Part shown: positions 1 to 55,936 of the stretch, one piece after another | How positions within the stretch are numbered: the first letter of the stretch is position 1 | Layout: every line of letters begins with the position of its first letter | Virus record (IMG/VR): IMGVR_UViG_3300033141_004453 | Coordinates: 1-55,936 of that record | DNA from: a virus | Lineage: Duplodnaviria; Caudoviricetes | Reading direction: 5' to 3' (one strand) | DNA: 55,936 nucleotides | Program-made: the position numbers and the translations under genes | The notes under the pieces: generated by a model | What the model was told of the DNA's origin: nothing | Seen by the model: only the letters and a program-made list of their open reading frames with translations | The model's database searches: none

Positions 1-111
1 CTCAAATGTCTTTTTCTCTTCATTGAATTCCTGTGGCATAGGGTTAACACTTTCCAGTGCCTTATACACTCTAACAAGTTTTTCGTCAGGAATATCTATT
101 GTTATTCTCAT
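1..111 (-). CDS. hypothetical protein, truncated at window edge (MRITIDIPDEKLVRVYKALES...)
   Basis: ATG at 111 with GGAGG 4-5 nt upstream; open to position 1; not in ORF track. Confidence 0.6.
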   Translation of the reverse strand, partial: MRITIDIPDEKLVRVYKALESVNPMPQEFNEEKKTFE

Positions 112-155
112 TGCTCCTCCTTTTAGGTTTATTTATTTGTGCTCTTAACATTTTC

Positions 156-2003
156 TCATAAACTTTCTCCTAATTTATTTGAAACATAATTAAAACAAAT
201 TCCATGCAATTCAACGGTATCTGATATTGTGTCCTGTGCGTCGGCAGACAACCTTGTTAATCTAAACATAATGCTTACGTCTGTTGGACTTGGAGCGTTA
301 ATTCCAGTAATATCTGTGACGACAATTCCATTAGCAGTTGCAGATGCGGCATCAACAACAGTCAGGGTTTCTTCTGCTCCCTGCGTTGTGTCTTCATCTT
401 CAGCCAACCACCTGTATTCTAATTGCCACTTTACATTTCCTGTTGAGGCTGAACTCCAGCCGATTCTTATTGTTACTCCTTCTGTTCTGTCCATATCATA
501 GGGCGGGGCTGTTCTCCAGCTGACACTTTCCTGATTTGCCTCAACTCCTTCATTGCTAAACTGCCATGCTGCAGTTTCCAGATTTCCATGAGAAACTTCT
601 GTTGCTGGCTTTGCACCAGGTGCTTTAATCCCTGCTGTATCTATCCATAAATCCCTTAAAACTCTCGCTGTCCCGACGAGGGTTAATTCTCCATTACTTG
701 AAAATGTAGCATAGTTTGTTGTTCCACCAAACTCGCTTGTCCCAAAAAATTCTGTTAATCTTGAATTAATATCTCCGCCGACTTGAAAATAAGTAAAGGT
801 TCCGTTATTGTTTGTTCCCTGGAATTTGATTGTATGTGTACCAGATAATGTCTTCCTACTCCAGCCAAATATTAGATTGTTATATACTGCAAGCATTTCG
901 CTGTCAGAACCATCTCCACCAACATAGAAATCACCTCCAGTATTATTTCCAATTCTCAAATATCCCGTCCCATTTGCCTCCAAAATAACATCCCCATTCG
1001 CACTTATAGGGTCAAGATATAGTATAGAACTTGAAGTATAAAGTTTGATGTATCCTTTGTTTGATGAATCAATGTAGAAATCCATATAAGTGTTGCCTTC
1101 TGCCGCTCTTCTCCAAAGTCTTAATTTCTTTCCGTTTTCATCATCTCCTACATCACTTTCTGCAAATAATTCAATGTCTGCTTCGGCGTTTGGCATTAGG
1201 TTAAGAGTTGAGCCGTCCCAGTCAAGCAGTGTCATTACTGTTGAATGAGCATTTAGAGTATCTGATATTAAGTAATTAGATACTGATACATAAGATGAAT
1301 ACATATAGTTTACCCCTACGATATTGTTTGAGTTTAGGTCCAAATCTGCATCTTCAATTTCAATAAAATCAGGAGTTCCTTGAGTCCAACTTATTCTCCC
1401 AGTAGTGCTTGACAAACCAATGTATGCCCCACTTTCCACATTCATTCTATAACTATGCAAATTCAGGTTTGTACTAAAACTTATTTCATTCTCATTTCCA
1501 TCCCAAGAAAACAAGGAAGTTCCGTCTGCGGCATTATAATTATCCGACTTAATACTTCCAGCCTCAACATCAACCCAATTTGTCAAACTATTTGCATCTT
1601 GTCCATTCCAATCATTATATACATAAATAGGATTTCCAGATTCTCCATAAACATAATCCGTATATAATAATGTAGAATGAATCTCTTGAATATATCCATA
1701 ATCAAATCTATGGTCTGCTTGACCAAGCGTTGTCTGCAAATCTGTTGCAGGATAAATATATGATGCAGGAGCCAACTTAACATTAACACCAGAACTTATT
1801 TCAATATTCCCAGCTCCATCCCAAGAAAATAAGTTAGTGCCATCATTTGCATTGTAGGTATCTGTATTAAGTGCTTCTACTGTTATTATGTTGTCCGTTG
1901 TTGCTCCTGCATCTGTAACCTGTTGAAGAGAAGGTAATTCCTTCAAACTATTCAAAATTGAATCAAATTTCACCTTAACCATTTTATACCCAACTCCCAA
2001 CAT
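156..2003 (-). CDS. large beta-rich virion protein (fibre/spike-like); likely start near 1982 (MVKVKF)
   Basis: 615 aa rich in G/S/T/N/D; internal repeats of the form YNAxDGTxLFSWDG; lies within the head module. Confidence 0.55.
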   Translation of the reverse strand: MLGVGYKMVKVKFDSILNSLKELPSLQQVTDAGATTDNIITVEALNTDTYNANDGTNLFSWDGAGNIEISSGVNVKLAPASYIYPATDLQTTLGQADHRFDYGYIQEIHSTLLYTDYVYGESGNPIYVYNDWNGQDANSLTNWVDVEAGSIKSDNYNAADGTSLFSWDGNENEISFSTNLNLHSYRMNVESGAYIGLSSTTGRISWTQGTPDFIEIEDADLDLNSNNIVGVNYMYSSYVSVSNYLISDTLNAHSTVMTLLDWDGSTLNLMPNAEADIELFAESDVGDDENGKKLRLWRRAAEGNTYMDFYIDSSNKGYIKLYTSSSILYLDPISANGDVILEANGTGYLRIGNNTGGDFYVGGDGSDSEMLAVYNNLIFGWSRKTLSGTHTIKFQGTNNNGTFTYFQVGGDINSRLTEFFGTSEFGGTTNYATFSSNGELTLVGTARVLRDLWIDTAGIKAPGAKPATEVSHGNLETAAWQFSNEGVEANQESVSWRTAPPYDMDRTEGVTIRIGWSSASTGNVKWQLEYRWLAEDEDTTQGAEETLTVVDAASATANGIVVTDITGINAPSPTDVSIMFRLTRLSADAQDTISDTVELHGICFNYVSNKLGESL

Positions 2004-2277
2004 TAATTAATTGATTGTTAGAGTAAGTTAAAACCCTTACGAAACTTCCTGTAGAGTAGTGTTTTACAATACTACCAATTTCACTACCTGTAGAAATGCC
2101 TGTTGCTGTTCCTGATGTAATGTATATAAGTTCTGTTGCATAATTGTAGCCAGCATCTAAAGGTTGTTCTCCAAAAGTAAAAGTTCCACTTACAGCAACT
2201 GCTCCTTCAGGTGTTATATGCATCATTTTTTGGTCAGGACTACCAATAATTTGTTCCGGCATTTTACACTCCTTCAC
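1984..2277 (-). CDS. small Gly/Ser-rich putative virion protein
   Basis: ORF track; many SG/GS dipeptides; operonic with neighbours. Confidence 0.55.
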   Translation of the reverse strand: MKECKMPEQIIGSPDQKMMHITPEGAVAVSGTFTFGEQPLDAGYNYATELIYITSGTATGISTGSEIGSIVKHYSTGSFVRVLTYSNNQLINVGSWV

Positions 2278-2464
2278 TATTCAAAATTTTTAATTCAGCC
2301 AATATCAACCATAATAAATAATTTGTTACAGTTAAATCGCCGTAATTAAAAGATGTTGGCTTTTTAAGGTTTGGATTTTTTATTTGACTACTTAACAACA
2401 TCATATCATCCATAAACTGTTGTAAGTTAATATTCTTCCTTTCTACTTTCTTTTTTCTTACCAT
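2264..2464 (-). CDS. hypothetical protein
   Basis: ORF track; overlapping stop/start. Confidence 0.55.
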   Translation of the reverse strand: MVRKKKVERKNINLQQFMDDMMLLSSQIKNPNLKKPTSFNYGDLTVTNYLLWLILAELKILNSEGV

Positions 2465-2473
2465 TTCTTTTCT

Positions 2474-2800
2474 TTAACTCCCTTTTTCATTAATTTCAAT
2501 AAATTCAAAATGTTGCCTTTTTCTTGATGTACTAGCATTATTACCTCTAACAGTAGCATCAAATTTTCTTTCACCTTCAATAAATGCCCTTGTTCCCCAT
2601 AAGGCATCACCAACTCCCTGCATCATTGCCATTTGTTTACTTACTCCACCACTACCTGTAAAATCCTCCCATTTTCCAACAACCTTTACATCCTCATTAT
2701 CTAACGTGTTGTTTCTACTATGACATTGATGTACAAAATCTAAAGTAAATCTATCAACATTAAACCTTTGCTGACATCTTGGACATATTTTAGTTACCAT
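2474..2800 (-). CDS. hypothetical protein with N-terminal CxxC...HxC zinc motif
   Basis: CPRC...HQCH. Confidence 0.6.
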   Translation of the reverse strand: MVTKICPRCQQRFNVDRFTLDFVHQCHSRNNTLDNEDVKVVGKWEDFTGSGGVSKQMAMMQGVGDALWGTRAFIEGERKFDATVRGNNASTSRKRQHFEFIEINEKGS

Positions 2801-3026
2801 CTTTTACAACCTCAAAACCATTAGAAATAACTGGGCCACTAACCTTATTCTTATCCTCTCTTAATTTCCTTAACCTATCTGATATCTCCTTGTTCATACT
2901 GTCATTCCATAATTTCATACACTCTCCACAAATCCATACACCTCCTAATAATATAAATGCTTCTTTCCCACACTCACATTTTGGTCTTTGTTTCATTTTA
3001 ACTCCGTTACAGGTACAACTGTACAT
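2790..3026 (-). CDS. small zinc-finger protein (likely start near 2996, MKQRPKC)
   Basis: CECG...CGEC. Confidence 0.55.
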   Translation of the reverse strand: MYSCTCNGVKMKQRPKCECGKEAFILLGGVWICGECMKLWNDSMNKEISDRLRKLREDKNKVSGPVISNGFEVVKDGN

Positions 3027-4987
3027 CTACACATAGTATGAAGAGGAATATCAGGATGGTCATCTATAGGAAATATCTGTCCATTCAAACTTTCACATTG
3101 TGGACAAGTTCTTTCACCAATAGATGCAACCCATCTAATGTGTTTAATACCTTCATCTTTATAATGTCTAATAGCACCTTCATTAGCAACTCTTGTTACT
3201 TCACTTCTCGCTATCAATATACTTCTTATTTCCTTTGGTTTTATAATCTTTGGATTTCCTTTTTCATCTCTTAAAATTTTACCATTTTCAACAGCTAACA
3301 AATCTTTTGGACTTACTTTCTGAGAAATTTCCTTTTCAATATCCTTTATACTCCCTCCTTTCTTTATATTCCTATCTAAAATCTTCTTCAACTCTAATAT
3401 CTGGTTTTTAGATAATTTTCCTGCTAATTCTTCGGTTAGAGATTGAGCCGCCAACTTTTCAAACTTATCTTCCCTTATAAATTCAGATATTTTTTTAATG
3501 TAGTCCTTATAGTTAAATCCCAACCACTCTTCAATTGTATTATAGTTTTCAATCCCTTCGTAACAATGCGGACAAACATCATCTAACTCATGTAGTTGAA
3601 ATGAAGGACTTATGAATTGAGTTTGTGAAACTTGAGGCGTTTGTGGAGGTGTTTCATTTTGTCCTGGAACAATAGGTTGTGGTCTTTCTTCTTCTTTTTT
3701 TCTTTCCTCCTCCTCATTTTGCATCATTTGATTGTACTCATCTTCATTATAATCCAACATCTTAACTATATCTGCTTCAACTAATTTTGATAATGCACTA
3801 GAAGTTGTTGGTAGTTTTAAGATTTCCACTAACTTTGCCAACCTCTCATATTTTTCTGATGTTGATGGTCTTCCCCATTGAAATTCCACATGTACACTCA
3901 ATCCATTAGATTCCAATATCCTTCTAAATATATTTGTTTCAATCACCTTTTCTAACTCTGCTTGTATGGATTGTACTCTTCTCTCAAAAGCATCCATTTG
4001 CACTTTAGCCAATCCTTCTGGAACTTTGGCTTCTCCCATCAATACCGCAGGAACCTGAAAAATGTAAATTAGCATTTGCATATCAAACTCTAAAACTGCA
4101 TTGAACTTATCACCTATCTCCCCGAAATTTAATGCCTTAATATCAGTCAATCCATCAACAACCCATTCATGCTTATTATTCAACCACTCTAAATCCTTTC
4201 CATAAGAGGAAAAACTTTCTGGTGCAGGTTTATAATACTTTCCACCAAACACACCTCCTAATTTGATAACATAAGGTGAGTTGGCCTTCCTATTCATTAA
4301 CATATGCAAATCCTTTTGATTTTGAAGTAAGTTGTTGATGGTAACAAGCGCAGGATAAGCCACACCTAATCCATAAACCATATCACCAATTTTGTTAAAT
4401 CCTACATGGGCTATTTGATATGGTTTGAAGGAAATAACTTTCTCTCTATCAAAATTTTTAAATCCACCTTTATATTGATTATAACTCTCAACAACACCTA
4501 ATTTATCTCTTTTAATATACATATAATTAGCATTCAAAACCTTCATACCCTTTATACTCTCATTCTTTCCTCCTCCCAATTCTAAAAATCCATTTCCTTT
4601 CAATAGTGCTTCTTTTGTCCATTGCCTTAATAATGTATCAAAATTAACATCTTGCATGAAATCCTCAATAATCTTTTTTGCTCTCTCATCACTACATTCT
4701 ACATAAAATCCAGGACCAACAACAAAATCTACATACTTATCAATCACAGCAGTTAGAAATCCAAATTTCTTATAAAGCCCTTCAACTACACTAAAATCAA
4801 AAGGATGTTCCTCACCTAATTCTACTGGATACTTAATATCTTTTTTCTCCACCTCTCCTTTAAAACTTTCTGTAATATTATTCACACCTTTTATACTATC
4901 ATTTAAAATTAAAGGAGCATACTCTGTAGTATTTATAGATTCCGTAGTAGAATGACTTTTAAAAAAATCTTTTATACCCATATTCAA
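2993..4987 (-). CDS. portal protein fused to C-terminal MuF/SPP1-gp7-like head morphogenesis domain
   Basis: directly downstream of TerL; portal-like ALLKGNGFLEL, YGLG, FQVPAVLMG; C-terminal IARSEVTR..RW...RTCPQC..LNG...PLHTMCRC. Confidence 0.85.
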   Translation of the reverse strand: MNMGIKDFFKSHSTTESINTTEYAPLILNDSIKGVNNITESFKGEVEKKDIKYPVELGEEHPFDFSVVEGLYKKFGFLTAVIDKYVDFVVGPGFYVECSDERAKKIIEDFMQDVNFDTLLRQWTKEALLKGNGFLELGGGKNESIKGMKVLNANYMYIKRDKLGVVESYNQYKGGFKNFDREKVISFKPYQIAHVGFNKIGDMVYGLGVAYPALVTINNLLQNQKDLHMLMNRKANSPYVIKLGGVFGGKYYKPAPESFSSYGKDLEWLNNKHEWVVDGLTDIKALNFGEIGDKFNAVLEFDMQMLIYIFQVPAVLMGEAKVPEGLAKVQMDAFERRVQSIQAELEKVIETNIFRRILESNGLSVHVEFQWGRPSTSEKYERLAKLVEILKLPTTSSALSKLVEADIVKMLDYNEDEYNQMMQNEEEERKKEEERPQPIVPGQNETPPQTPQVSQTQFISPSFQLHELDDVCPHCYEGIENYNTIEEWLGFNYKDYIKKISEFIREDKFEKLAAQSLTEELAGKLSKNQILELKKILDRNIKKGGSIKDIEKEISQKVSPKDLLAVENGKILRDEKGNPKIIKPKEIRSILIARSEVTRVANEGAIRHYKDEGIKHIRWVASIGERTCPQCESLNGQIFPIDDHPDIPLHTMCRCTVVPVTELK

Positions 4988-5019
4988 AAAAACAAAACAA
5001 ATTTTAAAATACTATTGAT

Positions 5020-5037
5020 TTAAATTATATAGTTTAA
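5020..5037. promoter_or_regulatory. copy of palindromic motif TTAAATTATATAATTTAA (17/18) upstream of portal
   Basis: TTAAATTATATAGTTTAA in intergenic gap. Confidence 0.55.
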
Positions 5038-5048
5038 TCTTTTTTCCT

Positions 5049-6380
5049 TTAAAACCCATCTATAAATGGTGTATAAACTTCCTCTCTACTCCCTTTTAAA
5101 TACCAACAAGCAAGAGCAAGAGCATCTGGATAATCATCATATCTTCCTTCAGGGTGGTGGATTTTTAGATTTCCACTACTACCAATCTCATATCTCAAAT
5201 CCAATAACTGAAACACTAATTTTTTATGGTCTGGAAATTTTAATTTTTGATTCATCAACTTTTTAAGGTTTGAGTATATATCCTCCTTAGTTTGTACAGT
5301 GAAACGAATTCCTTCAACCCTTTCCTCAGATAATGTTTCTTTTAACCAATCTTCTGGTCCTTCACCTTGTCCTGTCTTATCAATATACACTTTTTCAAAA
5401 TTATACTTTTCATCCAATACCTTAACCTTCCCCACAATTTCTCTTGGTCTGTTCTTCTCATAATAATCTATAAAATTCACTCTAACCTCATCTTTGTTTG
5501 TTATTTCTAACACTATAAACACACTTTCATCTTGTCCCATCCCAGCAACATCAACCCCTAAAATATAAGTTGAATCTGGATGAACAGAACCTATTGGGAT
5601 AGTATTATCAATACACTTCTCAACCAACTCCCTCTCAAAATAACAATCTCTGTCTGAAACAAAATTTCCATAAATCTCTGCTTGTACATACAAACTATTC
5701 TCTCCAAACTCTCTTATATCTTTCTCAATCTCTCTTATTCCTTCTTCTGAAAGGTAAGGATTATCCTTATAGTTGTAGTGAAAACATCCATAATCCTCAT
5801 CACCATTTTGTCCTCTAACCCATTTGTCCCAAACATCTCCCTTCCCCCATGGGGTTGTTGTCTCCCATGTCGGTGCTCCTTTATCATAAGTGAGTGGTTT
5901 GATAGCATTATCTGCACCCCTCTTAATAAACGCACTTTCATCCTTAAACACCCTATCATATGCCACACCCCTAATACTATTTGGATTATCCGCAGAACCA
6001 AAGTCTATAAAACTTCCATTCTTCCATATAATTTTTGGGTATGGAGAATGAACTACTTTCTCTATATCATCATAAACCTTTGCTCTTTCAACCAATTCTA
6101 TAATTTTATCAAACACAATCAAAGTTTGTTTGTAAGTAGGGGCTATTAAAATTTGTGTGGGGTAGATTTTCAAAACTGCCCCTCTAATCAACTCGCCCGC
6201 AATCATTTGGGACTTCCCACTCCTCCTTCCACAAACAATGATTTTGTGTTTGTGTTTTGACCGAAGAACTTCTGCTTGCTTCTTATGGGGTTTTTGATTT
6301 AGATATGCTATTTGAAAAAGTACAGGGTCAAAGAAATCTTTTTCACTAACCTTAATACCATTCTCCATACTCTTCACCAT
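5049..6380 (-). CDS. terL: terminase large subunit
   Basis: Walker A GRRSGKS, Walker B VFKDES, TTPWG motif, RNase H-like nuclease GVDVAG..DES and DDYPDALA. Confidence 0.93.
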   Translation of the reverse strand: MVKSMENGIKVSEKDFFDPVLFQIAYLNQKPHKKQAEVLRSKHKHKIIVCGRRSGKSQMIAGELIRGAVLKIYPTQILIAPTYKQTLIVFDKIIELVERAKVYDDIEKVVHSPYPKIIWKNGSFIDFGSADNPNSIRGVAYDRVFKDESAFIKRGADNAIKPLTYDKGAPTWETTTPWGKGDVWDKWVRGQNGDEDYGCFHYNYKDNPYLSEEGIREIEKDIREFGENSLYVQAEIYGNFVSDRDCYFERELVEKCIDNTIPIGSVHPDSTYILGVDVAGMGQDESVFIVLEITNKDEVRVNFIDYYEKNRPREIVGKVKVLDEKYNFEKVYIDKTGQGEGPEDWLKETLSEERVEGIRFTVQTKEDIYSNLKKLMNQKLKFPDHKKLVFQLLDLRYEIGSSGNLKIHHPEGRYDDYPDALALACWYLKGSREEVYTPFIDGF

Positions 6381-6609
6381 CGTAATCCAACTCCGTTCCT
6401 TTCTCTATTTCTCTATCCTCATGGCATTGTTTACATAAGACCACAACATCACTCTCCTTCTCCTTCCCTAAACAATCATAATTCAGGTGGTGAACTTGTG
6501 TGGCCTTACCTCCACAATCTTCACATTCATAATTTGCACTTTCCAAAAATTCCTTCCTCTTTTCTTTCCATTCCTCACTACTTAAATATGCCTTATACTC
6601 ACTATTCAT
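6352..6609 (-). CDS. HNH endonuclease (terminase-associated)
   Basis: YL.S.EW..KR, CEDC, VHHLNY, LCKQCH. Confidence 0.88.
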   Translation of the reverse strand: MNSEYKAYLSSEEWKEKRKEFLESANYECEDCGGKATQVHHLNYDCLGKEKESDVVVLCKQCHEDREIEKGTELDYDGEEYGEWY

Positions 6610-7012
6610 CTTTCACAACTATCCCTCCCTCTTCTAACTCTTTCTTTTTTGCCTCTTTCAATCTCTCTATAACCCTGTCAACTGTTGTGTCAATATTCAG
6701 ATTCACATTTTGTTGAACTGGTGGATACAAATACTTCATAAACTCTAAAATTCTATTCATCATTGTGTTTAAGTCTCTAATCCTTTCTCTCTTCTCCTTC
6801 ACCTTATTTCCTTTCTCTACTTTTTCCTCTTCTCTTAAAATCTTCCTTAAATGAACTAATATATCCTCTAACTCTCTAACACATCTTTCTTTTGTCCATA
6901 ATCTCTTCTTTGGAACTCCAGCTATCCTCCTCCTATACTCATCATCTTGCTCTCTTGTTCTATACTTTCCTCCAAATCCATAGTCCTTAATTCCAGACCA
7001 TCCCATATTCAA
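6602..7012 (-). CDS. possible terminase small subunit
   Basis: helical, charged protein just upstream of HNH/TerL; positional inference only. Confidence 0.35.
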   Translation of the reverse strand: MNMGWSGIKDYGFGGKYRTREQDDEYRRRIAGVPKKRLWTKERCVRELEDILVHLRKILREEEKVEKGNKVKEKRERIRDLNTMMNRILEFMKYLYPPVQQNVNLNIDTTVDRVIERLKEAKKKELEEGGIVVKDE

Positions 7013-7041
7013 AAATAATTAAATAAATTAATTTCTATTTT

Positions 7042-7524
7042 CTACTTTTCCTCCTTTTTCTTACTCTTTTCCTTCCTGTTTTTTACCCATTCCTCATAAT
7101 CCTTCATAGGCATAAACACACTTACATAATGTCCTCTTAACTTACATCTCCATTTCAATGTGTGGCCAATAACAACTTGCGTCCTTACTCCTTCAATCAC
7201 TTTGTCCTGCATATCTTCGGCATCCTCAACTAACTCAAACCTATCTATGTCACCATACTCTTCAAAATTACCAAAATCCAATTCTTCCACATCTTTCTCT
7301 CTTACATATCCAAACTTCCTTTCACTTTCCTTCTGTACTTTCTCCAACTTGTCCATAAAGTCCAATCTTGCACATCTCTCATCAAAAGGTCTATGAGCCT
7401 TCACAAACTCTTGTGATACCTCTGCAATCTTCTTATTAAAAATATCCTTTGCAGTCACTTCACCTAACTCTTGCATACTTTGTTTTTCTTCTTTTGATAA
7501 TGTCCTCACAATTCCTAAATCCAT
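7042..7524 (-). CDS. hypothetical protein
   Basis: 160 aa; strong SD (TGAAAGGAGGT) upstream. Confidence 0.7.
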   Translation of the reverse strand: MDLGIVRTLSKEEKQSMQELGEVTAKDIFNKKIAEVSQEFVKAHRPFDERCARLDFMDKLEKVQKESERKFGYVREKDVEELDFGNFEEYGDIDRFELVEDAEDMQDKVIEGVRTQVVIGHTLKWRCKLRGHYVSVFMPMKDYEEWVKNRKEKSKKKEEK

Positions 7525-7548
7525 CTTTTCTTTTACCTCCTTTCACCT

Positions 7549-7860
7549 TTATGTTACTCCTGGTGGTGTTGGTTTATTCTTTATATCAACACCTTCAATC
7601 AATTGCTTCTTAAGGTTTTCAATCTTCCTCTTCTGCAACTTAATTTCATTTTCCAATTCTGCTTTTTGAGCCTTATAAACCCTCACCTTCTCCAAATAAT
7701 TCATCTTTAGACCTTTATTCAACATCAAATCATTATACTCCTGCAACCACTCCAAATGTTCTAATTCCTCTTCACATCTTTTAATTCCTTTTTCTGTAAA
7801 TTTTCTCTCACTTTCATTTAACTGCCTCTTTGTCATCCTCATAATCCTCCTTTTCTTCAA
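7549..7860 (-). CDS. hypothetical coiled-coil protein (true start probably slightly downstream)
   Basis: ORF track; heptad-like charged helix. Confidence 0.6.
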   Translation of the reverse strand: MKKRRIMRMTKRQLNESERKFTEKGIKRCEEELEHLEWLQEYNDLMLNKGLKMNYLEKVRVYKAQKAELENEIKLQKRKIENLKKQLIEGVDIKNKPTPPGVT

Positions 7861-7993
7861 ATTTCAATCTATCAATCATCTCCCAATACTCATCCAACTT
7901 GTCTTGCACAAACCTACTTAACTTAAAACTCTTTCTTTGGTCCTTTAATCTTTCCTTTTGGTCTTTCCGTAGATTAATTGTCGTAATTACCAT
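7814..7993 (-). CDS. ribbon-helix-helix (CopG/Arc-like) DNA-binding protein, 59 aa
   Basis: translated by hand: MVITTINLRKDQKERLKDQRKSFKLSRFVQDKLDEYW...; beta strand then helix, then LSRFVQDKL; absent from ORF track. Confidence 0.65.
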   Translation of the reverse strand: MVITTINLRKDQKERLKDQRKSFKLSRFVQDKLDEYWEMIDRLKFEEKEDYEDDKEAVK

Positions 7994-8029
7994 TAAATAA
8001 ACAAATAATTATTTATTTAAAAATATTTT

Positions 8030-8053
8030 GTATTAAATTATATAATTTAATAC
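8030..8053. promoter_or_regulatory. perfect 24-bp palindrome GTATTAAATTATATAATTTAATAC (candidate operator)
   Basis: read directly; about 37 bp upstream of the RHH gene. Confidence 0.65.
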
Positions 8054-8563
8054 CTACTCCTCCTCCCCTTCATCATCCTCCAATTCCTCTTCCAATTCCT
8101 CCACATCATCATCCTCATCATCCTCAACCTCTTTCCTCTTTTCCTTCTCTTCTTCAATCTTTTCCTTCCATCTCTCAAAAATCCTCTTCATAATATACCC
8201 TACTTGAATATCATCATCTACCATACATACACTCACTCCTTTCACTACCAAACTTGCTAACATCCCTAAAATAGAGTGGATATGGATATTTGAATTTCTA
8301 TCCTCTAACTTCCCACTTATCAACACGTAAATGTGAGGATATAAAAACTCCATACTCTCTATCTGCTCTTTTAACCTCCCATCAATAATACTACTACAAA
8401 AATCATCAATTGTTTTCCTCTCAACAATAACACCTTCAACACCCTCACACAAATAATCTCCTTCACTCAATCTCCTTTTCTTTACCTTCACATCCAATAA
8501 CTCCAACACCTCCTTCATAAACTCAGGTTCTCTATCATCCATGATGATTTTGATTCCTTCCAT
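8054..8563 (-). CDS. ERCC4/XPF-family structure-specific nuclease with acidic tail
   Basis: DDRE, GDY, VERKTIDDFCSSIIDGRL.EQ. Confidence 0.88.
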   Translation of the reverse strand: MEGIKIIMDDREPEFMKEVLELLDVKVKKRRLSEGDYLCEGVEGVIVERKTIDDFCSSIIDGRLKEQIESMEFLYPHIYVLISGKLEDRNSNIHIHSILGMLASLVVKGVSVCMVDDDIQVGYIMKRIFERWKEKIEEEKEKRKEVEDDEDDDVEELEEELEDDEGEEE

Positions 8564-8622
8564 CCTTCTATTATTAACATTCTTTCATTTAAATTATTTA
8601 TGTTTCTATCACTCACAATTCC

Positions 8623-9024
8623 TTATAAATCTTTCCACTTCCTTTCCCTTACCCATTCCTCTGCCCTTGTCATACTTTTCTGCATTCCTTTTATTGCCAT
8701 CCTACAAACTCTCTTATAATACTCACATTCTTCCTTTGACTTCAAAACAAAATAATCACTACCCCTAACAATAACAAACACCTTATTCTCATGTCTCAAC
8801 ATCCTTATAATCCTTTGTATAACATCCCACCAATAACACCTTTCATAAACACTTAAACTTTCTGGCTTACATCCCATAACCTCACTAAAAATTGAGTAGG
8901 GGTTGGTAGCATTCTCTTCTCCAATATGGGATTTGAAGTGAGTAATTATTTTCTCTCTAATCTCTTCAAGATGCTTCTTTTCCTTTCCCTTACCTTTCTT
9001 CTTCCTTAATACTTCCTGCTTCAT
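8623..9024 (-). CDS. hypothetical protein, possibly winged-helix DNA-binding
   Basis: HIGEENA...IQRIIRMLR...IVRGSDYF pattern. Confidence 0.45.
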   Translation of the reverse strand: MKQEVLRKKKGKGKEKKHLEEIREKIITHFKSHIGEENATNPYSIFSEVMGCKPESLSVYERCYWWDVIQRIIRMLRHENKVFVIVRGSDYFVLKSKEECEYYKRVCRMAIKGMQKSMTRAEEWVRERKWKDL

Positions 9025-9403
9025 TTTTTATCTTACCTTCTCCTCCCAATTCTGATGAAGTAATTCCATACCTATTTTTATAATAATACAAACTTTTTGT
9101 AATTGAATCCCAATCTCGTCCATATTTCATAGCCCAATTTTCCTTTTCCTCCTTACTACCAGAACTCAATATCTTCAATCCCTCAACAATTTCCTCCCTA
9201 CTCCACCCTATACTAGCTCTCCTCCTTCTTCTAACTCTCTCTTCACCATTATTTATTGGGTCTTTGTCCATCAACTTAATAATTTGTTGTAATCTAAACA
9301 CTACCTTACTTAACTGCTCTATACTTACTTCATCTGGGAAGTCTATCTCATAATTCTCAAACTCACTTATCTGAATCTTCATCTTTTCCTGACCTCCTTT
9401 CAA
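8990..9403 (-). CDS. hypothetical protein (possible HTH in C-terminal half)
   Basis: WSREE...KYGRDWDSI; SD upstream of ATG near 9382. Confidence 0.5.
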   Translation of the reverse strand: MKGGQEKMKIQISEFENYEIDFPDEVSIEQLSKVVFRLQQIIKLMDKDPINNGEERVRRRRRASIGWSREEIVEGLKILSSGSKEEKENWAMKYGRDWDSITKSLYYYKNRYGITSSELGGEGKIKNEAGSIKEEER

Positions 9404-9670
9404 ATGTTGATTGACAACAACTACAAATCCACTTTCCCTCTACTGATTGACTTTCTACAAACCATGTTTTTCTCTTACATAACCAACACCATTTCTTCTC
9501 ATATTTCATCTTATTCCTCCACACCTTACATTCCTTATAAAACCCCCTAAATTCCTGTATTTTTCGGTTTTAACCATAGTTTTTTCTCTTTCCAATATAA
9601 ATTTACCCCTATCCAAAAAACTACTAAATTTGCCTATGTTTTGCTTGTTTTTACCTATTCTTGCTTCCAT

Positions 9671-10084
9671 TTAAATAAACCCCCAGTTTAGTTGTGCAGT
9701 TTCTGGATAATCCTTCTTAATATACTCCTTCACTCTTTTATCAATTCTCTTCAATCCCCTATTAACCGCCATCTGTGTTCTGATTGCTATATACCTCTTA
9801 CTTCTAACCCTAATCTTTCTTTTAATTGGAATCTTATAAGCCTTCAGAATCTTAAAACTAAACATTTCGGCCAAATACTCCTGCAAATACATAGGCCTAA
9901 CTTTTGAGAATAACTTATGCCCTATTTCGTGGAGTCCTACCTGTAATCTCTCAGCATTAATAGGTTTTGAAATATACGCCTTATTCTCTGACACTGAATA
10001 TCTTCCAGTATTTGACTTAAAAAAATACTCAAAATTAACTTTATTTTCTTTTGCAACTTTCTCAAAAATTTCTACATACTTCAT
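9671..10084 (-). CDS. HExxH zincin-like metallopeptidase domain protein
   Basis: LHEIGH followed by EYLAE. Confidence 0.6.
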   Translation of the reverse strand: MKYVEIFEKVAKENKVNFEYFFKSNTGRYSVSENKAYISKPINAERLQVGLHEIGHKLFSKVRPMYLQEYLAEMFSFKILKAYKIPIKRKIRVRSKRYIAIRTQMAVNRGLKRIDKRVKEYIKKDYPETAQLNWGFI

Positions 10085-10242
10085 TTTCTCTTAATCTCCA
10101 CTCTCAAAACATTTATTTCCTCCCTAATCTCACTCAAATGGTCCCAGAGTATATTAATCTCCTCTCTTAACTCCCTAAACCTTACATCTACTACTTCACT
10201 AATCACATGCCTTAATTGTCTCTCATTAATAATCTTACTCAT
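10081..10242 (-). CDS. small coiled-coil hypothetical protein (53 aa)
   Basis: MSKIINERQLRHVISEVV...; ATGA-type overlap with next gene; not in ORF track. Confidence 0.5.
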   Translation of the reverse strand: MSKIINERQLRHVISEVVDVRFRELREEINILWDHLSEIREEINVLRVEIKRK

Positions 10243-10534
10243 CTTCCTTTACCTCCTTTATAATATCTTCACATTTTCTACATACCCATTCTCCTTCTAC
10301 CATATCCAAATCTTCCTCATCAAACTCCCTCTTACAAATCCAACATTTCCTTTTCTCATTTTCCTCATTCACCACACCTTCCCAAAACATATCCCCTCTA
10401 TCTTTTATCACTCCTATAAACACCCTACACATCCTATCACTAATCTTATCAGGGTTAGTTAAAGCCTCTAATTCTTCTTTCGTTACTAACATTCCCAACA
10501 ACATCTTTCCTTTTTTCTTATCTTCCATTTTCAA
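10235..10534 (-). CDS. hypothetical protein with C-terminal zinc finger
   Basis: CWIC...CRKC. Confidence 0.6.
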   Translation of the reverse strand: MKMEDKKKGKMLLGMLVTKEELEALTNPDKISDRMCRVFIGVIKDRGDMFWEGVVNEENEKRKCWICKREFDEEDLDMVEGEWVCRKCEDIIKEVKEDE

Positions 10535-10773
10535 TCCTCATCAAACAACAAATCACAATCCACACACTCACAAACCCAACCTTCATAACCTACACTTCTT
10601 GTATAACATTTAGTTCCACATTTTGGGCAGATGTAACCCCAACCTTTCTCATCACTAAACCTCTCAAGAACATCTACCTCTCCATCACCACCTTCACTAA
10701 CACAAATAGGTGTTTCCAAATCTCTATTCACTTTCTTTACCATTTTCTCAAACTCACTTATTTTCTTTTGCAT
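10531..10773 (-). CDS. zinc-ribbon protein with N-terminal PIP-box-like motif
   Basis: MQKKISEF; CPKC...CVDC. Confidence 0.6.
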   Translation of the reverse strand: MQKKISEFEKMVKKVNRDLETPICVSEGGDGEVDVLERFSDEKGWGYICPKCGTKCYTRSVGYEGWVCECVDCDLLFDED

Positions 10774-10940
10774 TTTTACTTCCTTTCCTTTTTATTTAAT
10801 TAAATAATTAAAAAATCCTATATTTAAATAATTTATTATAATAAAACATATAGATTGTAAAATATATAATTAAATTATATAATTATATAATCCTCCCCTA
10901 CCTATATACTCTAACATATATGTTAAGCGACTAAAAAATC

Positions 10941-11046
10941 AATATATTACTTATATTACTTTTTACAATATATATATGATAAATATTTATACATATATTT
11001 TTAATATTTCTATATAGTATAAAAAAAGTAATATAAGTAATATATT
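10941..11046. repeat. 24-bp perfect inverted repeat (10941-10964 / 11023-11046) around an AT-rich spacer; candidate replication origin
   Basis: AATATATTACTTATATTACTTTTT and its exact reverse complement, inside the longest intergenic region. Confidence 0.7.
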
Positions 11047-11188
11047 TTACCTATGATTATTTAAATAAACCCCCCTTATTTTCCGGTTTTTTACACAAAA
11101 AAAATCAAGCAAAAAATCAACTTAAAAACCTCAAAAAAACAGGAGAAAATATAAATAAGTATTTAAATAAAATTAGTCAAATTTTCCA

Positions 11189-12484
11189 TCAAATATCAAA
11201 GAAATCAGGTTGGTTAAATTTCAAATTCACCCAATAACTAACACCTTTTTCATTCATCTCCCTCAAATACTCACAATGTTTCTTCAACTCCTTTCCAAAC
11301 TTCCATATCTCATAAAGAGGGGATTTATTATTAATCAAACAATACTCACCATACCTTTCAAATAACTCCGCCTTACTTATCTTCTCCCCAATCTTCTCCC
11401 TACAACAATCCCTTACAAATGCATAAACAGGATTTTCTTTCTTCATAATGTCCCTTATTTGCTTCCAATCTTTTTTATAACTAAACTTTCCATTCCTCAA
11501 TAACCTCTTTAAACCTACTAAACTCCAATTCAAAATGCCAGATTTTTCATCTTCATCATTCACAATCTCTCTCCATATCTCTTTTTTTGTGTGTGAACTA
11601 CCATCATCAAACCTATTATCAAACTCCAAAATAATCCATCTATCAAAATATGCCTCATCACTATCATCTACACTTATGTAGGGGATTTTATTGGCCGCAA
11701 AAGTTAGTTTTGCGAAATTCCTAAACTTAAAACTATTTCCAAATTTAATCTCTCCATCAATCAAACTATCTCCTGTAAGTTCCTTAAAAACATTCACATC
11801 ACTAATGGCTTTTTCACTTAACTCATCACTAATGTTTGCATATTTGTTGTATAGTGTTGCTACTTGCCATTTACCCTCTGCCAATCTCTGCAAACTCTTA
11901 TTTGCACAATTTTCTTCCCCAATAAACCCCATAAGTATGTTTATGAATTGAGTTTTTCCTGTGTTTTTTGGTCCTTTACATACCATCGCTTTTTTGATGG
12001 GATATCTCCTATAAAGGTTGTAGCCGAACCATTCTTGCGCCACCCGAATATCATCTTCATACAACACTTCATTTAAAAATATTAGGAATTTGGGACAATT
12101 CTTCTTCCTATCAAATGCTACATCAATCTTACTCATAAATCTCCAATCTTTCTTATGAGGAGTAAGTTTCAAATTCTTAATATCTAACACCCCATTTTTA
12201 ACACAAATCAAATTCACTGGACAATTCCATAATCTTTCTCTTTCAATATATGTTTTTCTTGCTATTTTATTAACTACTTCATTAACAAAATGTGTAGAAC
12301 AAAATTCACCCATATGTTTTTCTGCCTCAATTTTAATAATCTCCTTCCCCTTTTCTTCATAAACCCCATCTAAATAAACATACATTTCATCTTTCTTTTC
12401 ACCATGAATTGTTTTAAAATTATATTTTGTGATTAGTTTATCAGCAAATTTCTGAACAATCTCACTCCAATTTTTCTTTTCCAT
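11189..12484 (-). CDS. D5/P4-type superfamily 3 helicase (no primase domain)
   Basis: NGVLD D5_N motif, Walker A GPKNTGKT, NISDE, FKELTGD, FAANKIP. Confidence 0.9.
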   Translation of the reverse strand: MEKKNWSEIVQKFADKLITKYNFKTIHGEKKDEMYVYLDGVYEEKGKEIIKIEAEKHMGEFCSTHFVNEVVNKIARKTYIERERLWNCPVNLICVKNGVLDIKNLKLTPHKKDWRFMSKIDVAFDRKKNCPKFLIFLNEVLYEDDIRVAQEWFGYNLYRRYPIKKAMVCKGPKNTGKTQFINILMGFIGEENCANKSLQRLAEGKWQVATLYNKYANISDELSEKAISDVNVFKELTGDSLIDGEIKFGNSFKFRNFAKLTFAANKIPYISVDDSDEAYFDRWIILEFDNRFDDGSSHTKKEIWREIVNDEDEKSGILNWSLVGLKRLLRNGKFSYKKDWKQIRDIMKKENPVYAFVRDCCREKIGEKISKAELFERYGEYCLINNKSPLYEIWKFGKELKKHCEYLREMNEKGVSYWVNLKFNQPDFFDI

Positions 12485-12605
12485 ATGCCTCTTTATAAAA
12501 TAGATTTTAAATTGAAATTATATTAAGTATATAAATATTTATTTAATTAAAACATATATATCAAACAATATAAATATTTAAATATTTAAGGTATTTTTAT
12601 GCAAT

Positions 12606-12824
12606 ATGGTTGAAAAAAAGAGAACAAAAATAGTTAGTGTTGGAACAGGTCATTACCTTCTCATCCCGAAAAAATATGTAGATGTTTATGAAATGATGGA
12701 TTTTATGGAAGATTATGAATATGAGGTAGATGTTAAGGATGAAGGAGCTTTAATAATTTATAGGAGAGTAAGAAAACCAACAAATGATAGTGGTGATAAA
12801 AAAGAGGAAGATGATAATAAATAA
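12606..12824 (+). CDS. AbrB/SpoVT-like swapped-hairpin regulator
   Basis: KIVSVGTGHYLLIPKKY pattern; first gene after the divergent promoter region. Confidence 0.6.
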   Translation: MVEKKRTKIVSVGTGHYLLIPKKYVDVYEMMDFMEDYEYEVDVKDEGALIIYRRVRKPTNDSGDKKEEDDNK

Positions 12825-12857
12825 TATCATTCAAAATAATGAAAGGAGGTATGGTAA

Positions 12858-13982
12858 ATGATTGATATTGAGAGTTATATAAATAAATATTCAGAAAAAT
12901 TAGGGTTTAGTGTAGATGAGGTTAGAAAGGATTATGAAGAATTGTTAACAGAGGAAAAGGAAATCCACACAACTTTAACAGAGGAAGAACAAAAGACAAG
13001 GGCATTACAAAGATTGTCAGTGAAGTATAAGAGATTGTTAAGAAGTCCTGCAATTGGATTTGAAGGTATAGTTATGGGATTAGGTGATGTTGTGGATACT
13101 GTGGCAAGAATTAGAGAAAATGCCATAAAAATGTTTAAAGAAAATCCACAACAAGCAATTGCCAATGGATTAACAGATGATGAAGGAAATCCTTTAGACA
13201 CACGAGAAACATTTTCATCAGGAAAACCAAATCCATCTTATGGAAAACCATTGCCAGAACACAATTACTTACGAAATATTTTTGGTGTTTGCAATAGAAT
13301 AGGAGAGTCAGAACCTAAATTCTTTACAATGACCATCAATGGTGAAGTGGCTAAAACCAAAGATATTCCTTTATTCACTCCAGTTAAGTTTAGAGCAAAT
13401 GATAAGAGTGAGGAATCAAGTTCAACTTTCACATTAACACACTCAGTATTTACAAAATTTGAGAAAAGTGATATAAATCTTCCCAGTATAAGAGAGATTG
13501 TAAGTAAGTTTATAGGAATAACTAACCTTGCAGATTTACAACAATACCACACACAACACAAAGATGATTATAATAGAATAGTAGCTATAGAAGGTGATGT
13601 AAGTATGTTATTTCTAGAGCCAACAGCCACAGGAAGTAGAAGAATGATTATAGAAGATGGAAGTAAGTTATTAGAGGATTTAGAATCTCCTGGTATAACA
13701 TGTTGGATTCCAGCAGAAATGGATATTGATTTTTCTGAAGGAAGTAAGGTTATTGTTGTCGGGAGAACAACTCAAGGACTAAAGAGAGATGATAATGGAC
13801 AACAAACAGAAGAATTGGGGGATGTTATGTTGAATGTTTATGGAATCTACTGTTATCCTGAGTTCAAAATTAATCCTCCTATTAAAGAGATAACACAAGA
13901 AAATATTCCAGAAAATGTTGTGGAAGAAACTCCAAAAGTAGATACACCACAAGAAACTAAACCAGAAAAAGATAGTTGGTAA
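12858..13982 (+). CDS. probable single-stranded DNA-binding (RPA/OB-fold-like) protein
   Basis: 374 aa; OB-like C-terminal strands (GSKVIVVGRT); acidic tail ending in W; replication context. Confidence 0.5.
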   Translation: MIDIESYINKYSEKLGFSVDEVRKDYEELLTEEKEIHTTLTEEEQKTRALQRLSVKYKRLLRSPAIGFEGIVMGLGDVVDTVARIRENAIKMFKENPQQAIANGLTDDEGNPLDTRETFSSGKPNPSYGKPLPEHNYLRNIFGVCNRIGESEPKFFTMTINGEVAKTKDIPLFTPVKFRANDKSEESSSTFTLTHSVFTKFEKSDINLPSIREIVSKFIGITNLADLQQYHTQHKDDYNRIVAIEGDVSMLFLEPTATGSRRMIIEDGSKLLEDLESPGITCWIPAEMDIDFSEGSKVIVVGRTTQGLKRDDNGQQTEELGDVMLNVYGIYCYPEFKINPPIKEITQENIPENVVEETPKVDTPQETKPEKDSW

Positions 13983-13983
13983 A

Positions 13984-14766
13984 ATGAGTTGGGATGATTT
14001 AAAATCAAATAGCACAAAAAAACAAATAGTTGAACAAGTAGAAGATGTAAATATTGATTTTAAATCACTTCAAGAAATAGAGAAAAAACGAGGATACAAA
14101 ATAGGAATTTATGGAGATTTTGCCACAGGAAAAACTCATTTTGCACTAACTGCACCCGAACCTATTTTTATTATTGATACAGAAATGGGGGCAGCCCCCC
14201 TTTCTTTTAATTTTTTAAACAAGGATATTAAGGTATTAGATGTAGCAGAAAAAGATGGAGTGGAGAGTTATAAAAAAGTTGTAAAAGCAATTGAATTCAT
14301 AAGTGAGCAAGAGAAGATAGGAAGTGTGGTGATTGATAGTGTTAGTGATGTATGGGAATTTTGTCAGGAGTATGCAAAGGTAAAAATTTTCAATCTAAAA
14401 CCTTTAGATAGATTGAAACAACAATGGGATTGGGGTGTAATCAACAAATTATACTTGAAAATAATTTTAAAATTGTTGAAGTTAGATTGTAATTTGATTT
14501 TAACTGCAAGAGAGAATGAAATATATGCTAGTCCAGGACAACCTACAAATATGGTTAAACCAAAATGGCAAAAGAATACAGGTTTTTGGGTTGATTTTGT
14601 ATTGCATATGGGTAAAAGTCTAAACAAAAACAATGATGTAAACTTTTATATGGATATAGAGAAATCAAGACCCATAAGGAACATGATGGGAAAGAGATAT
14701 GAAAATATTGATTTTAATAAATTAATTGAAGAAATTGAAAAAAATAAAAATGATATTAAAAACTGA
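13984..14766 (+). CDS. AAA_24/Sak4-like P-loop ATPase (recombination)
   Basis: GDFATGKT, IIDTEMG, VVIDSVS, LILTARE. Confidence 0.8.
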   Translation: MSWDDLKSNSTKKQIVEQVEDVNIDFKSLQEIEKKRGYKIGIYGDFATGKTHFALTAPEPIFIIDTEMGAAPLSFNFLNKDIKVLDVAEKDGVESYKKVVKAIEFISEQEKIGSVVIDSVSDVWEFCQEYAKVKIFNLKPLDRLKQQWDWGVINKLYLKIILKLLKLDCNLILTARENEIYASPGQPTNMVKPKWQKNTGFWVDFVLHMGKSLNKNNDVNFYMDIEKSRPIRNMMGKRYENIDFNKLIEEIEKNKNDIKN

Positions 14767-15181
14767 GATTGAATTTGATGCTGCACATAGATTAGTTGGT
14801 TACCAAGGAAAGTGCTCACAACTTCATGGTCATAGATGGAAAGTAGAAATAAAGGTTTATGGAAATGATGAAGACCTTGATGATATAGGAATTATGTGGG
14901 ATTTTACAAATAGGAAGTATATAAAAGATATGTTTGACCATAAAGTCATACTTTCTAATCATCCTGATAATTTAGAATTGATTGAGGGAATTAAAAAGAT
15001 ATGTGGTAAGGATAGTGTTTGTATTATGGAACAGAACCCCACTGCTGAAAATTTATGCATTAAAATTTTGGAAGAATTAGTAGAAGGGAATAATAAATTA
15101 TTTTATAAAGTAAAAGTTTATGAGTCACCTGTTTCATATTGTGAAATAGATAATTTTGGTGGTATTGAAAATGAAGATTAA
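14750..15181 (+). CDS. queD: 6-carboxy-5,6,7,8-tetrahydropterin synthase
   Basis: FDAAHRL...C..LHGH.W, DF, FDH, NPTAENL, VYES. Confidence 0.93.
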   Translation: MILKTEIEFDAAHRLVGYQGKCSQLHGHRWKVEIKVYGNDEDLDDIGIMWDFTNRKYIKDMFDHKVILSNHPDNLELIEGIKKICGKDSVCIMEQNPTAENLCIKILEELVEGNNKLFYKVKVYESPVSYCEIDNFGGIENED

Positions 15182-15830
15182 TGAAATATTTAGAAGTATT
15201 CAAGGAGAAAGTAGTTATGTTGGACTACCTTGTATATTCATAAGACTAACTGGTTGTAATTTGAGATGTAAGTATTGTGATACAACTTACGCCTATAATG
15301 AAGGGAAAGAGACGAGTGTGATAAAAATAGTAGAAGAAGTGACGAAGTTGTATAGAGAGGGAGATATTATTGAGATTACTGGTGGTGAACCACTACTCCA
15401 AAAAGAAGAGTTAAAAAATTTAATAGATGAGTTAGCATTAATATCTTCTACAATTTTAATTGAGACAAATGGAAGTATTGTGCTTCCAAAGAATGAAAGT
15501 TCAGATAACACGTGGGATTATGTAACCTGGATTATGGACTGGAAATTGGGTTCAAGTGAAGAGAGTGAAAAGATGGAAAGTATTAATTTAGATAGATTAA
15601 ATACAACTGATGAATTAAAGTTTGTGATTGGAAATAGTAGAGATTATGATGAGATGATAAGAGTATTAAAAAAATATAGACCTAATTGCAAGATTTTGGT
15701 ATCTACAGTTTGGGATAATGAAAATTTAAGGAAGGAAGTTGTGAGTAGGATGTTAAAGGATAATTTAAAGGCAAGATTTCAAGTTCAACTACATAAAATA
15801 GTTTGGGATAAAAATAAGAGGGGAGTATGA
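15171..15830 (+). CDS. queE: 7-carboxy-7-deazaguanine synthase (radical SAM)
   Basis: EIF.SIQGE, IRLTGCNLRCKYCDT, TGGEP, IETNG, QLHK. Confidence 0.93.
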   Translation: MKINEIFRSIQGESSYVGLPCIFIRLTGCNLRCKYCDTTYAYNEGKETSVIKIVEEVTKLYREGDIIEITGGEPLLQKEELKNLIDELALISSTILIETNGSIVLPKNESSDNTWDYVTWIMDWKLGSSEESEKMESINLDRLNTTDELKFVIGNSRDYDEMIRVLKKYRPNCKILVSTVWDNENLRKEVVSRMLKDNLKARFQVQLHKIVWDKNKRGV

Positions 15831-16228
15831 AAAAAGAAAAAATTAGTTGGGAGAAATTTAATGAAGGAATAAACATATTAACAAAAAAAATTAAAAAATC
15901 AAAATTCAAAGCAAATGTAATTTTGGCTTTACCAAGAGGTGGCTTACCTATTGCAACTGCTCTTGCTCACAAACTAGGAATAGAGAGGATTGAAATTAAT
16001 GTAGAAGTATTAGATAACTCTGCAATATTTGATAAAACAATCAATACATCAAATGTTTTAATTGTTGATGATGTAAGTGATACAGGAACTACTATTTTAA
16101 AAAATTATCCTTCAAAACATGTATGTAAGATAGCAACACTACACTACAAACCAACATCAAGAGTTAGACCTGATTTTTTTGCTTACATAACAAATAATTG
16201 GATTCAATATCCTTGGGAGGTAAAATGA
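15827..16228 (+). CDS. type I purine phosphoribosyltransferase (Gpt/HGPRT-like)
   Basis: PRGG, LIVDDVSDTGTT PRPP loop, WIQYPWE. Confidence 0.88.
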   Translation: MKKEKISWEKFNEGINILTKKIKKSKFKANVILALPRGGLPIATALAHKLGIERIEINVEVLDNSAIFDKTINTSNVLIVDDVSDTGTTILKNYPSKHVCKIATLHYKPTSRVRPDFFAYITNNWIQYPWEVK

Positions 16229-16938
16229 TTAAGATAGCAAGCAAATTGCCACAATTCAAATTACTTATGAATATAATAAAAGATGTAAATACAGAAACAG
16301 ATTTTATTTTTTCAGCTAATGAACTACTTGTAAAAGTTATCAATTCTAGTTCTACTTCTATTGTTAGTGTTGTTTTGAATAAAAGTGGATTTGAAATTTA
16401 TCAAGTTGAGGAAGAACAAATTTTTACATTAAATACTGAATTAGTTTGTAAGATTTTAAGTAAGTTTGATAAAGAAGTTTGTATTGATTTTGAAGATGAG
16501 TGTATTAAATTTTATAATGGAAGGAAAGAGTATATGTTGAATTATTTTGTTGGAAAGAAAGATGAAAGACCATTACCTACAATTGACTACCAATCAAAAT
16601 GGATTGTAAAAAGTCAAGAATTAATTGATAAATTAAAAAGAATGAGTGATTTTGGTTATCTATGTTGTTTGGAGTATAAAGAAGGTAGATTTCTAATTAA
16701 GATAAAGTCAGATATAGTTAAGGGACAAGAAGAGTTTACAAATTGTAACAAAATAGAGAGTAGAGATGTTGCTGGATGGTATGATTTGAGTTATTTTGAA
16801 TGTTTATTTGGTTTATCAGATATCTTTGAAGAAGTAAAGTTAGGATTTGGTGATGAACAACCTTGTATTATCAAAAATAAAAATAGTTGGTTGGATTTTT
16901 GTTGGTTATTAGCACCAAGAGTGAGGGAAGATGAATGA
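16225..16938 (+). CDS. pcn: PCNA sliding clamp
   Basis: about 237 aa; PCNA-like pattern (F..Y.V.E, LCKIL-like helix, YDL.Y, C-terminal LLAPRV). Confidence 0.88.
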   Translation: MIKIASKLPQFKLLMNIIKDVNTETDFIFSANELLVKVINSSSTSIVSVVLNKSGFEIYQVEEEQIFTLNTELVCKILSKFDKEVCIDFEDECIKFYNGRKEYMLNYFVGKKDERPLPTIDYQSKWIVKSQELIDKLKRMSDFGYLCCLEYKEGRFLIKIKSDIVKGQEEFTNCNKIESRDVAGWYDLSYFECLFGLSDIFEEVKLGFGDEQPCIIKNKNSWLDFCWLLAPRVREDE

Positions 16939-17515
16939 CAAAAAAATAGAAAGTTTATGGAAAGAGATTTTAGAGTTAATTGGAGAAGATACAGAAAGAG
17001 AAGGAATAAAAGCAACTCCAAAAAGAATAGCAAGAATGTATAAAAATATTTTTTATGGATACAATAAAAAATTAGTTGTTATGAATGAAGAAGAAAGAAG
17101 TAAGAATAATGAGAAAGATATTATTCCAATCACAATATTCAAGAATGAAAATAAAGAGATGCTTATAAGAGATACTGTATTTACATCATTTTGTGAGCAT
17201 CACATTGTTCCGTTCTCAGGAAAAGCCTGGGTAGGAATAATACCAGATAAAAAATTGTTAGGTATGAATAAAATAGATAAGATTGTAAAATATTTTGCAG
17301 CAAGATTACAAATACAAGAAAGAATGACACAACAAATTGCAGACTGGATTTGGGAGAATATTGAACCATTAGGAATTATTGTTATTATTAGAGCAGACCA
17401 TTTCTGCGCAAGGTTACAGAATGACAATGGATGGTTTACTACCTCTGCTATAAAAGGAGTATTTAAGAAAAATGAACCAAAAAACGAATTTTTAAAATTA
17501 ATGGAGTTAAAATGA
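16931..17515 (+). CDS. folE: GTP cyclohydrolase I
   Basis: REG...TPKR.A, SFCEHH..PF.G, RLQIQER.T, HFC, TTS. Confidence 0.93.
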   Translation: MNDKKIESLWKEILELIGEDTEREGIKATPKRIARMYKNIFYGYNKKLVVMNEEERSKNNEKDIIPITIFKNENKEMLIRDTVFTSFCEHHIVPFSGKAWVGIIPDKKLLGMNKIDKIVKYFAARLQIQERMTQQIADWIWENIEPLGIIVIIRADHFCARLQNDNGWFTTSAIKGVFKKNEPKNEFLKLMELK

Positions 17516-17859
17516 ATATGATATGGATAACAACAAGTTTTGAAGGATTTCATAAATATCCAAATGCGCCAAAAGAAGTTGAGTTCTTAAAAAATAAACA
17601 CAGACATATTTTCTACATAAAGGTCTGGATAGAAGTATTTCATAATGATAGAGATATAGAATTTATTTTGTTTAAAAGATTTGTTGATACAATTATAAAA
17701 GATAGTAATTTTGATTTTGAGAGTTGTGAGATGATTAGTGATGATTTATATACCCTAATAAATGAAAAATATCCAAACAGAGAAATTTGGATTGAAGTTA
17801 GTGAAGATAAAGAAAACGGTTCATTTAAAAAATATGTGAAAGGAGGTGATATGAAATGA
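17512..17859 (+). CDS. second QueD-like T-fold protein, resembling DpdL (proposed CDG decarboxylase)
   Basis: FEGFH.YP.AP, LKNKHRHIF (LxxxHRHxF), SCEM, VSED.ENG. Confidence 0.7.
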   Translation: MNMIWITTSFEGFHKYPNAPKEVEFLKNKHRHIFYIKVWIEVFHNDRDIEFILFKRFVDTIIKDSNFDFESCEMISDDLYTLINEKYPNREIWIEVSEDKENGSFKKYVKGGDMK

Positions 17860-18089
17860 AAAATCCATGTAAAAAAGGAAGTAGAGCATTTGATATTTTT
17901 GAAAGTTTAATGACAGAAAAAACAATTCCTGAAGTGATAGATGAAATAGTAATGAAAAGAGAAACAGAAAAAAGAAGTAATATAGTTAATCAAGTAAATA
18001 CAATAATCAGAGAGCTTAAAAAAGGTAGATGGGAAGGATTAACATTAACTGAAAACAATGGCAGATATAAAATAACTGAGGTCAATTGA
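17856..18089 (+). CDS. small putative winged-helix protein
   Basis: 77 aa; helix-helix-helix plus beta hairpin pattern; strong SD. Confidence 0.45.
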   Translation: MKNPCKKGSRAFDIFESLMTEKTIPEVIDEIVMKRETEKRSNIVNQVNTIIRELKKGRWEGLTLTENNGRYKITEVN

Positions 18090-18542
18090 ATGAAGTTAAC
18101 AAAGAGAGTTTGTAAATCATCAAATTTTTGGATTGGAAGAGAAGTAGAAGGTAGATTTAAAGGGCTAAGAACATTGTTTGTTAAAGGTAATCAAAATACA
18201 GACCAAATCAAAAATTTGATAGCTCAAGAATCTCCAAATATGTTATATTTTGGTGCAGGTAATCAAAGTAAAGTAACAGATTTTAATGTAATAAGAAATT
18301 TTTTAGAGAAACTACCTGTAACTTTGGAGATTTCAGAAAAAAGATTAAAGACACTTCCAGAAAATATTATTAAACATAAGAACTTACATTTAGTTATCAC
18401 ATTTAAAAATAAATATTTAACAAAATTAAAACCTACTGATAGTATTAAAGTAGAAGATAATAGTAGTGTTTATGTATCAACTTTAGAATGTATGTATAAA
18501 ACAAATAAAAAAACAGATTATAAGGAGGATAAAGAAATATGA
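18090..18542 (+). CDS. conserved-looking hypothetical protein in the deazaguanine cluster
   Basis: G.EVEG...G..TLFV and LYFGAG motifs; function unknown. Confidence 0.55.
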   Translation: MKLTKRVCKSSNFWIGREVEGRFKGLRTLFVKGNQNTDQIKNLIAQESPNMLYFGAGNQSKVTDFNVIRNFLEKLPVTLEISEKRLKTLPENIIKHKNLHLVITFKNKYLTKLKPTDSIKVEDNSSVYVSTLECMYKTNKKTDYKEDKEI

Positions 18543-19711
18543 AAACAATTTGGTACTTTCCATTAGAAATTGTAAAAAGTAGATATACTAAACAGTTATG
18601 TAACTACTGGATACCGGATGGTATAAATAAATGTAAACAACATAATGATAAATTTGAGATAATAAAAGGCCAAAGTATTGATACTAATATTAAAGTAGGT
18701 CAGGTCTTGGATGCGACAGGACGAGGTATTTATAGTTTAACACAAGTTTCTAATTTTTTAAAAAAAATTAGAGCAGGCGATGTAAAAGATGGTGATGTTC
18801 TATATATACAGGATTTTTGGACACCAGGAATTGAAGCGATATTTTATGCTGTTGATTTGTACAATATAAAATTACATATCTACTCAATGGTTCATGCCCA
18901 AAGTGTTGATAAATATGATTTTACATATCCAATGAGAAAATGGATGAGACCTATTGAACTGGGCTATGATAAAGCACATCAATATGGTGGATTATTTGTT
19001 GCTTCAAGTATTCATAAGAAACAACTACGCAGTGCAGGATTTACTTCACCTATTCATGTTGTTAGTTTGCCTTTTGGTATTGATGAAGTTAAAGAACGTA
19101 TTAAAAATATTCATAGAAATACAGAAAAAGCAATCATATTTTCATCAAGACTTGATAAAGAAAAAAATCCAGAGTTTATGCTTAAAGTTGCAAAAAAATT
19201 TCTTGATAAATATAAGGATTGGAAATTTTATGTTACAACTTCAGGAAAGGAAATCAGAAGTAATCAAAAAGGTATAATCAAAAAAATAAGAAATTTTTCT
19301 AAAAAAAATAAAAGATTTATAATCAAAGAAGGTATTTCAAAAAATGAATATTACAAACTTCTTTGTAAATGTAAGATACAACTTAATACCTCATTACAAG
19401 ATTATGTTAGTTGGACTGTAATTGAGGCAAGTATTTGTGAATGTGATTTATGTTATCCAAATTTTAGAAGTTTTCCTGAATTTATGCCAAAAGATAGAAT
19501 GTATAGACCCTGGAATGTTTCTGATGTGTTAAGAACAATAAAAGATTGTATAGATAATCCAAAACAACACAAATGGATAGCAGAGATTTCAGATTATGGA
19601 AGATTGAAGGAATGTAAAATCATATGTAATGGTAGTAAAAAAGAAATAAATATATGGAAAGAAAAAAATAGATTTATAAAGAAAAAATGCAATTTAAAAT
19701 CCCAAAATTAA
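18539..19711 (+). CDS. GT-B (GT4-like) glycosyltransferase
   Basis: FSSRLDKEKNP, SLQDYVSWTVIEA, YPNFRSFPE. Confidence 0.8.
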   Translation: MKTIWYFPLEIVKSRYTKQLCNYWIPDGINKCKQHNDKFEIIKGQSIDTNIKVGQVLDATGRGIYSLTQVSNFLKKIRAGDVKDGDVLYIQDFWTPGIEAIFYAVDLYNIKLHIYSMVHAQSVDKYDFTYPMRKWMRPIELGYDKAHQYGGLFVASSIHKKQLRSAGFTSPIHVVSLPFGIDEVKERIKNIHRNTEKAIIFSSRLDKEKNPEFMLKVAKKFLDKYKDWKFYVTTSGKEIRSNQKGIIKKIRNFSKKNKRFIIKEGISKNEYYKLLCKCKIQLNTSLQDYVSWTVIEASICECDLCYPNFRSFPEFMPKDRMYRPWNVSDVLRTIKDCIDNPKQHKWIAEISDYGRLKECKIICNGSKKEINIWKEKNRFIKKKCNLKSQN

Positions 19712-20832
19712 AAAGTAGAAATATTCCTGTATGTAGTATAAGTATAGTAACTTCAGATACAAGTTGGTGGAGAAAATCATCACCATTTGTTTATCCAAAC
19801 TTGTTAGTGAATCTCATGGACTGTAATAAAAAAGAGCAGATAGATAAGATAAAAGAAGATACAGATAAGGACCTATTTTTATTAACAGATAGTGGTGGAT
19901 TTCAAGTTGGAGCAGGAACATGCTCATTAGACTGGAAAGAATCATTGTTAAGACAAATAAAAATTGGTGCAAGTAAAATATTTTCATTTGATACTCCAAC
20001 TATTAAAAAAAGGTCCACAACTACATTAGTTAATTTTACTTATATGGATAATGAAGAAGCATTTCATGTTATAGAAGAGAATTTAAAAGTTGCATTAAAA
20101 CAATCAGAGTTTTTAAAAACAAACTATCCTAATGAATTTGAAAAATTTTGTTACATTTTACATGGAAAATCTATGGAACAAATTGATTTTAACTTTACTT
20201 TATTTGATAAATACTTAGGAAGTATAGAAAACTATTCAAAATATTTTCCAGGAGGTATTGTTTATGGACTAAAGCAAGATGATTTGTTATATATGACAAT
20301 AGCAGCAAGACACGCATATGAAAATTTTATCAAAAAAGGAATTTATGTCCATTTTTTAGGTATGGGAAGTCCATTTAGAATGATATGTTTAATTAGAAAT
20401 AAAATAACAACATTTGATTCTTCAAGAGCCTTACAAGGAGTAAGAGCAAACCAGTTTGTTAATCCGTTTAATATATCTAACTTTATCCAATTTAAATCAG
20501 ATTGTAGTCAATTTACTAGAAATTTCTGTATGTGTCCAGCATGTTACAATATAAACTATGAAACCTTATTAAAACAAAAAGATATTCAAAAAATCAGACA
20601 AGCACTTGTAAATCATAATGTTTGGTGGTACACAATGATAAATATTTTTTTAGATGCTTTGTCAGAAAAAGAATATACTAAAATGGTATTAAAAAATCTC
20701 AAAGTAAGTAAAGAAACAATAAGAAGCCTTGAATTTTGTGACTATGCCGACCAAGTAGGATTTGATACTGCTTATAAAAAATATAAACACTATCTTAAAA
20801 AAGATGAAACTAAACAGAAAAAAATATTCTAA
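19687..20832 (+). CDS. dpdA: TGT-fold guanine transglycosylase (DpdA-like, probably DNA-modifying)
   Basis: DSGGFQ, FDTP, ILHG, VHFLG, FDSS, zinc site CMCPAC...HN. Confidence 0.8.
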   Translation: MQFKIPKLKSRNIPVCSISIVTSDTSWWRKSSPFVYPNLLVNLMDCNKKEQIDKIKEDTDKDLFLLTDSGGFQVGAGTCSLDWKESLLRQIKIGASKIFSFDTPTIKKRSTTTLVNFTYMDNEEAFHVIEENLKVALKQSEFLKTNYPNEFEKFCYILHGKSMEQIDFNFTLFDKYLGSIENYSKYFPGGIVYGLKQDDLLYMTIAARHAYENFIKKGIYVHFLGMGSPFRMICLIRNKITTFDSSRALQGVRANQFVNPFNISNFIQFKSDCSQFTRNFCMCPACYNINYETLLKQKDIQKIRQALVNHNVWWYTMINIFLDALSEKEYTKMVLKNLKVSKETIRSLEFCDYADQVGFDTAYKKYKHYLKKDETKQKKIF

Positions 20833-20841
20833 ATCATATAC

Positions 20842-23094
20842 ATGATAAAAGTAGAAAATAAAGGAAGTGATATATTTGAATTTGGTAGGCAAGGAAATGT
20901 TCCATACATCAAGAAACACAAATTTCAACCATATTTCTTCTATGAAGACACTACAGGCAATTTCAAAACTATAGATGGAAAGAATGCTACAAAACTTGTC
21001 TTAAAAAATCCAAAAGAAGTGCCAGTAGTAAGAGAACAATATAACAAGACATATGAAAGTGATATTGTTTATACAAATAGATTCATCATTGATAATTATA
21101 AAATTATAAAACAAGACAAAATAAGAATTTGTTATATAGATATTGAAATAGCAAGAACAAAGAATGGTTATGAATCAGCAGTAAAAGCTACAAATCCTAT
21201 ATTATGTATTGGGACTTATGATAATTTTGATAAAGAATACAAAACTTTTTGCATAAACAAAACTCATAGAGAAGAAAAAGAAATGATGAAAGATTTTATC
21301 AAATGGTTTGTTAAGAAAGACCCAGATTTAGTTGTTGCTTGGAATGGAGATAATTTTGATTTTCCCTTCCTTATAAATCGTATGAAGAACTTAGGATTAA
21401 ATCCCAATTTATTAGCACGACAAAGTAGTGAGTTTAGAGGTGAAGTTAAAATTGTTGGTGATAGAAATTTTATTAAGATAGAGGGAAGAGTAATGTTTGA
21501 TTTAATGTACGCTTATAGAAAAATGATAAGTGGTGAAGGAAGAGAAAGTTGGAGTTTAGATTATATATGTAAGTATGAAGGTGTTGGTCAAAAAGAGAAG
21601 TATAAAGGTGAATTAGATGATTTATTTAAGAATAATTTAGAGAAATTTATATCATATAATAAAAGAGATGTTGAACTACTAGTGTTGTTAGATGAAAAAT
21701 TACATATAGTTGATTTTTTTGATAGTGTTAGGAGGATGTGTTTTTGTCAGTTTGAGGATGTATTTATGAATAGTAAGATTGCAGATTGTCTTTGTCTAAA
21801 GAAAGCAAAGGAGTTAAATGTTGTACTACCAAGTTGCAAGAGAAATAAAAGAGAAAATATAAAAGGTGGATTTGTTCAAGATAGTGTTCCAAAATTATAT
21901 AAAAATGTAGTTTGTATGGATATGAAATCTTTGTATCCTTCAATAATGATTGGATTTAACACTTCATATGAAACAATACTTGAAAAGAAGGAAAAAAATT
22001 GTATAGATGTTTATGGAAAGTATTTTTATAAAAGAGAAAGAGGAATTATTCCATCTATTGTTAAACCTCTTTTAACAAAAAGAAACGAAATAAAGAAAAT
22101 CATGAAAAATATAGATAGAAATAGTAAGGAATTTAAATCACTTTACATGGAACAATATACTTTAAAAGTTATAGCAAATAGTTTTTATGGTGTTATGGGA
22201 TTTCCTTTGTTTAGATTGTTTAAAAGTGATGTTGCTAATTCAATTACCTTTATTGCAAGACAAATTATTATGGAAGTTAGTAAGTGGTTTAAAGAAAAAG
22301 GATTGAAAGTTATTTATGGCGACACAGATAGTGTATTTATTGAAATGGGAAATCTAACTAAAAATGATTTTGTAAAATTAAATCATGAAATCAATAATTA
22401 TTTTAAAGATTACTTCAAAAAATTTGGAGTTAGTGATGAGAACAATATCTTTCAGTTAGAGTTTGAAAAAGTGTTTAAAAGTATTTTTTTTAAGAAGAAA
22501 ACTGATGGAAAAGGAGCTAAAAAAAGATATGCAGGAAGAGTAATTTGGGAGAATGGAAAAGAAGTGGAAAAATTTATTACTGTTGGATTTGAAAGTAAAA
22601 GGTCTGATACATCAACAATTGGAAGAAAGTTTATAAGTGATGTTTTGAAAATGATTTGTTATGGTAGTAAAAAAAAGGAGATTGATAAATTTATAAGTGA
22701 ATTTAAAAAAGAACTAAAGAAACAAGCTATTGAAGATATTGCTATACCTATTGGAATTTCAAAACCTTTAGAGAATTATAAAAATGTTATTCATATCAGA
22801 GCCGCAAGAAATGCTAATAGATTACATAATGCACAGATACAATCTGGAGATAAAATTAAATATGTTTACATAATACATAAAGATATGAATGTTATAGCAT
22901 TTAAGAGTAGTAGTTGGATGTGGGATGGATATAAAATAGACTGGAAAATGATGGAAAAGAGAATTGTTGATATGAAAATTCAACCAATTTATGAAAGTTT
23001 AGGATGGAACTATCCTTGGGAAATATTTATGCCAACAAAAAAGAAAAAACAGATTAAATTTGAAGAGCAAATGAAACAAAAGTCGTTATGGTAG
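20842..23094 (+). CDS. polB: family B DNA polymerase
   Basis: Exo DIE, WNGDNFD, YNKRD; Pol DMKSLYPS, KVIANSFYG, YGDTDS, KKRYAG. Confidence 0.97.
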   Translation: MIKVENKGSDIFEFGRQGNVPYIKKHKFQPYFFYEDTTGNFKTIDGKNATKLVLKNPKEVPVVREQYNKTYESDIVYTNRFIIDNYKIIKQDKIRICYIDIEIARTKNGYESAVKATNPILCIGTYDNFDKEYKTFCINKTHREEKEMMKDFIKWFVKKDPDLVVAWNGDNFDFPFLINRMKNLGLNPNLLARQSSEFRGEVKIVGDRNFIKIEGRVMFDLMYAYRKMISGEGRESWSLDYICKYEGVGQKEKYKGELDDLFKNNLEKFISYNKRDVELLVLLDEKLHIVDFFDSVRRMCFCQFEDVFMNSKIADCLCLKKAKELNVVLPSCKRNKRENIKGGFVQDSVPKLYKNVVCMDMKSLYPSIMIGFNTSYETILEKKEKNCIDVYGKYFYKRERGIIPSIVKPLLTKRNEIKKIMKNIDRNSKEFKSLYMEQYTLKVIANSFYGVMGFPLFRLFKSDVANSITFIARQIIMEVSKWFKEKGLKVIYGDTDSVFIEMGNLTKNDFVKLNHEINNYFKDYFKKFGVSDENNIFQLEFEKVFKSIFFKKKTDGKGAKKRYAGRVIWENGKEVEKFITVGFESKRSDTSTIGRKFISDVLKMICYGSKKKEIDKFISEFKKELKKQAIEDIAIPIGISKPLENYKNVIHIRAARNANRLHNAQIQSGDKIKYVYIIHKDMNVIAFKSSSWMWDGYKIDWKMMEKRIVDMKIQPIYESLGWNYPWEIFMPTKKKKQIKFEEQMKQKSLW

Positions 23095-23774
23095 ATAATT
23101 TATGGTTGAGCAAAACCAGTATACTAACATATTTAAGATGCCCTTATAAATGGAAACTTCAGTTTATTGATAAGAAAGAGGTAGAAAAACCACCTTCAAT
23201 GGAGAGAGGAATTCACATCCATAAGTGTATAGAAAACTTTTATCAAAATTTGAATATAGAGAATGATGAAATTAAAAATTGTGATGTTCCAGAGAAATTT
23301 TTAAAATTTGAAAATAAAAGGTTAAGAGCTTGTAAGAAGAAAAAGGATTTTATGAAATATTTTAAACCTCTCTATCAAGAGTTAAAGTTGATTGATGAAA
23401 AGGAGAAAATAAAAGGAATTGTGGACGCTATATTCATAAATCCGGAGAATGATGAGTATATTGTGATAGATTGGAAGTCAGGAAAATCAAGATTTAGTGA
23501 GTTAAGTAAGTATAGGTTGGAATTGTCAATTTATAAAATGTTGGTAGATAGTAGTGGAATATTGGACAAACCAGTAAGATATTGGGGGATAGTGTTTGTT
23601 GATGAAGGAAGATTATTTTTTGAAAAAGTGAAAAAGAGAAGTATGAGAAACACCCAAAAAGTTTTAGCAAGTGTTAGAGAAAAAATACAAAAAGGGGAAT
23701 TTGAATGTAAAGTGGGGATATTATGTAAATGGTGTCCGTATATTAAATATTGTAGGGAGTTTAAAGATGTTTAA
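23088..23774 (+). CDS. Cas4/AddB-like PD-(D/E)xK exonuclease with Fe-S cysteines
   Basis: YLRCP, RG..IH, GIVD, IDWKSG, CKWCPY...C. Confidence 0.88.
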   Translation: MVDNLWLSKTSILTYLRCPYKWKLQFIDKKEVEKPPSMERGIHIHKCIENFYQNLNIENDEIKNCDVPEKFLKFENKRLRACKKKKDFMKYFKPLYQELKLIDEKEKIKGIVDAIFINPENDEYIVIDWKSGKSRFSELSKYRLELSIYKMLVDSSGILDKPVRYWGIVFVDEGRLFFEKVKKRSMRNTQKVLASVREKIQKGEFECKVGILCKWCPYIKYCREFKDV

Positions 23775-24738
23775 TACTTTTCCAAGAGAAGTAGGACCAC
23801 CAAGAAAAATTGTGAATAATTTAAAAGAATGGTTGGATTTTGTAAATATGCATAATGGTAAAAAGAAGGCAATATATACATCAATATATATGTTTGAAAA
23901 TATCTTTACAAACTCTCCAAAAAGACCTGATTATGAGTCAGCAGTTGTAGATAAGTTGTTTTTTGATTTTGATGATAAGATTTGTAATGCGTGGGAGGAA
24001 TGTAATAAACTTCACCAGGAGTGTTTGAATTTAAATCTAAAACACATGATAATTATGAGTGGGAGAGGATATCATCTGTATATTTTCTGTAAGGAAGAAA
24101 AATTAGATAACAAAAAAGAAGCAATAAGAGGAGGACAATTATTTTTTGTAAATAAATTGAACTTAACTACAGATATGCAAATTATTGGTAATGTTGCTCA
24201 GATGGCAAGAGTTCCGAACACATACCACTTAAAAGCAAGGAGATTTTGTATTCCGCTAACACAAACTCAATTTGAAAAGGGAGATAGATATGTAAAAAAT
24301 TTAGCACTAAAACAAAATTTTGTTTGTGGTTATATTGGTGATAGATTGTTTGAATTAAGGAAATTTGATAAAGAAAATGATTCAGAGGAGATTAGATTAA
24401 GTGTAGACATACCCTTAGACTTAAATACAAAGGATTTAACAAAGGATTTTCCTAATTGTATATTAGATTTAATTAAAAAAAGAAAATTAGGATGGAAAGA
24501 GAGGTATATAGTAATTTTGTTTATGAAAGAATCTGGTTACACAATTCAAGAATGTTATGATGTTTTGAAGAAATATCTAACACCTCAAAAATTACATCAT
24601 TGTATTGCAGAAGAAAAACAACTCCAATATCTATATAAGAGAGATGATTTAGTTTTTCCAACATGTGAAGATTTACAAAGAAAAGGATATTGTAAAAAAA
24701 AGTGTAGTAGATTTGGAAAATTAATATACAAACAATAA
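23767..24738 (+). CDS. archaeo-eukaryotic primase catalytic domain fused to a PriL/PriX-like C-terminal domain
   Basis: FFDFD, SGRGYHLY, RVPNT; C-terminal FPNCI...C...C. Confidence 0.82.
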   Translation: MFNTFPREVGPPRKIVNNLKEWLDFVNMHNGKKKAIYTSIYMFENIFTNSPKRPDYESAVVDKLFFDFDDKICNAWEECNKLHQECLNLNLKHMIIMSGRGYHLYIFCKEEKLDNKKEAIRGGQLFFVNKLNLTTDMQIIGNVAQMARVPNTYHLKARRFCIPLTQTQFEKGDRYVKNLALKQNFVCGYIGDRLFELRKFDKENDSEEIRLSVDIPLDLNTKDLTKDFPNCILDLIKKRKLGWKERYIVILFMKESGYTIQECYDVLKKYLTPQKLHHCIAEEKQLQYLYKRDDLVFPTCEDLQRKGYCKKKCSRFGKLIYKQ

Positions 24739-24800
24739 AATATTTAAATGATGAATATTTAATTATATAAAATAAAAATATATTTAAAAGTTTGTTGAAG

Positions 24801-25085
24801 ATGGAAATTAAAACTTTGAAAGATATAAGAAATGAATTAACTATACAAGATGATGAAGACAGTTTCGTGGAATATTTAAGACAAGAAGCAATCAAATGGA
24901 TAAAAGAACTAAAAACTTATGAACTATCACCAAAAATAAAATCTCCAAAGAATAGGAATATAATATTTGTAAATGATAAGTATTGTTTTGATGACAAAAA
25001 TTTTATTCAAGCAAGAGATTTATTAGTTGATTGGATTAAACACTTCTTTAATATAAATGAAGAGGATTTAGAAAATGAAAACTGA
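24801..25085 (+). CDS. hypothetical protein
   Basis: EIKTLKD...LRQEAIKWIKEL...WIKHFFNI. Confidence 0.65.
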   Translation: MEIKTLKDIRNELTIQDDEDSFVEYLRQEAIKWIKELKTYELSPKIKSPKNRNIIFVNDKYCFDDKNFIQARDLLVDWIKHFFNINEEDLENEN

Positions 25086-25242
25086 AAGACAGATAAGAGA
25101 AATGTTGAAAACCATTGAAGAATCTAAAGTTAAATGTTATGGCGGTGAGATTGATACAGAATTAGGGGAGATTTTAGCAATTAAAAATACTCTCAAATGG
25201 GTCTTGGAAGATGATAAGGAGGAGGAAAAGGAAGATGAATAA
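25075..25242 (+). CDS. hypothetical protein (55 aa, MKTERQIREML...)
   Basis: translated by hand; overlaps both neighbours. Confidence 0.6.
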   Translation: MKTERQIREMLKTIEESKVKCYGGEIDTELGEILAIKNTLKWVLEDDKEEEKEDE

Positions 25243-25534
25243 AATAATCACATTAGACTTAATGTTAACAGGATTTGGATTTATATTATCTTTATTTTTG
25301 ATAATCTATTCAACACTTTTAGATAAATTAATTTTGCTTTTGATTGGAATTTTTATAGCTATACCTTCCATAGTCCACACAATAGATGGAATGACACGAA
25401 GATGCGCTTTTAGGAATATCCAGTTCGTGGAGCCAGTCGCTTTACCGCTCTGCACACGTCGGCAAAAAACTCGTGGTTTGCAAGGAGTAACCTCGCGAGG
25501 AAACGAGACCTTGCAACCCGAGACCTATATTTAA
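25235..25534 (+). CDS. small membrane protein (2 TM); C-terminal half reads through a GC-rich element
   Basis: hydrophobic N-terminal half; atypical codons after about 25390. Confidence 0.45.
   Translation: MNKIITLDLMLTGFGFILSLFLIIYSTLLDKLILLLIGIFIAIPSIVHTIDGMTRRCAFRNIQFVEPVALPLCTRRQKTRGLQGVTSRGNETLQPETYI
25427..25463 (-). other. tRNA-Trp(CCA)-like 5' half with no 3' half found
   Basis: GCCGACGTGTGCAGAGCGGTAAAGCGACTGGCTCCAC: U8, G18G19, A21, C32U33 and CCA at 34-36 in canonical register; D-stem imperfect. Confidence 0.4.
25464..25526 (-). ncRNA. GC-rich long hairpin followed by a T6 tract on the minus strand; candidate small RNA or terminator
   Basis: CTCG-GG-TTGCAAGG pairs with CCTTGCAA-A-CC-A-CGAG; inner CTCG/CGAG stem. 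Confidence 0.45.
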
Positions 25535-25557
25535 AAGTAAATTTCCAAAAGACCAAG

Positions 25558-25902
25558 ATGAAAACTGAAAAAATAAAAAAGCTAATTGAGAAGTTAGAGA
25601 AGAAGATGGGAGAATTTGGAGATAGTAGTATGTACGTTATTGATAGGCCAGACTGGGAGCAATTCAAACAAGACCTAAACTCAATCCTGGAAGATACAGA
25701 AAAGAAGTTACATGATACAAAACTTGAAGAAGAATTCAATAAAAAAATTAATGATATTAAACAGAAAATTGATAATATAAGAGATTTAACTCTTGATTTA
25801 AAAAGTAAAGTTGAATACAAGCATTTAGGAAGTGTAGAACATTTTAAATTTATTTTAAGCGAATGTAAAGAAATAGACAAAATCTTCAAAGAGGAAGAAT
25901 GA
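25558..25902 (+). CDS. hypothetical coiled-coil protein
   Basis: ORF track; operonic. Confidence 0.6.
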   Translation: MKTEKIKKLIEKLEKKMGEFGDSSMYVIDRPDWEQFKQDLNSILEDTEKKLHDTKLEEEFNKKINDIKQKIDNIRDLTLDLKSKVEYKHLGSVEHFKFILSECKEIDKIFKEEE

Positions 25903-26159
25903 AAACTGAAACTAAATTAGCAAGAGAGAATATAGAGCAATTTGAAATAGAAGCTCAAACAGGAAGTATGCCACTTAACAAAAGAAATTGTCAAGAACAT
26001 AAACAAGCCTGCCAGAGATTTTTGAAGTTTTTAGAAAACTTTTATAGGAATTGTAAAAAAGAGAAAACAATATTTGAAATACATGATAGGAAAGATATTG
26101 AAGAAAAAATCCAAGACCTCAAAACTGCAATTAAATTGTATAAGGATGAAGGAATATGA
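25899..26159 (+). CDS. hypothetical protein
   Basis: ORF track; ATGA overlap. Confidence 0.6.
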   Translation: MKTETKLARENIEQFEIEAQTGSMPLNKRNCQEHKQACQRFLKFLENFYRNCKKEKTIFEIHDRKDIEEKIQDLKTAIKLYKDEGI

Positions 26160-26461
26160 AAATAAAAACTTTAAGTGATAAAAGAATATTAGTAGATGAA
26201 TATTTTGCACATTATACAGAAGAAGATGTCAAACAATTCATCAAAGAGATTTTAGATGAGATTGAAAGAAGAAAAAAACACCATATGAAACATTTTGATA
26301 GGTATATAAGAGAAACAGAAAAATATGTAGATGATGAAAAGCAAGTTGAATATTCAGAAAATCAAGCAATAAAAGAAATGAATATTAATGATGAATTAAA
26401 TGAATTAGAAGAATTTATTAAACGAAAAGCAGGCAAGGAGCTAGTAGATGATGAAAACTAA
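26156..26461 (+). CDS. hypothetical protein
   Basis: ORF track; ATGA overlap. Confidence 0.6.
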   Translation: MKIKTLSDKRILVDEYFAHYTEEDVKQFIKEILDEIERRKKHHMKHFDRYIRETEKYVDDEKQVEYSENQAIKEMNINDELNELEEFIKRKAGKELVDDEN

Positions 26462-26783
26462 AAAACCACAACCTTTGGATTTAGAAGAAACAGCAAATAG
26501 AATTTTAAAAGAATTATCAGTTATAAGTTGTATTGGAGATAGCAAGGGGATTCAATACTCAATTAAGTCAAACATAATCTTTTTTGTTAAGCAACGCCTC
26601 AAATCAGCCTGTGAGTTTTATTTGAGATATAAGGATAAGCCAGAATTGTTAGAAAAAGAAAATCATAAATTATGGGTAAAAATATCTAATGAGAATAGAA
26701 TAACAACAGGAAAAATAACTGACCAATACAACGAATGGCTATTCAAACTTGCATTTAAAGATGTTTTGAAGGAGGAAAAATGA
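26448..26783 (+). CDS. hypothetical protein
   Basis: ORF track. Confidence 0.6.
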   Translation: MMKTKKPQPLDLEETANRILKELSVISCIGDSKGIQYSIKSNIIFFVKQRLKSACEFYLRYKDKPELLEKENHKLWVKISNENRITTGKITDQYNEWLFKLAFKDVLKEEK

Positions 26784-27181
26784 TTAAGATAAAACAAACA
26801 AATTACAATACGAGCATAAGGAAAGTTATAGAGCATACTATAATAATAGGAAAAAATAGAATTTGGATAGATACTTCAAAATTAACCCCTGAAGATGAGG
26901 GATTTATAGCTATAATTATGGATGAAATGGTGGAGGGAAAAAGCACAGAGGGTTTGATAGAATCATTAGTGAATGTAAATGGCAACTGGTTAAATTACAC
27001 TATGACAAGAACAAAAACAAAAAAGCAAGCAATAAAAAATCATATGAAAATTGTAAATGGAATTAAAAAAGAAGGAAAGAAATTTTTAGAAAAATATAGA
27101 GGCAATGTCTATAAGGAAGGAGATTTATTTTTTGATGTTGAAGAATTAAATAATGTATGGAAAAATGACAATCCAAACTAA
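26780..27181 (+). CDS. hypothetical protein
   Basis: ORF track; GGAGG SD. Confidence 0.6.
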   Translation: MIKIKQTNYNTSIRKVIEHTIIIGKNRIWIDTSKLTPEDEGFIAIIMDEMVEGKSTEGLIESLVNVNGNWLNYTMTRTKTKKQAIKNHMKIVNGIKKEGKKFLEKYRGNVYKEGDLFFDVEELNNVWKNDNPN

Positions 27182-27446
27182 AAAACTAATCTCAAATTTG
27201 AAGAAAGAGATTGAGAAAAGGAAGAAAAAATATAGTTGGAATAGAAAAGGTATGACGAGTTTAGAAAAAGCACAAATTAGAAAGGAGATTAAATTAAAAC
27301 AAGTTCAACTCCAATTCGCAGAAGATTTGATAGAAGCAAGAATAAAAGACATAGAGCAAGATAAAGTAATCCCAAATTTTGTTAAAGCCCATCTTAAAAT
27401 TAAATTAAAGGAGTTAGAAAAAGAATGTCAGAAATATCAGAACTAA
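27153..27446 (+). CDS. hypothetical basic protein
   Basis: ORF track. Confidence 0.55.
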   Translation: MYGKMTIQTKKLISNLKKEIEKRKKKYSWNRKGMTSLEKAQIRKEIKLKQVQLQFAEDLIEARIKDIEQDKVIPNFVKAHLKIKLKELEKECQKYQN

Positions 27447-27625
27447 AGAAGTTAAATACAATAAAAGTTTATTTAGACCAAATCAAAAATTGGGAATTTG
27501 AATATAAAGGAAAAATCTATAAATTAAATGTAAAGGAAGTGTTAAGACTCTTGGAATTAGTAAAAGGTGAGAGGTTAGAAGTAAAAGACGAGGAAGCAGA
27601 AAATCCTTTTATTATTGAAAAATGA
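27425..27625 (+). CDS. hypothetical protein
   Basis: ORF track. Confidence 0.55.
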   Translation: MSEISELKKLNTIKVYLDQIKNWEFEYKGKIYKLNVKEVLRLLELVKGERLEVKDEEAENPFIIEK

Positions 27626-27730
27626 TACCCGAGTGGTTATATATTATTGGTTGTATTTGTGGTTGGATAAGTATAATTTGGATTATCATAAAGAGAATAT
27701 GTGAGAAGTAAATAACCCTTTTTTGACAAA

Positions 27731-27928
27731 ATGAAAAAAATAAAAACAAAAAAAGATAAAGAGCAAGAAGTTAGAGATATACGAAAAAGATTAATTGAAG
27801 CTATAAAAAAAGACTTAATTAAAAAGAAACCTTGCCCAAATGAACATCCAATCTTATCTGCTTGTTATGAACAAGTTATAGAAGAATTAAATAAAATCCT
27901 AAATAAGGCAATAAAAGATGAAAACTGA
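27731..27928 (+). CDS. hypothetical protein
   Basis: ORF track. Confidence 0.5.
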   Translation: MKKIKTKKDKEQEVRDIRKRLIEAIKKDLIKKKPCPNEHPILSACYEQVIEELNKILNKAIKDEN

Positions 27929-28142
27929 AAAATCAGCCGCAGAACTTGAAATGGAGGAATTACTGAAAAAATGCGAGAACATAATTAATCATAATTATCT
28001 GACAATAGAAGATGCAAATAAAATCATAAAAGCTGGATATAAGTTATTGATGAAATGCGAGGAATTGAGATTATCAAGAGATAGATGGAGAGAGAAATAT
28101 AAGGAAATTAAATTAATTAAATTAAAAAGGGAGGAAAAATGA
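27918..28142 (+). CDS. hypothetical protein
   Basis: ORF track. Confidence 0.55.
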   Translation: MKTEKSAAELEMEELLKKCENIINHNYLTIEDANKIIKAGYKLLMKCEELRLSRDRWREKYKEIKLIKLKREEK

Positions 28143-28294
28143 AAGGACTTGGAAGAATGGGCGGACCTTTTGCAGCAGGACCTAATGGAAATTGTGTATG
28201 CCCTAAATGTGGATACAAAAAACAACACCAGATTGGAGTTCCGTGCTATCAAATGAAATGCCCAAAGTGTGGTTCTCAAATGACAAGAGCGTAA
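28139..28294 (+). CDS. small Gly/Cys-rich metal-binding protein (51 aa)
   Basis: translated by hand: MKGLGRMGGPFAAGPNGNCVCPKCGYKKQHQIGVPCYQMKCPKCGSQMTRA; GGAGG SD. Confidence 0.75.
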   Translation: MKGLGRMGGPFAAGPNGNCVCPKCGYKKQHQIGVPCYQMKCPKCGSQMTRA

Positions 28295-28303
28295 TTAAAT
28301 AAA

Positions 28304-28411
28304 ATGAAAGTAAGTGAACTAATAGGTTATATAATTGTTGGATGGATTTGTGGAGTTGGAATTTTGTTTTTTATGTGGCTGACAAAAATCCTAATACAAT
28401 CCATATTCTAA
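28304..28411 (+). CDS. 35-aa single-TM peptide
   Basis: MKVSELIGYIIVGWICGVGILFFMWLTKILIQSIF. Confidence 0.4.
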   Translation: MKVSELIGYIIVGWICGVGILFFMWLTKILIQSIF

Positions 28412-28430
28412 CAAAAAATTTAAATACCTG

Positions 28431-28448
28431 TTAAATTATATAATTAAA
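28431..28448. promoter_or_regulatory. palindromic motif copy (17/18) upstream of the glycan operon
   Basis: TTAAATTATATAATTAAA. Confidence 0.55.
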
Positions 28449-28463
28449 AAGGAGTAGAAAGAT

Positions 28464-28760
28464 ATGAATGCTATAGATGAAAGAAGTTTTAATTTTAGAA
28501 AATCACCTTCCCTACAACATAAAGTTAGGGTCATAGTAGGAACACAAGAAAATCCAATATCATATGGAGTAACAATACCTGATTTTATTGCCAAACAATT
28601 TTCTGGCTGTTTGTTGAGAATTTATACATCTGGTACATCAATTATAATGGAAAGTGGTTGTAAGCTCACACCACATGATATAAATCTTGATAAGAAATTT
28701 TGTTTTGATGGAATGAGATTATATTCAGATACTAATGGTGATATAAAATGGATAAAATAA
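28464..28760 (+). CDS. possible AbrB-like regulator
   Basis: KVRVIV...SYGVTIPDFIAK pattern. Confidence 0.45.
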   Translation: MNAIDERSFNFRKSPSLQHKVRVIVGTQENPISYGVTIPDFIAKQFSGCLLRIYTSGTSIIMESGCKLTPHDINLDKKFCFDGMRLYSDTNGDIKWIK

Positions 28761-29926
28761 AATTGTTATGGTTAAGTGATAGTCCTTTTACTTGTACAGG
28801 TTATGCAACAATTTCTCGTAATATTCTTAATAGACTTCAAGATATGGGATATGATTGTTATTATCAGGCTCATAATTTTTTTGGCCAAGATGTTCATAAT
28901 GCGAAATTTGGTGATGGAGAGGAGTTGAAATTTATAACATTGGGAACAGGTGTAAAACCTTATAGTGAAGATTTACTAGTTCCAAGAATTAGAGATTTGA
29001 AACCAGATATTTTTGGTGTACTGCTTGACACGTTCATGCTCTACCCGTGGTATATGAATTATGATTATGCTCCTGCCAAAACCTTATTTTACTTTCCATC
29101 TGACGGCGAAGGTGGTCTTCCTCTTAATTGCGAAAATATTTTAAGGAAGTGTAATTATCCAGTAGCTATGAGTAAATTTGCCCAGAACCAAGTTAAAACA
29201 AGTTACAATCTAAACACATCCTATATCCCACATGCTGTTGATACTTCTATTTTTTATCCTCTATCGTATAAAGAAAAGGAACGAATAAAAGAATCTTGGG
29301 GATTGAAGGGTAAGTTTATTGTTGGTAGTGTGTTTAGAAATCAAGGAAGAAAAATGGCAGATAGATTATTGAAAACATTTGCCATTTTTGCTAAAAAGCA
29401 TGAAGATGCTGTCCTATTTTTACACACTGATTTATTTGATAATGCCGCAGTTTTTGACTTAAGAGTACTTGTTTATAGATTGGGGATTATGAATAGAGTT
29501 GTATTTAGTGGAATGAGATTTTTTAGAGGTTTTGATTACAAAAAAATGAATGATGTGTATAATTTAATGGATGTGTTCTTTTTATCTACTTCAGGTGAAG
29601 GATTTGGAATACCAACTATAGAAGCAATGAGTTGTGGTATTCCATGTGTTGTGACAGATTACACTACAACAAAAGAATTATTAATAGATGATGGAAAATG
29701 TGGTGAAGCAGTACCAATAGTAAGTGAATTAACAGGAAGTTGGACAGTTGAAAGAGGAATTATGGATATTAACAAAGGTGTTGAAGCACTAGAAAAGTTG
29801 TATAATGATGAAAAATTAAGAAAGGAATATGGATTAAGAGGAAGAGAAAAGGTGTTGAAAAAATATGATTGGAATGTTGTAATTAAAGACTGGGACAAAT
29901 TATTAAGGAGGATTGTCAATGAGTAA
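28748..29926 (+). CDS. GT4 glycosyltransferase
   Basis: LSDSP...TGY, IPHAVD, RNQGRK, EGFGIPTIEAMSCG. Confidence 0.92.
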   Translation: MDKIKLLWLSDSPFTCTGYATISRNILNRLQDMGYDCYYQAHNFFGQDVHNAKFGDGEELKFITLGTGVKPYSEDLLVPRIRDLKPDIFGVLLDTFMLYPWYMNYDYAPAKTLFYFPSDGEGGLPLNCENILRKCNYPVAMSKFAQNQVKTSYNLNTSYIPHAVDTSIFYPLSYKEKERIKESWGLKGKFIVGSVFRNQGRKMADRLLKTFAIFAKKHEDAVLFLHTDLFDNAAVFDLRVLVYRLGIMNRVVFSGMRFFRGFDYKKMNDVYNLMDVFFLSTSGEGFGIPTIEAMSCGIPCVVTDYTTTKELLIDDGKCGEAVPIVSELTGSWTVERGIMDINKGVEALEKLYNDEKLRKEYGLRGREKVLKKYDWNVVIKDWDKLLRRIVNE

Positions 29927-31145
29927 GGTATTTTTAGTTAGTCCATCGGAAAAAGGAATTTTAGAAGATGCAGGAGATAGACCACCATTAGGTATAGCAT
30001 ATATTGGAGGATATTTAAGAGAAAATGGACATGATGTTAGGTTGTATGATATGAACCACATACATATTGATGAATTGGTGTTGGATGTTAAGGAAGAGAA
30101 GCCAGATGTTGTAGGTGTATCTCTATATACTTCTCCACTTTATTATAATGGGATGAATTTAGGTAAGGTTATAAAACAAGTTAATCCAGAAGTAAAGTTA
30201 GTCGCAGGCGGATATCATTCTACAGTTATGCCTGAGAGTACATTCCCTATTTTTAATCAAGTTGTTTTAGGTGAAGGAGAATATGCAATGGAAAAGATAG
30301 CAAGAGGAGATGAAAGTGAGATTGTTGTCGGTTCACTAGTAGATTTAGTATCACTACCAAAACCAGCAAGGGATTTACTACCAATGGAGAAGTATAACAT
30401 GATGCAAAAAGGTAAGAGAACAGCTACTGCTCTCACTTCAAGAGGTTGTCCTAATGCTTGTGCTTTTTGTGGAAATCTACCTTATAATAAGAAAGTTAGA
30501 TTTACACCTATTAACAAAATTACAAGTGAATTAGAAGAGTTGGTAGATTTAGGATATGAAGGAATTTATTTTTATGATGAGTTATTCACTGCTAATAAAG
30601 AAAGAGTAAAAAAACTAACAGATAGAATAAAAGGAATGGGATTAAGTTATAGAATTGCAACAAGAGCGGATAAGTTAGATAAGGATATTGCAAAATGGCT
30701 TGGTGATAGTGGATGTGAGATAGTAAGTTTAGGTATTGAGAGTGGTAATGATTATATATTAAGAAAGGTACGAAAGAGAATGACAACATCTCAAAATAAA
30801 GATGCTGTAAGGATGTTAGCAGAAGAAGGAATAGATGTAAAGGGGTTTTTCATAATAGGTCTGCCTGGCGAAAGTTATGAAACAGCAAGACAAACAATTG
30901 AGTTTGCAGAAGAATTAAAAAAAGAAGGTCTTACATTTGCTGATTTCTATCCACTTGTACCTTTTCCTGGAAGTCCTATTTTTAATAATCCTAAAAATTT
31001 CGGAATAAAAATCATTGACAAAAATTGGGGCAATTATTGTCAAGCAGGAGTTAGTGAAATTAAATCTGTAGTAGAAACAGAATACTTAAAAGCAAATGAA
31101 ATTAAATCATTAGTAGAGGAAGCAAAAAGTAGATGGAAAAGTTAG
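29919..31145 (+). CDS. cobalamin-binding radical SAM enzyme (class B methyltransferase-like)
   Basis: PPLGIAYI, GGYHST, GEGE, SRGCPNACAFC, GIESG, FFIIGLPGE. Confidence 0.92.
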   Translation: MSKVFLVSPSEKGILEDAGDRPPLGIAYIGGYLRENGHDVRLYDMNHIHIDELVLDVKEEKPDVVGVSLYTSPLYYNGMNLGKVIKQVNPEVKLVAGGYHSTVMPESTFPIFNQVVLGEGEYAMEKIARGDESEIVVGSLVDLVSLPKPARDLLPMEKYNMMQKGKRTATALTSRGCPNACAFCGNLPYNKKVRFTPINKITSELEELVDLGYEGIYFYDELFTANKERVKKLTDRIKGMGLSYRIATRADKLDKDIAKWLGDSGCEIVSLGIESGNDYILRKVRKRMTTSQNKDAVRMLAEEGIDVKGFFIIGLPGESYETARQTIEFAEELKKEGLTFADFYPLVPFPGSPIFNNPKNFGIKIIDKNWGNYCQAGVSEIKSVVETEYLKANEIKSLVEEAKSRWKS

Positions 31146-32437
31146 TTGTAGTTATTATGGGACAAGATTGTGAGAAGTTTATAGGTATGTGTTTTGAAAG
31201 TGTTAAGAGTGCAGATGCTATTGTTTACTGTGATGGAGGAAGTACTGATAATACATTAAAAATTTTAAAACAAAAAAATTTTGAATTTGTTGAAATTGGT
31301 AAAGAAAACAATCATAACTTACTAATCATAAAAAACAAATATGACCAAAAGGATGTAAGAATGAATGGAAAACAAAGAAATTTTTATTTAAAATATTTAA
31401 AGGAGAATTATAAGGGCTGGTGGGCATTATGTTTAGATGCAGATGAAGTAGTAGAAGATTTATCTAAAATTAAATTTTTCATAAGTGTTCTTCCAAAGCA
31501 AAATCATGATATTTTATTTAGTGTGAAAATGAGACATTTTATAGGAAATTTAGGGCATGAAGATGCAACACAATCAATTCATTTTGTTCCACATAGATTA
31601 TTCAAAGTAAGAGATGACTTGGTTTATGATGAAGTAGAGCATCCAATTCTTTGGTTGAAAGATAAAGAAAAAACAAAAAATGCAAATGTTCAACCTACAG
31701 TAATTTGGCACCTTGCCTACCTTTCTGGAATGTGGGATATAAAAAAGAAATACAAAAACCATTTAATGAAATCAAATATACACACAAGAGAATTTTTGAT
31801 TAGTTGGAGAAATGCACACTTATTTGGACAATATCCAAGAAAACCTATAAACCCACTTGAAATTCCTGAAATAATTTTAAACAATTTTGGAATTGAAAAA
31901 GAAGAATTATACTGGAATCCAAGAATGCAAATAGAAACAAAACATTTTTTGATGGCAAAACAATGGACATCTAATTTACCAACAACAGCAAAAATATTAG
32001 ATGTAGGTTGTGGCGTAGGACATTATGGATATGTTTTAAAATCTTACTTAGGGTTGTATGAATATATAGGAATTGATAAAAGTAAATGGATAATTGAAAA
32101 TACACCATATAAAGATTTAGATATGAGATATATGGACATAACAAAAGGAATTGCTCTTCCTGATAGTGATTATGATTTGGTATTATGTATAGATGTATTA
32201 GAGCACCTTGAAGAAAAAGATTTAGATAAAACATTACAAATTATGTCTTTATTAGGAAAGAAATTTATCTTCTCAATTTGTTATGAAAATGACCCAAATT
32301 GGCCATTAGACCCTACACATAAAATAAAAGAAAGTAAAGAATGGTGGATTAACAAATTATTAAAGTATTTTGAAATTAAAGATGCACCAAGAAATTGGTT
32401 ATATTCAAATCAAATTTTGATAGGAGAGAAGAAATGA
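31133..32437 (+). CDS. GT2 glycosyltransferase fused to class I SAM methyltransferase
   Basis: DGGSTDNT, LDADE, VEHP; C-terminal LDVGCGVG, DVLEHL. Confidence 0.88.
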   Translation: MEKLVVVIMGQDCEKFIGMCFESVKSADAIVYCDGGSTDNTLKILKQKNFEFVEIGKENNHNLLIIKNKYDQKDVRMNGKQRNFYLKYLKENYKGWWALCLDADEVVEDLSKIKFFISVLPKQNHDILFSVKMRHFIGNLGHEDATQSIHFVPHRLFKVRDDLVYDEVEHPILWLKDKEKTKNANVQPTVIWHLAYLSGMWDIKKKYKNHLMKSNIHTREFLISWRNAHLFGQYPRKPINPLEIPEIILNNFGIEKEELYWNPRMQIETKHFLMAKQWTSNLPTTAKILDVGCGVGHYGYVLKSYLGLYEYIGIDKSKWIIENTPYKDLDMRYMDITKGIALPDSDYDLVLCIDVLEHLEEKDLDKTLQIMSLLGKKFIFSICYENDPNWPLDPTHKIKESKEWWINKLLKYFEIKDAPRNWLYSNQILIGEKK

Positions 32438-32586
32438 CAAGAGAAGATAATCCAAAAGCGGGTATTACAAAAAGAGAAATAAAAAAAGGGTCAACTGGAA
32501 TAATTTTGGAAGAGAAATATTTATCAGTGGAAGGAGAAAATTTATCAAAAGTTAAAAAAGTATTTGAGGAGGAATGGGAAAAATGA
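32434..32586 (+). CDS. small hypothetical protein
   Basis: ATGA overlaps on both sides. Confidence 0.45.
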   Translation: MTREDNPKAGITKREIKKGSTGIILEEKYLSVEGENLSKVKKVFEEEWEK

Positions 32587-33281
32587 AATTAGCAGTTGGC
32601 TTAATCATAAAAAATGGAGAACAATTTGTTGATAAATGGATAAAATCAGCAGAAAGAATTGCTGATATATTTTTAATAGTAGATAATGGTTTAAAAGAGG
32701 GAGAAAGGAAGAGGCTTATGAATCATTCAAAAACAAAACAATACTTAATCCAAAAAAACATGGGAAGGAATCAAAGTAGAGACTATCAGAAAATTCTAGA
32801 GATGGCAAGGGAAGAAAATTGTGATTGGGTTTGGAATTTAGATATTGATGAATATGTTCCTGAAATTGATATCAACCAATTCAGATTTTACTTACTTAAT
32901 TGTGAAGATGAAAGTATTGGATTTCCATTATTTGAAATGAGGAATGATGACAAACACTACATAGCGGTAAAAGATACAGATGGAAAGTATAAACATGCAA
33001 GATTGTGCCATAAATGTTACAAAGTTTTGTCACATCTTGAATTTGATAGAAGAGATATACACGGAAAATCAATTCCTCATAACTGCAAAACAGGAAAAGC
33101 AATAAATGTCCTTATACAACATTTTGGCCATTATACAAAAGAATTAAGAGAAGAAAAAAGGAAACAATATGAAGGAACAAGTTTCAAGGACTTAAATGAA
33201 CAAAATGCTCCTTGGTTAGAAGAGGATGAAGACAAAATTATAATAAAAAGATGGGAGGATAGAGAATGGGAAAGAAAATAG
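32583..33281 (+). CDS. GT2-like glycosyltransferase
   Basis: IVDNG, WVWNLDIDE, IQHFGH. Confidence 0.82.
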   Translation: MKLAVGLIIKNGEQFVDKWIKSAERIADIFLIVDNGLKEGERKRLMNHSKTKQYLIQKNMGRNQSRDYQKILEMAREENCDWVWNLDIDEYVPEIDINQFRFYLLNCEDESIGFPLFEMRNDDKHYIAVKDTDGKYKHARLCHKCYKVLSHLEFDRRDIHGKSIPHNCKTGKAINVLIQHFGHYTKELREEKRKQYEGTSFKDLNEQNAPWLEEDEDKIIIKRWEDREWERK

Positions 33282-34228
33282 TAGCATATATAAGAGGTGG
33301 ATTAGGAGATGTTTGGCCTGCTGTTTCAGCTATAAAATCAATAATGGACAGAGAGAAAATAAACAAACAGTATGTTTTTGTTTTAAGTGATAGTGTGTAT
33401 TATTTTAGAGATTATTCACAACAACTTTCAGAATACTCTATACAAATGCTTCATAAGCTAACCAATAACATAATAACAATCCCTCCTTGTTTAAATGATA
33501 ATTTTTGGTTAAGAAAGAATGGAAAAATTTTTGATGATACAACAAGTGAACTGTCACAAGAGGAAGCAGATAAATACATAAATGAATTTATGTTCTGGAG
33601 GCCAAACAAATTAAAAAACTTTGTAAGTAGATTTATAGATAAAAATACAATCTTTATTGATGCTTTATTTACTGAATGTATTGTAGTTTTAAAAGAGGGT
33701 AAGTTTGAAAGGATTGGAAATGAAAGAGCTGTTTTTGAGTTCAATCCTCCACAATTTGAAAAATCTATTTTGGATGGAATACTTGAGATAAGTTCATTAG
33801 TAATACATGTAAGAAAAAAGAATGAAGGTGATAGTTATAGAGAAAGTAGTGAATTCTATAACAAAATCATAAAATGGTGTAATGAAAATAACATAATGCC
33901 GATACTTATAGGAACAGATAAAGATAGATATGAAGGAAAGGCATATGATTTAAGAGGTAGTAATATCTTAAGTTTTGAAGGAATGGCTTATTTGATTGAT
34001 AAATGTAAAATTATGTTAGGCAACGATAGTGGATTTTCTGCAATCAAATTATATCAACAGCAAAAAGATAAATTGTTGATTATGAACTATCCAAGATGGG
34101 AAAGGAACAGCTGGTATTTTAGGCCATTTAACGGAAGTGAGAATGTAAAGAATTGTTTGTTACTGAATGCTAATGAAGATAATTTCATAAAGATAACTAA
34201 AACAATCAAAGAGTTTTATGGAAGATAA
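33266..34228 (+). CDS. GT9/GT11-like (heptosyl-/fucosyltransferase-like) glycosyltransferase
   Basis: RGGLGD, VIHVR, LGNDSGF. Confidence 0.7.
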   Translation: MGKKIVAYIRGGLGDVWPAVSAIKSIMDREKINKQYVFVLSDSVYYFRDYSQQLSEYSIQMLHKLTNNIITIPPCLNDNFWLRKNGKIFDDTTSELSQEEADKYINEFMFWRPNKLKNFVSRFIDKNTIFIDALFTECIVVLKEGKFERIGNERAVFEFNPPQFEKSILDGILEISSLVIHVRKKNEGDSYRESSEFYNKIIKWCNENNIMPILIGTDKDRYEGKAYDLRGSNILSFEGMAYLIDKCKIMLGNDSGFSAIKLYQQQKDKLLIMNYPRWERNSWYFRPFNGSENVKNCLLLNANEDNFIKITKTIKEFYGR

Positions 34229-35330
34229 AAGACAGATGGACGGAACAAAAGCCCTATGGCATATGGATAGAATTATCCAACATTATGATAGAGGTGAAAG
34301 GATTCCCCCTGTTCATATTGATTGGGGGCTAACTAAAATTTGTAATATTGATTGTATTTATTGTTATGGTAAGTATCAAAGTTCTGCTATTGGTCAACAT
34401 GGGATTAATGCTATATTTCAAAAAGATGCACTATTAAGTGCTCTTAGAGAAGCAGGAAAAGAAGGAGTAAGAAGTGTAGCATTTATAGGTGATGGTGAGC
34501 CAACTTGTAATCCTGCTTGGAAAGAAGCAATGTATGTTGGAAAAAATAGTGGTTTAGATTTAGCAATATCCACGAATGGAGTGTTAGTTGATAATGATGA
34601 AGCAAGACGAGCAATTTTGGATAATGCAACTTGGATGAGATTTTGTTTATCTGCTGGAACAAGAGAGGGTTACAAAAAAATTCACAGAAGAGATAAATTT
34701 GATGTTGTTGTGAAAAATATTGAACAGTTAGTTAATATGAGAGATAGATACAATTATAAAACAGATATTGGGTTACAATCTGTTTTTGTTCCTACTTTAA
34801 TGGCAGAGGAGATGGTTAAAGAAAGTGAATTAGCAAGAAAAATAGGTGTTGATTATTTTGTAATTAAACAATGTTCATTACCTGATGAAGGACAATCTGG
34901 AATGATGCAGTTTGATTTAAAAGATTATGATAAACCACATATAATTGATACACTAAAAAAATGTGAGGAGATGTCCAATGATAGAACAAAAATTGTTGTA
35001 AAGTGGCAGGCTATAAAAGGAAAAGGTAAGAAGAATTATTCTGGATGTTTAGCAGTTCCTCTAATTAGTGAAATAAGTGGAAATGGTGATTGGTATCCTG
35101 GCGGTTGTATGTTTGGTAATAAGATGTATGATAATTTAAAATTTGGAAACCTACACGAAAAAGGGTTTTCAGAAATTCTAAATTCAGAGAGGTATTGGAG
35201 TATCATACGACAGATGAAAGATTATGATGTTAGAAATAGTCCTGCATGTAGGGGTGCTTGCAGATTAGACCCTGTGAATCAGTTTGTATATAAGTATTTA
35301 AATAAACCAAAAGGTATTAATTTTATATAA
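34218..35330 (+). CDS. radical SAM enzyme with SPASM/twitch domain
   Basis: CNIDCIYC, GDGEP, STNG, G.WYP..C, FGNL, CRGAC. Confidence 0.9.
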   Translation: MEDKRQMDGTKALWHMDRIIQHYDRGERIPPVHIDWGLTKICNIDCIYCYGKYQSSAIGQHGINAIFQKDALLSALREAGKEGVRSVAFIGDGEPTCNPAWKEAMYVGKNSGLDLAISTNGVLVDNDEARRAILDNATWMRFCLSAGTREGYKKIHRRDKFDVVVKNIEQLVNMRDRYNYKTDIGLQSVFVPTLMAEEMVKESELARKIGVDYFVIKQCSLPDEGQSGMMQFDLKDYDKPHIIDTLKKCEEMSNDRTKIVVKWQAIKGKGKKNYSGCLAVPLISEISGNGDWYPGGCMFGNKMYDNLKFGNLHEKGFSEILNSERYWSIIRQMKDYDVRNSPACRGACRLDPVNQFVYKYLNKPKGINFI

Positions 35331-36058
35331 TGTTAAATAAAGACCTAAGAAGAAGAATAATTGAGGAAGGATATAAAAGAAAACACGGACACTATGGTAG
35401 TAGTATGAGTTGTGTAGATGTTGTAAAATTTTTGTATGATAGAGTATTAACTGATGATGATATCTTCATAATGTCAAAAGGACATGGTGCGCCTGCTCTA
35501 CATGCAGTCTTAGAATCAAAAGGAATAACTCCTCCGTGGACAATTCATAATGAATATGATGAAAAGAAAGGAATTAGTGCAACAACAGGAAGTTTAGGCC
35601 AAGGACTTTCAGTTGCATTAGGAAGAGCCTATGCAAAGCAACTGAAAGGAGATAAAGGAAAAGTGTATTGTTTAGTAGGTGATGGTGAATTGCAAGAAGG
35701 AATGGTTTGGGAATGTTTGAATATAGCAAGTAAATTTAATATTCATAATTTAATAACATTAGTGGATTATAATAAATATCAAGCGATATCTTCAGTTAAA
35801 GAAATAATGAATGAAGACCATAGAACTATAAAAAGGAAGTTAGAAGCATTTGGATGTTATGTAACACAATTGGATGGGCATAGCAATGAAAGTTTAGAAG
35901 AATTACTACAACTTCCAGCAGAAATGTTAAATGGAGTTATACTACATACACAAAAAGGAAAAGGAATTCCTGTTTTAGAAAAAAATCCATCGTTCCATGT
36001 ATACTACTTTCACGAACACCCTGAAGATATGAAGGAGGCACTGGAGTATTTAAAATGA
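35330..36058 (+). CDS. transketolase-like ThDP-binding N-terminal subunit
   Basis: GHYGSSMS, SKGH, TGSLGQGL, GDGELQEG..WE, DYN. Confidence 0.92.
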   Translation: MLNKDLRRRIIEEGYKRKHGHYGSSMSCVDVVKFLYDRVLTDDDIFIMSKGHGAPALHAVLESKGITPPWTIHNEYDEKKGISATTGSLGQGLSVALGRAYAKQLKGDKGKVYCLVGDGELQEGMVWECLNIASKFNIHNLITLVDYNKYQAISSVKEIMNEDHRTIKRKLEAFGCYVTQLDGHSNESLEELLQLPAEMLNGVILHTQKGKGIPVLEKNPSFHVYYFHEHPEDMKEALEYLK

Positions 36059-36336
36059 TATTAGAAACAATTTTTTTGTGGATTGGAGGATTGTTATGTA
36101 TGGGATTAGTTGTTGTAGGTTTAATGTGGGTTGTTTCTTGGATTTATAATCATACAATTTATCATTGGATAGAAGCAAAAAGTATTGTTTATGCTTTGTT
36201 TAGTAGAATACTTGAAAAGAAAAATAACACAAATTATAAACAATTACAATTGAAGGAAGGAACTGAATGGTATACGAGATTTAAAAATAAACGTTATTTA
36301 TGGAAAGTAATTAAAGTAGAGGATATTAAAAAATGA
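36055..36336 (+). CDS. membrane-anchored hypothetical protein
   Basis: N-terminal hydrophobic helix. Confidence 0.6.
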   Translation: MILETIFLWIGGLLCMGLVVVGLMWVVSWIYNHTIYHWIEAKSIVYALFSRILEKKNNTNYKQLQLKEGTEWYTRFKNKRYLWKVIKVEDIKK

Positions 36337-36803
36337 GATATAGTTTTGGAGTTCAGTTAGCAGAAGAAATGAAGAGAGACCCAAAAATTCATCTACTTGT
36401 GGCTGACATAGGATTTGGAGTATTTGATACAATTAAGGAAAAATATCCTAATAGATTACATAATGCAGGAATAGCAGAACAAGCAGTAGTTGGAATGGCT
36501 TCTGGAATGGCTATGGAAGGGTTAATTCCTGTTGTATATACCATTACTCCTTTTTTATTAGAAAGGCCTTATGAATCAATTAAACTTAATGTAATGCAAC
36601 AGAAACAAAATGTCAAACTTGTTTCATATGGTGATTATCCTGATTTAGGACCTACTCATATAACTTCAGATTTAGAGGGTTTATGTAAGTGTCTAAAAAT
36701 TCCATTACTCAAACCTAACTCTGCTGAAGAAACTATTCAAATGACAAGAGATATGTTCAAACATAAATATCCTGTATTTATGTATTTATCAAAAGCAAAA
36801 TGA
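36333..36803 (+). CDS. transketolase-like pyrimidine-binding subunit (no C-terminal domain)
   Basis: ADIG, NAGIAEQ..VGMASGMA.EG, FLLERPYE.IK, GPTH. Confidence 0.9.
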   Translation: MRYSFGVQLAEEMKRDPKIHLLVADIGFGVFDTIKEKYPNRLHNAGIAEQAVVGMASGMAMEGLIPVVYTITPFLLERPYESIKLNVMQQKQNVKLVSYGDYPDLGPTHITSDLEGLCKCLKIPLLKPNSAEETIQMTRDMFKHKYPVFMYLSKAK

Positions 36804-37333
36804 AAGAACATATAAGTAAAGGTGATAAAGAGGCATTAAACAAAATTATACAAACATATAACATCAAATCTGTTTTTGAAATTGGAACTTGGGAAGGTGC
36901 AACTTCTTTATTTTTTTGGAACAATCCCATTGTAAAAAGAGTTAAAACAATTGACATTCATAAAGAGATGGGAATTGATTATATACATAATATCCACAAA
37001 CTACAAAACAAGGAATTTTATGGCAAATACATAAAAAATACCGGTGTTGAATTTGAATTTTGCGATAGTATGAAATACAATCCTAAAGATGGAGAACAAT
37101 ATGATATGGTATTTATTGATGGAAATCATAATTATAATTATGTTAAAAATGACACTGAATTGGCATTTAAACTAAATCCAAAACTAATTGTTTGGCATGA
37201 TTACAATTCAGAAGGAAATGAAGATGTTCTAATTTTTGTAACAGAATTACAAAAACAATTGAAAAAAATCAAAGTATGTGATAATAGTAATATAGCATTT
37301 TTGGAGGTGAGAACTAATGATAAAAATTCCTAA
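36800..37333 (+). CDS. class I SAM-dependent O-methyltransferase (Methyltransf_24-like)
   Basis: FEIGTWEG, VFIDGNHNY..V..D, WHDY. Confidence 0.85.
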   Translation: MKEHISKGDKEALNKIIQTYNIKSVFEIGTWEGATSLFFWNNPIVKRVKTIDIHKEMGIDYIHNIHKLQNKEFYGKYIKNTGVEFEFCDSMKYNPKDGEQYDMVFIDGNHNYNYVKNDTELAFKLNPKLIVWHDYNSEGNEDVLIFVTELQKQLKKIKVCDNSNIAFLEVRTNDKNS

Positions 37334-38168
37334 AGAATATAATTATGCAGAAGCATACTTTACTTTGAGATGTAATTTTAACTGTGATTATTGTATAAAC
37401 GATAAGGATGGCATCAAGAGAAATAGGAATGAATTAACACCTAAACAATGGGCTGAAGGACTAAACAAAATTGATTTTGGTAATGTTAGTTTAACAATTG
37501 GTGGAGGAGAACCAACAATTAGAGGTAAGGATTTTTATGAATTGTTAGATTTAATAAAACCAGAAACAAAAATTGACTTACTTACAAATTTAAGTTTTGA
37601 TGTAGATGAATTCATAAGGCGAGTAAAGCCATCAAGATTTACAACACCAACCAAACCTTTCTACCACCCTATAAGAGTGAGTTATCATGTAAATAATACT
37701 GACCAGGATACAACTATTGAAAAAGCCAAAAAATTACAAGAGAATGGATTTGGAATTGGAATCTTTGGTTTATCACATCCTTACTACATTAATAACAATA
37801 TGGAAATGGCCTGGAAATGTAATAGAGCTGGTGTTCCTTTCTACACAAAAGATTTTTTAGGCGAGGTAGATGGAAGAATGTATGGATTTTTTAAATATCC
37901 AAAAGGATTAGATGGCATAGTTAAAAATGCGATTTGCAGAACAAGAGAATTATTAATTGGACCAGAAGGAAATATTTATAGGTGCCATAGAGATTTGTAT
38001 CATGCTGAAAATCCTATTGGAAACATCACAAAAGATTTCACAATTGAGTATAGATTTAGAGGATGTAAGAATTATGGGTTATGTAATCCTTGTGATGTTA
38101 AACTTAAAACTAATAAATTTTTAAGGGAGGTAGAATGTCAAGTAGAGATAAAACAAACTATGCAATAA
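37317..38168 (+). CDS. radical SAM enzyme with C-terminal Cys cluster
   Basis: CNFNCDYC, GGGEP, LTN, G.IYRC, C...C.PCD. Confidence 0.88.
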   Translation: MIKIPKEYNYAEAYFTLRCNFNCDYCINDKDGIKRNRNELTPKQWAEGLNKIDFGNVSLTIGGGEPTIRGKDFYELLDLIKPETKIDLLTNLSFDVDEFIRRVKPSRFTTPTKPFYHPIRVSYHVNNTDQDTTIEKAKKLQENGFGIGIFGLSHPYYINNNMEMAWKCNRAGVPFYTKDFLGEVDGRMYGFFKYPKGLDGIVKNAICRTRELLIGPEGNIYRCHRDLYHAENPIGNITKDFTIEYRFRGCKNYGLCNPCDVKLKTNKFLREVECQVEIKQTMQ

Positions 38169-39031
38169 CAGGAAACAAAGGTTTAATTGGAACATACTTG
38201 AAGGAAAGATTAGACAAAGAAGGATATAATTGTGTGTTACAAATAGATAAAAGAGAAGGTTTTGATATTATGGACTTAATGTTTAAAGATGTTCAACTAA
38301 CTGAAATCCCTGATATATTTTTTCATTTTGCTGCACAGTGTAAGATTAATGAGGCAATAGCACATCCTATCCTCCCTCATAAGAACAATGTTGATGGGAT
38401 ACTTTCAGTTTTAGAGTTTTGTAGAAAACATCAGATACCAAGGATAGTAACTGCTTCATCATCAAGAGTTCTAAGTCCAGAACGAAACCCTTATGTAGCA
38501 AGTAAAATCTACTTAGAAGAATTGGTTAAAGCATACACTGATTGTTATAATATGCAACACATCATCATAAGACCTTCAACAGTTTATGGCCCTATGAAAG
38601 ATGAAACTTCAAGATTAATGAGTAACTGGATAACATCTGCACTAAAAGGTGAAGATTTAAAGTTATATGGAGATAGAACAAAAACATTAGATTTCACTTA
38701 TATAGATGATTTTATTGATGGAGTTATGTTAACTTTGAGAGGAAGATGGAACAGGACATATAACATAAGTGGTGGTGAAGAAGTAAATTTATGGTGGCTT
38801 GCACATAATATCATTGAACAAGCTAATAGTAGTAGTAAAGTTGTGGAACTGCCTGCTGAAAAAGCACAACCACAACATGTAAGAGTGAAAACATCAAGAA
38901 TTAGAAAATTGGGATTTAAGCCAAAAGTAAGGATTGAAGATGGAGTCAAAAAGATGTTAGATTTTTATAGAACTCATCCAAAAGAATTGGAAGAATATGA
39001 AGATAAAGGAGCACAATTTTATGGAAGATAG
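38135..39031 (+). CDS. NAD-dependent nucleotide-sugar epimerase/dehydratase/reductase (extended SDR)
   Basis: TGNKGLIG, HFAA, ASSS, YVASK, RPSTVYGP, DFTYIDD. Confidence 0.92.
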   Translation: MSSRDKTNYAITGNKGLIGTYLKERLDKEGYNCVLQIDKREGFDIMDLMFKDVQLTEIPDIFFHFAAQCKINEAIAHPILPHKNNVDGILSVLEFCRKHQIPRIVTASSSRVLSPERNPYVASKIYLEELVKAYTDCYNMQHIIIRPSTVYGPMKDETSRLMSNWITSALKGEDLKLYGDRTKTLDFTYIDDFIDGVMLTLRGRWNRTYNISGGEEVNLWWLAHNIIEQANSSSKVVELPAEKAQPQHVRVKTSRIRKLGFKPKVRIEDGVKKMLDFYRTHPKELEEYEDKGAQFYGR

Positions 39032-39860
39032 AATAACAATACATATAGCAACAAAAGATAGACACACAGAATTAATGCTCTTACTTCAAAGTTTAAGAGA
39101 ACAAACATTTCAAGATTTTGATATAATAATTTTAGATGATGCTTCTGGAACACCAATAACACAACCTTACTTCCTTTCAAATATGCTTAATCAACTAAAA
39201 TTAGAGAATCATAGATTGAAACTATTAAGAAACAATCAAAGTTTTGGTTGTTGCTATGCCAGGAATCAGTTAATTGATGAAGATAGGTTTGGTAATTCCT
39301 TTGTTTTAAGATTAGATGATGATGTTATTTTAGAAAAAGAGTATATAAAGAAATTGTTAGATGTGATAGATAAAGGATATGATATGGCAAGTGGTGTAAT
39401 TCCGAGTTTTGGATTACCACCAGTAAAAAGAAAAATTGAAGCAGTGGGGAGTATAATTAATGAACATAAATTTGATAAAGAAGGAAATTTAATTTTGAAT
39501 AATGATGATTGTGGATTTTGTTACCTATCTGAAGCTATACTCCCAACCCACCAATTCCGTACAAATTGTTTATACAAATCTGAAATACAAAAAAAAGTAA
39601 GGTATCCTAATAATCTCACATCGGTTGCTTTTAGAGAGGAAGGATTTTTTAGCATTGGGGCAATTTTAGAAGGTTATAAAATTGGTGTTTGTACAACAGC
39701 AGTTGCTTGGCATTTGAAGTGCCCAAGTGGAGGTAATAGAAGAGTTGACTATAGTGAATGTGTTAAAATAGATGATGAAATTTTTAGAAAGTGGCTAAAG
39801 AAAAAATTTATAGAAAAAGGAGATTTTTTAACTAAATACAACAATGAAGTATTAAAATGA
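39021..39860 (+). CDS. GT2 glycosyltransferase
   Basis: IATKDR, ILDDAS, ARN, RLDDD, REE. Confidence 0.88.
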   Translation: MEDRITIHIATKDRHTELMLLLQSLREQTFQDFDIIILDDASGTPITQPYFLSNMLNQLKLENHRLKLLRNNQSFGCCYARNQLIDEDRFGNSFVLRLDDDVILEKEYIKKLLDVIDKGYDMASGVIPSFGLPPVKRKIEAVGSIINEHKFDKEGNLILNNDDCGFCYLSEAILPTHQFRTNCLYKSEIQKKVRYPNNLTSVAFREEGFFSIGAILEGYKIGVCTTAVAWHLKCPSGGNRRVDYSECVKIDDEIFRKWLKKKFIEKGDFLTKYNNEVLK

Positions 39861-40993
39861 AACTTAATATAGTTGGCAGTCTTTTTGGAGTTACGGGCTA
39901 TGATATTCATACTAGAAATCTTTTTAATGCCCTCTATCAAATAATGCCACAAATAAAATTGGATGTTCCAAGACCACAAGGTTGGGAGTTGTTATGTAAT
40001 GATGCAGAGATAAATGCACTAACAAATAACTTTCCAATTGAAGATTGTATAACAATTGCTATTATGACTCCACCATTTTGGAAAATGGCTTTGGCAGACA
40101 ATCCTAAACATTTCGTAGGGTTTTTAGTTTGGGAAGGAGATGTTTGCCCTACTTATTGGCTTGAATACCTTACCAATAATAAAGTAGATATGATATTTGT
40201 CCCTTCTGAACATACTAAACAAGCAATTCTAAACACTATAAAAAGATATGAAAAAGGAAAAAATGAGTTAGAACTAACAGAAAAACAATTAGAAAGAATA
40301 AGAGATAAAATTAGAATAGTTCCACATGGTGTTGATTTAAATTTATTCAAACCTAAAAATAAATCACATGATAAATTTACTTTTATTTGTAATAAAGGAT
40401 GGCGTGGAGGGTTAGAAGATAGAGGTGGAGTAGGTTATGTTATTAAGGCATTTGCGGAAGAATTTAGGAAAGATGAGGATGTAGAATTAAACATAAAACT
40501 AAATCCTGCTTATATCAATCCTGACCAGATTAATGATGAAATCAAAAAACTCCAACTTCCTGAAGATAGACCGCAGATAAAAATTAATTGTGAAAACATC
40601 AATTATAAAGATATGTATAAGGTTTATGAAAATGGTGATTTATTTATTTGTGCAACAAGAGCAGAAGCATTTAACATTCCAGGATTAGAAGCAATGGCAT
40701 GTGGACTACCTACACTACAAACAAACTATGGAGGACAATTAGATTATATGAATGAAGGTAATAGTTGGAAGATAGAAGTAGAAAAAATGGAAAAGGCAAA
40801 AGAAGTGGCATATGAGGAAGTTCAATGGGCTATTCCAAGTTTTGAAGACTTAAAAAGAAAAATGAGGTGGTGTTTTGAAAATAAAGAAAAAGTAAAAGAA
40901 AAAGGAAAACAAGCATCAAAAGATGTTCAAGAATGGACATGGCATTACAGCGCAAAAAAAGCATTAAACTATCTTAATCAACTGCCTTTCTAA
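39857..40993 (+). CDS. GT4 glycosyltransferase
   Basis: TGY, VPSEH, VPHGVD, EAFNIPGLEAMACGLP. Confidence 0.92.
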   Translation: MKLNIVGSLFGVTGYDIHTRNLFNALYQIMPQIKLDVPRPQGWELLCNDAEINALTNNFPIEDCITIAIMTPPFWKMALADNPKHFVGFLVWEGDVCPTYWLEYLTNNKVDMIFVPSEHTKQAILNTIKRYEKGKNELELTEKQLERIRDKIRIVPHGVDLNLFKPKNKSHDKFTFICNKGWRGGLEDRGGVGYVIKAFAEEFRKDEDVELNIKLNPAYINPDQINDEIKKLQLPEDRPQIKINCENINYKDMYKVYENGDLFICATRAEAFNIPGLEAMACGLPTLQTNYGGQLDYMNEGNSWKIEVEKMEKAKEVAYEEVQWAIPSFEDLKRKMRWCFENKEKVKEKGKQASKDVQEWTWHYSAKKALNYLNQLPF

Positions 40994-41144
40994 GTCCATA
41001 TCCTCCGAAAAACAAAGATAGTATTTGAACTATATTTGCTACTACTGTCTCACTATAAGTTATTTCAAATGTTTGTGCTAAAGCAATTAATGTGGCTAAC
41101 CCAAATCCCCAAATTGTTTTGGATTGATACCAACTTTTTTTCAT
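40974..41144 (-). CDS. small 2-TM holin-like protein (56 aa)
   Basis: translated by hand: MKKSWYQSKTIWGFGLATLIALAQ...LSLFFGGYGLRKAVD; strong SD. Confidence 0.6.
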   Translation of the reverse strand: MKKSWYQSKTIWGFGLATLIALAQTFEITYSETVVANIVQILSLFFGGYGLRKAVD

Positions 41145-41220
41145 ATGATTTTCCTCCTTTCAACAAAACATTTTATTAATATTACAAATAATAGATATTA
41201 TATAAATTTATTGTTTTGAG

Positions 41221-41249
41221 AAAAAAAGAAAAAAAATAAAAAAAGAAAG
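41221..41249 (-). terminator. oligo-T terminator
   Basis: long T-rich tract just after the 41264 stop. Confidence 0.5.
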
Positions 41250-41263
41250 TTTATTTGGAATTA

Positions 41264-41884
41264 CTAAAATTTAAAATCTCTTGTTGTTTTTTCTACTGAA
41301 ACCAAATTAAAGTCATCATATGTTTGAGTTTCAAAATCATATCCTTCTACTTCAGAATTCACTAAATAGTAAGCTGTTTCGGTGTTGTCTGGATAATCTA
41401 CATCAACCCACTTAACCCTTATAAGTTGACTAACAGAATAATCTCCATCATCTCTTGCTTCTCTATTCGCAACTGTTGCTTTGTACTCACCTTGGTCTCT
41501 TGTGTAAATGTTGATAAAATATGTTTCATCTAAATCTAATAATTCCAAAAGGTCCTCAAATGTTTCATTATCACCAGTAACATTGTTAAGCGCTAATTGA
41601 TTTGTAAATACTGTCTTTCCTATTTTCTTCTGGTCATTTTTACTCACATATGTTCCATAACAATCAACTTTATCACTTTCACATATCTTTGCTAAAATTT
41701 CGTCATAGTTTCCAACTTCTGGAATAACTATTTTTTCTGCAATCTCATCAGCTGTTGGGATTGTTGGTGTTACTGGTTTCATCCATGTGAAACTACCAAC
41801 TAACATAGCAATTAGTCCAATTACTAAAACATATTGGACCCATTCATTCATCTTTGCTTGCATTTTATGAAAACCCCCTTTCAA
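41264..41884 (-). CDS. membrane-anchored acidic exported protein
   Basis: N-terminal TM (VLVIGLIAMLVGSF) followed by an acidic ectodomain. Confidence 0.65.
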   Translation of the reverse strand: MKGGFHKMQAKMNEWVQYVLVIGLIAMLVGSFTWMKPVTPTIPTADEIAEKIVIPEVGNYDEILAKICESDKVDCYGTYVSKNDQKKIGKTVFTNQLALNNVTGDNETFEDLLELLDLDETYFINIYTRDQGEYKATVANREARDDGDYSVSQLIRVKWVDVDYPDNTETAYYLVNSEVEGYDFETQTYDDFNLVSVEKTTRDFKF

Positions 41885-42152
41885 TTAATAAAGTTATAAA
41901 TGATATTATACTATAACTAATATACCCACTAAAAAATGCAGAAAAGATTGCAATGTCTATATTATTTCCTGATTTCTTTAAAATCCATTTGGGATATTTG
42001 TATAAATATTCTTTGAATACTTTTGAGTATTCCATAATATAATTAAATATTTAAGGTTTATAAATCTTTTGATTTTGAAGAATCTTATTAAACTTGTAAT
42101 TTATTCTGTTGTTTTTTGATTGTTATGCCAGTCCCCCTGTTTATAAAGCTGA

Positions 42153-43133
42153 CTAAAATACCATAGCAATTAAATCCCCCCATATATCTTCTGTTCCTGC
42201 ATCTGATGTAACTCTTACATAAAAAATATAAGTTCTTGAACTAGATATTTTCAATAACTTATTTACAGCATATCCTGCTTGCATATTATATGGTCCTTCA
42301 ACAGTAAATCCTTCCAAAAATGTGCTACCCAGTCCTGGAGATGTTTGATACAATTGTCCTCCTACATCTTCTCCTGTAGTACCTATATCTCCTCCTCCAG
42401 TAACGCTCACAAATATTACATTTCCACTTGATGCATACACAACAACAGACCCTACATTCTGATAACTAGTGGGAACATTACTTAAATCCCAACTTGTACA
42501 ATCACAATCCTTTATTCCTATACTGTCAGCATAAGTTTTATTTACAATATCAGTTCCAGCCGATGGAGATGAAGTAACTCGTCCTTTAGATACATAAATT
42601 TCAGTGTTAGTTCCACTTATCAAATCACCAAGTGAAACATTTCCATTAGACACCTTGAAATTAGATGAATTAAAACTCGCAATACCTTTATTTGTAGTAG
42701 AAGCATTCTCTCCTGATATTATAGAACCAGAAGTAATATCAATTCCTTCACCAGCAATTAGTGAACTAACTACCGCTCTTGGAAGGTTGGCAGGACAAAC
42801 AGCTAAATCTGATGAAGAGTATGTTACCGCCTCTTCATTTAATGCAATTCTAACTATTCCTTTATTTGTGGTAGAAGCATTTTCACCTACAATAACACTT
42901 CCATTACTAATATCAATTCCCTCCCCACCATAAATTCCATTTCCAATACCTTTAACAAAAAGTTGGGAAGATGTACCACTAATCCAACTACCTGTCACTA
43001 AATTATCATCTGTTGAAATACTATTTAACCTATCAACAATAGGATTTATACCACTAGCACCCATTGCACTTCCAACTATAGGTCCGGCAGGAAACATCAA
43101 TCCACTTTCATACCTACTAAACAATTGTGCCAT
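42153..43133 (-). CDS. tail fibre/receptor-binding-like protein
   Basis: repeat GEGIDI..GS.I.GENASTTNKGI twice; last gene of the tail module. Confidence 0.65.
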   Translation of the reverse strand: MAQLFSRYESGLMFPAGPIVGSAMGASGINPIVDRLNSISTDDNLVTGSWISGTSSQLFVKGIGNGIYGGEGIDISNGSVIVGENASTTNKGIVRIALNEEAVTYSSSDLAVCPANLPRAVVSSLIAGEGIDITSGSIISGENASTTNKGIASFNSSNFKVSNGNVSLGDLISGTNTEIYVSKGRVTSSPSAGTDIVNKTYADSIGIKDCDCTSWDLSNVPTSYQNVGSVVVYASSGNVIFVSVTGGGDIGTTGEDVGGQLYQTSPGLGSTFLEGFTVEGPYNMQAGYAVNKLLKISSSRTYIFYVRVTSDAGTEDIWGDLIAMVF

Positions 43134-43171
43134 ACTAATTTATAATGGGATTATTTTTTAATTTTATAGTT

Positions 43172-43189
43172 TTAAATTATATAATTTAA
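43172..43189. promoter_or_regulatory. perfect 18-bp palindrome TTAAATTATATAATTTAA
   Basis: read directly; upstream of the 43133 start. Confidence 0.6.
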
Positions 43190-43539
43190 TAATACTTATG
43201 TGTTATTTGTATTTGTAATTCTCTTTCACCTTCAAATTCAATACTACCTATAACCTCTCTTTGAAATAAATTGCCACCTGCTGATGCATTAAATAATCCA
43301 AATTCTCTTAAAGTAGTACCACTTATTTCCGATGAGGAAAAATCTGCAGTCCATGTTACATTACTCCCAACACTCAAATCTCTTGTTGTAATAATATTTC
43401 TATCTGTTTCATTATCTAATGTTGTATCTGATGTACTAAAAGCAGTATCTCCATCACCAATAGCAATATGTGTAGGGACTGTTCCTGAATTTCCCATAAT
43501 TACTGCTATGCTTTTAACACCATCTGTCGTTATTCCCAT
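43186..43539 (-). CDS. minor tail/baseplate protein
   Basis: HIAIGDG......DTTL.NE..R and LREFGLF motifs typical of tail-fibre attachment proteins. Confidence 0.7.
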   Translation of the reverse strand: MGITTDGVKSIAVIMGNSGTVPTHIAIGDGDTAFSTSDTTLDNETDRNIITTRDLSVGSNVTWTADFSSSEISGTTLREFGLFNASAGGNLFQREVIGSIEFEGERELQIQITHKYY

Positions 43540-45672
43540 TAAAAATCTCCTCCTGATACATTTAGTTGTGAACCTGCATCTGAATAGGCTAATCTTGAAT
43601 TTGTATCATCTAACCTACCATGTTTAGATGAGTGAAAGATGAAATTACTACCAACACTTTTAGTCCAAACTTCATAATGAGTTTGAACTCCTACACTTCC
43701 TGTCACAGTTTCTAATCTTGAAATTGTTCCTTCTAACTGACTTGTTTCAAAATTTTTTGTCCTTAATATCTGGTCCTTCATCACATCAACAAAATCTGCA
43801 ATTTTTTTGTTAACTTTAATTACCAAAACATTATCACTCAAATTATTTGTTTTATTAAATTCATAATATGCACTTAAAATCGTATAAACTTGATTATTCA
43901 CATTATGAAATGGTATATCAATAATACATGTATTTCCAGGTGTAACATCTACTATTCCTCTAATCTGTAATGTTCCAGATAGTTTCGGGTCTTTATGTTC
44001 ATTCAAAAAAGTAGTAGCTCTACTATTAGCCAAAGGAAAATCTTTTATGTTTTTATCAGTTATAACTTTTGTTTTTGGTCCATAACTCCCAATACTTGCC
44101 ACATCCTCTACATATTTAAGAATTGGAGTACTTCTATCATAATCTACAATAATACTACCTCCATTTGAAGGTATGTTATCACCTGCCGCTGTTCCTGAAA
44201 CAAATATTATTTTCTTATCTGTAAAATCAACAACATACTTTAATCCTGATGTTGTTTCAGGAGAATTTAAACTTAAAATTCCTCCTTTTTCTTGAAGTAC
44301 ATCATCTACATAAACACTTGTGTTATGTGGTTTATCAGTTAATGTGAAAACACTTCCAGTACCATCAGCTATAAATTCATCCCTCGCTCCAGTCAAAATT
44401 CTGTCTCCATAGACCCAAACCTTATTAAAAATTTCATTATCATCTCTAACAAATTTTGCTTCAATTACATTCTTTTTACTAAATGGAATTAAAGATTGAA
44501 TTTGTTGTGATGTTAAAGCAATATCATAAAATCTAAAGTCATCTAAACTTCCTTCAAAAAAGCTTCCACTTGTAGTATTATAGTATGAACCTATTGCAGT
44601 TAATCCTCCAATATCTTTTCCAGTATAAGATACTTTTGAGTAGGCAGTTCCATCTAAATAAGGAGTGCAGGTAGAATCTGAATTATCAAAGACTAATGCT
44701 ATGTGATGCCATTTTCCATCATTTACATCACTTCTTGCTATTCCAGTATCCTTCCATGTGCCTGGTGCATCTAAGAATTCAATATTCCCACTTCCAGCAT
44801 ATCCTCTCCAAGCAATTACAAACCTCCCTGATTGAGTATCAAATAAATATTCTGCACTTGAGGGAGAATTAGTTGTTTTAATCCAAAAAGCAAAAGTATA
44901 GGATTTAGAGGTAGAGGTTAGACCTGTAATATCTATAGCATCATCTACTCCGTTGAATTCCAAGGCGGTATTTATCTTTCCTGAAACACTCATAGTATTG
45001 GTATTATTGACAGAAGTTCCATTTAGAAGTTCCATTTATATTTCCAGTAGAATCTATTACTGTTGTATCATCCGCATTATCATCAAATTTCCAATAGGCC
45101 TTTAATGATGATGGTAAACTGCCTTTTTCTACAAAATGAACATCTTTATCTGTATCAACATAAAAATAATAATTTGACAGTTTCGCTAATTCTACTAAAC
45201 TATCAAATATAGGTTTATGAGCAAATGTTACCCTTTCCAAAGTTACTCCTGTATTAGTATCAACATTGTTTGTTGTTACAATATTTTCAACATTTTGTTC
45301 TACAATAATCTTTGCTATTTCACCTACATCTCTATTTTTGAAAACTGTCGGTTGTACTGATACATCTTGAAGAACTGCTCCATAATCCCTACCAAACAAT
45401 CTAATTTCTTCTTTTTGTGACTTACCAACAAATTCAATGTTTTCTATAATCCCCCTAAAAATCTTTATTGTTGGTGGATTTGTATCAACTTCTGCATATA
45501 TTTGTACATCATCATTTAAATTAAATGTGTTACTATACTTTCCATCAACATTATTAAATGTTATTTCAAAATTAGAAACTGCATTAAAATCACCTATATT
45601 TCTTTCTACATTTATGTTTTTAGCATCGGTATATTCAACACTTTCAATCACTAATTTCGTATAAACTACCAT
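43539..45672 (-). CDS. baseplate hub/tail-tip protein with inserted LamG domain, split into ORFs 45004-45672 and 43539-45035 by a 13-bp duplication
   Basis: hub-like N-terminus (IFRGIIE, GRDYG, FYVD.DK..HF); LamG (AYWKFD, ALEFNG, WHHIA, GSLDDFRFY); removing one copy of AAATGGAACTTCT restores a single 706-aa frame. Confidence 0.75.
45012..45037. repeat. 13-bp tandem duplication (AGAAGTTCCATTT x2) causing a frameshift
   Basis: read directly. Confidence 0.9.
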
Positions 45673-47337
45673 CTATCCTAAACTTATTTTTTTATTTAAT
45701 TCTCTTTGGAATGCATTAATCATATCTTCTGGGTCAACTCCTTGGACTTTATCAATGTTGAAAATATATGTATTGCCCATACCACCACTTTTTGTTCCAA
45801 TTAAAGTGTCATTAGGATTCATTTTTAAAAGCTGTCCATTAGGTCGTAGTATGAAATCATCAAGAACTCTTATTCCTGGTGCATCTGCATTTAGAACTAT
45901 TACATCATCTTTCCAATTTAGAACTATTACATCATCATTTTTTGTAGTAGGCGTTGTTCTAGTTGTTGTACTTGAAACATGTACTCTTGAACTTGATGAC
46001 CTACTTCTACTAGACCTTGATTTTTCAGGAGCATCATCAGCCAAACCAAATAAATCCAACACCCAATCAAATAAATCTTTAATCCAACCTACCAAATCCT
46101 CTACCCAACCTACAACAGTTTCTAATACACTTGCAAATCCTTTTAGAAAATCAGCAACAACTCTCAGAGCAGGCATTGCTACCTTTAATATAGAAGTCCC
46201 AATCTCTATGAAGTTAGTAGCAATTTTAAGTAATGGAGGAATTAAAGGAACTAATGCTTCAAGCAATTCAACAGTAACTTCAATTAAATCACCTATAAAT
46301 GGAAGAATAGCATCAACAGCCTCTAATATAGCTTCACCAATAGCCAATGCTAAATCTGTAAGAGGAGGAATAAGTTTTTCAATAGTTGGCATTAATCTTG
46401 CTATAAACATATCTGCCAATCTGATAGCTATTTCAATAACCCCTGTTATTAGAGGAACTAAGGATTTAAGAATTCTTGCAAAAGATTCACCTAATACTGG
46501 AAGTAAAGGTTTGATTGAAGGAAGCAAGTCTTTCAATAATGTATCAGCCAATTTGGAAATAACAGGTAAAACTGCTGCACCTATTTCTCTCTTCATTAAT
46601 GAAAGTGTATCCTTTAAATTAGAAAACTTACCTTCTACAGTTTCCGCCTGTTTAGCCATTAAATCTGCAAACCTTCCACCTTCTGTTGTTAAGTTAGTAA
46701 AAACATCCATAGTATCTTGAAATGTAACTTGTCCAGCTGATACCATTTCTTGAATTTCTGCTGTTGTTACACCAAACTTTTTGGCCAACTCTTCCATAAC
46801 AGGAATACCTGCAACAGCAAAATCTCTTAGTTCCCTTCCAGTAAGTTTTCCTTGTGCTCTAACTTGTCCTAAATTTAAAATCAATCTTTGCAGGCCTTCT
46901 TCTCCTAATCCTAAACCTGCTGCTACATCACCAACCTTTTTTAAAGCAGGAATAACTTCCTCACTTTCAAAACCTACAGCCATTAATTGTCTTGCTCCTC
47001 TCTCAACTCCTTGTAATGTGAAAGGAGTAGTTCTTGCAAATTCTGCTAAATCCTCTAACATTTTTTGTGCTTTTTCACCACTTCCTAACATTGTGGTAAA
47101 AGCTATTTGTGTTTGTTCAAAATCAGCGGCTGCTTTCAAAGAAGAAACACCAACTGCTGTCATTGCTGTTCCTAATGCTACCACTCCACCTACTGCTGCG
47201 CCAGTAGCTAATTTTGAAAACTTACCTAAAGTTGTTTCTGCTCTTCCAAAAGTACTACTGAATTTATCAATTGCTTGAATAGTAATTGCTACCGTAGCTC
47301 CACCGGCAATACCACCTAAAATATTTCCTAATGCCAT
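45673..47337 (-). CDS. tape measure protein
   Basis: F.TMLGS...A, TPF.L, LILNLGQ...GKL...EL tape-measure domain; amphipathic Pro-punctuated repeats. Confidence 0.92.
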   Translation of the reverse strand: MALGNILGGIAGGATVAITIQAIDKFSSTFGRAETTLGKFSKLATGAAVGGVVALGTAMTAVGVSSLKAAADFEQTQIAFTTMLGSGEKAQKMLEDLAEFARTTPFTLQGVERGARQLMAVGFESEEVIPALKKVGDVAAGLGLGEEGLQRLILNLGQVRAQGKLTGRELRDFAVAGIPVMEELAKKFGVTTAEIQEMVSAGQVTFQDTMDVFTNLTTEGGRFADLMAKQAETVEGKFSNLKDTLSLMKREIGAAVLPVISKLADTLLKDLLPSIKPLLPVLGESFARILKSLVPLITGVIEIAIRLADMFIARLMPTIEKLIPPLTDLALAIGEAILEAVDAILPFIGDLIEVTVELLEALVPLIPPLLKIATNFIEIGTSILKVAMPALRVVADFLKGFASVLETVVGWVEDLVGWIKDLFDWVLDLFGLADDAPEKSRSSRSRSSSSRVHVSSTTTRTTPTTKNDDVIVLNWKDDVIVLNADAPGIRVLDDFILRPNGQLLKMNPNDTLIGTKSGGMGNTYIFNIDKVQGVDPEDMINAFQRELNKKISLG

Positions 47338-47881
47338 TATATTCTTTTTCTATTCATCCTCTTTAATTTTCTCTTCTTCATCTCTCTTTCCCTTACTTCC
47401 TTATTACTTTCCCTTATGAGTAAATTTATTTCAGCATAAGTAAGTTTTGGGATATCAAAAAAAGTGTAACCTTTTGAGTGAAGGAACCAAATAGTATCTA
47501 TTTCACTAATTAAGTTTTTTTTTCTAAACTTTCAATAACTTTTGAAGTAATTGCTCCTTCTATTTCTTTTTGCGATTTTCCTGTAGAAACACTCATAATA
47601 GCCACTACTATTGCTCCTAAATAATTTGGTTTTAAATCCCTTACTTCTTCCTCTGTAAACTTAGGATTCACACAAAATTTTGTCACTATTTCTACATCTT
47701 GTTCTTTTGTAGTGTTACCATCAGCACCCAAACCAGCAAATAAATTTTGAATTTCACCTTTAACCATAGGTTTCACTACTATTTCTTCATCACTATTCAA
47801 TAGTTCCAACTTTACTTTTACAGGGATAAGGTTTCCATCCTTATCTCTCTGTAAAATTGCTTGTCCCTTATCAAGTATCAT
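47337..47881 (-). CDS. tail assembly chaperone G (47510-47881) and -1 frameshifted G-T product ending at 47337
   Basis: GAA AAA AAA ACT TAA slippery A9 run; -1 frame stays open (NLISEIDTIWFLHSKGYTFFDIPKLTYAEI...) up to the TMP start. Confidence 0.8.
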
Positions 47882-47908
47882 CTTACTTATAAACCTCCTT
47901 TCAAATCA

Positions 47909-48880
47909 CTACCAAGCGTTATAATCTACAATACTATCATGTGCTGTGGCACTTACATGCTGTGGTACAATAGTTATTGTTTGGTCATGCACACCTTCAA
48001 CTGGTGATGGGGTTTCCATATCCACTAACTTACAACCACTCATAATTAAGAACAAACTTCCTGCAGTTCCTTTTACTTCTATCATAGAATTAAATGTTGA
48101 ACCTGCCATAAAATAACTGTCATATAATGTTTTTGCATTATCATTATCCATCCTTAGTGTAGCAGTTAACTCATAGTCCCTATTTTGAGGAATAAATTCT
48201 ACAGCTTGTCTACTTCCGTTTAAGTAATGTCCTGGTTCAAGATTGTTATTAATCCTAAAAGTCATTGTTACTGTGTTATCATATACTGTCCCTGATGGAA
48301 TGTGAAGTGTTGCTTCATTAAATTTATATGGAGATGTTGTTGATGGTGTAACTGTTGTAACTGCTCCAGATGAAAATGTCAAATTCTGAGCAACATAACC
48401 TACTTCACAACTTACTAAATCATCTTGTGAAAAGGTTATAGTGTAACTATCAATCATACACCCATTTAAAGTTCTTATGAAATTACTTCCTGCTATTCCA
48501 GTATTTTTACTATCTTCTAGAGTAAAAGATGTAAGTGATTGATTGGGGATATTATAAATTGAATCATCACTATTTGTTTCACTAAATACATGACTTCCTG
48601 CAGTTGCAGTTTCTGATATACTACCAATAGCCATCCCTAAAAATTTCCAATCTTGAGGGTAATATGTAAATGTTCCTGTAAAATCTAAAGGTCCATCTGC
48701 AAATGTATCAACATTTCTATCGGTTGAACCTTGATACCTAACTTGAATAACATTTGTTGCTTCGTCTATTGTATGGTCTTGTACTAACCCAATCCATTGT
48801 CTAGTTCCTGAAGTTGATGCATAAGTCCCACTTTCATAAATAAAAGCTAATTGATTTTGGTCTGAAAAATACTTACTCAT
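47909..48880 (-). CDS. major tail tube protein
   Basis: position; ES.Y N-terminus, GC.IDS..I, F.INNNLE patterns. Confidence 0.85.
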   Translation of the reverse strand: MSKYFSDQNQLAFIYESGTYASTSGTRQWIGLVQDHTIDEATNVIQVRYQGSTDRNVDTFADGPLDFTGTFTYYPQDWKFLGMAIGSISETATAGSHVFSETNSDDSIYNIPNQSLTSFTLEDSKNTGIAGSNFIRTLNGCMIDSYTITFSQDDLVSCEVGYVAQNLTFSSGAVTTVTPSTTSPYKFNEATLHIPSGTVYDNTVTMTFRINNNLEPGHYLNGSRQAVEFIPQNRDYELTATLRMDNDNAKTLYDSYFMAGSTFNSMIEVKGTAGSLFLIMSGCKLVDMETPSPVEGVHDQTITIVPQHVSATAHDSIVDYNAW

Positions 48881-48896
48881 CTCAATCTACCTCCTT

Positions 48897-49349
48897 TCAA
48901 TTACATATGAATAAATATGTTACCTCCATTACTTTACTTTTAACATTAGATTCTGAAACATTAACCACAGAACTAAGGTTAAAATCAAATAAATTTGCTC
49001 CTGCAATATTATCACCTGTGATTTGATTGTCTCTCAAATAATTATGAACTTCATCAAACAATTCATCTCTTTCCTTCACATTCCTTGCCCAAATTCTTAT
49101 TTCAATTGTTAATCTTAACAATGTTCCTTCACTTCCCATTCCTAATTTCCCTTCTTGTATTGTTCCACTATCAGTAACAGTTATTATAGGATATTTAACT
49201 GGTCTTTCGGGATATGAGGTTAAAACAAATCTTTCACCACTACCTCTACTAGCAGAGATAGGGTCTACAATATTAGAGTTAAGTTTATCCCTTATGAAAT
49301 TTACAGTATCCGCTACAAATGTAGATGACTCAACAGATGTTATGACCAT
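48897..49349 (-). CDS. tail terminator/completion protein
   Basis: YP.ITV, IRIWA...ERDEL; upstream of the tail tube gene. Confidence 0.75.
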   Translation of the reverse strand: MVITSVESSTFVADTVNFIRDKLNSNIVDPISASRGSGERFVLTSYPERPVKYPIITVTDSGTIQEGKLGMGSEGTLLRLTIEIRIWARNVKERDELFDEVHNYLRDNQITGDNIAGANLFDFNLSSVVNVSESNVKSKVMEVTYLFICN

Positions 49350-49355
49350 TATTAT

Positions 49356-49394
49356 TCCTCGCTTGGATTATTTGGACTTACTCGCTTGTAAGTC
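49356..49394 (-). promoter_or_regulatory. twin hairpins with identical AAGCGA loops in the 5' UTR, the second overlapping the SD
   Basis: GACTTAC-AAGCGA-GTAAGTC and TCC-AAGCGA-GGA. Confidence 0.55.
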
Positions 49395-49452
49395 TATTAA
49401 TTTAAAATAAGAAAAATTTATAAATAATTAGATTTAAATTATATAGTTTGTT

Positions 49453-49587
49453 TTATTTCTGTTTACTCTTTTTCAATCTTTTCTTTCTCCAATCATTATG
49501 ACACTTTGGACAAACTTTTGGGTCTTTTTTCTTTAGTTGAGTAAACCATTCCCAACCACAAAATTTACATTTATATTTTTTTCTCAT
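49453..49587 (-). CDS. zinc-ribbon protein (44 aa)
   Basis: translated by hand: MRKKYKCKFCGWEW...PKVCPKC...W. Confidence 0.65.
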   Translation of the reverse strand: MRKKYKCKFCGWEWFTQLKKKDPKVCPKCHNDWRKKRLKKSKQK

Positions 49588-49635
49588 ATTAATTCCTTAG
49601 TCATATAAGGTTTTTTTGTTTATTTGTTTTTACTC

Positions 49636-49830
49636 TCAATCTACATTCCAATTATCTACTTCTATACTCTCTACATCACAAAATTCTGCTCCACCTTCTT
49701 CTAATCCTGTTTTTGTGTCATCCATGAATTCTTGTAGCAAAAAATCTTTCACTTTCCTTACATCTTCTTCATTACCTTTTGCTTTCACTTCAAAACTCAC
49801 TTTATATGTTTTTTCCATTTTTTTATTCAT
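49636..49830 (-). CDS. small acidic hypothetical protein
   Basis: ORF track; own TATA-like upstream region. Confidence 0.55.
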   Translation of the reverse strand: MNKKMEKTYKVSFEVKAKGNEEDVRKVKDFLLQEFMDDTKTGLEEGGAEFCDVESIEVDNWNVD

Positions 49831-49966
49831 TTTATTTATAATTTATAAAATATAAGAATATTTAAATACTTTATTATAATTTAATATATATGTTAAAGCA
49901 TAGATGCTTCTCTCTTAATTTGAGGATTTTAAAGGATTATTTTCAAATCCAAAAATCCTCATTTTC

Positions 49967-50341
49967 TTATAGTTTCTCAATCTTTTTCTTTATAAACTCT
50001 TTTACTTTATTTCTATTTCTTTCTGCGCTATTCCTAAAATGCTTCCTTGGTAAAAGTTTAGAAGTTCCATACTCCAAGAATTTGGCATAACTTACATTGG
50101 TTTTAATAAGAGCAGTTAGAGGAGCAGGAAATATTGAAGAGATAGAATTCATAAATCTGCCAGTATCTACACTTCTTGGTTCCGCTCTATGACCTGCAAT
50201 ACTTTCAACAACTTCTCCTTCCATAAATAAACCAGCTTGTTTTACTGCATTTTGAGCCGCTTCTAATTTCTCTTTACTTGCTTTTTTCAAAAACGCTTGC
50301 ACATTAGATATTCCTTCAATCTTAATACTCACTCCATTCAT
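49967..50341 (-). CDS. HK97-gp10-like neck/tail completion protein
   Basis: VDTGRFMNSI, YAKFLEYGTSK..PR. Confidence 0.88.
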   Translation of the reverse strand: MNGVSIKIEGISNVQAFLKKASKEKLEAAQNAVKQAGLFMEGEVVESIAGHRAEPRSVDTGRFMNSISSIFPAPLTALIKTNVSYAKFLEYGTSKLLPRKHFRNSAERNRNKVKEFIKKKIEKL

Positions 50342-50347
50342 CTTGTA

Positions 50348-50776
50348 TCACTCTCCTATGAAACTTCCATTAGTTAGATATCTTACATATATTTTTTTGT
50401 AAATAGGACTCCCATTTACATTCCAATATGTAACACCATCTATTATTTCATATTGCCTTGTAGGTGGGCTTCCTGTTGTTCCAATTTTTATAGGACCTAA
50501 ACCTGAAGTTTGAATGTCACCATTAACATAAATTTTCTTATCATCTAATGTTATTTTTCCTTGTTCCAATAATACACTATCATAACTTCCTCTTGTAGTA
50601 TCTATTGGTAAAATAACACCAGAACACCATAAATCATTACCTGATTGAGTTAAAGTGATATCATCATCATAATAACTTCCAGCTCCATAACTTACATTAT
50701 AATACTTAAATCTTATTTGTTCACCATATGAAAGAATTTGATTAACTTCTGCTCGTAGTTCGTTTACTAATGACAT
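50348..50776 (-). CDS. head closure/stopper-like protein
   Basis: position; L..G.I..DD.KIY pattern. Confidence 0.65.
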   Translation of the reverse strand: MSLVNELRAEVNQILSYGEQIRFKYYNVSYGAGSYYDDDITLTQSGNDLWCSGVILPIDTTRGSYDSVLLEQGKITLDDKKIYVNGDIQTSGLGPIKIGTTGSPPTRQYEIIDGVTYWNVNGSPIYKKIYVRYLTNGSFIGE

Positions 50777-50915
50777 TTTTTGCCTCCACTTTCCCTTCTT
50801 TTTTAGGAGTAATCAATTCATAATCCCCAGAATCTATAAGATGTTTTACATCTTTTTCCTCTACATCTACTATCATTCCATATGGTTGATGTTTTCCAAT
50901 ATATCTCAATTCCAT
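50742..50915 (-). CDS. small hypothetical protein (57 aa)
   Basis: MELRYIGKHQPYGMIVDVEEKDVKHLIDSG...; TAATG coupling; not in ORF track. Confidence 0.6.
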   Translation of the reverse strand: MELRYIGKHQPYGMIVDVEEKDVKHLIDSGDYELITPKKEGKVEAKNVISKRTTSRS

Positions 50916-51295
50916 TATCCTACTGCTTTATAATGGCTTATGCTCTGCCCCATGTAATTTAATTTCATTAAAGCATCTTCTCTCAACTTGTCTGATGTAG
51001 AAAGAGATGAGGATTGCCCTCCTTTACTAACACTTAAATCTCCTAATTTGAAACTACTAACATCAACACCTTGCATTTCCATCATCCTTAAGATAGATGA
51101 TGCAGATAAACTAATTATAGCAGGTTGATATACATCACTAACAGAAGTTCCAATATTTAGTCCAGTAAAATTTTCAGCAAAATTAATTTCTTGTTTTATC
51201 ATATTGTGTAGTGTAGCCCCACTTAAGTAAGACGGAACATTTTCTATCATGTTCAATAATACACTTCCAATTTCTTCTACACTTAAATTACTCAT
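50915..51295 (-). CDS. head-tail adaptor
   Basis: position; SSFKLGDLSVS motif. Confidence 0.7.
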   Translation of the reverse strand: MSNLSVEEIGSVLLNMIENVPSYLSGATLHNMIKQEINFAENFTGLNIGTSVSDVYQPAIISLSASSILRMMEMQGVDVSSFKLGDLSVSKGGQSSSLSTSDKLREDALMKLNYMGQSISHYKAVG

Positions 51296-51924
51296 CTTCT
51301 TTCCCTATATAATTTACCTAATTCTGAAGTTTTGAGTATCTTGTTGTAAATTCTAAAATTGCCAATATACCCATCAAAAAATCCAAGAGTTTCTGAAAAT
51401 CTTGCACCAATAGTAGTCTCTCCTCCAATAGTTTTATTTGCGGGTGCATCCAAAAGAGATGAGCACTGTTTGTCTATGAATACTTGTGTTTTTCCTTCTT
51501 TGTAAATTGTAACAGCTCCAAAATGCCATATATTATCAATGATGGTTAAGTCTAATTCATAATAATCTGTGCCGTCAAAATATTTTAATTTTTTTGCATT
51601 AATCAATATTAAAATTCTTCCACTCTCAATATCAATAAAATATCCTCCGTCTGTCGGTGATTTAAACCAGAATGTAAAGGTGAAATCCCCGCTAACTTGA
51701 GTATAAGAATCAATTACAATGTAACTTGAAGAGCCATTAAAAGAACAAACATCTTTCATATTGTAACTAATGCCTGCTCCTCCAGAAATATCATTAGCAG
51801 TTCCGTTATTGAAACTTGCATAATCTATTATTTCTGTTGTTCCTGACACTCTTAAATCATTTAGTTTCCAATGTCTAATTAACCTTCTATCTATATCTCT
51901 TGCCTTTCGCTGATAAAAAACCAT
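51292..51924 (-). CDS. LamG/concanavalin-like domain virion protein
   Basis: HWKLND, SFNGSSSYI, FTFWFK, WHF, FDGYIGNFRIYNK.L. Confidence 0.85.
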   Translation of the reverse strand: MVFYQRKARDIDRRLIRHWKLNDLRVSGTTEIIDYASFNNGTANDISGGAGISYNMKDVCSFNGSSSYIVIDSYTQVSGDFTFTFWFKSPTDGGYFIDIESGRILILINAKKLKYFDGTDYYELDLTIIDNIWHFGAVTIYKEGKTQVFIDKQCSSLLDAPANKTIGGETTIGARFSETLGFFDGYIGNFRIYNKILKTSELGKLYRERR

Positions 51925-52272
51925 TTACACACCTCTACCAGTTATTATTGCCGAAACATTAAATGTTCCTACATTAGAACCTATTGCTGATACCCTCATA
52001 TAAGGAAAGTGTGCATCATAGCTAAAAATATCTGTTTGGACTGATGTTCCAGATTCATATCTCTTACTATCAACTACCCACCAATAACTATTATTTGGAC
52101 TTGCTTCAATATTGACATATAATTGTGAACCCGCTCCTGTTCCACTTCCATTTGTTAATGCTGAAACAAACACAGTTTTCCTTGTTAATCTTGATGTATC
52201 ATATGAACTTCCATTTGTAGTTGTTTTGGCATTACTTAAACTCATTCCACTAAATATATCTGCTATAACCAT
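51925..52272 (-). CDS. small beta-sandwich virion (decoration-like) protein
   Basis: IEASPN...W, PYMRV; SG/GS-rich. Confidence 0.6.
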   Translation of the reverse strand: MVIADIFSGMSLSNAKTTTNGSSYDTSRLTRKTVFVSALTNGSGTGAGSQLYVNIEASPNNSYWWVVDSKRYESGTSVQTDIFSYDAHFPYMRVSAIGSNVGTFNVSAIITGRGV

Positions 52273-52284
52273 TTTACCTTATAT

Positions 52285-52512
52285 TTATGCTACAGAACCA
52301 AGAGTAAGCCATGAACTACCACCTAAGAACATGTAAAACTTTCCGTTTGTACCATCCCAAGCTATACCAGATACTGGTGTTGAAGTTACAATTCCATCTG
52401 GATTGCCCACAACATTAGTAACTTTTCCAATATCTAAACCACTTGCGCCTAAACCTCTAGCCAAACCTTGAACTGTTCCTTGCACTGTACTTCCGGTTGT
52501 TGATACACTCAT
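52285..52512 (-). CDS. small Gly/Ser-rich virion protein
   Basis: GNPDG.V...V.GIAWD...FY; follows the MCP. Confidence 0.6.
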   Translation of the reverse strand: MSVSTTGSTVQGTVQGLARGLGASGLDIGKVTNVVGNPDGIVTSTPVSGIAWDGTNGKFYMFLGGSSWLTLGSVA

Positions 52513-52571
52513 ATTTTTCTTCCTCCTTTCACCATTTTTGTTTATTTAGTTTAAACTATCTTTTTTTAATT

Positions 52572-52593
52572 AAAAAATAAAAAAAATAAAAAA
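52572..52593 (-). terminator. oligo-T terminator after the MCP
   Basis: T-rich tract just after the stop. Confidence 0.5.
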
Positions 52594-52605
52594 CAATCTT
52601 TTTCT

Positions 52606-53460
52606 TTACGAAGTAGTAATCTTCGCAATTGCATCTGCTCTTAGGTGTCTAACCTTTATCCTTTGAGTAATGTTTGCTGCACTCATATCATATACAGGCA
52701 TTTCAAAGTTTGCTACAGTAACTGGTCTTTTTTCCGCTATCATATAAGCGTGCATTTTATCAGTTACATAAGCGTATTTACTGTAAGTAGTTGATGGAGC
52801 CGCATTAGTAGAGAATTTTATAACATTCAATCCATAGATTGTTCCTAAAAATCCTCTTTCTAACATGTCTCTATTTCCAACTTTATTTGCCTCTACAAAA
52901 GTATCAATATTTCTTAAATCATTTAATACTTCCATACCAACAAATAATGTTGTAGGAGTATAGTCAGCGTCATCTAAATACTGCATAGCTCTGGTAATAT
53001 TTGCAATTGTAATTGCTGCACCACCTGTAACAGTGTTACTAGCATTATCAAGAGCATCGGACAAAATCAATCTTGTCTCATTCTCTGCAAATCTCTTACC
53101 CGCTATCCTAATATTGTGTTGAAGTAAATTCCATTTACTGTCTTCCATCATCTCTCTAGTAATTCTGATTCCAAGTCCATATTTCACAGGTTTCATATTA
53201 ACAGATGTGTAAGATGTTTGGTCAATTGGACTTTCAGCCCCTTCACCAACAACCCTAACTTTCATCTGGTTAACTGTTACCAAATCTACATCAATACTAC
53301 TACCTGGAATTTGATTAGGACCAAAGTATAAAGCCGCTTCACTTCTTGGGATTAGGTTTTTATCAACTTCCTCAATCAAGGTATCATAAATTTTCCTTGG
53401 AATTAGAAGTTGACCTTCTGTCCCTAAGTCAGTTTGCAATAATTCTTTTATGTATTTCAT
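52606..53460 (-). CDS. major capsid protein (HK97 fold); likely start 53460
   Basis: G.LLIP, V.EGAE.P, KYG..IRITREM.EDS, G..GTIYGLNVI. Confidence 0.92.
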   Translation of the reverse strand: MKYIKELLQTDLGTEGQLLIPRKIYDTLIEEVDKNLIPRSEAALYFGPNQIPGSSIDVDLVTVNQMKVRVVGEGAESPIDQTSYTSVNMKPVKYGLGIRITREMMEDSKWNLLQHNIRIAGKRFAENETRLILSDALDNASNTVTGGAAITIANITRAMQYLDDADYTPTTLFVGMEVLNDLRNIDTFVEANKVGNRDMLERGFLGTIYGLNVIKFSTNAAPSTTYSKYAYVTDKMHAYMIAEKRPVTVANFEMPVYDMSAANITQRIKVRHLRADAIAKITTS

Positions 53461-53473
53461 ATCATTTACCATC

Positions 53474-53917
53474 TTATCCTTGTATATCAACAACAACGAA
53501 ATCACTGTCACTACCTGTTGTCAATGCTCTACCAATTTTATTGATTGCAGGTGAATAACCTAATGCATGAGAGCCACAAAATATAACTTCATCATCATTA
53601 TTACAACCGACATGATGACCGGCCAAAACATTTGTGCCACTTACCTCTAAAAGGAATAATCCTCTTGTCGCAACTGATAATGGAGCACCTGATGAAGCAT
53701 CATGTAATGCTATACCTACAAAATTTCCACTTCCTGTTGTATGGAAGAATTCAATATCTGTAGTCGCAAAACTATCTGCACCTGAACTAACAACACCTGC
53801 AGCTCCTGATGCACCAACTAGTTGTCCACCACTAATCACTTCCTTTGCATATCCTGTAATAATCCTTGGAGTGCCACCATCAGCAAGGTTGACATATCCA
53901 TAAGGATTTACTGCCAT
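53474..53917 (-). CDS. capsid cement/decoration protein (DUF2190-like)
   Basis: ISGGQLV, FVGIALHDASSG..LSVATRG, IGRAL; just upstream of the MCP. Confidence 0.75.
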   Translation of the reverse strand: MAVNPYGYVNLADGGTPRIITGYAKEVISGGQLVGASGAAGVVSSGADSFATTDIEFFHTTGSGNFVGIALHDASSGAPLSVATRGLFLLEVSGTNVLAGHHVGCNNDDEVIFCGSHALGYSPAINKIGRALTTGSDSDFVVVDIQG

Positions 53918-53979
53918 TGAATCTTTTTCCTCCTTTCAATTTTTTTTGAATTTAGTTAAGTATAAATAAAACAAAAAAT

Positions 53980-54390
53980 CTATCTTATTAATCTCTTGAA
54001 GTTGTTTGATTTCTCATAATCTCTCCATATTTGAAAACCTCTACCTGTATCTGCTTTCTCTATAACTAAGTCTTGGTCAATTTCTGATACTTCTTCTGTG
54101 GTTTCTGTTGATACTTCACCTTTTGTTTCATCTGTTGTTTCTTCCTTTGGCTTCTCCTCTTCCGCAGATTCTTCTTTTGGTTCATCTGCTGGAGGGGTAG
54201 TCTCTTCACTTTCATTCACTTTCTTTGCTAAATTGTCAACTTTTTCAGTTAATGCTTTAATACTATTTGTAATCTCACTCATATCAACTTTTACTTCTGT
54301 CTTATGAACTTTCTCTTCAGTTACTTCTTCCTTTGGTTCTTCAACTTCTTGTTCTTTTTGTTCTTCTTGTTCTTTCTCCTCTTCAGCCAT
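53980..54390 (-). CDS. acidic scaffolding-like protein
   Basis: very Glu-rich with a coiled coil; between protease and cement/MCP. Confidence 0.6.
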   Translation of the reverse strand: MAEEEKEQEEQKEQEVEEPKEEVTEEKVHKTEVKVDMSEITNSIKALTEKVDNLAKKVNESEETTPPADEPKEESAEEEKPKEETTDETKGEVSTETTEEVSEIDQDLVIEKADTGRGFQIWRDYEKSNNFKRLIR

Positions 54391-54416
54391 TTTTTTAACC
54401 TCCTTGATTTATTTAG

Positions 54417-55457
54417 TTAAACAAGTTTAATTATAACCTCCTCTTTTTCTACAACTATCTTTTTTGCACTCTCAGTTGATTTCTTAAAATTATCTGAATT
54501 AATACCAAATTTTTTAGCCGCTGAAATTATTTTCCTTTTTGCTTTTGCTCTCTCCTCAGGAGACTTAAATTTAGTTTGGTTAAATCTTGCCATGGCATTC
54601 CTTACATGAGCCGCATCAAAAATAGGCAAAGCACTTGAACTTGGCGGGTCTCTTGGTGCCGCATAAAACTGTGAAGGAGTCATCCCTCTCCTTTTTCTCT
54701 CAGCTTCCATTCCAGTTATCTGTGCCTCATCTACCCTCTCCATATTGTTTTTATCCTCTTCATCTTCTTCCATCTCTTTTTCCCCAGAAGAATCATCAAT
54801 ACTACTTTCTATCATCTCTTTTATTTGATATGAATTATCCATAGCAGAAGCCAAAGTGGCTCCTGGGTCACCTGGAACAGCAACAAAACTAATTTCTAAT
54901 CCTTCAATCCCAACTGCTGTCATTACTCCTTCATCTTTGTTCTCTACTAAATCTTGTACTCTTGCTCCTATACTAACATCTGTTATCCTACCATCATTAA
55001 TTCTTTCTTGTATTGCCTTATCCATAATCTGTGCTTCAAATTCAATTCTTTTTTCAGTAGGATTGTAAAATGCATCTCTAACAACACCAACAATATTCAT
55101 TGCTTCGTTTTTATGGTCTAAAAGAACTTTCTTTCCTTTAAATGTAGGAGCCGCTTTTTCTAATTCTTTTGCTATATACTTTACACCATTTCTTGTTGTA
55201 GTTTCATTAATAGCCACTCCCTTAATTAAAAAATCATCTCCTAAATTTACTGCTTCATCAATAGGTACATAATACTCTAAAATTCTCCAATCCTTAACCA
55301 TTTCTCTTGGTGCTCTACCTCCATGTAGTTTTTTCCATTGTGCCGTAGCAACAGCATAAGCATCACTTTTTGTAAAAGGTTTGCCAGTACGAGGATTAGT
55401 TTTACCTTTCATACTTGCCCATATTTTGGACACCATATCATCAAATTTTTTTGGCAT
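54417..55457 (-). CDS. prohead maturation protease with extra N-terminal (ChaB-like) and C-terminal (DUF6582-like) domains
   Basis: IKGVAI...TRNG..Y, LLDH, VSIG, EISFV.VPGDP.A; C-terminal LPI.DAAHVRNAMARFNQ. Confidence 0.82.
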   Translation of the reverse strand: MPKKFDDMVSKIWASMKGKTNPRTGKPFTKSDAYAVATAQWKKLHGGRAPREMVKDWRILEYYVPIDEAVNLGDDFLIKGVAINETTTRNGVKYIAKELEKAAPTFKGKKVLLDHKNEAMNIVGVVRDAFYNPTEKRIEFEAQIMDKAIQERINDGRITDVSIGARVQDLVENKDEGVMTAVGIEGLEISFVAVPGDPGATLASAMDNSYQIKEMIESSIDDSSGEKEMEEDEEDKNNMERVDEAQITGMEAERKRRGMTPSQFYAAPRDPPSSSALPIFDAAHVRNAMARFNQTKFKSPEERAKAKRKIISAAKKFGINSDNFKKSTESAKKIVVEKEEVIIKLV

Positions 55458-55502
55458 ACTCCTTTATCTAATAAAAAAAATCTTATTTAAAAAAATATAG
55501 AA

Positions 55503-55520
55503 TTAAATTATATAAATCCA
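55503..55520. promoter_or_regulatory. palindromic motif copy (15/18) upstream of the capsid operon
   Basis: TTAAATTATATAAATCCA. Confidence 0.45.
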
Positions 55521-55525
55521 CTTTT

Positions 55526-55681
55526 CTACTCTTTCTTATTTTCCTTCAATTTCTCTTGATTCCTTCTCATTAACTCGGATTTAATTGCCATTAAATCATT
55601 TTGCAACAAGTTCAATTTTTCCATAATGTCAAATCCAAGAGCCTTCAATTCTTTTTCTGTCAATTCTGTTATATTTGTCAT
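55526..55681 (-). CDS. small coiled-coil protein (51 aa)
   Basis: MTNITELTEKELKALGFDIMEKLNLLQNDL...; not in ORF track. Confidence 0.55.
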   Translation of the reverse strand: MTNITELTEKELKALGFDIMEKLNLLQNDLMAIKSELMRRNQEKLKENKKE

Positions 55682-55696
55682 TTTATGTGTTTGGCA

Positions 55697-55897
55697 TTAT
55701 CTTTTGGAATTTTTATCTTTGCCATCTTTATCCTCCAATTTAGTTGTTAAGTTTCTCAAATTAAAAGCCCTTGTAGTATAACAAATCTTGCAGTTATATA
55801 AATCAAATCTTCTCCCGTTTAGTTCTTGTGTTCCTAAATATTCAAATGGGGTTCTTTCCCTGCAAGTGAAGCAATATCTTTTTATCCAGCCTATCAT
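55697..55897 (-). CDS. zinc-ribbon protein
   Basis: CFTC...YNCKIC. Confidence 0.6.
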   Translation of the reverse strand: MIGWIKRYCFTCRERTPFEYLGTQELNGRRFDLYNCKICYTTRAFNLRNLTTKLEDKDGKDKNSKR

Positions 55898-55936
55898 ATT
55901 AATTCAAGCAATTTGAATGCAATAAAAACAATCGCA

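Follow-up and report, generated by a model that had tools for sequence, protein, structure and literature searches.

The window analysed here, a 55,936-nucleotide stretch of viral DNA, encodes a DpdA-like transglycosylase (DpdA) whose disordered C-terminal tail closely resembles that of the family B DNA polymerase (PolB) encoded immediately downstream. The tail is conserved among homologues, co-occurs with a viral PCNA sliding clamp and, in distant lineages, co-varies with the polymerase tail, as would be expected if both proteins docked at a single co-evolving site. On this evidence DpdA is likely to be a client of the sliding clamp, held there in the same manner as the polymerase.

Viral setting and the 7-deazaguanine operon

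The window is a nearly complete archaeal-type tailed virus with structural genes (portal, capsid and tape-measure) and archaeal-type replication genes (PolB, PCNA, an AEP primase and a D5 helicase). The G+C content is approximately 30%, and lysine accounts for 9.8% of residues. An archaeal host is probable. Among cultured viruses the best E-values for PolB, 1e-44 to 1e-47, are to haloarchaeal tailed viruses, and PolB relatives come from bins named Woesearchaeota, Aenigmarchaeota and Nanoarchaeota, with one in a bin named Bacteroidetes. No clamp loader was found within the window (no AAA match), so that the host would have to load PCNA.

A single plus-strand gene string comprises the 7-deazaguanine operon with PCNA, a glycosyltransferase, DpdA and PolB. 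It includes QueD (14726-15181; Pfam PTPS, 3e-24), the radical SAM enzyme QueE (15156-15830; Pfam Radical_SAM, 3.6e-13) and a xanthine/guanine-type phosphoribosyltransferase (15827-16228; Pfam Pribosyltran, 2.7e-13; NCBIfam xanthine phosphoribosyltransferase, 7.1e-14, under the cut-off) whose gene is kept in relatives. Between these and FolE (GTP cyclohydrolase I, 16931-17515; Pfam GTP_cyclohydroI, 2.1e-49) lies the PCNA gene (16225-16938, with 16225 the likely start in an ORF open from 16198, as homologues start at M10; Pfam PCNA_N, 9e-6). The interval from FolE to dpdA (17512-19711, plus strand) holds orf115 (phrog_17812), orf77, orf150 and a GT1 glycosyltransferase (18539-19711), the latter two sharing 48% and 68-74% identity, respectively, with their counterparts in relatives. 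QueC was not found within the window.

The preliminary description had placed PCNA inside the deazaguanine operon, and this proved correct. The clamp is full-length: a profile of 14 relatives matches full-length PCNA structures from archaea and eukaryotes across positions 9-235, with E-values down to 1.4e-25. Further, all nine de-duplicated related loci with at least 4.5 kb of upstream DNA have PCNA 0.7-3.6 kb ahead of dpdA, as do 12 of the 13 with at least 4.0 kb, the exception being locus L050.

Identity of the transglycosylase

The DpdA-like DNA/tRNA-guanine transglycosylase (381 aa; 19687-20832, plus strand) itself returned no Pfam (E ≤ 0.01), PHROG or PDB sequence match, and was identified through Pfam matches of its homologues, its predicted fold and its invariant residues. 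The TGT family PF01702 is matched by 32 of 35 aligned homologues (best E 1.9e-11). The AF2 model (pLDDT 88.5, pTM 0.88) retrieves tRNA-guanine transglycosylases as the top PDB folds with Foldseek (E 1.5e-8, probability 1.00, TM 0.55-0.61), and its BFVD matches include phage TGT/DpdA-like proteins from Motura, nt-1 and phiST. Across 35 sequences, D68-S69-G70-G71-F72-Q73, D244, C281, C283, C286 and H310 are invariant; by analogy with bacterial TGT we take DSGGFQ to be the catalytic Asp loop, D244 the second Asp and CxCxxC...H the zinc site.

The closest relative among cultured phages is remote (21% identity, E 2e-4), and the protein could not be assigned to any experimentally tested DpdA subfamily. 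DUF6610 (PF20314) defines the archaeal-virus subfamily DpdA4 according to PMC10516641. It has no match in the window protein (E ≤ 0.01) and is not one of the 22 families to which the 35 homologues show similarity (E ≤ 1), so that membership of DpdA4 is not supported. DNA is the presumed substrate of the enzyme, on the grounds of its gene context and its polymerase-type tail.

Matching tails on DpdA and PolB

The last helix of the DpdA model spans residues 359-369, with no secondary structure beyond 369. What follows is the disordered tail, residues 370-381 (LKKDETKQKKIF; 20794-20829, plus strand), where AF2 pLDDT stands at 56 over residues 371-380 and drops under 50 over 379-381. The tail ends ...DETKQKKIF and so closes with the candidate clamp-docking motif KQKKIF (K376-F381; 20812-20829, stop codon 20830-20832). 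PolB (750 aa; 20842-23094, plus strand; Pfam DNA_pol_B 1.8e-56, DNA_pol_B_exo1 4.1e-17) starts 10 nt past the dpdA stop and ends ...EEQMKQKSLW, its motif KQKSLW occupying 23074-23091 (stop codon 23092-23094). Both motifs were checked for frame on the DNA, and all four strings quoted in the preliminary description (TKQKKIF, MKQKSLW, NQPDFFDI and MQKKISEF) are present in the sequence.

The claim that transglycosylase and polymerase have matching ends is borne out by counting. Only these two of the 85 coding-strand ORFs of at least 60 aa terminate in Qxx[LIMV][FWY], against 0.061 expected from composition; the chance of two or more such tails is P = 1.8e-3, and 10 of 5000 tail shuffles reached that number. 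Among 240 six-frame ORFs of at least 40 aa, the motif is found in DpdA, PolB and one 48-aa ORF on the wrong strand. The description of these ends as PIP motifs stands in part. Both KQKKIF and KQKSLW carry the Q of PIP-box position 1 and the aliphatic residue of position 4, but both lack the aromatics of positions 7 and 8, as an F or a W at position 5 closes the chain. Judged by its residues, the motif is a shortened PIP-type peptide and not a canonical PIP box.

The homologues retain the tail, in answer to a check that had been proposed at the outset. Counting that of the window itself, 45 DpdA proteins at 38-58% identity were compared, and 38 have a Q..[LIMV][FWY] terminus; one of the remainder ends QSSIFNF, and four of the six others keep Q..L. 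Q377 is conserved at 90% or more. Some close homologues lack the terminal aromatic and end in KQKSLDI, KQQELLI, GQSTLA or KQRTLK, and the tail of one homologue, P0039, is quite different. Of the 120 PolB homologues listed, 45 end in Q..[LIMV][FWY] and 25 carry Qxx[LIMV]xx[FWY] close to the terminus. Wherever a related locus contains a complete PolB, the protein finishes in Q..LW or a slight variation of it, and this holds for a second PolB type at 26-33% identity as well. In both families the short tails alternate with canonical Qxxhxx-aromatic tails. The terminal aromatic is consistently F in DpdA and W in PolB, so the tails are alike without being identical. In related loci the motif ends 47 of 919 ORFs of at least 50 aa (a set in which four contigs are present twice), namely 24 DpdA, 16 PolB, three orf374 homologues and four others.

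Co-variation of the tails in distant viral lineages

Full-length DpdA representatives at 25-29% identity carry a hydrophobic-aromatic or Q-type tail in 43 of 81 cases, the other 38 being without a motif by the pattern used; such tails end 7 of 83 other ORFs of the window. The co-variation of tails was assessed on 61 loci, which form 24 lineages at 60% DpdA identity with none dropped. DpdA tails are closer to the PolB tail of their own lineage than to those of other lineages (445 vs 313 ± 25, a score that 0 of 20000 permutations reach), where the permutations ignore relatedness and the number of independent tail changes is hence below 24. Treating the near clade as a single lineage (n = 15) gives 326 vs 217 ± 20, a score again reached by 0 of 20000 permutations. 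Examples of DpdA/PolB pairs are KKINNLFKF/KKINSLFKF, SEMNEFF/SDIDEFF, NKFFTF/AKFFSFGK and GGIFDF/KDIFSFGK.

In the distant clade, dpdA is usually next to a gene for a gp45-type clamp. The gene immediately after dpdA matches a polymerase processivity factor (phrog_223, 1.9e-7) and is itself followed by a clamp loader (phrog_168, 5.3e-83). Of 79 loci, many of which are redundant, 52 have a clamp homologue no more than 300 nt downstream of dpdA. Loci L085-L154 combine a terminal docking-type peptide common to DpdA and polymerase with linkage of dpdA to the clamp gene. The Pfam clamp models matched none of the distant viral records, all of which are fragments (PCNA_N 0 of 4; DNA_PPF 0 of 5, where the control was also without match).

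Co-folding of PCNA with the DpdA tail

The co-folding check suggested for the DpdA tail gave weak support. PCNA with DpdA residues 342-381 reached an ipSAE of 0.42 (runs 0.42, 0.28 and 0.50), the best of three controls 0.00; 58 of 80 solved complexes pass the mark applied, as do 2 of 110 mismatched pairs, and the range up to 0.60, where this value falls, holds just 7 of the 80 solved complexes together with both passing mismatches. Contacts agreed between runs to at least 73%, and partner pLDDT was at least 53. Solved structures include many PCNA-peptide complexes, and the pass may reflect likeness to them.

Other candidate motifs

Two further PIP motifs had been suggested, and neither was sustained. 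The D5-type primase-helicase (11189-12484, minus strand; Pfam DUF5906, D5_N and Pox_D5) ends NQPDFFDI; this tail is not conserved, as the lone homologue found (45% identity) ends ...IKIFGV. MQKKISEF starts an 80-aa Cys-rich ORF (10531-10773, minus strand). Shuffling yields an N-terminal Qxxhxx-aromatic in one or more of the 85 ORFs 28% of the time, and the motif is not above chance; no homologue of this ORF was found in related loci or beside the helicase of G003.

A possible lead is orf374 (12858-13982, plus strand), which may encode an RPA-like OB-fold single-stranded DNA-binding protein: its atlas feature matches (0.88-0.90) are all archaeal OB/RPA clusters. It has an acidic tail, a final W and no Pfam match. 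Homologues of orf374 end QTKVDEW and QTQLSSW.

Probable clamp tethering and competing explanations

The preliminary description proposed that the base-exchange enzyme rides the viral clamp. What stands of this is a conserved, disordered, polymerase-type tail, its co-occurrence with PCNA and its co-variation with the polymerase tail; the helicase and N-terminal motifs and the canonical PIP box do not. We infer that the partner shared by both tails is the clamp. In the proposed mechanism, KQKKIF of DpdA and KQKSLW of PolB would insert in the same hydrophobic pocket of the viral PCNA trimer, and polymerase and transglycosylase might share one ring. Alternatively, DpdA could use PCNA rings left on new duplex. 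In either arrangement it would slide on fresh double-stranded DNA, exchanging guanines for a 7-deazaguanine base supplied by FolE, QueD and QueE. DNA is probably modified while it is being copied, and modification may be confined to newly made viral DNA.

Co-variation implies a shared co-evolving partner without naming it, and the tails could instead dock DpdA and PolB to another replisome component, for instance the RPA-like product of orf374, the primase-helicase or a factor from the host. The modest PCNA co-fold and the failure of Pfam clamp models in the distant fragments leave some room for this. However, the extreme C-terminus of family B polymerases, where PolB carries its Q-x-x-h-aromatic, is the classical site of the clamp-binding peptide. 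Further, the alternation with canonical Qxxhxx-aromatic tails in both families and the linkage of clamp genes to dpdA in two unrelated clamp systems also point to the clamp, and docking to another component is unlikely.

The partner could also be a host clamp (the host's PCNA, or in a bacterial host its beta clamp), leaving viral PCNA with another role. The missing clamp loader, the PolB relative binned as Bacteroidetes and the resemblance of a short Qxx[LI]F to the beta-clamp pentapeptide are compatible with this. Yet the operon retains viral PCNA in all nine loci, the remaining bins are archaeal, the AEP, D5, PolB and PCNA proteins are of archaeal type, and the best cultured-virus matches of PolB are haloarchaeal, all of which makes docking to a host clamp quite improbable.

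Very unlikely is a viral tRNA-guanine transglycosylase acting on tRNA, with a tail that serves stability, oligomerisation or regulation rather than DNA. The closest solved folds are indeed tRNA TGTs, the NCBIfam TgtA model matches at 2.4e-6, under its cut-off, and no tested DpdA subfamily can be assigned. Nevertheless, dpdA sits 10 nt upstream of PolB within the replication module, and its tail both matches and co-varies with that of the polymerase. According to the available part of PMC10516641, moreover, every examined virus with 7-deazaguanine synthesis genes encodes a DpdA acting on DNA. Finally, a functionless likeness produced by lysine-rich, low-G+C composition is scarcely credible, since the motif is kept across homologues at 38-58% identity and exceeds what composition and shuffling predict.

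Comparison with known systems

Clients that bind PCNA through a PIP box (consensus Qxx[LIM]xx[FY][FY]) include archaeal and eukaryotic PolB, FEN1, ligase, RNase HII and UDG. The window tails resemble theirs in the Q at position 1, the aliphatic at position 4, a nearby aromatic, basic flanks, a position at the very end of the chain in a disordered segment, and a cognate PCNA in the same genome. Unlike them, the tails place the aromatic at position 5, the chain end, without the 7/8 pair, and the client is a base-exchange enzyme. To our knowledge no such enzyme has been described as a PCNA client, and a literature search found no paper on one and none linking DpdA to a clamp.

In eukaryotes, PCNA tethering of DNMT1 and UNG2 couples DNA modification or repair to replication. 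These are likewise DNA-modifying enzymes with a polymerase-type docking peptide (predicted in the window) that act on newly replicated duplex, whereas the chemistry here would be exchange of a whole base (guanine to 7-deazaguanine) instead of methyl transfer or uracil excision, in a virus with its own clamp. The bacterial beta-clamp-binding motif, of the QL[SD]LF type, is similarly a five-residue Q-x-x-L-F at a protein terminus, but the window virus encodes PCNA, no dnaN-type clamp was noticed among its genes and its host is probably an archaeon.

The DpdA family comprises bDpdA, which works with the DpdB ATPase, and viral DpdA1-DpdA4, and the available part of PMC10516641 does not mention a clamp-type tail on DpdA. 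The window enzyme shares the TGT fold, the DSGGFQ-type catalytic loop, the CxCxxC...H zinc site and adjoining FolE, QueD and QueE genes with viral members; it differs in lacking a close cultured-phage relative, a PF20314 or other Pfam match and QueC. More speculatively, clamp tethering might be general in a large, mostly uncultured clade of viral DpdA-type enzymes, having arisen anew or been adjusted to suit whichever clamp is used: archaeal-type viruses would pair PCNA with Q-type tails, and T4-like phages would pair gp45-like clamps with FF-type tails. The clamp would then replace DpdB and make insertion processive and replication-coupled; this is possible, but we hold it only tentatively. 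If true, it would explain why DpdA3 and DpdA4 were inactive when expressed alone in E. coli, as the same part of PMC10516641 reports.

The loci L085-L154, with their shared docking peptide and clamp-linked dpdA, parallel T4/RB69-type systems. Clients of gp45 in T4 and RB69, such as the gp43 polymerase, carry C-terminal clamp-binding tails. Phages of the gp45 type combine FF-type tails with a gp45-type clamp and their own loader, whereas the window has a Q-type tail, PCNA and no loader. The window thereby adds a PCNA/Q-type version, with predicted docking, of the docking tails shared by DpdA and the polymerase.

Terminal motifs of the DpdA-like enzyme and the polymerase

The carboxy-terminal tail of the DpdA-like enzyme (TGT-like protein, 19687-20832, + strand, 381 residues) is probably a peptide for docking on the clamp, of the same type as the polymerase tail. 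The enzyme ends in ...LKKDETKQKKIF and PolB (20842-23094, +) in ...EEQMKQKSLW; both tails, as read in the preliminary description, are real when the reading frames are checked on the DNA. Among the 85 coding-strand ORFs of the window, only these two have a Qxx[LIMV][FWY] end, against an expectation of 0.061 (P of two or more, 1.8e-3), and two or more such ends arose in 10 of 5000 tail shuffles.

Two further strings had been proposed as motifs of this kind, and both exist, but neither is supported as a motif. The D5-type helicase (11189-12484, − strand) does end in NQPDFFDI; as a PIP motif this is unsupported, the only homologue found (G003, 45% identity) ending in IKIFGV, and no helicase relatives turned up in the scan of viral contigs. 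The ORF at 10531-10773 does start with MQKKISEF, but the N-terminal pattern occurs in 28% of shuffles (chance probability 0.28), and no homologue was found in the related loci or in the neighbourhood of the G003 helicase.

The DpdA tail is conserved: a Q..[LIMV][FWY] end closes 38 of 45 DpdA proteins, the window's own included, at 38-58% identity. Of the other seven, four end in Q..L without an aromatic residue, one in QSSIFNF, one in NKSLFNF (no Q) and one in an unrelated tail. The last helix of DpdA spans residues 359-369 in the AlphaFold2 model, and the tail beyond it is modelled as disordered. The 120 best PolB relatives include 45 with the short motif and 25 with a terminal Qxx[LIMV]xx[FWY], so short and canonical tails replace each other at one place; DpdA shows the same alternation, its distant representatives ending in KQKTLGGYY, KQKSLSSW, KQGGIFDF and the like. 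A shorter second type of PolB (26-33% identity), found beside dpdA in some relatives, has a Q..LW end too. In the related loci 919 ORFs reach 50 aa, and 47 of them carry motif ends, namely 24 DpdA, 16 PolB, 3 orf374 homologues, 1 extended phosphoribosyltransferase, 1 108-aa ORF and 2 short wrong-strand ORFs. In one relative (L050 5212-8540 / L060 880-4208) PolB is divided between two ORFs, of 821 and 295 aa, and intein, HNH and Vsr domains lie within the PolB of relatives P0208 and P0213.

By Atlas leads scoring 0.88-0.90, the product of orf374 (12858-13982) resembles RPA-type ssDNA-binding proteins with an OB fold; it has a long, acidic, proline-rich tail whose final residue is W. Because two of its homologues (L003 2528-3667; L048 857-1885) end in the canonical-looking QTKVDEW and QTQLSSW, it is possibly a third clamp client.

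Identity of the TGT-like enzyme

Taken alone, the window protein has no match in Pfam, PHROGs or the PDB sequences, and its matches to NCBIfam TgtA and tgt_general are sub-threshold; PF01702 is matched by 32 of 35 homologues. The AlphaFold2 model (pLDDT 88.5, pTM 0.88) matches tRNA-guanine transglycosylases in the PDB (E 1.5e-8, TM about 0.6) and, in BFVD, TGT/DpdA-like proteins of Achromobacter phage Motura, Vibrio phage nt-1, Cellulophaga phage phiST and a Sulfolobales virus. The DpdA homologues show no variation in the DSGGFQ loop, a second Asp or the CxCxxC...H site. Judged by homologues and predicted fold, the enzyme is a member of the TGT superfamily, and we infer that its substrate is DNA.

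PMC10516641 defines the subfamilies bDpdA and DpdA1-4 and describes DpdA3 and DpdA4 as not testable in E. coli. Assignment to DpdA1-4 was dropped and the enzyme is named DpdA-like without a subfamily, because the cultured phages hold no close relative (best 21% identity, E 2e-4) and the protein lacks a match to DUF6610, the defining model of DpdA4. Other viral contigs (L005-L033, e.g. L005 8953-10485) hold TGT-like proteins some 510 aa long, which form a separate viral TGT family and were left out of the analysis; their C-terminal tails are acidic, without an aromatic residue, and in L005-L025 have the conserved form DLDESRLDQLEQQQ.

Co-variation of the two tails in distant lineages

Distant viral DpdA lineages, here called the distant clade, were sampled through sub-alignment A6, whose scan of viral contigs gave 80 loci from a total of 534 relatives; the same scan with A4 or with A5 found none. 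The tails of this clade differ in kind yet again match those of the polymerase in their own genome, as in the DpdA/PolB pairs NKFFTF/AKFFSFGK, KKINNLFKF/KKINSLFKF, SEMNEFF/SDIDEFF, GGIFDF/KDIFSFGK and LDMWNDI/MDKWLQ. A KFFxF tail common to both proteins lies beside a clamp gene in loci L085-L154, and DpdA and PolB have no fewer than five distinct tail classes in common. For a quantitative comparison, 61 loci holding both genes were reduced to 24 lineages, none dropped, three PolB ends being maybe incomplete or split. Summed over these 24 lineages, the similarity between DpdA tails and those of their own PolB was 445, against 313 +/- 25 on permutation (0/20000), and the permutation test ignores relatedness, so independent tail changes are fewer than the lineage count. 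Counting the window's clade as a single lineage (n=15) gave a sum of 326 against 217 +/- 20 (0/20000). At locus L123, a 230-aa ORF without a PHROG match (8235-8927) ends in EKINNFFKF, like DpdA and PolB there (KKINNLFKF and KKINSLFKF), and may, by its tail, be a further clamp client.

Clamp genes and their linkage to dpdA

The description of PCNA (16225-16938, +) as encoded inside the deazaguanine operon is borne out, its gene lying between those of the purine phosphoribosyltransferase and FolE. A word search with the protein found only itself, and tblastn found no match in cultured phages. A profile of 14 PCNA relatives, aligned from the related loci, matched structures of full-length archaeal and eukaryotic PCNA over positions 9-235, with E down to 1.4e-25. 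No AAA-type clamp loader is encoded in the window. The PCNA gene precedes dpdA by 0.7-3.6 kb in every de-duplicated locus that has 4.5 kb or more of upstream DNA (9 of 9); where 4.0 kb is taken as the minimum, it does so in 12 of 13.

Linkage to a clamp recurs in the distant clade, where the ORF directly after dpdA matches a polymerase processivity factor (phrog_223, 1.9e-7; the L089 ORF) and the next a clamp loader (phrog_168, 5.3e-83). The ORF at the equivalent position in L123 has no PHROG match of its own and was kept as a second jackhmmer seed for clamp homologues, since a clamp loader comes next. Of 79 loci that extend 2 kb or more downstream, 52 carry a homologue of this clamp no further than 300 nt from the stop of dpdA; many of the loci are redundant. 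Pfam clamp models gave an uninformative negative in nine of the distant viral records, all of which are fragments: 0/4 for PCNA_N and 0/5 for DNA_PPF, whose positive control matched nowhere either.

Co-folding of PCNA with the DpdA tail

PCNA (14-sequence alignment) was co-folded with DpdA residues 342-381 (35-sequence alignment), a check suggested at the outset. It came out weakly in favour: ipSAE was 0.42 (runs 0.42, 0.28, 0.50) against 0.00 for the best of three controls, with contact agreement of at least 73% and partner pLDDT of at least 53. Solved complexes pass the mark applied in 58 of 80 cases and mismatched pairs in 2 of 110, but at 0.60 or under only 7 of the 80 solved complexes pass, together with both passing mismatches. 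As many PCNA–peptide complexes have been solved, the pass may stem from likeness to these, and the model lends weak support to PCNA docking of the tail.

Genome context, host and modified base

The window is an entire virus record of 55,936 bases, 93% complete (CheckV), with a G+C content of about 30% and no tRNA genes; since it encodes portal, major head, tape-measure and minor tail proteins, the virus is tailed. The replication and modification module (12858-24738, +) runs from orf374 through an AAA_24 ATPase, QueD (PTPS), QueE (radical SAM), the purine phosphoribosyltransferase, PCNA and FolE, then three small ORFs (orf115 (phrog_17812), orf77 and orf150; 17512-18542, +), a GT1 glycosyltransferase, the TGT-like protein, PolB and a PD-(D/E)XK nuclease to an AEP-like primase; the helicase is on the opposite strand. 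The primase (23671-24738) and all its relatives share a conserved C-terminal end, [VIL]IYK(K/Q), right after a Cys-rich motif, and this end may be structural. Between helicase and module, an AT-rich divergent intergenic stretch (12485-12605) contains two copies of ATATAAATATTTA-type repeats at a distance of 39 nt, as well as an imperfect inverted repeat of 28 nt; it coincides with the GC-skew switch at about 12.5 kb, and it could hold divergent promoters or an origin. Elsewhere, an unusually large glycan/modification module occupies about 12 kb of the 56-kb virus (28748-40993), with three glycosyltransferases, a methyltransferase/glycosyltransferase fusion, a radical SAM protein and ORFs of no assigned role.

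The host is likely an archaeon, possibly of the DPANN, to judge from PolB: its relatives of 49-56% identity carry NCBI bin names of Woesearchaeota, Aenigmarchaeota, Nanoarchaeota and, once, Bacteroidetes, and among cultured viruses haloarchaeal tailed viruses rank top by E (1e-44 to 1e-47) at 25-26% identity. A profile scan of genome contigs with DpdA alignment A1 found no relative.

QueC is absent anywhere in the window, although FolE, QueD and QueE are present, and for this reason the inserted base may either derive from 7-carboxy-7-deazaguanine, perhaps with a sugar attached, or be preQ0 supplied by the host. The GT1 gene (18539-19711) directly precedes dpdA, and its product is better conserved among relatives than DpdA (68-74% vs 53-57% identity); orf115 and orf150 accompany it. 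The xanthine/guanine-type phosphoribosyltransferase (15827-16228) adjoins PCNA in the deazaguanine operon and is kept in most relatives; its role might be to salvage the guanine freed in the exchange reaction or to activate a deazapurine. The 470-aa QueE of L002 (4738-6150) has two matching parts about 250 residues apart, which suggests an intein or insertion.

Implications of a probable clamp-docking tail

Insertion of 7-deazaguanine into DNA is described as post-replicative in the accessible sections of PMC10516641, which make no mention of a clamp; a search of the literature on DpdA or deazaguanine with PCNA or a clamp, mostly by title or abstract, likewise found no link. A clamp-docking tail would offer a concrete, testable answer to how viral DpdA finds and processes whole genomes (0.1% to 100% of guanines). 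As homotrimeric PCNA has three pockets, one ring could be shared by PolB and DpdA; alternatively, DpdA could act on rings left behind on new duplex DNA. Only if viral PCNA marks viral forks is it plausible that docking limits modification to viral DNA; such a tail would also suggest how viruses keep hypermodification to their own DNA as it replicates. The cognate clamp would be the missing partner for in vitro reconstitution and for making modified DNA enzymatically.

The PIP consensus, the beta-clamp motif, the interaction of DNMT1 and UNG2 with PCNA, the tail of T4 gp43 and the requirement for DpdB form the general background to these observations. The window adds the PCNA/Q-type version of tail sharing between DpdA and PolB, and if the docking is true, the enzyme is recruited to the replisome clamp and a base-exchange enzyme joins the clamp "tool belt".

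Follow-up and report, generated by a model that had tools for sequence, protein, structure and literature searches.

A 2023 study by Freeman et al. is said to describe virion glycosylation in mycobacteriophages of the Che8 type. As set out in the part of PMC12619734 consulted, these phages use their own glycosyltransferases (GTs) to glycosylate, within the cytoplasm, the subunits of capsid and tail tube, with no membrane machinery. Glycosylation was shown experimentally for that system, whereas for the locus presented here it is inferred from genes. The mycobacteriophage system also operates in a bacterial host, with few GTs and no comparable sugar-synthesis chemistry. None of the 15 records matched by GT4a, the first GT of our locus, is a Mycobacterium phage; homology to the one tailed-phage system shown experimentally is thus not detectable. 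A second class is found in giant eukaryotic viruses (330 kb to 1.2 Mb): the capsid of chlorovirus PBCV-1 and the fibril of Mimivirus bear atypical methylated glycans, which virus-encoded enzymes assemble on structural proteins in the cytoplasm independently of the host. Glycan assembly of this kind involves A064R, a multidomain GT-GT-methyltransferase protein, to which the GT2-methyltransferase fusion of our locus is analogous. We know of no radical SAM or ThDP steps in these giant-virus systems. Here, in contrast, 22% of a 56-kb genome is devoted to a locus with a frame and a variable interior maintained across a lineage.

The cyanophage P-SSM2 is a tailed virus with a genome of 252 kb. Its 24 putative sugar/LPS genes, described in the part of PMC1079782 consulted, form a multi-gene sugar cluster like ours, but in a genome several times larger, and their putative role is read there as host-surface modification. 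An earlier note on this DNA had judged the proposed glycan assembly to exceed known tailed-virus systems by far in elaborateness, a claim which P-SSM2 tempers. The phages phiPsal1, S-CBS4, and Mae-JY09 carry trios of a distant GT4a homologue, a GT2, and a methyltransferase. These resemble the frame of our locus but consist of 2-3 genes in the head module and lack sugar-tailoring chemistry. A lineage-wide variable cassette is known for neither P-SSM2 nor these trios. Cellular O-antigen, capsule, and archaeal N-glycan (agl) loci likewise have conserved flanks, a hypervariable interior, and the same tailoring families, but they possess priming transferases, flippases, polymerases, transporters, or an oligosaccharyltransferase (OST), none of which occur in the viral module. 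Radical SAM and ThDP chemistry on sugars is also found in aminoglycoside and branched-sugar pathways (AprD4, PDB 6fd2), which yield bacterial antibiotics or O-antigen sugars; the likeness is at the family level only. Enzymes of the YerE and AviB1-B2 type carry out ThDP-dependent two-carbon branching of 4-keto sugars, and a block of dehydratase, cupin, and E1-type ThDP enzyme in relatives of our virus resembles such pathways.

The analysed stretch of DNA (hereafter the window; 55,936 nt) is a tailed-virus record estimated by CheckV to be 93% complete. It contains virion genes (portal, TerL, MCP, tape measure) and replication genes (PolB, PCNA, primase). Judged by PolB and PCNA the virus looks archaeal, and its hosts are probably tiny DPANN archaea; viral relatives were binned together with Woese/Pacearchaeota genomes. 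No integrase was found among the window ORFs scanned (small ORFs were scanned in part), and the lineage looks lytic. Deazaguanine-type genes are also present: FolE, QueD, a QueE-like radical SAM, and a weak DpdA-like gene.

Positions 28748-40993 hold, on the plus strand, 14 ORFs with a length of 80 aa or more, which cover 12,246 of the 55,936 nt (21.9%). Neighbouring ORFs overlap by 1-35 nt, with the sole exception of a 137-nt gap (32437-32574). This gap is spanned by a 63-aa plus-strand ORF (32395-32586), which has a 41% identical counterpart of 64 aa in the corresponding position of the related genome G002. The earlier note had described one coupled operon making up about 22% of the window, and this description stands. 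So does its enzyme list (2 GT4, 3 GT2 of which one is fused to a methyltransferase, 3 radical SAMs, split transketolase, methyltransferase, SDR), which is borne out by Pfam matches. Its GT9-like enzyme was recovered through Foldseek matches to GT9 structures and has no sequence-family match. The note missed an additional GT outside the operon (18539-19711), and the transketolase is indeed encoded by two subunit genes, though the C-terminal domain is absent. The operon runs in the same direction as the replication genes and is convergent with the tail genes; late expression is therefore not implied.

Just upstream, a plus-strand ORF encoding a small 98-aa protein (28464..28760) overlaps the start of GT4a and is preceded by a TTTAAATA box and AAGGAG (identified by eye). 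Of the 37 viral loci fetched, 14 have a homologue immediately 5' of GT4a, those of G001 and G003 among them. The predicted structure has a beta-beta-alpha-beta-beta topology with a mean pLDDT of just 65. A Foldseek search with this model gave nothing significant (best E 0.88), and MazE, AbrB, VapB, C56, and C68 were among the weak matches. The protein is a possible AbrB/MazE-type regulator of the operon.

A GT4a profile search yielded 37 viral loci. Of these, 23 are complete modules, i.e. GT4b was found downstream within the fetched flank (three near-identical pairs are counted). In the three relatives G001, G002, and G003 the module lies at an identical junction, between replication genes and tail-fibre genes, and its proteins are 27-74% identical to those of the window, like the core genes. 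All long relatives that were examined share this junction. GT4a (28748..29926; Pfam Glycos_transf_1, 63 bits) is the best conserved module gene, with 55-68% identity in G001-G003. At the other end, a GT2 (38997..39860; Glycos_transf_2, 58 bits; 41-63% identity) directly precedes GT4b (39857..40993; Glycos_transf_1, 41.7 bits; 48-49% identity), with which the operon ends. This GT2 was present before GT4b in 23/23 complete modules. The GT2 fused to a class I SAM methyltransferase (31133..32437; Glycos_transf_2 at residues 12-147, Methyltransf_31/25/11 at 282-414) is 36-56% identical in G001-G003 and occurs in 20 of the 23. Other genes are rarer among the complete modules: the radical SAM with a B12-binding domain was found in 9, the SPASM radical SAM in 8 (seed-labelled), and the SDR in 7. 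Wherever radical SAMs occur, they lie between the frame GTs.

In the window, the interior begins with the class B-type B12-binding radical SAM (29913..31145; Pfam B12-binding 83 bits, Radical_SAM 90 bits), with CxxxCxxC at residues 179-186; this motif is intact in all three operon radical SAMs. AprD4 (6fd2, E 1e-25) is its best relative with a solved structure, and the enzyme scores below all NCBIfam equivalog cut-offs (BchE: 132 vs 481 bits). By sequence it could be either a sugar C-methylase or an AprD4-like dehydratase. A GT2-like GT of the GT-A type follows the fusion gene (32574..33281; Glyco_tranf_2_4, E 7e-6, 26.8 bits vs a Pfam cut-off of 27.5), with 62% identity in G001 and a DxD motif at residue 90; DxD is present in the operon GT2s. 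The next ORF (33266-34228) had no sequence match in Pfam, NCBIfam, or the PDB, and its 46 homologues are all unannotated. However, its AF2 model (pLDDT 93) retrieved as top Foldseek matches the GT9 structures 3tov, WaaC, WaaF, and TibC (E 3e-9 to 4e-5, TM ~0.5), and so the protein is confirmed as a GT9-like GT-B enzyme only at the level of its modelled fold.

The second radical SAM carries a SPASM auxiliary-cluster domain (34218..35330; Radical_SAM 56 bits, SPASM 27.5 bits; CxxxCxxC at residues 42-49) and is 50% identical in G001. It is followed by the diphosphate-binding (PP) subunit of a transketolase-type ThDP enzyme (35330..36058; Transketolase_N 70 bits; GDG...N motif at residue 117; 70% identity in G001); of the solved structures, the split-chain transketolase 6yak is its best relative (E 2e-33). 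The pyrimidine-binding subunit (36333..36803; Transket_pyr 68 bits across all 156 aa) is 74% identical in G001. Pfam detected no usual C-terminal transketolase domain in the pair. Between the two genes lies a 93-aa ORF whose N-terminus is hydrophobic (36055..36336; KD19 2.48 over residues 1-32); it has no homologue in G001-G003, where the transketolase genes abut. The next gene encodes a SAM methyltransferase, probably a sugar O-methyltransferase (36800..37333; Methyltransf_24 36 bits, weak Methyltransf_3 match); the paralogue in a relative also matches RMNT_CmcI, a rhamnosyl O-methyltransferase family. A small radical SAM (37317..38168; Radical_SAM 44 bits; CxxxCxxC at residues 19-26) has a C-terminal cysteine cluster (Cys 250, 256, 259, 274) and 549 homologues, most without a name. 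In G001 its place is taken by a sugar kinase (PfkB) and a nucleotidyltransferase (CTP_transf_like). Finally, an extended SDR of the predicted nucleotide-sugar epimerase/reductase type (38135..39031; Pfam Epimerase 124 bits) has epimerases, RmlB, and UXS as its best solved relatives. It carries GxxGxxG at residue 13 and YxxxK at 120; the Asp-Glu pair before the Tyr is absent.

The relatives fill the interior with other genes. These encode classic types of enzyme for activating and tailoring glycans: PfkB kinase (accompanied by a cytidylyltransferase-like gene), GHMP kinase, GDP-mannose 4,6-dehydratase, E1-type ThDP enzyme, cupins, DegT aminotransferase, UDP-Glc/GDP-Man dehydrogenase, sulfotransferase, pyruvyl transferase, ATP-grasp, and many methyltransferases. 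The ThDP enzyme is swapped in relatives for an E1-type one adjoining the GDP-mannose dehydratase and a cupin, and one module holds a ClpP-like protease. The minimal modules L082 and L089 consist of hardly more than three GTs. The locus is thus a constant frame (GT4a ... GT2-GT4b, usually with the GT2-methyltransferase) around an exchangeable interior. Exotic sugars, as proposed earlier, are supported by the radical SAM, ThDP, and methyl chemistry of the window and by sulfo, pyruvyl, and amino tailoring in relatives.

Solubility was judged by a crude hydropathy test (KD19 >= 1.6). No cluster enzyme reached this value, i.e. none has a predicted membrane helix. The earlier description of the enzymes as soluble holds in this respect, but it overlooked the 93-aa ORF with the hydrophobic N-terminus. 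Among 269 module ORFs from 31 non-redundant related loci, not one shows more than a single hydrophobic segment. Neither the window module nor these 269 ORFs include a polytopic membrane protein, and a flippase and an oligosaccharyltransferase are missing from both, as the note had said for the window. It had also reported no nucleotidyltransferase; this is true of the window module, which lacks a sugar kinase as well, but relatives have a nucleotidyltransferase at the equivalent place. The window module must therefore draw on host nucleotide sugars, of which a genome-reduced DPANN host may supply few.

The module belongs to the virus. The same MCP lineage was found on 5/5 further long GT4a contigs tested, and GT4a on 4/4 MCP-bearing contigs of at least 41 kb. 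Pairwise identities of GT4a and MCP are correlated across 10 genomes (Mantel r 0.61, a value reached in 19 of 5000 permutations). GT4a-type genes were detected in 2 of 401 sampled genomes of the candidate host phylum, and one of the two is a viral contig; the module is therefore no copy of a host locus. The nearest ESM-Atlas clusters of GT4a are 79-100% viral, and some come from Nucleocytoviricota. The earlier note had raised a host-derived or misassembled island, which synteny, GT4a-capsid co-divergence, and the rarity of GT4a in candidate hosts rule out: judged from these sequence comparisons, the operon is genuinely viral.

With respect to the acceptor, we compared five cultured phages whose distant GT4a homologue is nearly full-length (25-28% identity). 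In three of the five the homologue lies within the head gene block: Mae-JY09 (MCP, hyp, GT, ..., adaptor), phiPsal1 (MCP, GT, MTase, GT2, neck), and S-CBS4 (portal, hyp, GT, GalT, MTase, ..., protease, MCP). In TJE1 the GT adjoins TerS/TerL, along with genes for nucleotidyltransferase, epimerase, and MTase; in S-EIVl it adjoins a primase. The function of all five homologues is putative, and one phage's copy is away from structural genes. In our relatives the module lies 3' of tail genes on the same strand in 6/37 loci. On the capsid and tail tube of the virus, neither a Ser/Thr-rich tail nor an enrichment of sequons stood out.

The best reading, which we favour tentatively and base on the gene surroundings in these distant cultured phages, is that a tailored glycan varying between strains is assembled in the cytoplasm on virion proteins. 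The main rival, rather less probable, is remodelling of the host envelope, in which the viral enzymes would feed or extend a host lipid-linked glycan (an archaeal N-glycan or other surface polymer at the cytoplasmic membrane face) and the host flippase and oligosaccharyltransferase would export it. An altered S-layer or surface glycan could block superinfection, keep progeny from sticking to cells already infected, or change symbiont-partner attachment. In cells, soluble GT2 and GT4 enzymes often use lipid-linked intermediates on the inner side of the membrane, so missing membrane proteins are compatible with a hijack of host export. The NCBIfam families that come closest to the frame GTs belong to lipid-linked pathways (PglJ, PglI, EpsD/E, WcaA, AglG), albeit far under the cut-offs; tailoring with pyruvyl, sulfo, and methyl groups is characteristic of surface polysaccharides, the hypervariable interior with conserved flanks recalls O-antigen and capsule loci, and the operon shares its direction with the replication genes. 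GTs of CPR/DPANN viruses are so read in the consulted parts of the surveys PMC11310336 and PMC12647753, as are the sugar genes of P-SSM2 in that of PMC1079782. Yet the 31 loci contain no priming phosphoglycosyltransferase, flippase, polymerase, ligase, or OST, and the module is fixed and vertically inherited in a seemingly lytic lineage. About one fifth of a 56-kb genome would be costly for an accessory function, candidate hosts offer almost no GT4a-type genes to copy, and the distant homologues in cultured phages lie in head gene blocks.

A glycosylated small molecule or small protein/peptide (aminoglycoside-like or RiPP-like), used in conflict with the host or competitors, is improbable. It would suit the kinship of the B12-binding radical SAM with the aminoglycoside enzyme AprD4, the frequency of SPASM radical SAMs and B12-dependent C-methylases among RiPP maturases (several weak NCBIfam matches), and the ClpP-like protease of one relative. 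GT4b barely exceeds the Pfam GT4-conflict threshold (26.6 vs 26 bits), a family whose context is given in the part of PMC8195603 consulted. Small conserved operon ORFs (63 aa) would also fit, but such ORFs are not kept across the lineage. Furthermore, no cyclitol synthase, NRPS/PKS scaffold enzyme, or exporter was found, nucleotide-sugar and polysaccharide-type tailoring dominates the interior, and the three-GT minimal modules better suit a macromolecule-bound glycan. DNA is a more unlikely target still, although phage GTs can attach mono- to trisaccharides, including heptose and Kdo, to 5hmC (preprint 10.1101/2023.12.21.572611, in the part consulted), and a glycan or part of one on modified bases would evade restriction. 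The deazaguanine-type genes mark the virus as one that modifies its DNA, and a further GT adjoins the DpdA-like gene. However, these genes lie 8-14 kb away and are shared only with G001, and DpdA-like genes occur in 3/37 loci, while the module is lineage-wide. The scanned window ORFs of at least 200 aa include no thymidylate-synthase-like hydroxymethylase, C5-methyltransferase, or 5mYOX dioxygenase; the nearest GT4a relatives are ordinary GT4 folds, and six GTs with sulfo and pyruvyl variants go far beyond known DNA glycans. Hardly credible is a loose set of auxiliary metabolic genes outside any single pathway, in which, e.g., the transketolase would serve pentose-phosphate flux and a 'BchE-like' radical SAM cofactor metabolism, so that host metabolism is boosted. 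Such radical SAMs are annotated as bchE-type auxiliary genes in viral surveys (part of PMC13452462), and BchE is among the top NCBIfam matches, though far below its cut-off. Against this, overlapping genes form one operon, radical SAMs sit between the frame GTs without exception, the transketolase lacks its C-terminal domain, and relatives replace it by the E1-type enzyme beside the dehydratase and cupin.

For glycosylation of virion proteins we propose the following model, in which the step chemistry, the step order, and above all the acceptor are inferred. The frame GTs (GT4a, usually the GT2-methyltransferase, then GT2 and GT4b) would build a core glycan on a soluble acceptor in the host cytoplasm. 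The exchangeable interior, which in this genome comprises the GT2-like and GT9-like GTs, the SDR, the two-subunit ThDP enzyme, three radical SAMs, and a methyltransferase, would make and decorate unusual sugars. The minimal ThDP enzyme might transfer a two-carbon unit, giving a higher-carbon or C-branched sugar. The acceptor would most likely be one or more virion proteins of the capsid or tail; if so, the released particles would bear a strain-specific glycan coat.

The window is an entire IMG/VR virus record of 55,936 bases (CheckV completeness 93%), with a G+C content of about 30% throughout and no compositional break at the glycan module (28748-40993). Structural and packaging genes (portal, large terminase, tape measure, minor tail protein, major capsid protein (MCP) and a protease-like protein) lie on the minus strand, as does a primase/helicase. 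The replication genes on the plus strand encode a Sak4-like recombinase, a family B DNA polymerase, a Cas4-like nuclease, PCNA and an AEP-like protein. The module, 21.9% of the window, contains 14 ORFs of 80 aa or longer, all on the plus strand, whose neighbouring ends overlap by 1-35 nt; this bears out the earlier note's view of one coupled operon covering about 22% of the window. The sole gap is spanned by a 63-aa ORF.

Nearly every item of the enzyme inventory proposed in the note is recovered by Pfam and NCBIfam. The glycosyltransferases (GTs) comprise two GT4 enzymes (GT4a, 28748-29926; GT4b, 39857-40993), a GT2 (38997-39860), a GT2-methyltransferase fusion and a GT2-like protein just below threshold. 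The tailoring enzymes are a radical SAM with a B12-binding domain (29913-31145), a radical SAM/SPASM protein (34218-35330), a third radical SAM (37317-38168), a Methyltransf_24 protein and an extended SDR (38135-39031); transketolase PP and Pyr subunits complete the set. The CxxxCxxC motif is intact in all three radical SAMs, as are GDG...N in a transketolase subunit and DxD in the GT2s. The enzymes had been described as soluble, and no hydrophobic stretch in any of them passed the Kyte-Doolittle 19-residue test, a crude hydropathy method. The window has one more GT than the note lists, a GT-B glycosyltransferase outside the operon (18539-19711; Glycos_transf_1 27 bits; phrog_2170), directly upstream of a DpdA-like gene. 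It has no homologue in the three long viral relatives G001-G003, and its acceptor could be DNA or something else. The operon begins with a small gene, possibly AbrB-like; the model of its product has a pLDDT of 65 and gave no significant Foldseek match. Just upstream of this putative regulator gene, a small ORF (28140-28295) carries two CPKCG motifs, zinc-ribbon-like by eye.

The GT9-like call on the ORF at 33266-34228 stands by fold but not by sequence. No Pfam (including Glyco_transf_9) or NCBIfam family matched at E <= 0.01, and the 46 homologues collected are unannotated. A structural model (pLDDT 93) gave as top Foldseek matches 3tov, 2h1h/2gt1 (WaaC), 1psw (WaaF) and 4rap (TibC), with E-values of 3e-9 to 4e-5 and a TM of about 0.5. 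The protein is predicted to have a GT-B fold nearest to GT9 structures.

The N-terminal B12-binding domain (PF02310, 83 bits) and the CxxxCxxC core (PF04055, 90 bits; Cys at residues 179, 183 and 186) mark the protein at 29913-31145 as a predicted cobalamin-dependent (class B) radical SAM enzyme. BchE and PhpK are in its top NCBIfam matches, far under their cut-offs. Viral surveys count 'bchE' as a metabolic helper gene (PMC13452462); the context of this BchE-matching gene shows that it belongs to a glycan operon. Its closest solved relative is AprD4, a sugar diol dehydratase, and C-methylation is equally possible because the strong B12-domain match is kept. Comparison of the SPASM protein and the third radical SAM with the PDB gave no informative relatives; the latter (283 aa) has 549 homologues, a large family without a name in which one member is labelled Pacearchaeota.

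The proposed split transketolase is present as PP (35330-36058; GDG...N at residue 117) and Pyr (36333-36803) genes, but no C-terminal domain was found, the second ORF being just 156 aa and spanned entirely by Transket_pyr, and a 93-aa ORF separates the two. As read from its domains, the pair would be a truncated variant, for which genuine transketolase activity is not assured. The intervening ORF (36055-36336) is of membrane type with a strongly hydrophobic N-terminus and occurs only in the window's genome; in G001 the subunit genes abut.

ThDP enzymes recur in the lineage, transketolase-type in the window, G001 and a fetched locus (L083), and elsewhere E1-type beside a dehydratase and a cupin. 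This recurrence argues for a two-carbon transfer onto a sugar, the product of which would be a higher-carbon sugar or a C-branched deoxysugar. The higher-carbon option would combine the transketolase product, the GT9-like transferase and the HldE-like kinase/nucleotidyltransferase pair found in G001. That genome fits a heptose pathway (transketolase to sedoheptulose-7-P, HldE-like kinase/adenylyltransferase, GT9) in part. The kinase and nucleotidyltransferase are absent from the window, where no GmhA/GmhB-type genes were seen either, and the SDR is nearer to epimerases than to the heptose epimerase; a coherent heptose pathway is a possibility only. The note had seen no nucleotidyltransferase in the window's module and none was found, the PfkB and cytidylyltransferase-like pair being a feature of G001. 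The SDR has GxxGxxG and YxxxK motifs, and among solved structures it is nearest to 4-epimerases, RmlB and UXS. 4,6-Dehydratases typically have an acid pair (Asp-Glu); this pair was not seen in the SDR, and a 4,6-dehydratase assignment was set aside. It is probably an epimerase/reductase using a host-supplied nucleotide sugar. At least three sugars would be attached by the transferases GT4a, GT2 and GT4b and, usually, the GT2-methyltransferase, which together form a frame around the other module genes.

The viral contig collection holds 46 MCP relatives, and three long ones were taken whole: G001 (62.9 kb), G002 (61.0 kb) and G003 (57.4 kb, with terminal repeats). Searches for viral loci found none with the single B12 radical SAM sequence, one with the single GT4a sequence and 37 with a GT4a alignment profile; in these loci ORFs were called mechanically and labelled by blastp against annotated seeds. 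GT4b lies downstream of GT4a within the 10-kb flank in 23 of the 37, a set that includes three near-identical pairs; modules too long for the flank are truncated by it. Among these 23, the GT2 just before GT4b is universal (23/23) and the GT2-methyltransferase nearly so (20/23); the B12 radical SAM is found in nine, the SPASM protein in eight and the SDR in seven. Among the complete modules the shortest (3.5 kb) consists of GT4a, a single small ORF, GT2 and GT4b, and the longest reaches 11 kb; in the window the module is 12.2 kb long, in G001 14.4 kb and in G002 15.3 kb.

Interiors differ even among close relatives. G001 shares the GT2-like, GT9-like, SPASM, transketolase, methyltransferase and SDR genes with the window; the place of the third radical SAM is taken there by genes for a PfkB kinase and a cytidylyltransferase-like protein, and another methyltransferase gene and one with a weak LicD match are also present. 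Five loci, G002 among them, possess a block of an E1-type ThDP enzyme, a 182-aa protein, a cupin and a GDP-mannose 4,6-dehydratase, to which G002 adds two B12 radical SAMs and a short-chain dehydrogenase. The G003 interior encodes a mannose-6-phosphate-isomerase-type cupin and a ClpP-like protein. Elsewhere, DegT aminotransferase, UDP-Glc/GDP-Man dehydrogenase, GHMP kinase, sulfotransferase, pyruvyl transferase, ATP-grasp enzyme, FkbM/TylF/CmcI-type methyltransferases, further GT2s and HNH endonucleases occur. The HNH genes lie inside relatives' modules (L061:4308-4643 and L081:11283-11969), cultured phage S-CBS4 has one beside its GT trio, and such endonucleases may help to shuffle the interiors. 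Another locus has, at the downstream end of its module (L080:8667-10491), a ThiF-family E1-like enzyme and a protein whose N-terminus is SAMP2-like (ubiquitin-like modifier). Judged by its predicted gene content, the module is of the surface-glycan locus type, minus the membrane parts. By the same crude hydropathy method, none of the 269 module ORFs from 31 non-redundant loci has two or more hydrophobic segments, so that a flippase, polymerase, transporter, priming transferase and oligosaccharyltransferase are all absent; for the flippase and oligosaccharyltransferase this extends to the relatives what the note had stated for the window's operon.

The module is an old inherited part of the virus lineage, as judged by its synteny, the co-divergence of GT4a with the MCP, the near-absence of GT4a from candidate hosts and the largely viral clusters nearest to GT4a. 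Its junction is identical in G001, G002 and G003 (after the Cas4-like and 355-aa genes, before the tail-fibre genes), and module proteins are 27-74% identical in these genomes, comparable to portal, terminase and polymerase. All five further long GT4a contigs tested share the MCP lineage, and each of the four contigs of 41 kb or more with an MCP also has GT4a. Pairwise identities of GT4a and MCP are correlated across ten genomes (Mantel r 0.61, reached by 19 of 5000 permutations). In the candidate host phylum the GT4a profile matched 2 of 401 sampled genomes, one of the two matches being a binned viral contig, and the Atlas clusters nearest to GT4a are 79-100% viral. The note had named a host-derived or misassembled island beforehand as fatal to its reading; synteny in the relatives and GT4a-MCP co-divergence contradict such an origin. 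On these comparisons, and with the frame conserved in the 37 viral loci, the six operon GTs are the virus's own and are passed on with its genome. The MCP (52606-53511) is unusually conserved, at 49-82% pairwise identity in the ten genomes and 82% to G001, with most other shared proteins at 35-65%; the 147-aa protein just upstream of its gene (53474-53917) is 86% identical in G001.

The host is likely, but unproven, to be a DPANN archaeon (Nanoarchaeota). Among 50,697 deposited phage genomes the best matches of the DNA polymerase and large terminase are haloarchaeal tailed viruses, at only 25-28% identity, and an archaeal host is indicated because of these matches and the presence of PCNA. Close MCPs were found on four MAG contigs, titled Woesearchaeota, Pacearchaeota, Paceibacterota and Ignavibacteriaceae. 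GT4a also occurs in three of these four MAGs; in those titled Woesearchaeota and Pacearchaeota, it and the MCP are on separate contigs. The MAG contigs resemble binned viral contigs and the host link is therefore weak. The MCP profile matched 4 of the 401 genomes sampled in the phylum of the Pacearchaeota MAG. Three of these matches are distant and lie within contigs of 97-665 kb (L108-L116; genomes G277, G246 and G174), where portal, protease, MCP and fibre genes are 22-38% identical to those of the window's lineage. These blocks look like proviruses and lack the glycan module. In the phylum of the Paceibacterota MAG the single match among 401 genomes was the seed itself. As to a possible temperate lifestyle, the relatives are free contigs, two with terminal repeats, and a scan of the window that left aside several ORFs under 170 aa turned up no integrase.

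Virion proteins are the leading candidate acceptor, though an unproven one. In their favour, the module is a fixed lineage trait and not an occasional accessory, export parts are absent, and GT4a belongs to a virus-specific GT4 group. Five cultured phages have a near-full-length, distant GT4a homologue, and three of them carry it within their block of head genes. A GT2 or galactosyltransferase and a methyltransferase accompany it in phiPsal1 and S-CBS4, mirroring the frame; in the fourth phage it is beside the terminase genes, with sugar-activating genes, and in the fifth beside a primase. In six of the 37 loci, the tail genes are followed by the module without a change of strand. Against a virion target, the window's operon shares the direction of the replication genes, lipid-linked intermediates are often the substrates of soluble GT2 and GT4 enzymes, and the cultured-phage homologues are distant and putative guides to function. 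Nothing striking in Ser/Thr-rich tails or sequon enrichment was seen on the capsid and tail proteins of the window virus. In G001 a 497-aa head-region protein (50761-52254; L054:10761-12254) has 37 N-x-S/T sequons (7.4 per 100 aa) and a 1162-aa protein has 68; the window has no equivalent of these sequon-dense proteins, and Asn-rich repeats, in a genome that is AT-rich, could by themselves account for that density. The chief alternative to virion proteins is a lipid-linked host glycan that the virus rewrites and the host's machinery exports. For single GTs of CPR/DPANN viruses, published surveys prefer this explanation (PMC11310336, PMC12647753). However, by the crude hydropathy method, the membrane components of phage seroconversion systems of Gtr or O-antigen-modifying type (flippase, bactoprenol-linked or polytopic transferase, acetyltransferase) were not found: no transmembrane helix is predicted in the cluster enzymes, and no ORF of the 31 module loci has two or more hydrophobic segments.

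DNA is an unlikely acceptor. A DNA glycan would call for a ThyS-like hydroxymethylase, or a C5-MT with 5mYOX, according to a preprint (10.1101/2023.12.21.572611) by which DNA glycans so far known are trisaccharides at most. No hydroxymethyl-pyrimidine-forming enzyme was found by Pfam, PHROGs or NCBIfam among the scanned ORFs of at least 200 aa in the window, two of which (156-2003 and 12858-13982) had no match of any kind. The genome does contain a 7-deazaguanine DNA-modification gene set (14726-17515 and 19687-20832), but it lies away from the module and is common to G001 only, and a DpdA-like gene is found in 3 of the 37 loci. The set consists of QueD/PTPS (14726-15181), a QueE-like radical SAM (15156-15830), a phosphoribosyltransferase-domain protein (15827-16228), FolE (16931-17515) and a weakly matching TgtA/tgt-like protein, possibly DpdA (19687-20832); QueC was not seen in it. 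The DpdA assignment was not retained, the weak NCBIfam TgtA/tgt matches having no Pfam, PHROG or PDB support.

Particle glycosylation is self-encoded in chloroviruses and mimiviruses, and reportedly also in mycobacteriophages. With GT4a as the only query, a tblastn search of 50,697 phage records for Che8-type GT homology (E <= 1e-8) matched 15, none of them from a Mycobacterium phage. Compared with the known virion-glycosylating viruses, the window's lineage is new in the share of a small genome devoted to the pathway, in its radical SAM and ThDP sugar chemistry, in its probable archaeal host and in the lineage-wide combination of a fixed frame with a swappable interior. Cyanophage P-SSM2 has large sugar gene clusters of undefined role (PMC1079782). 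In the literature on archaeal or CPR/DPANN viruses, searches found general remarks on single GTs and no account of such a cassette, with the caveat that supplementary tables may list such genes.

Whatever the target, biochemistry can draw on the module for uncharacterised sugar-acting radical SAMs, a minimal enzyme of transketolase type with two domains, and a divergent GT9-like transferase. Matches to 'bchE', 'transketolase' and 'glycosyltransferase' on viral contigs should not be taken singly as metabolic helpers, and the frame of GT4a, GT2 and GT4b is a simple marker for locating such cassettes. A speculative and rather improbable extension is that, in a DPANN tailed-virus lineage, the inherited cassette coats virions with strain-specific exotic glycans acting as bait or mimicry for capture by adhesins. 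Three to four fixed transferases around a freely swapped interior, including radical SAM and ThDP carbon-carbon chemistry, would let the virion show sugars resembling those on the symbiont's partner cell, and the lectin-like adhesins that DPANN cells use for partners would therefore capture the virus. If so, adsorption through glycans would add a new principle of entry for viruses of prokaryotes, and the cassette would be a new source of sugar-modifying radical SAM enzymes. If the glycan is placed on the virion, the system would far exceed in elaborateness any self-encoded glycosylation so far known from small tailed viruses, and would be the first such case in a lineage of archaeal tailed viruses. 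Serotype-like coats of capsid or tail would then be an old inherited trait instead of an occasional add-on, and in hosts thought to be minimal in biosynthetic capacity the virus would import its own sugar chemistry.
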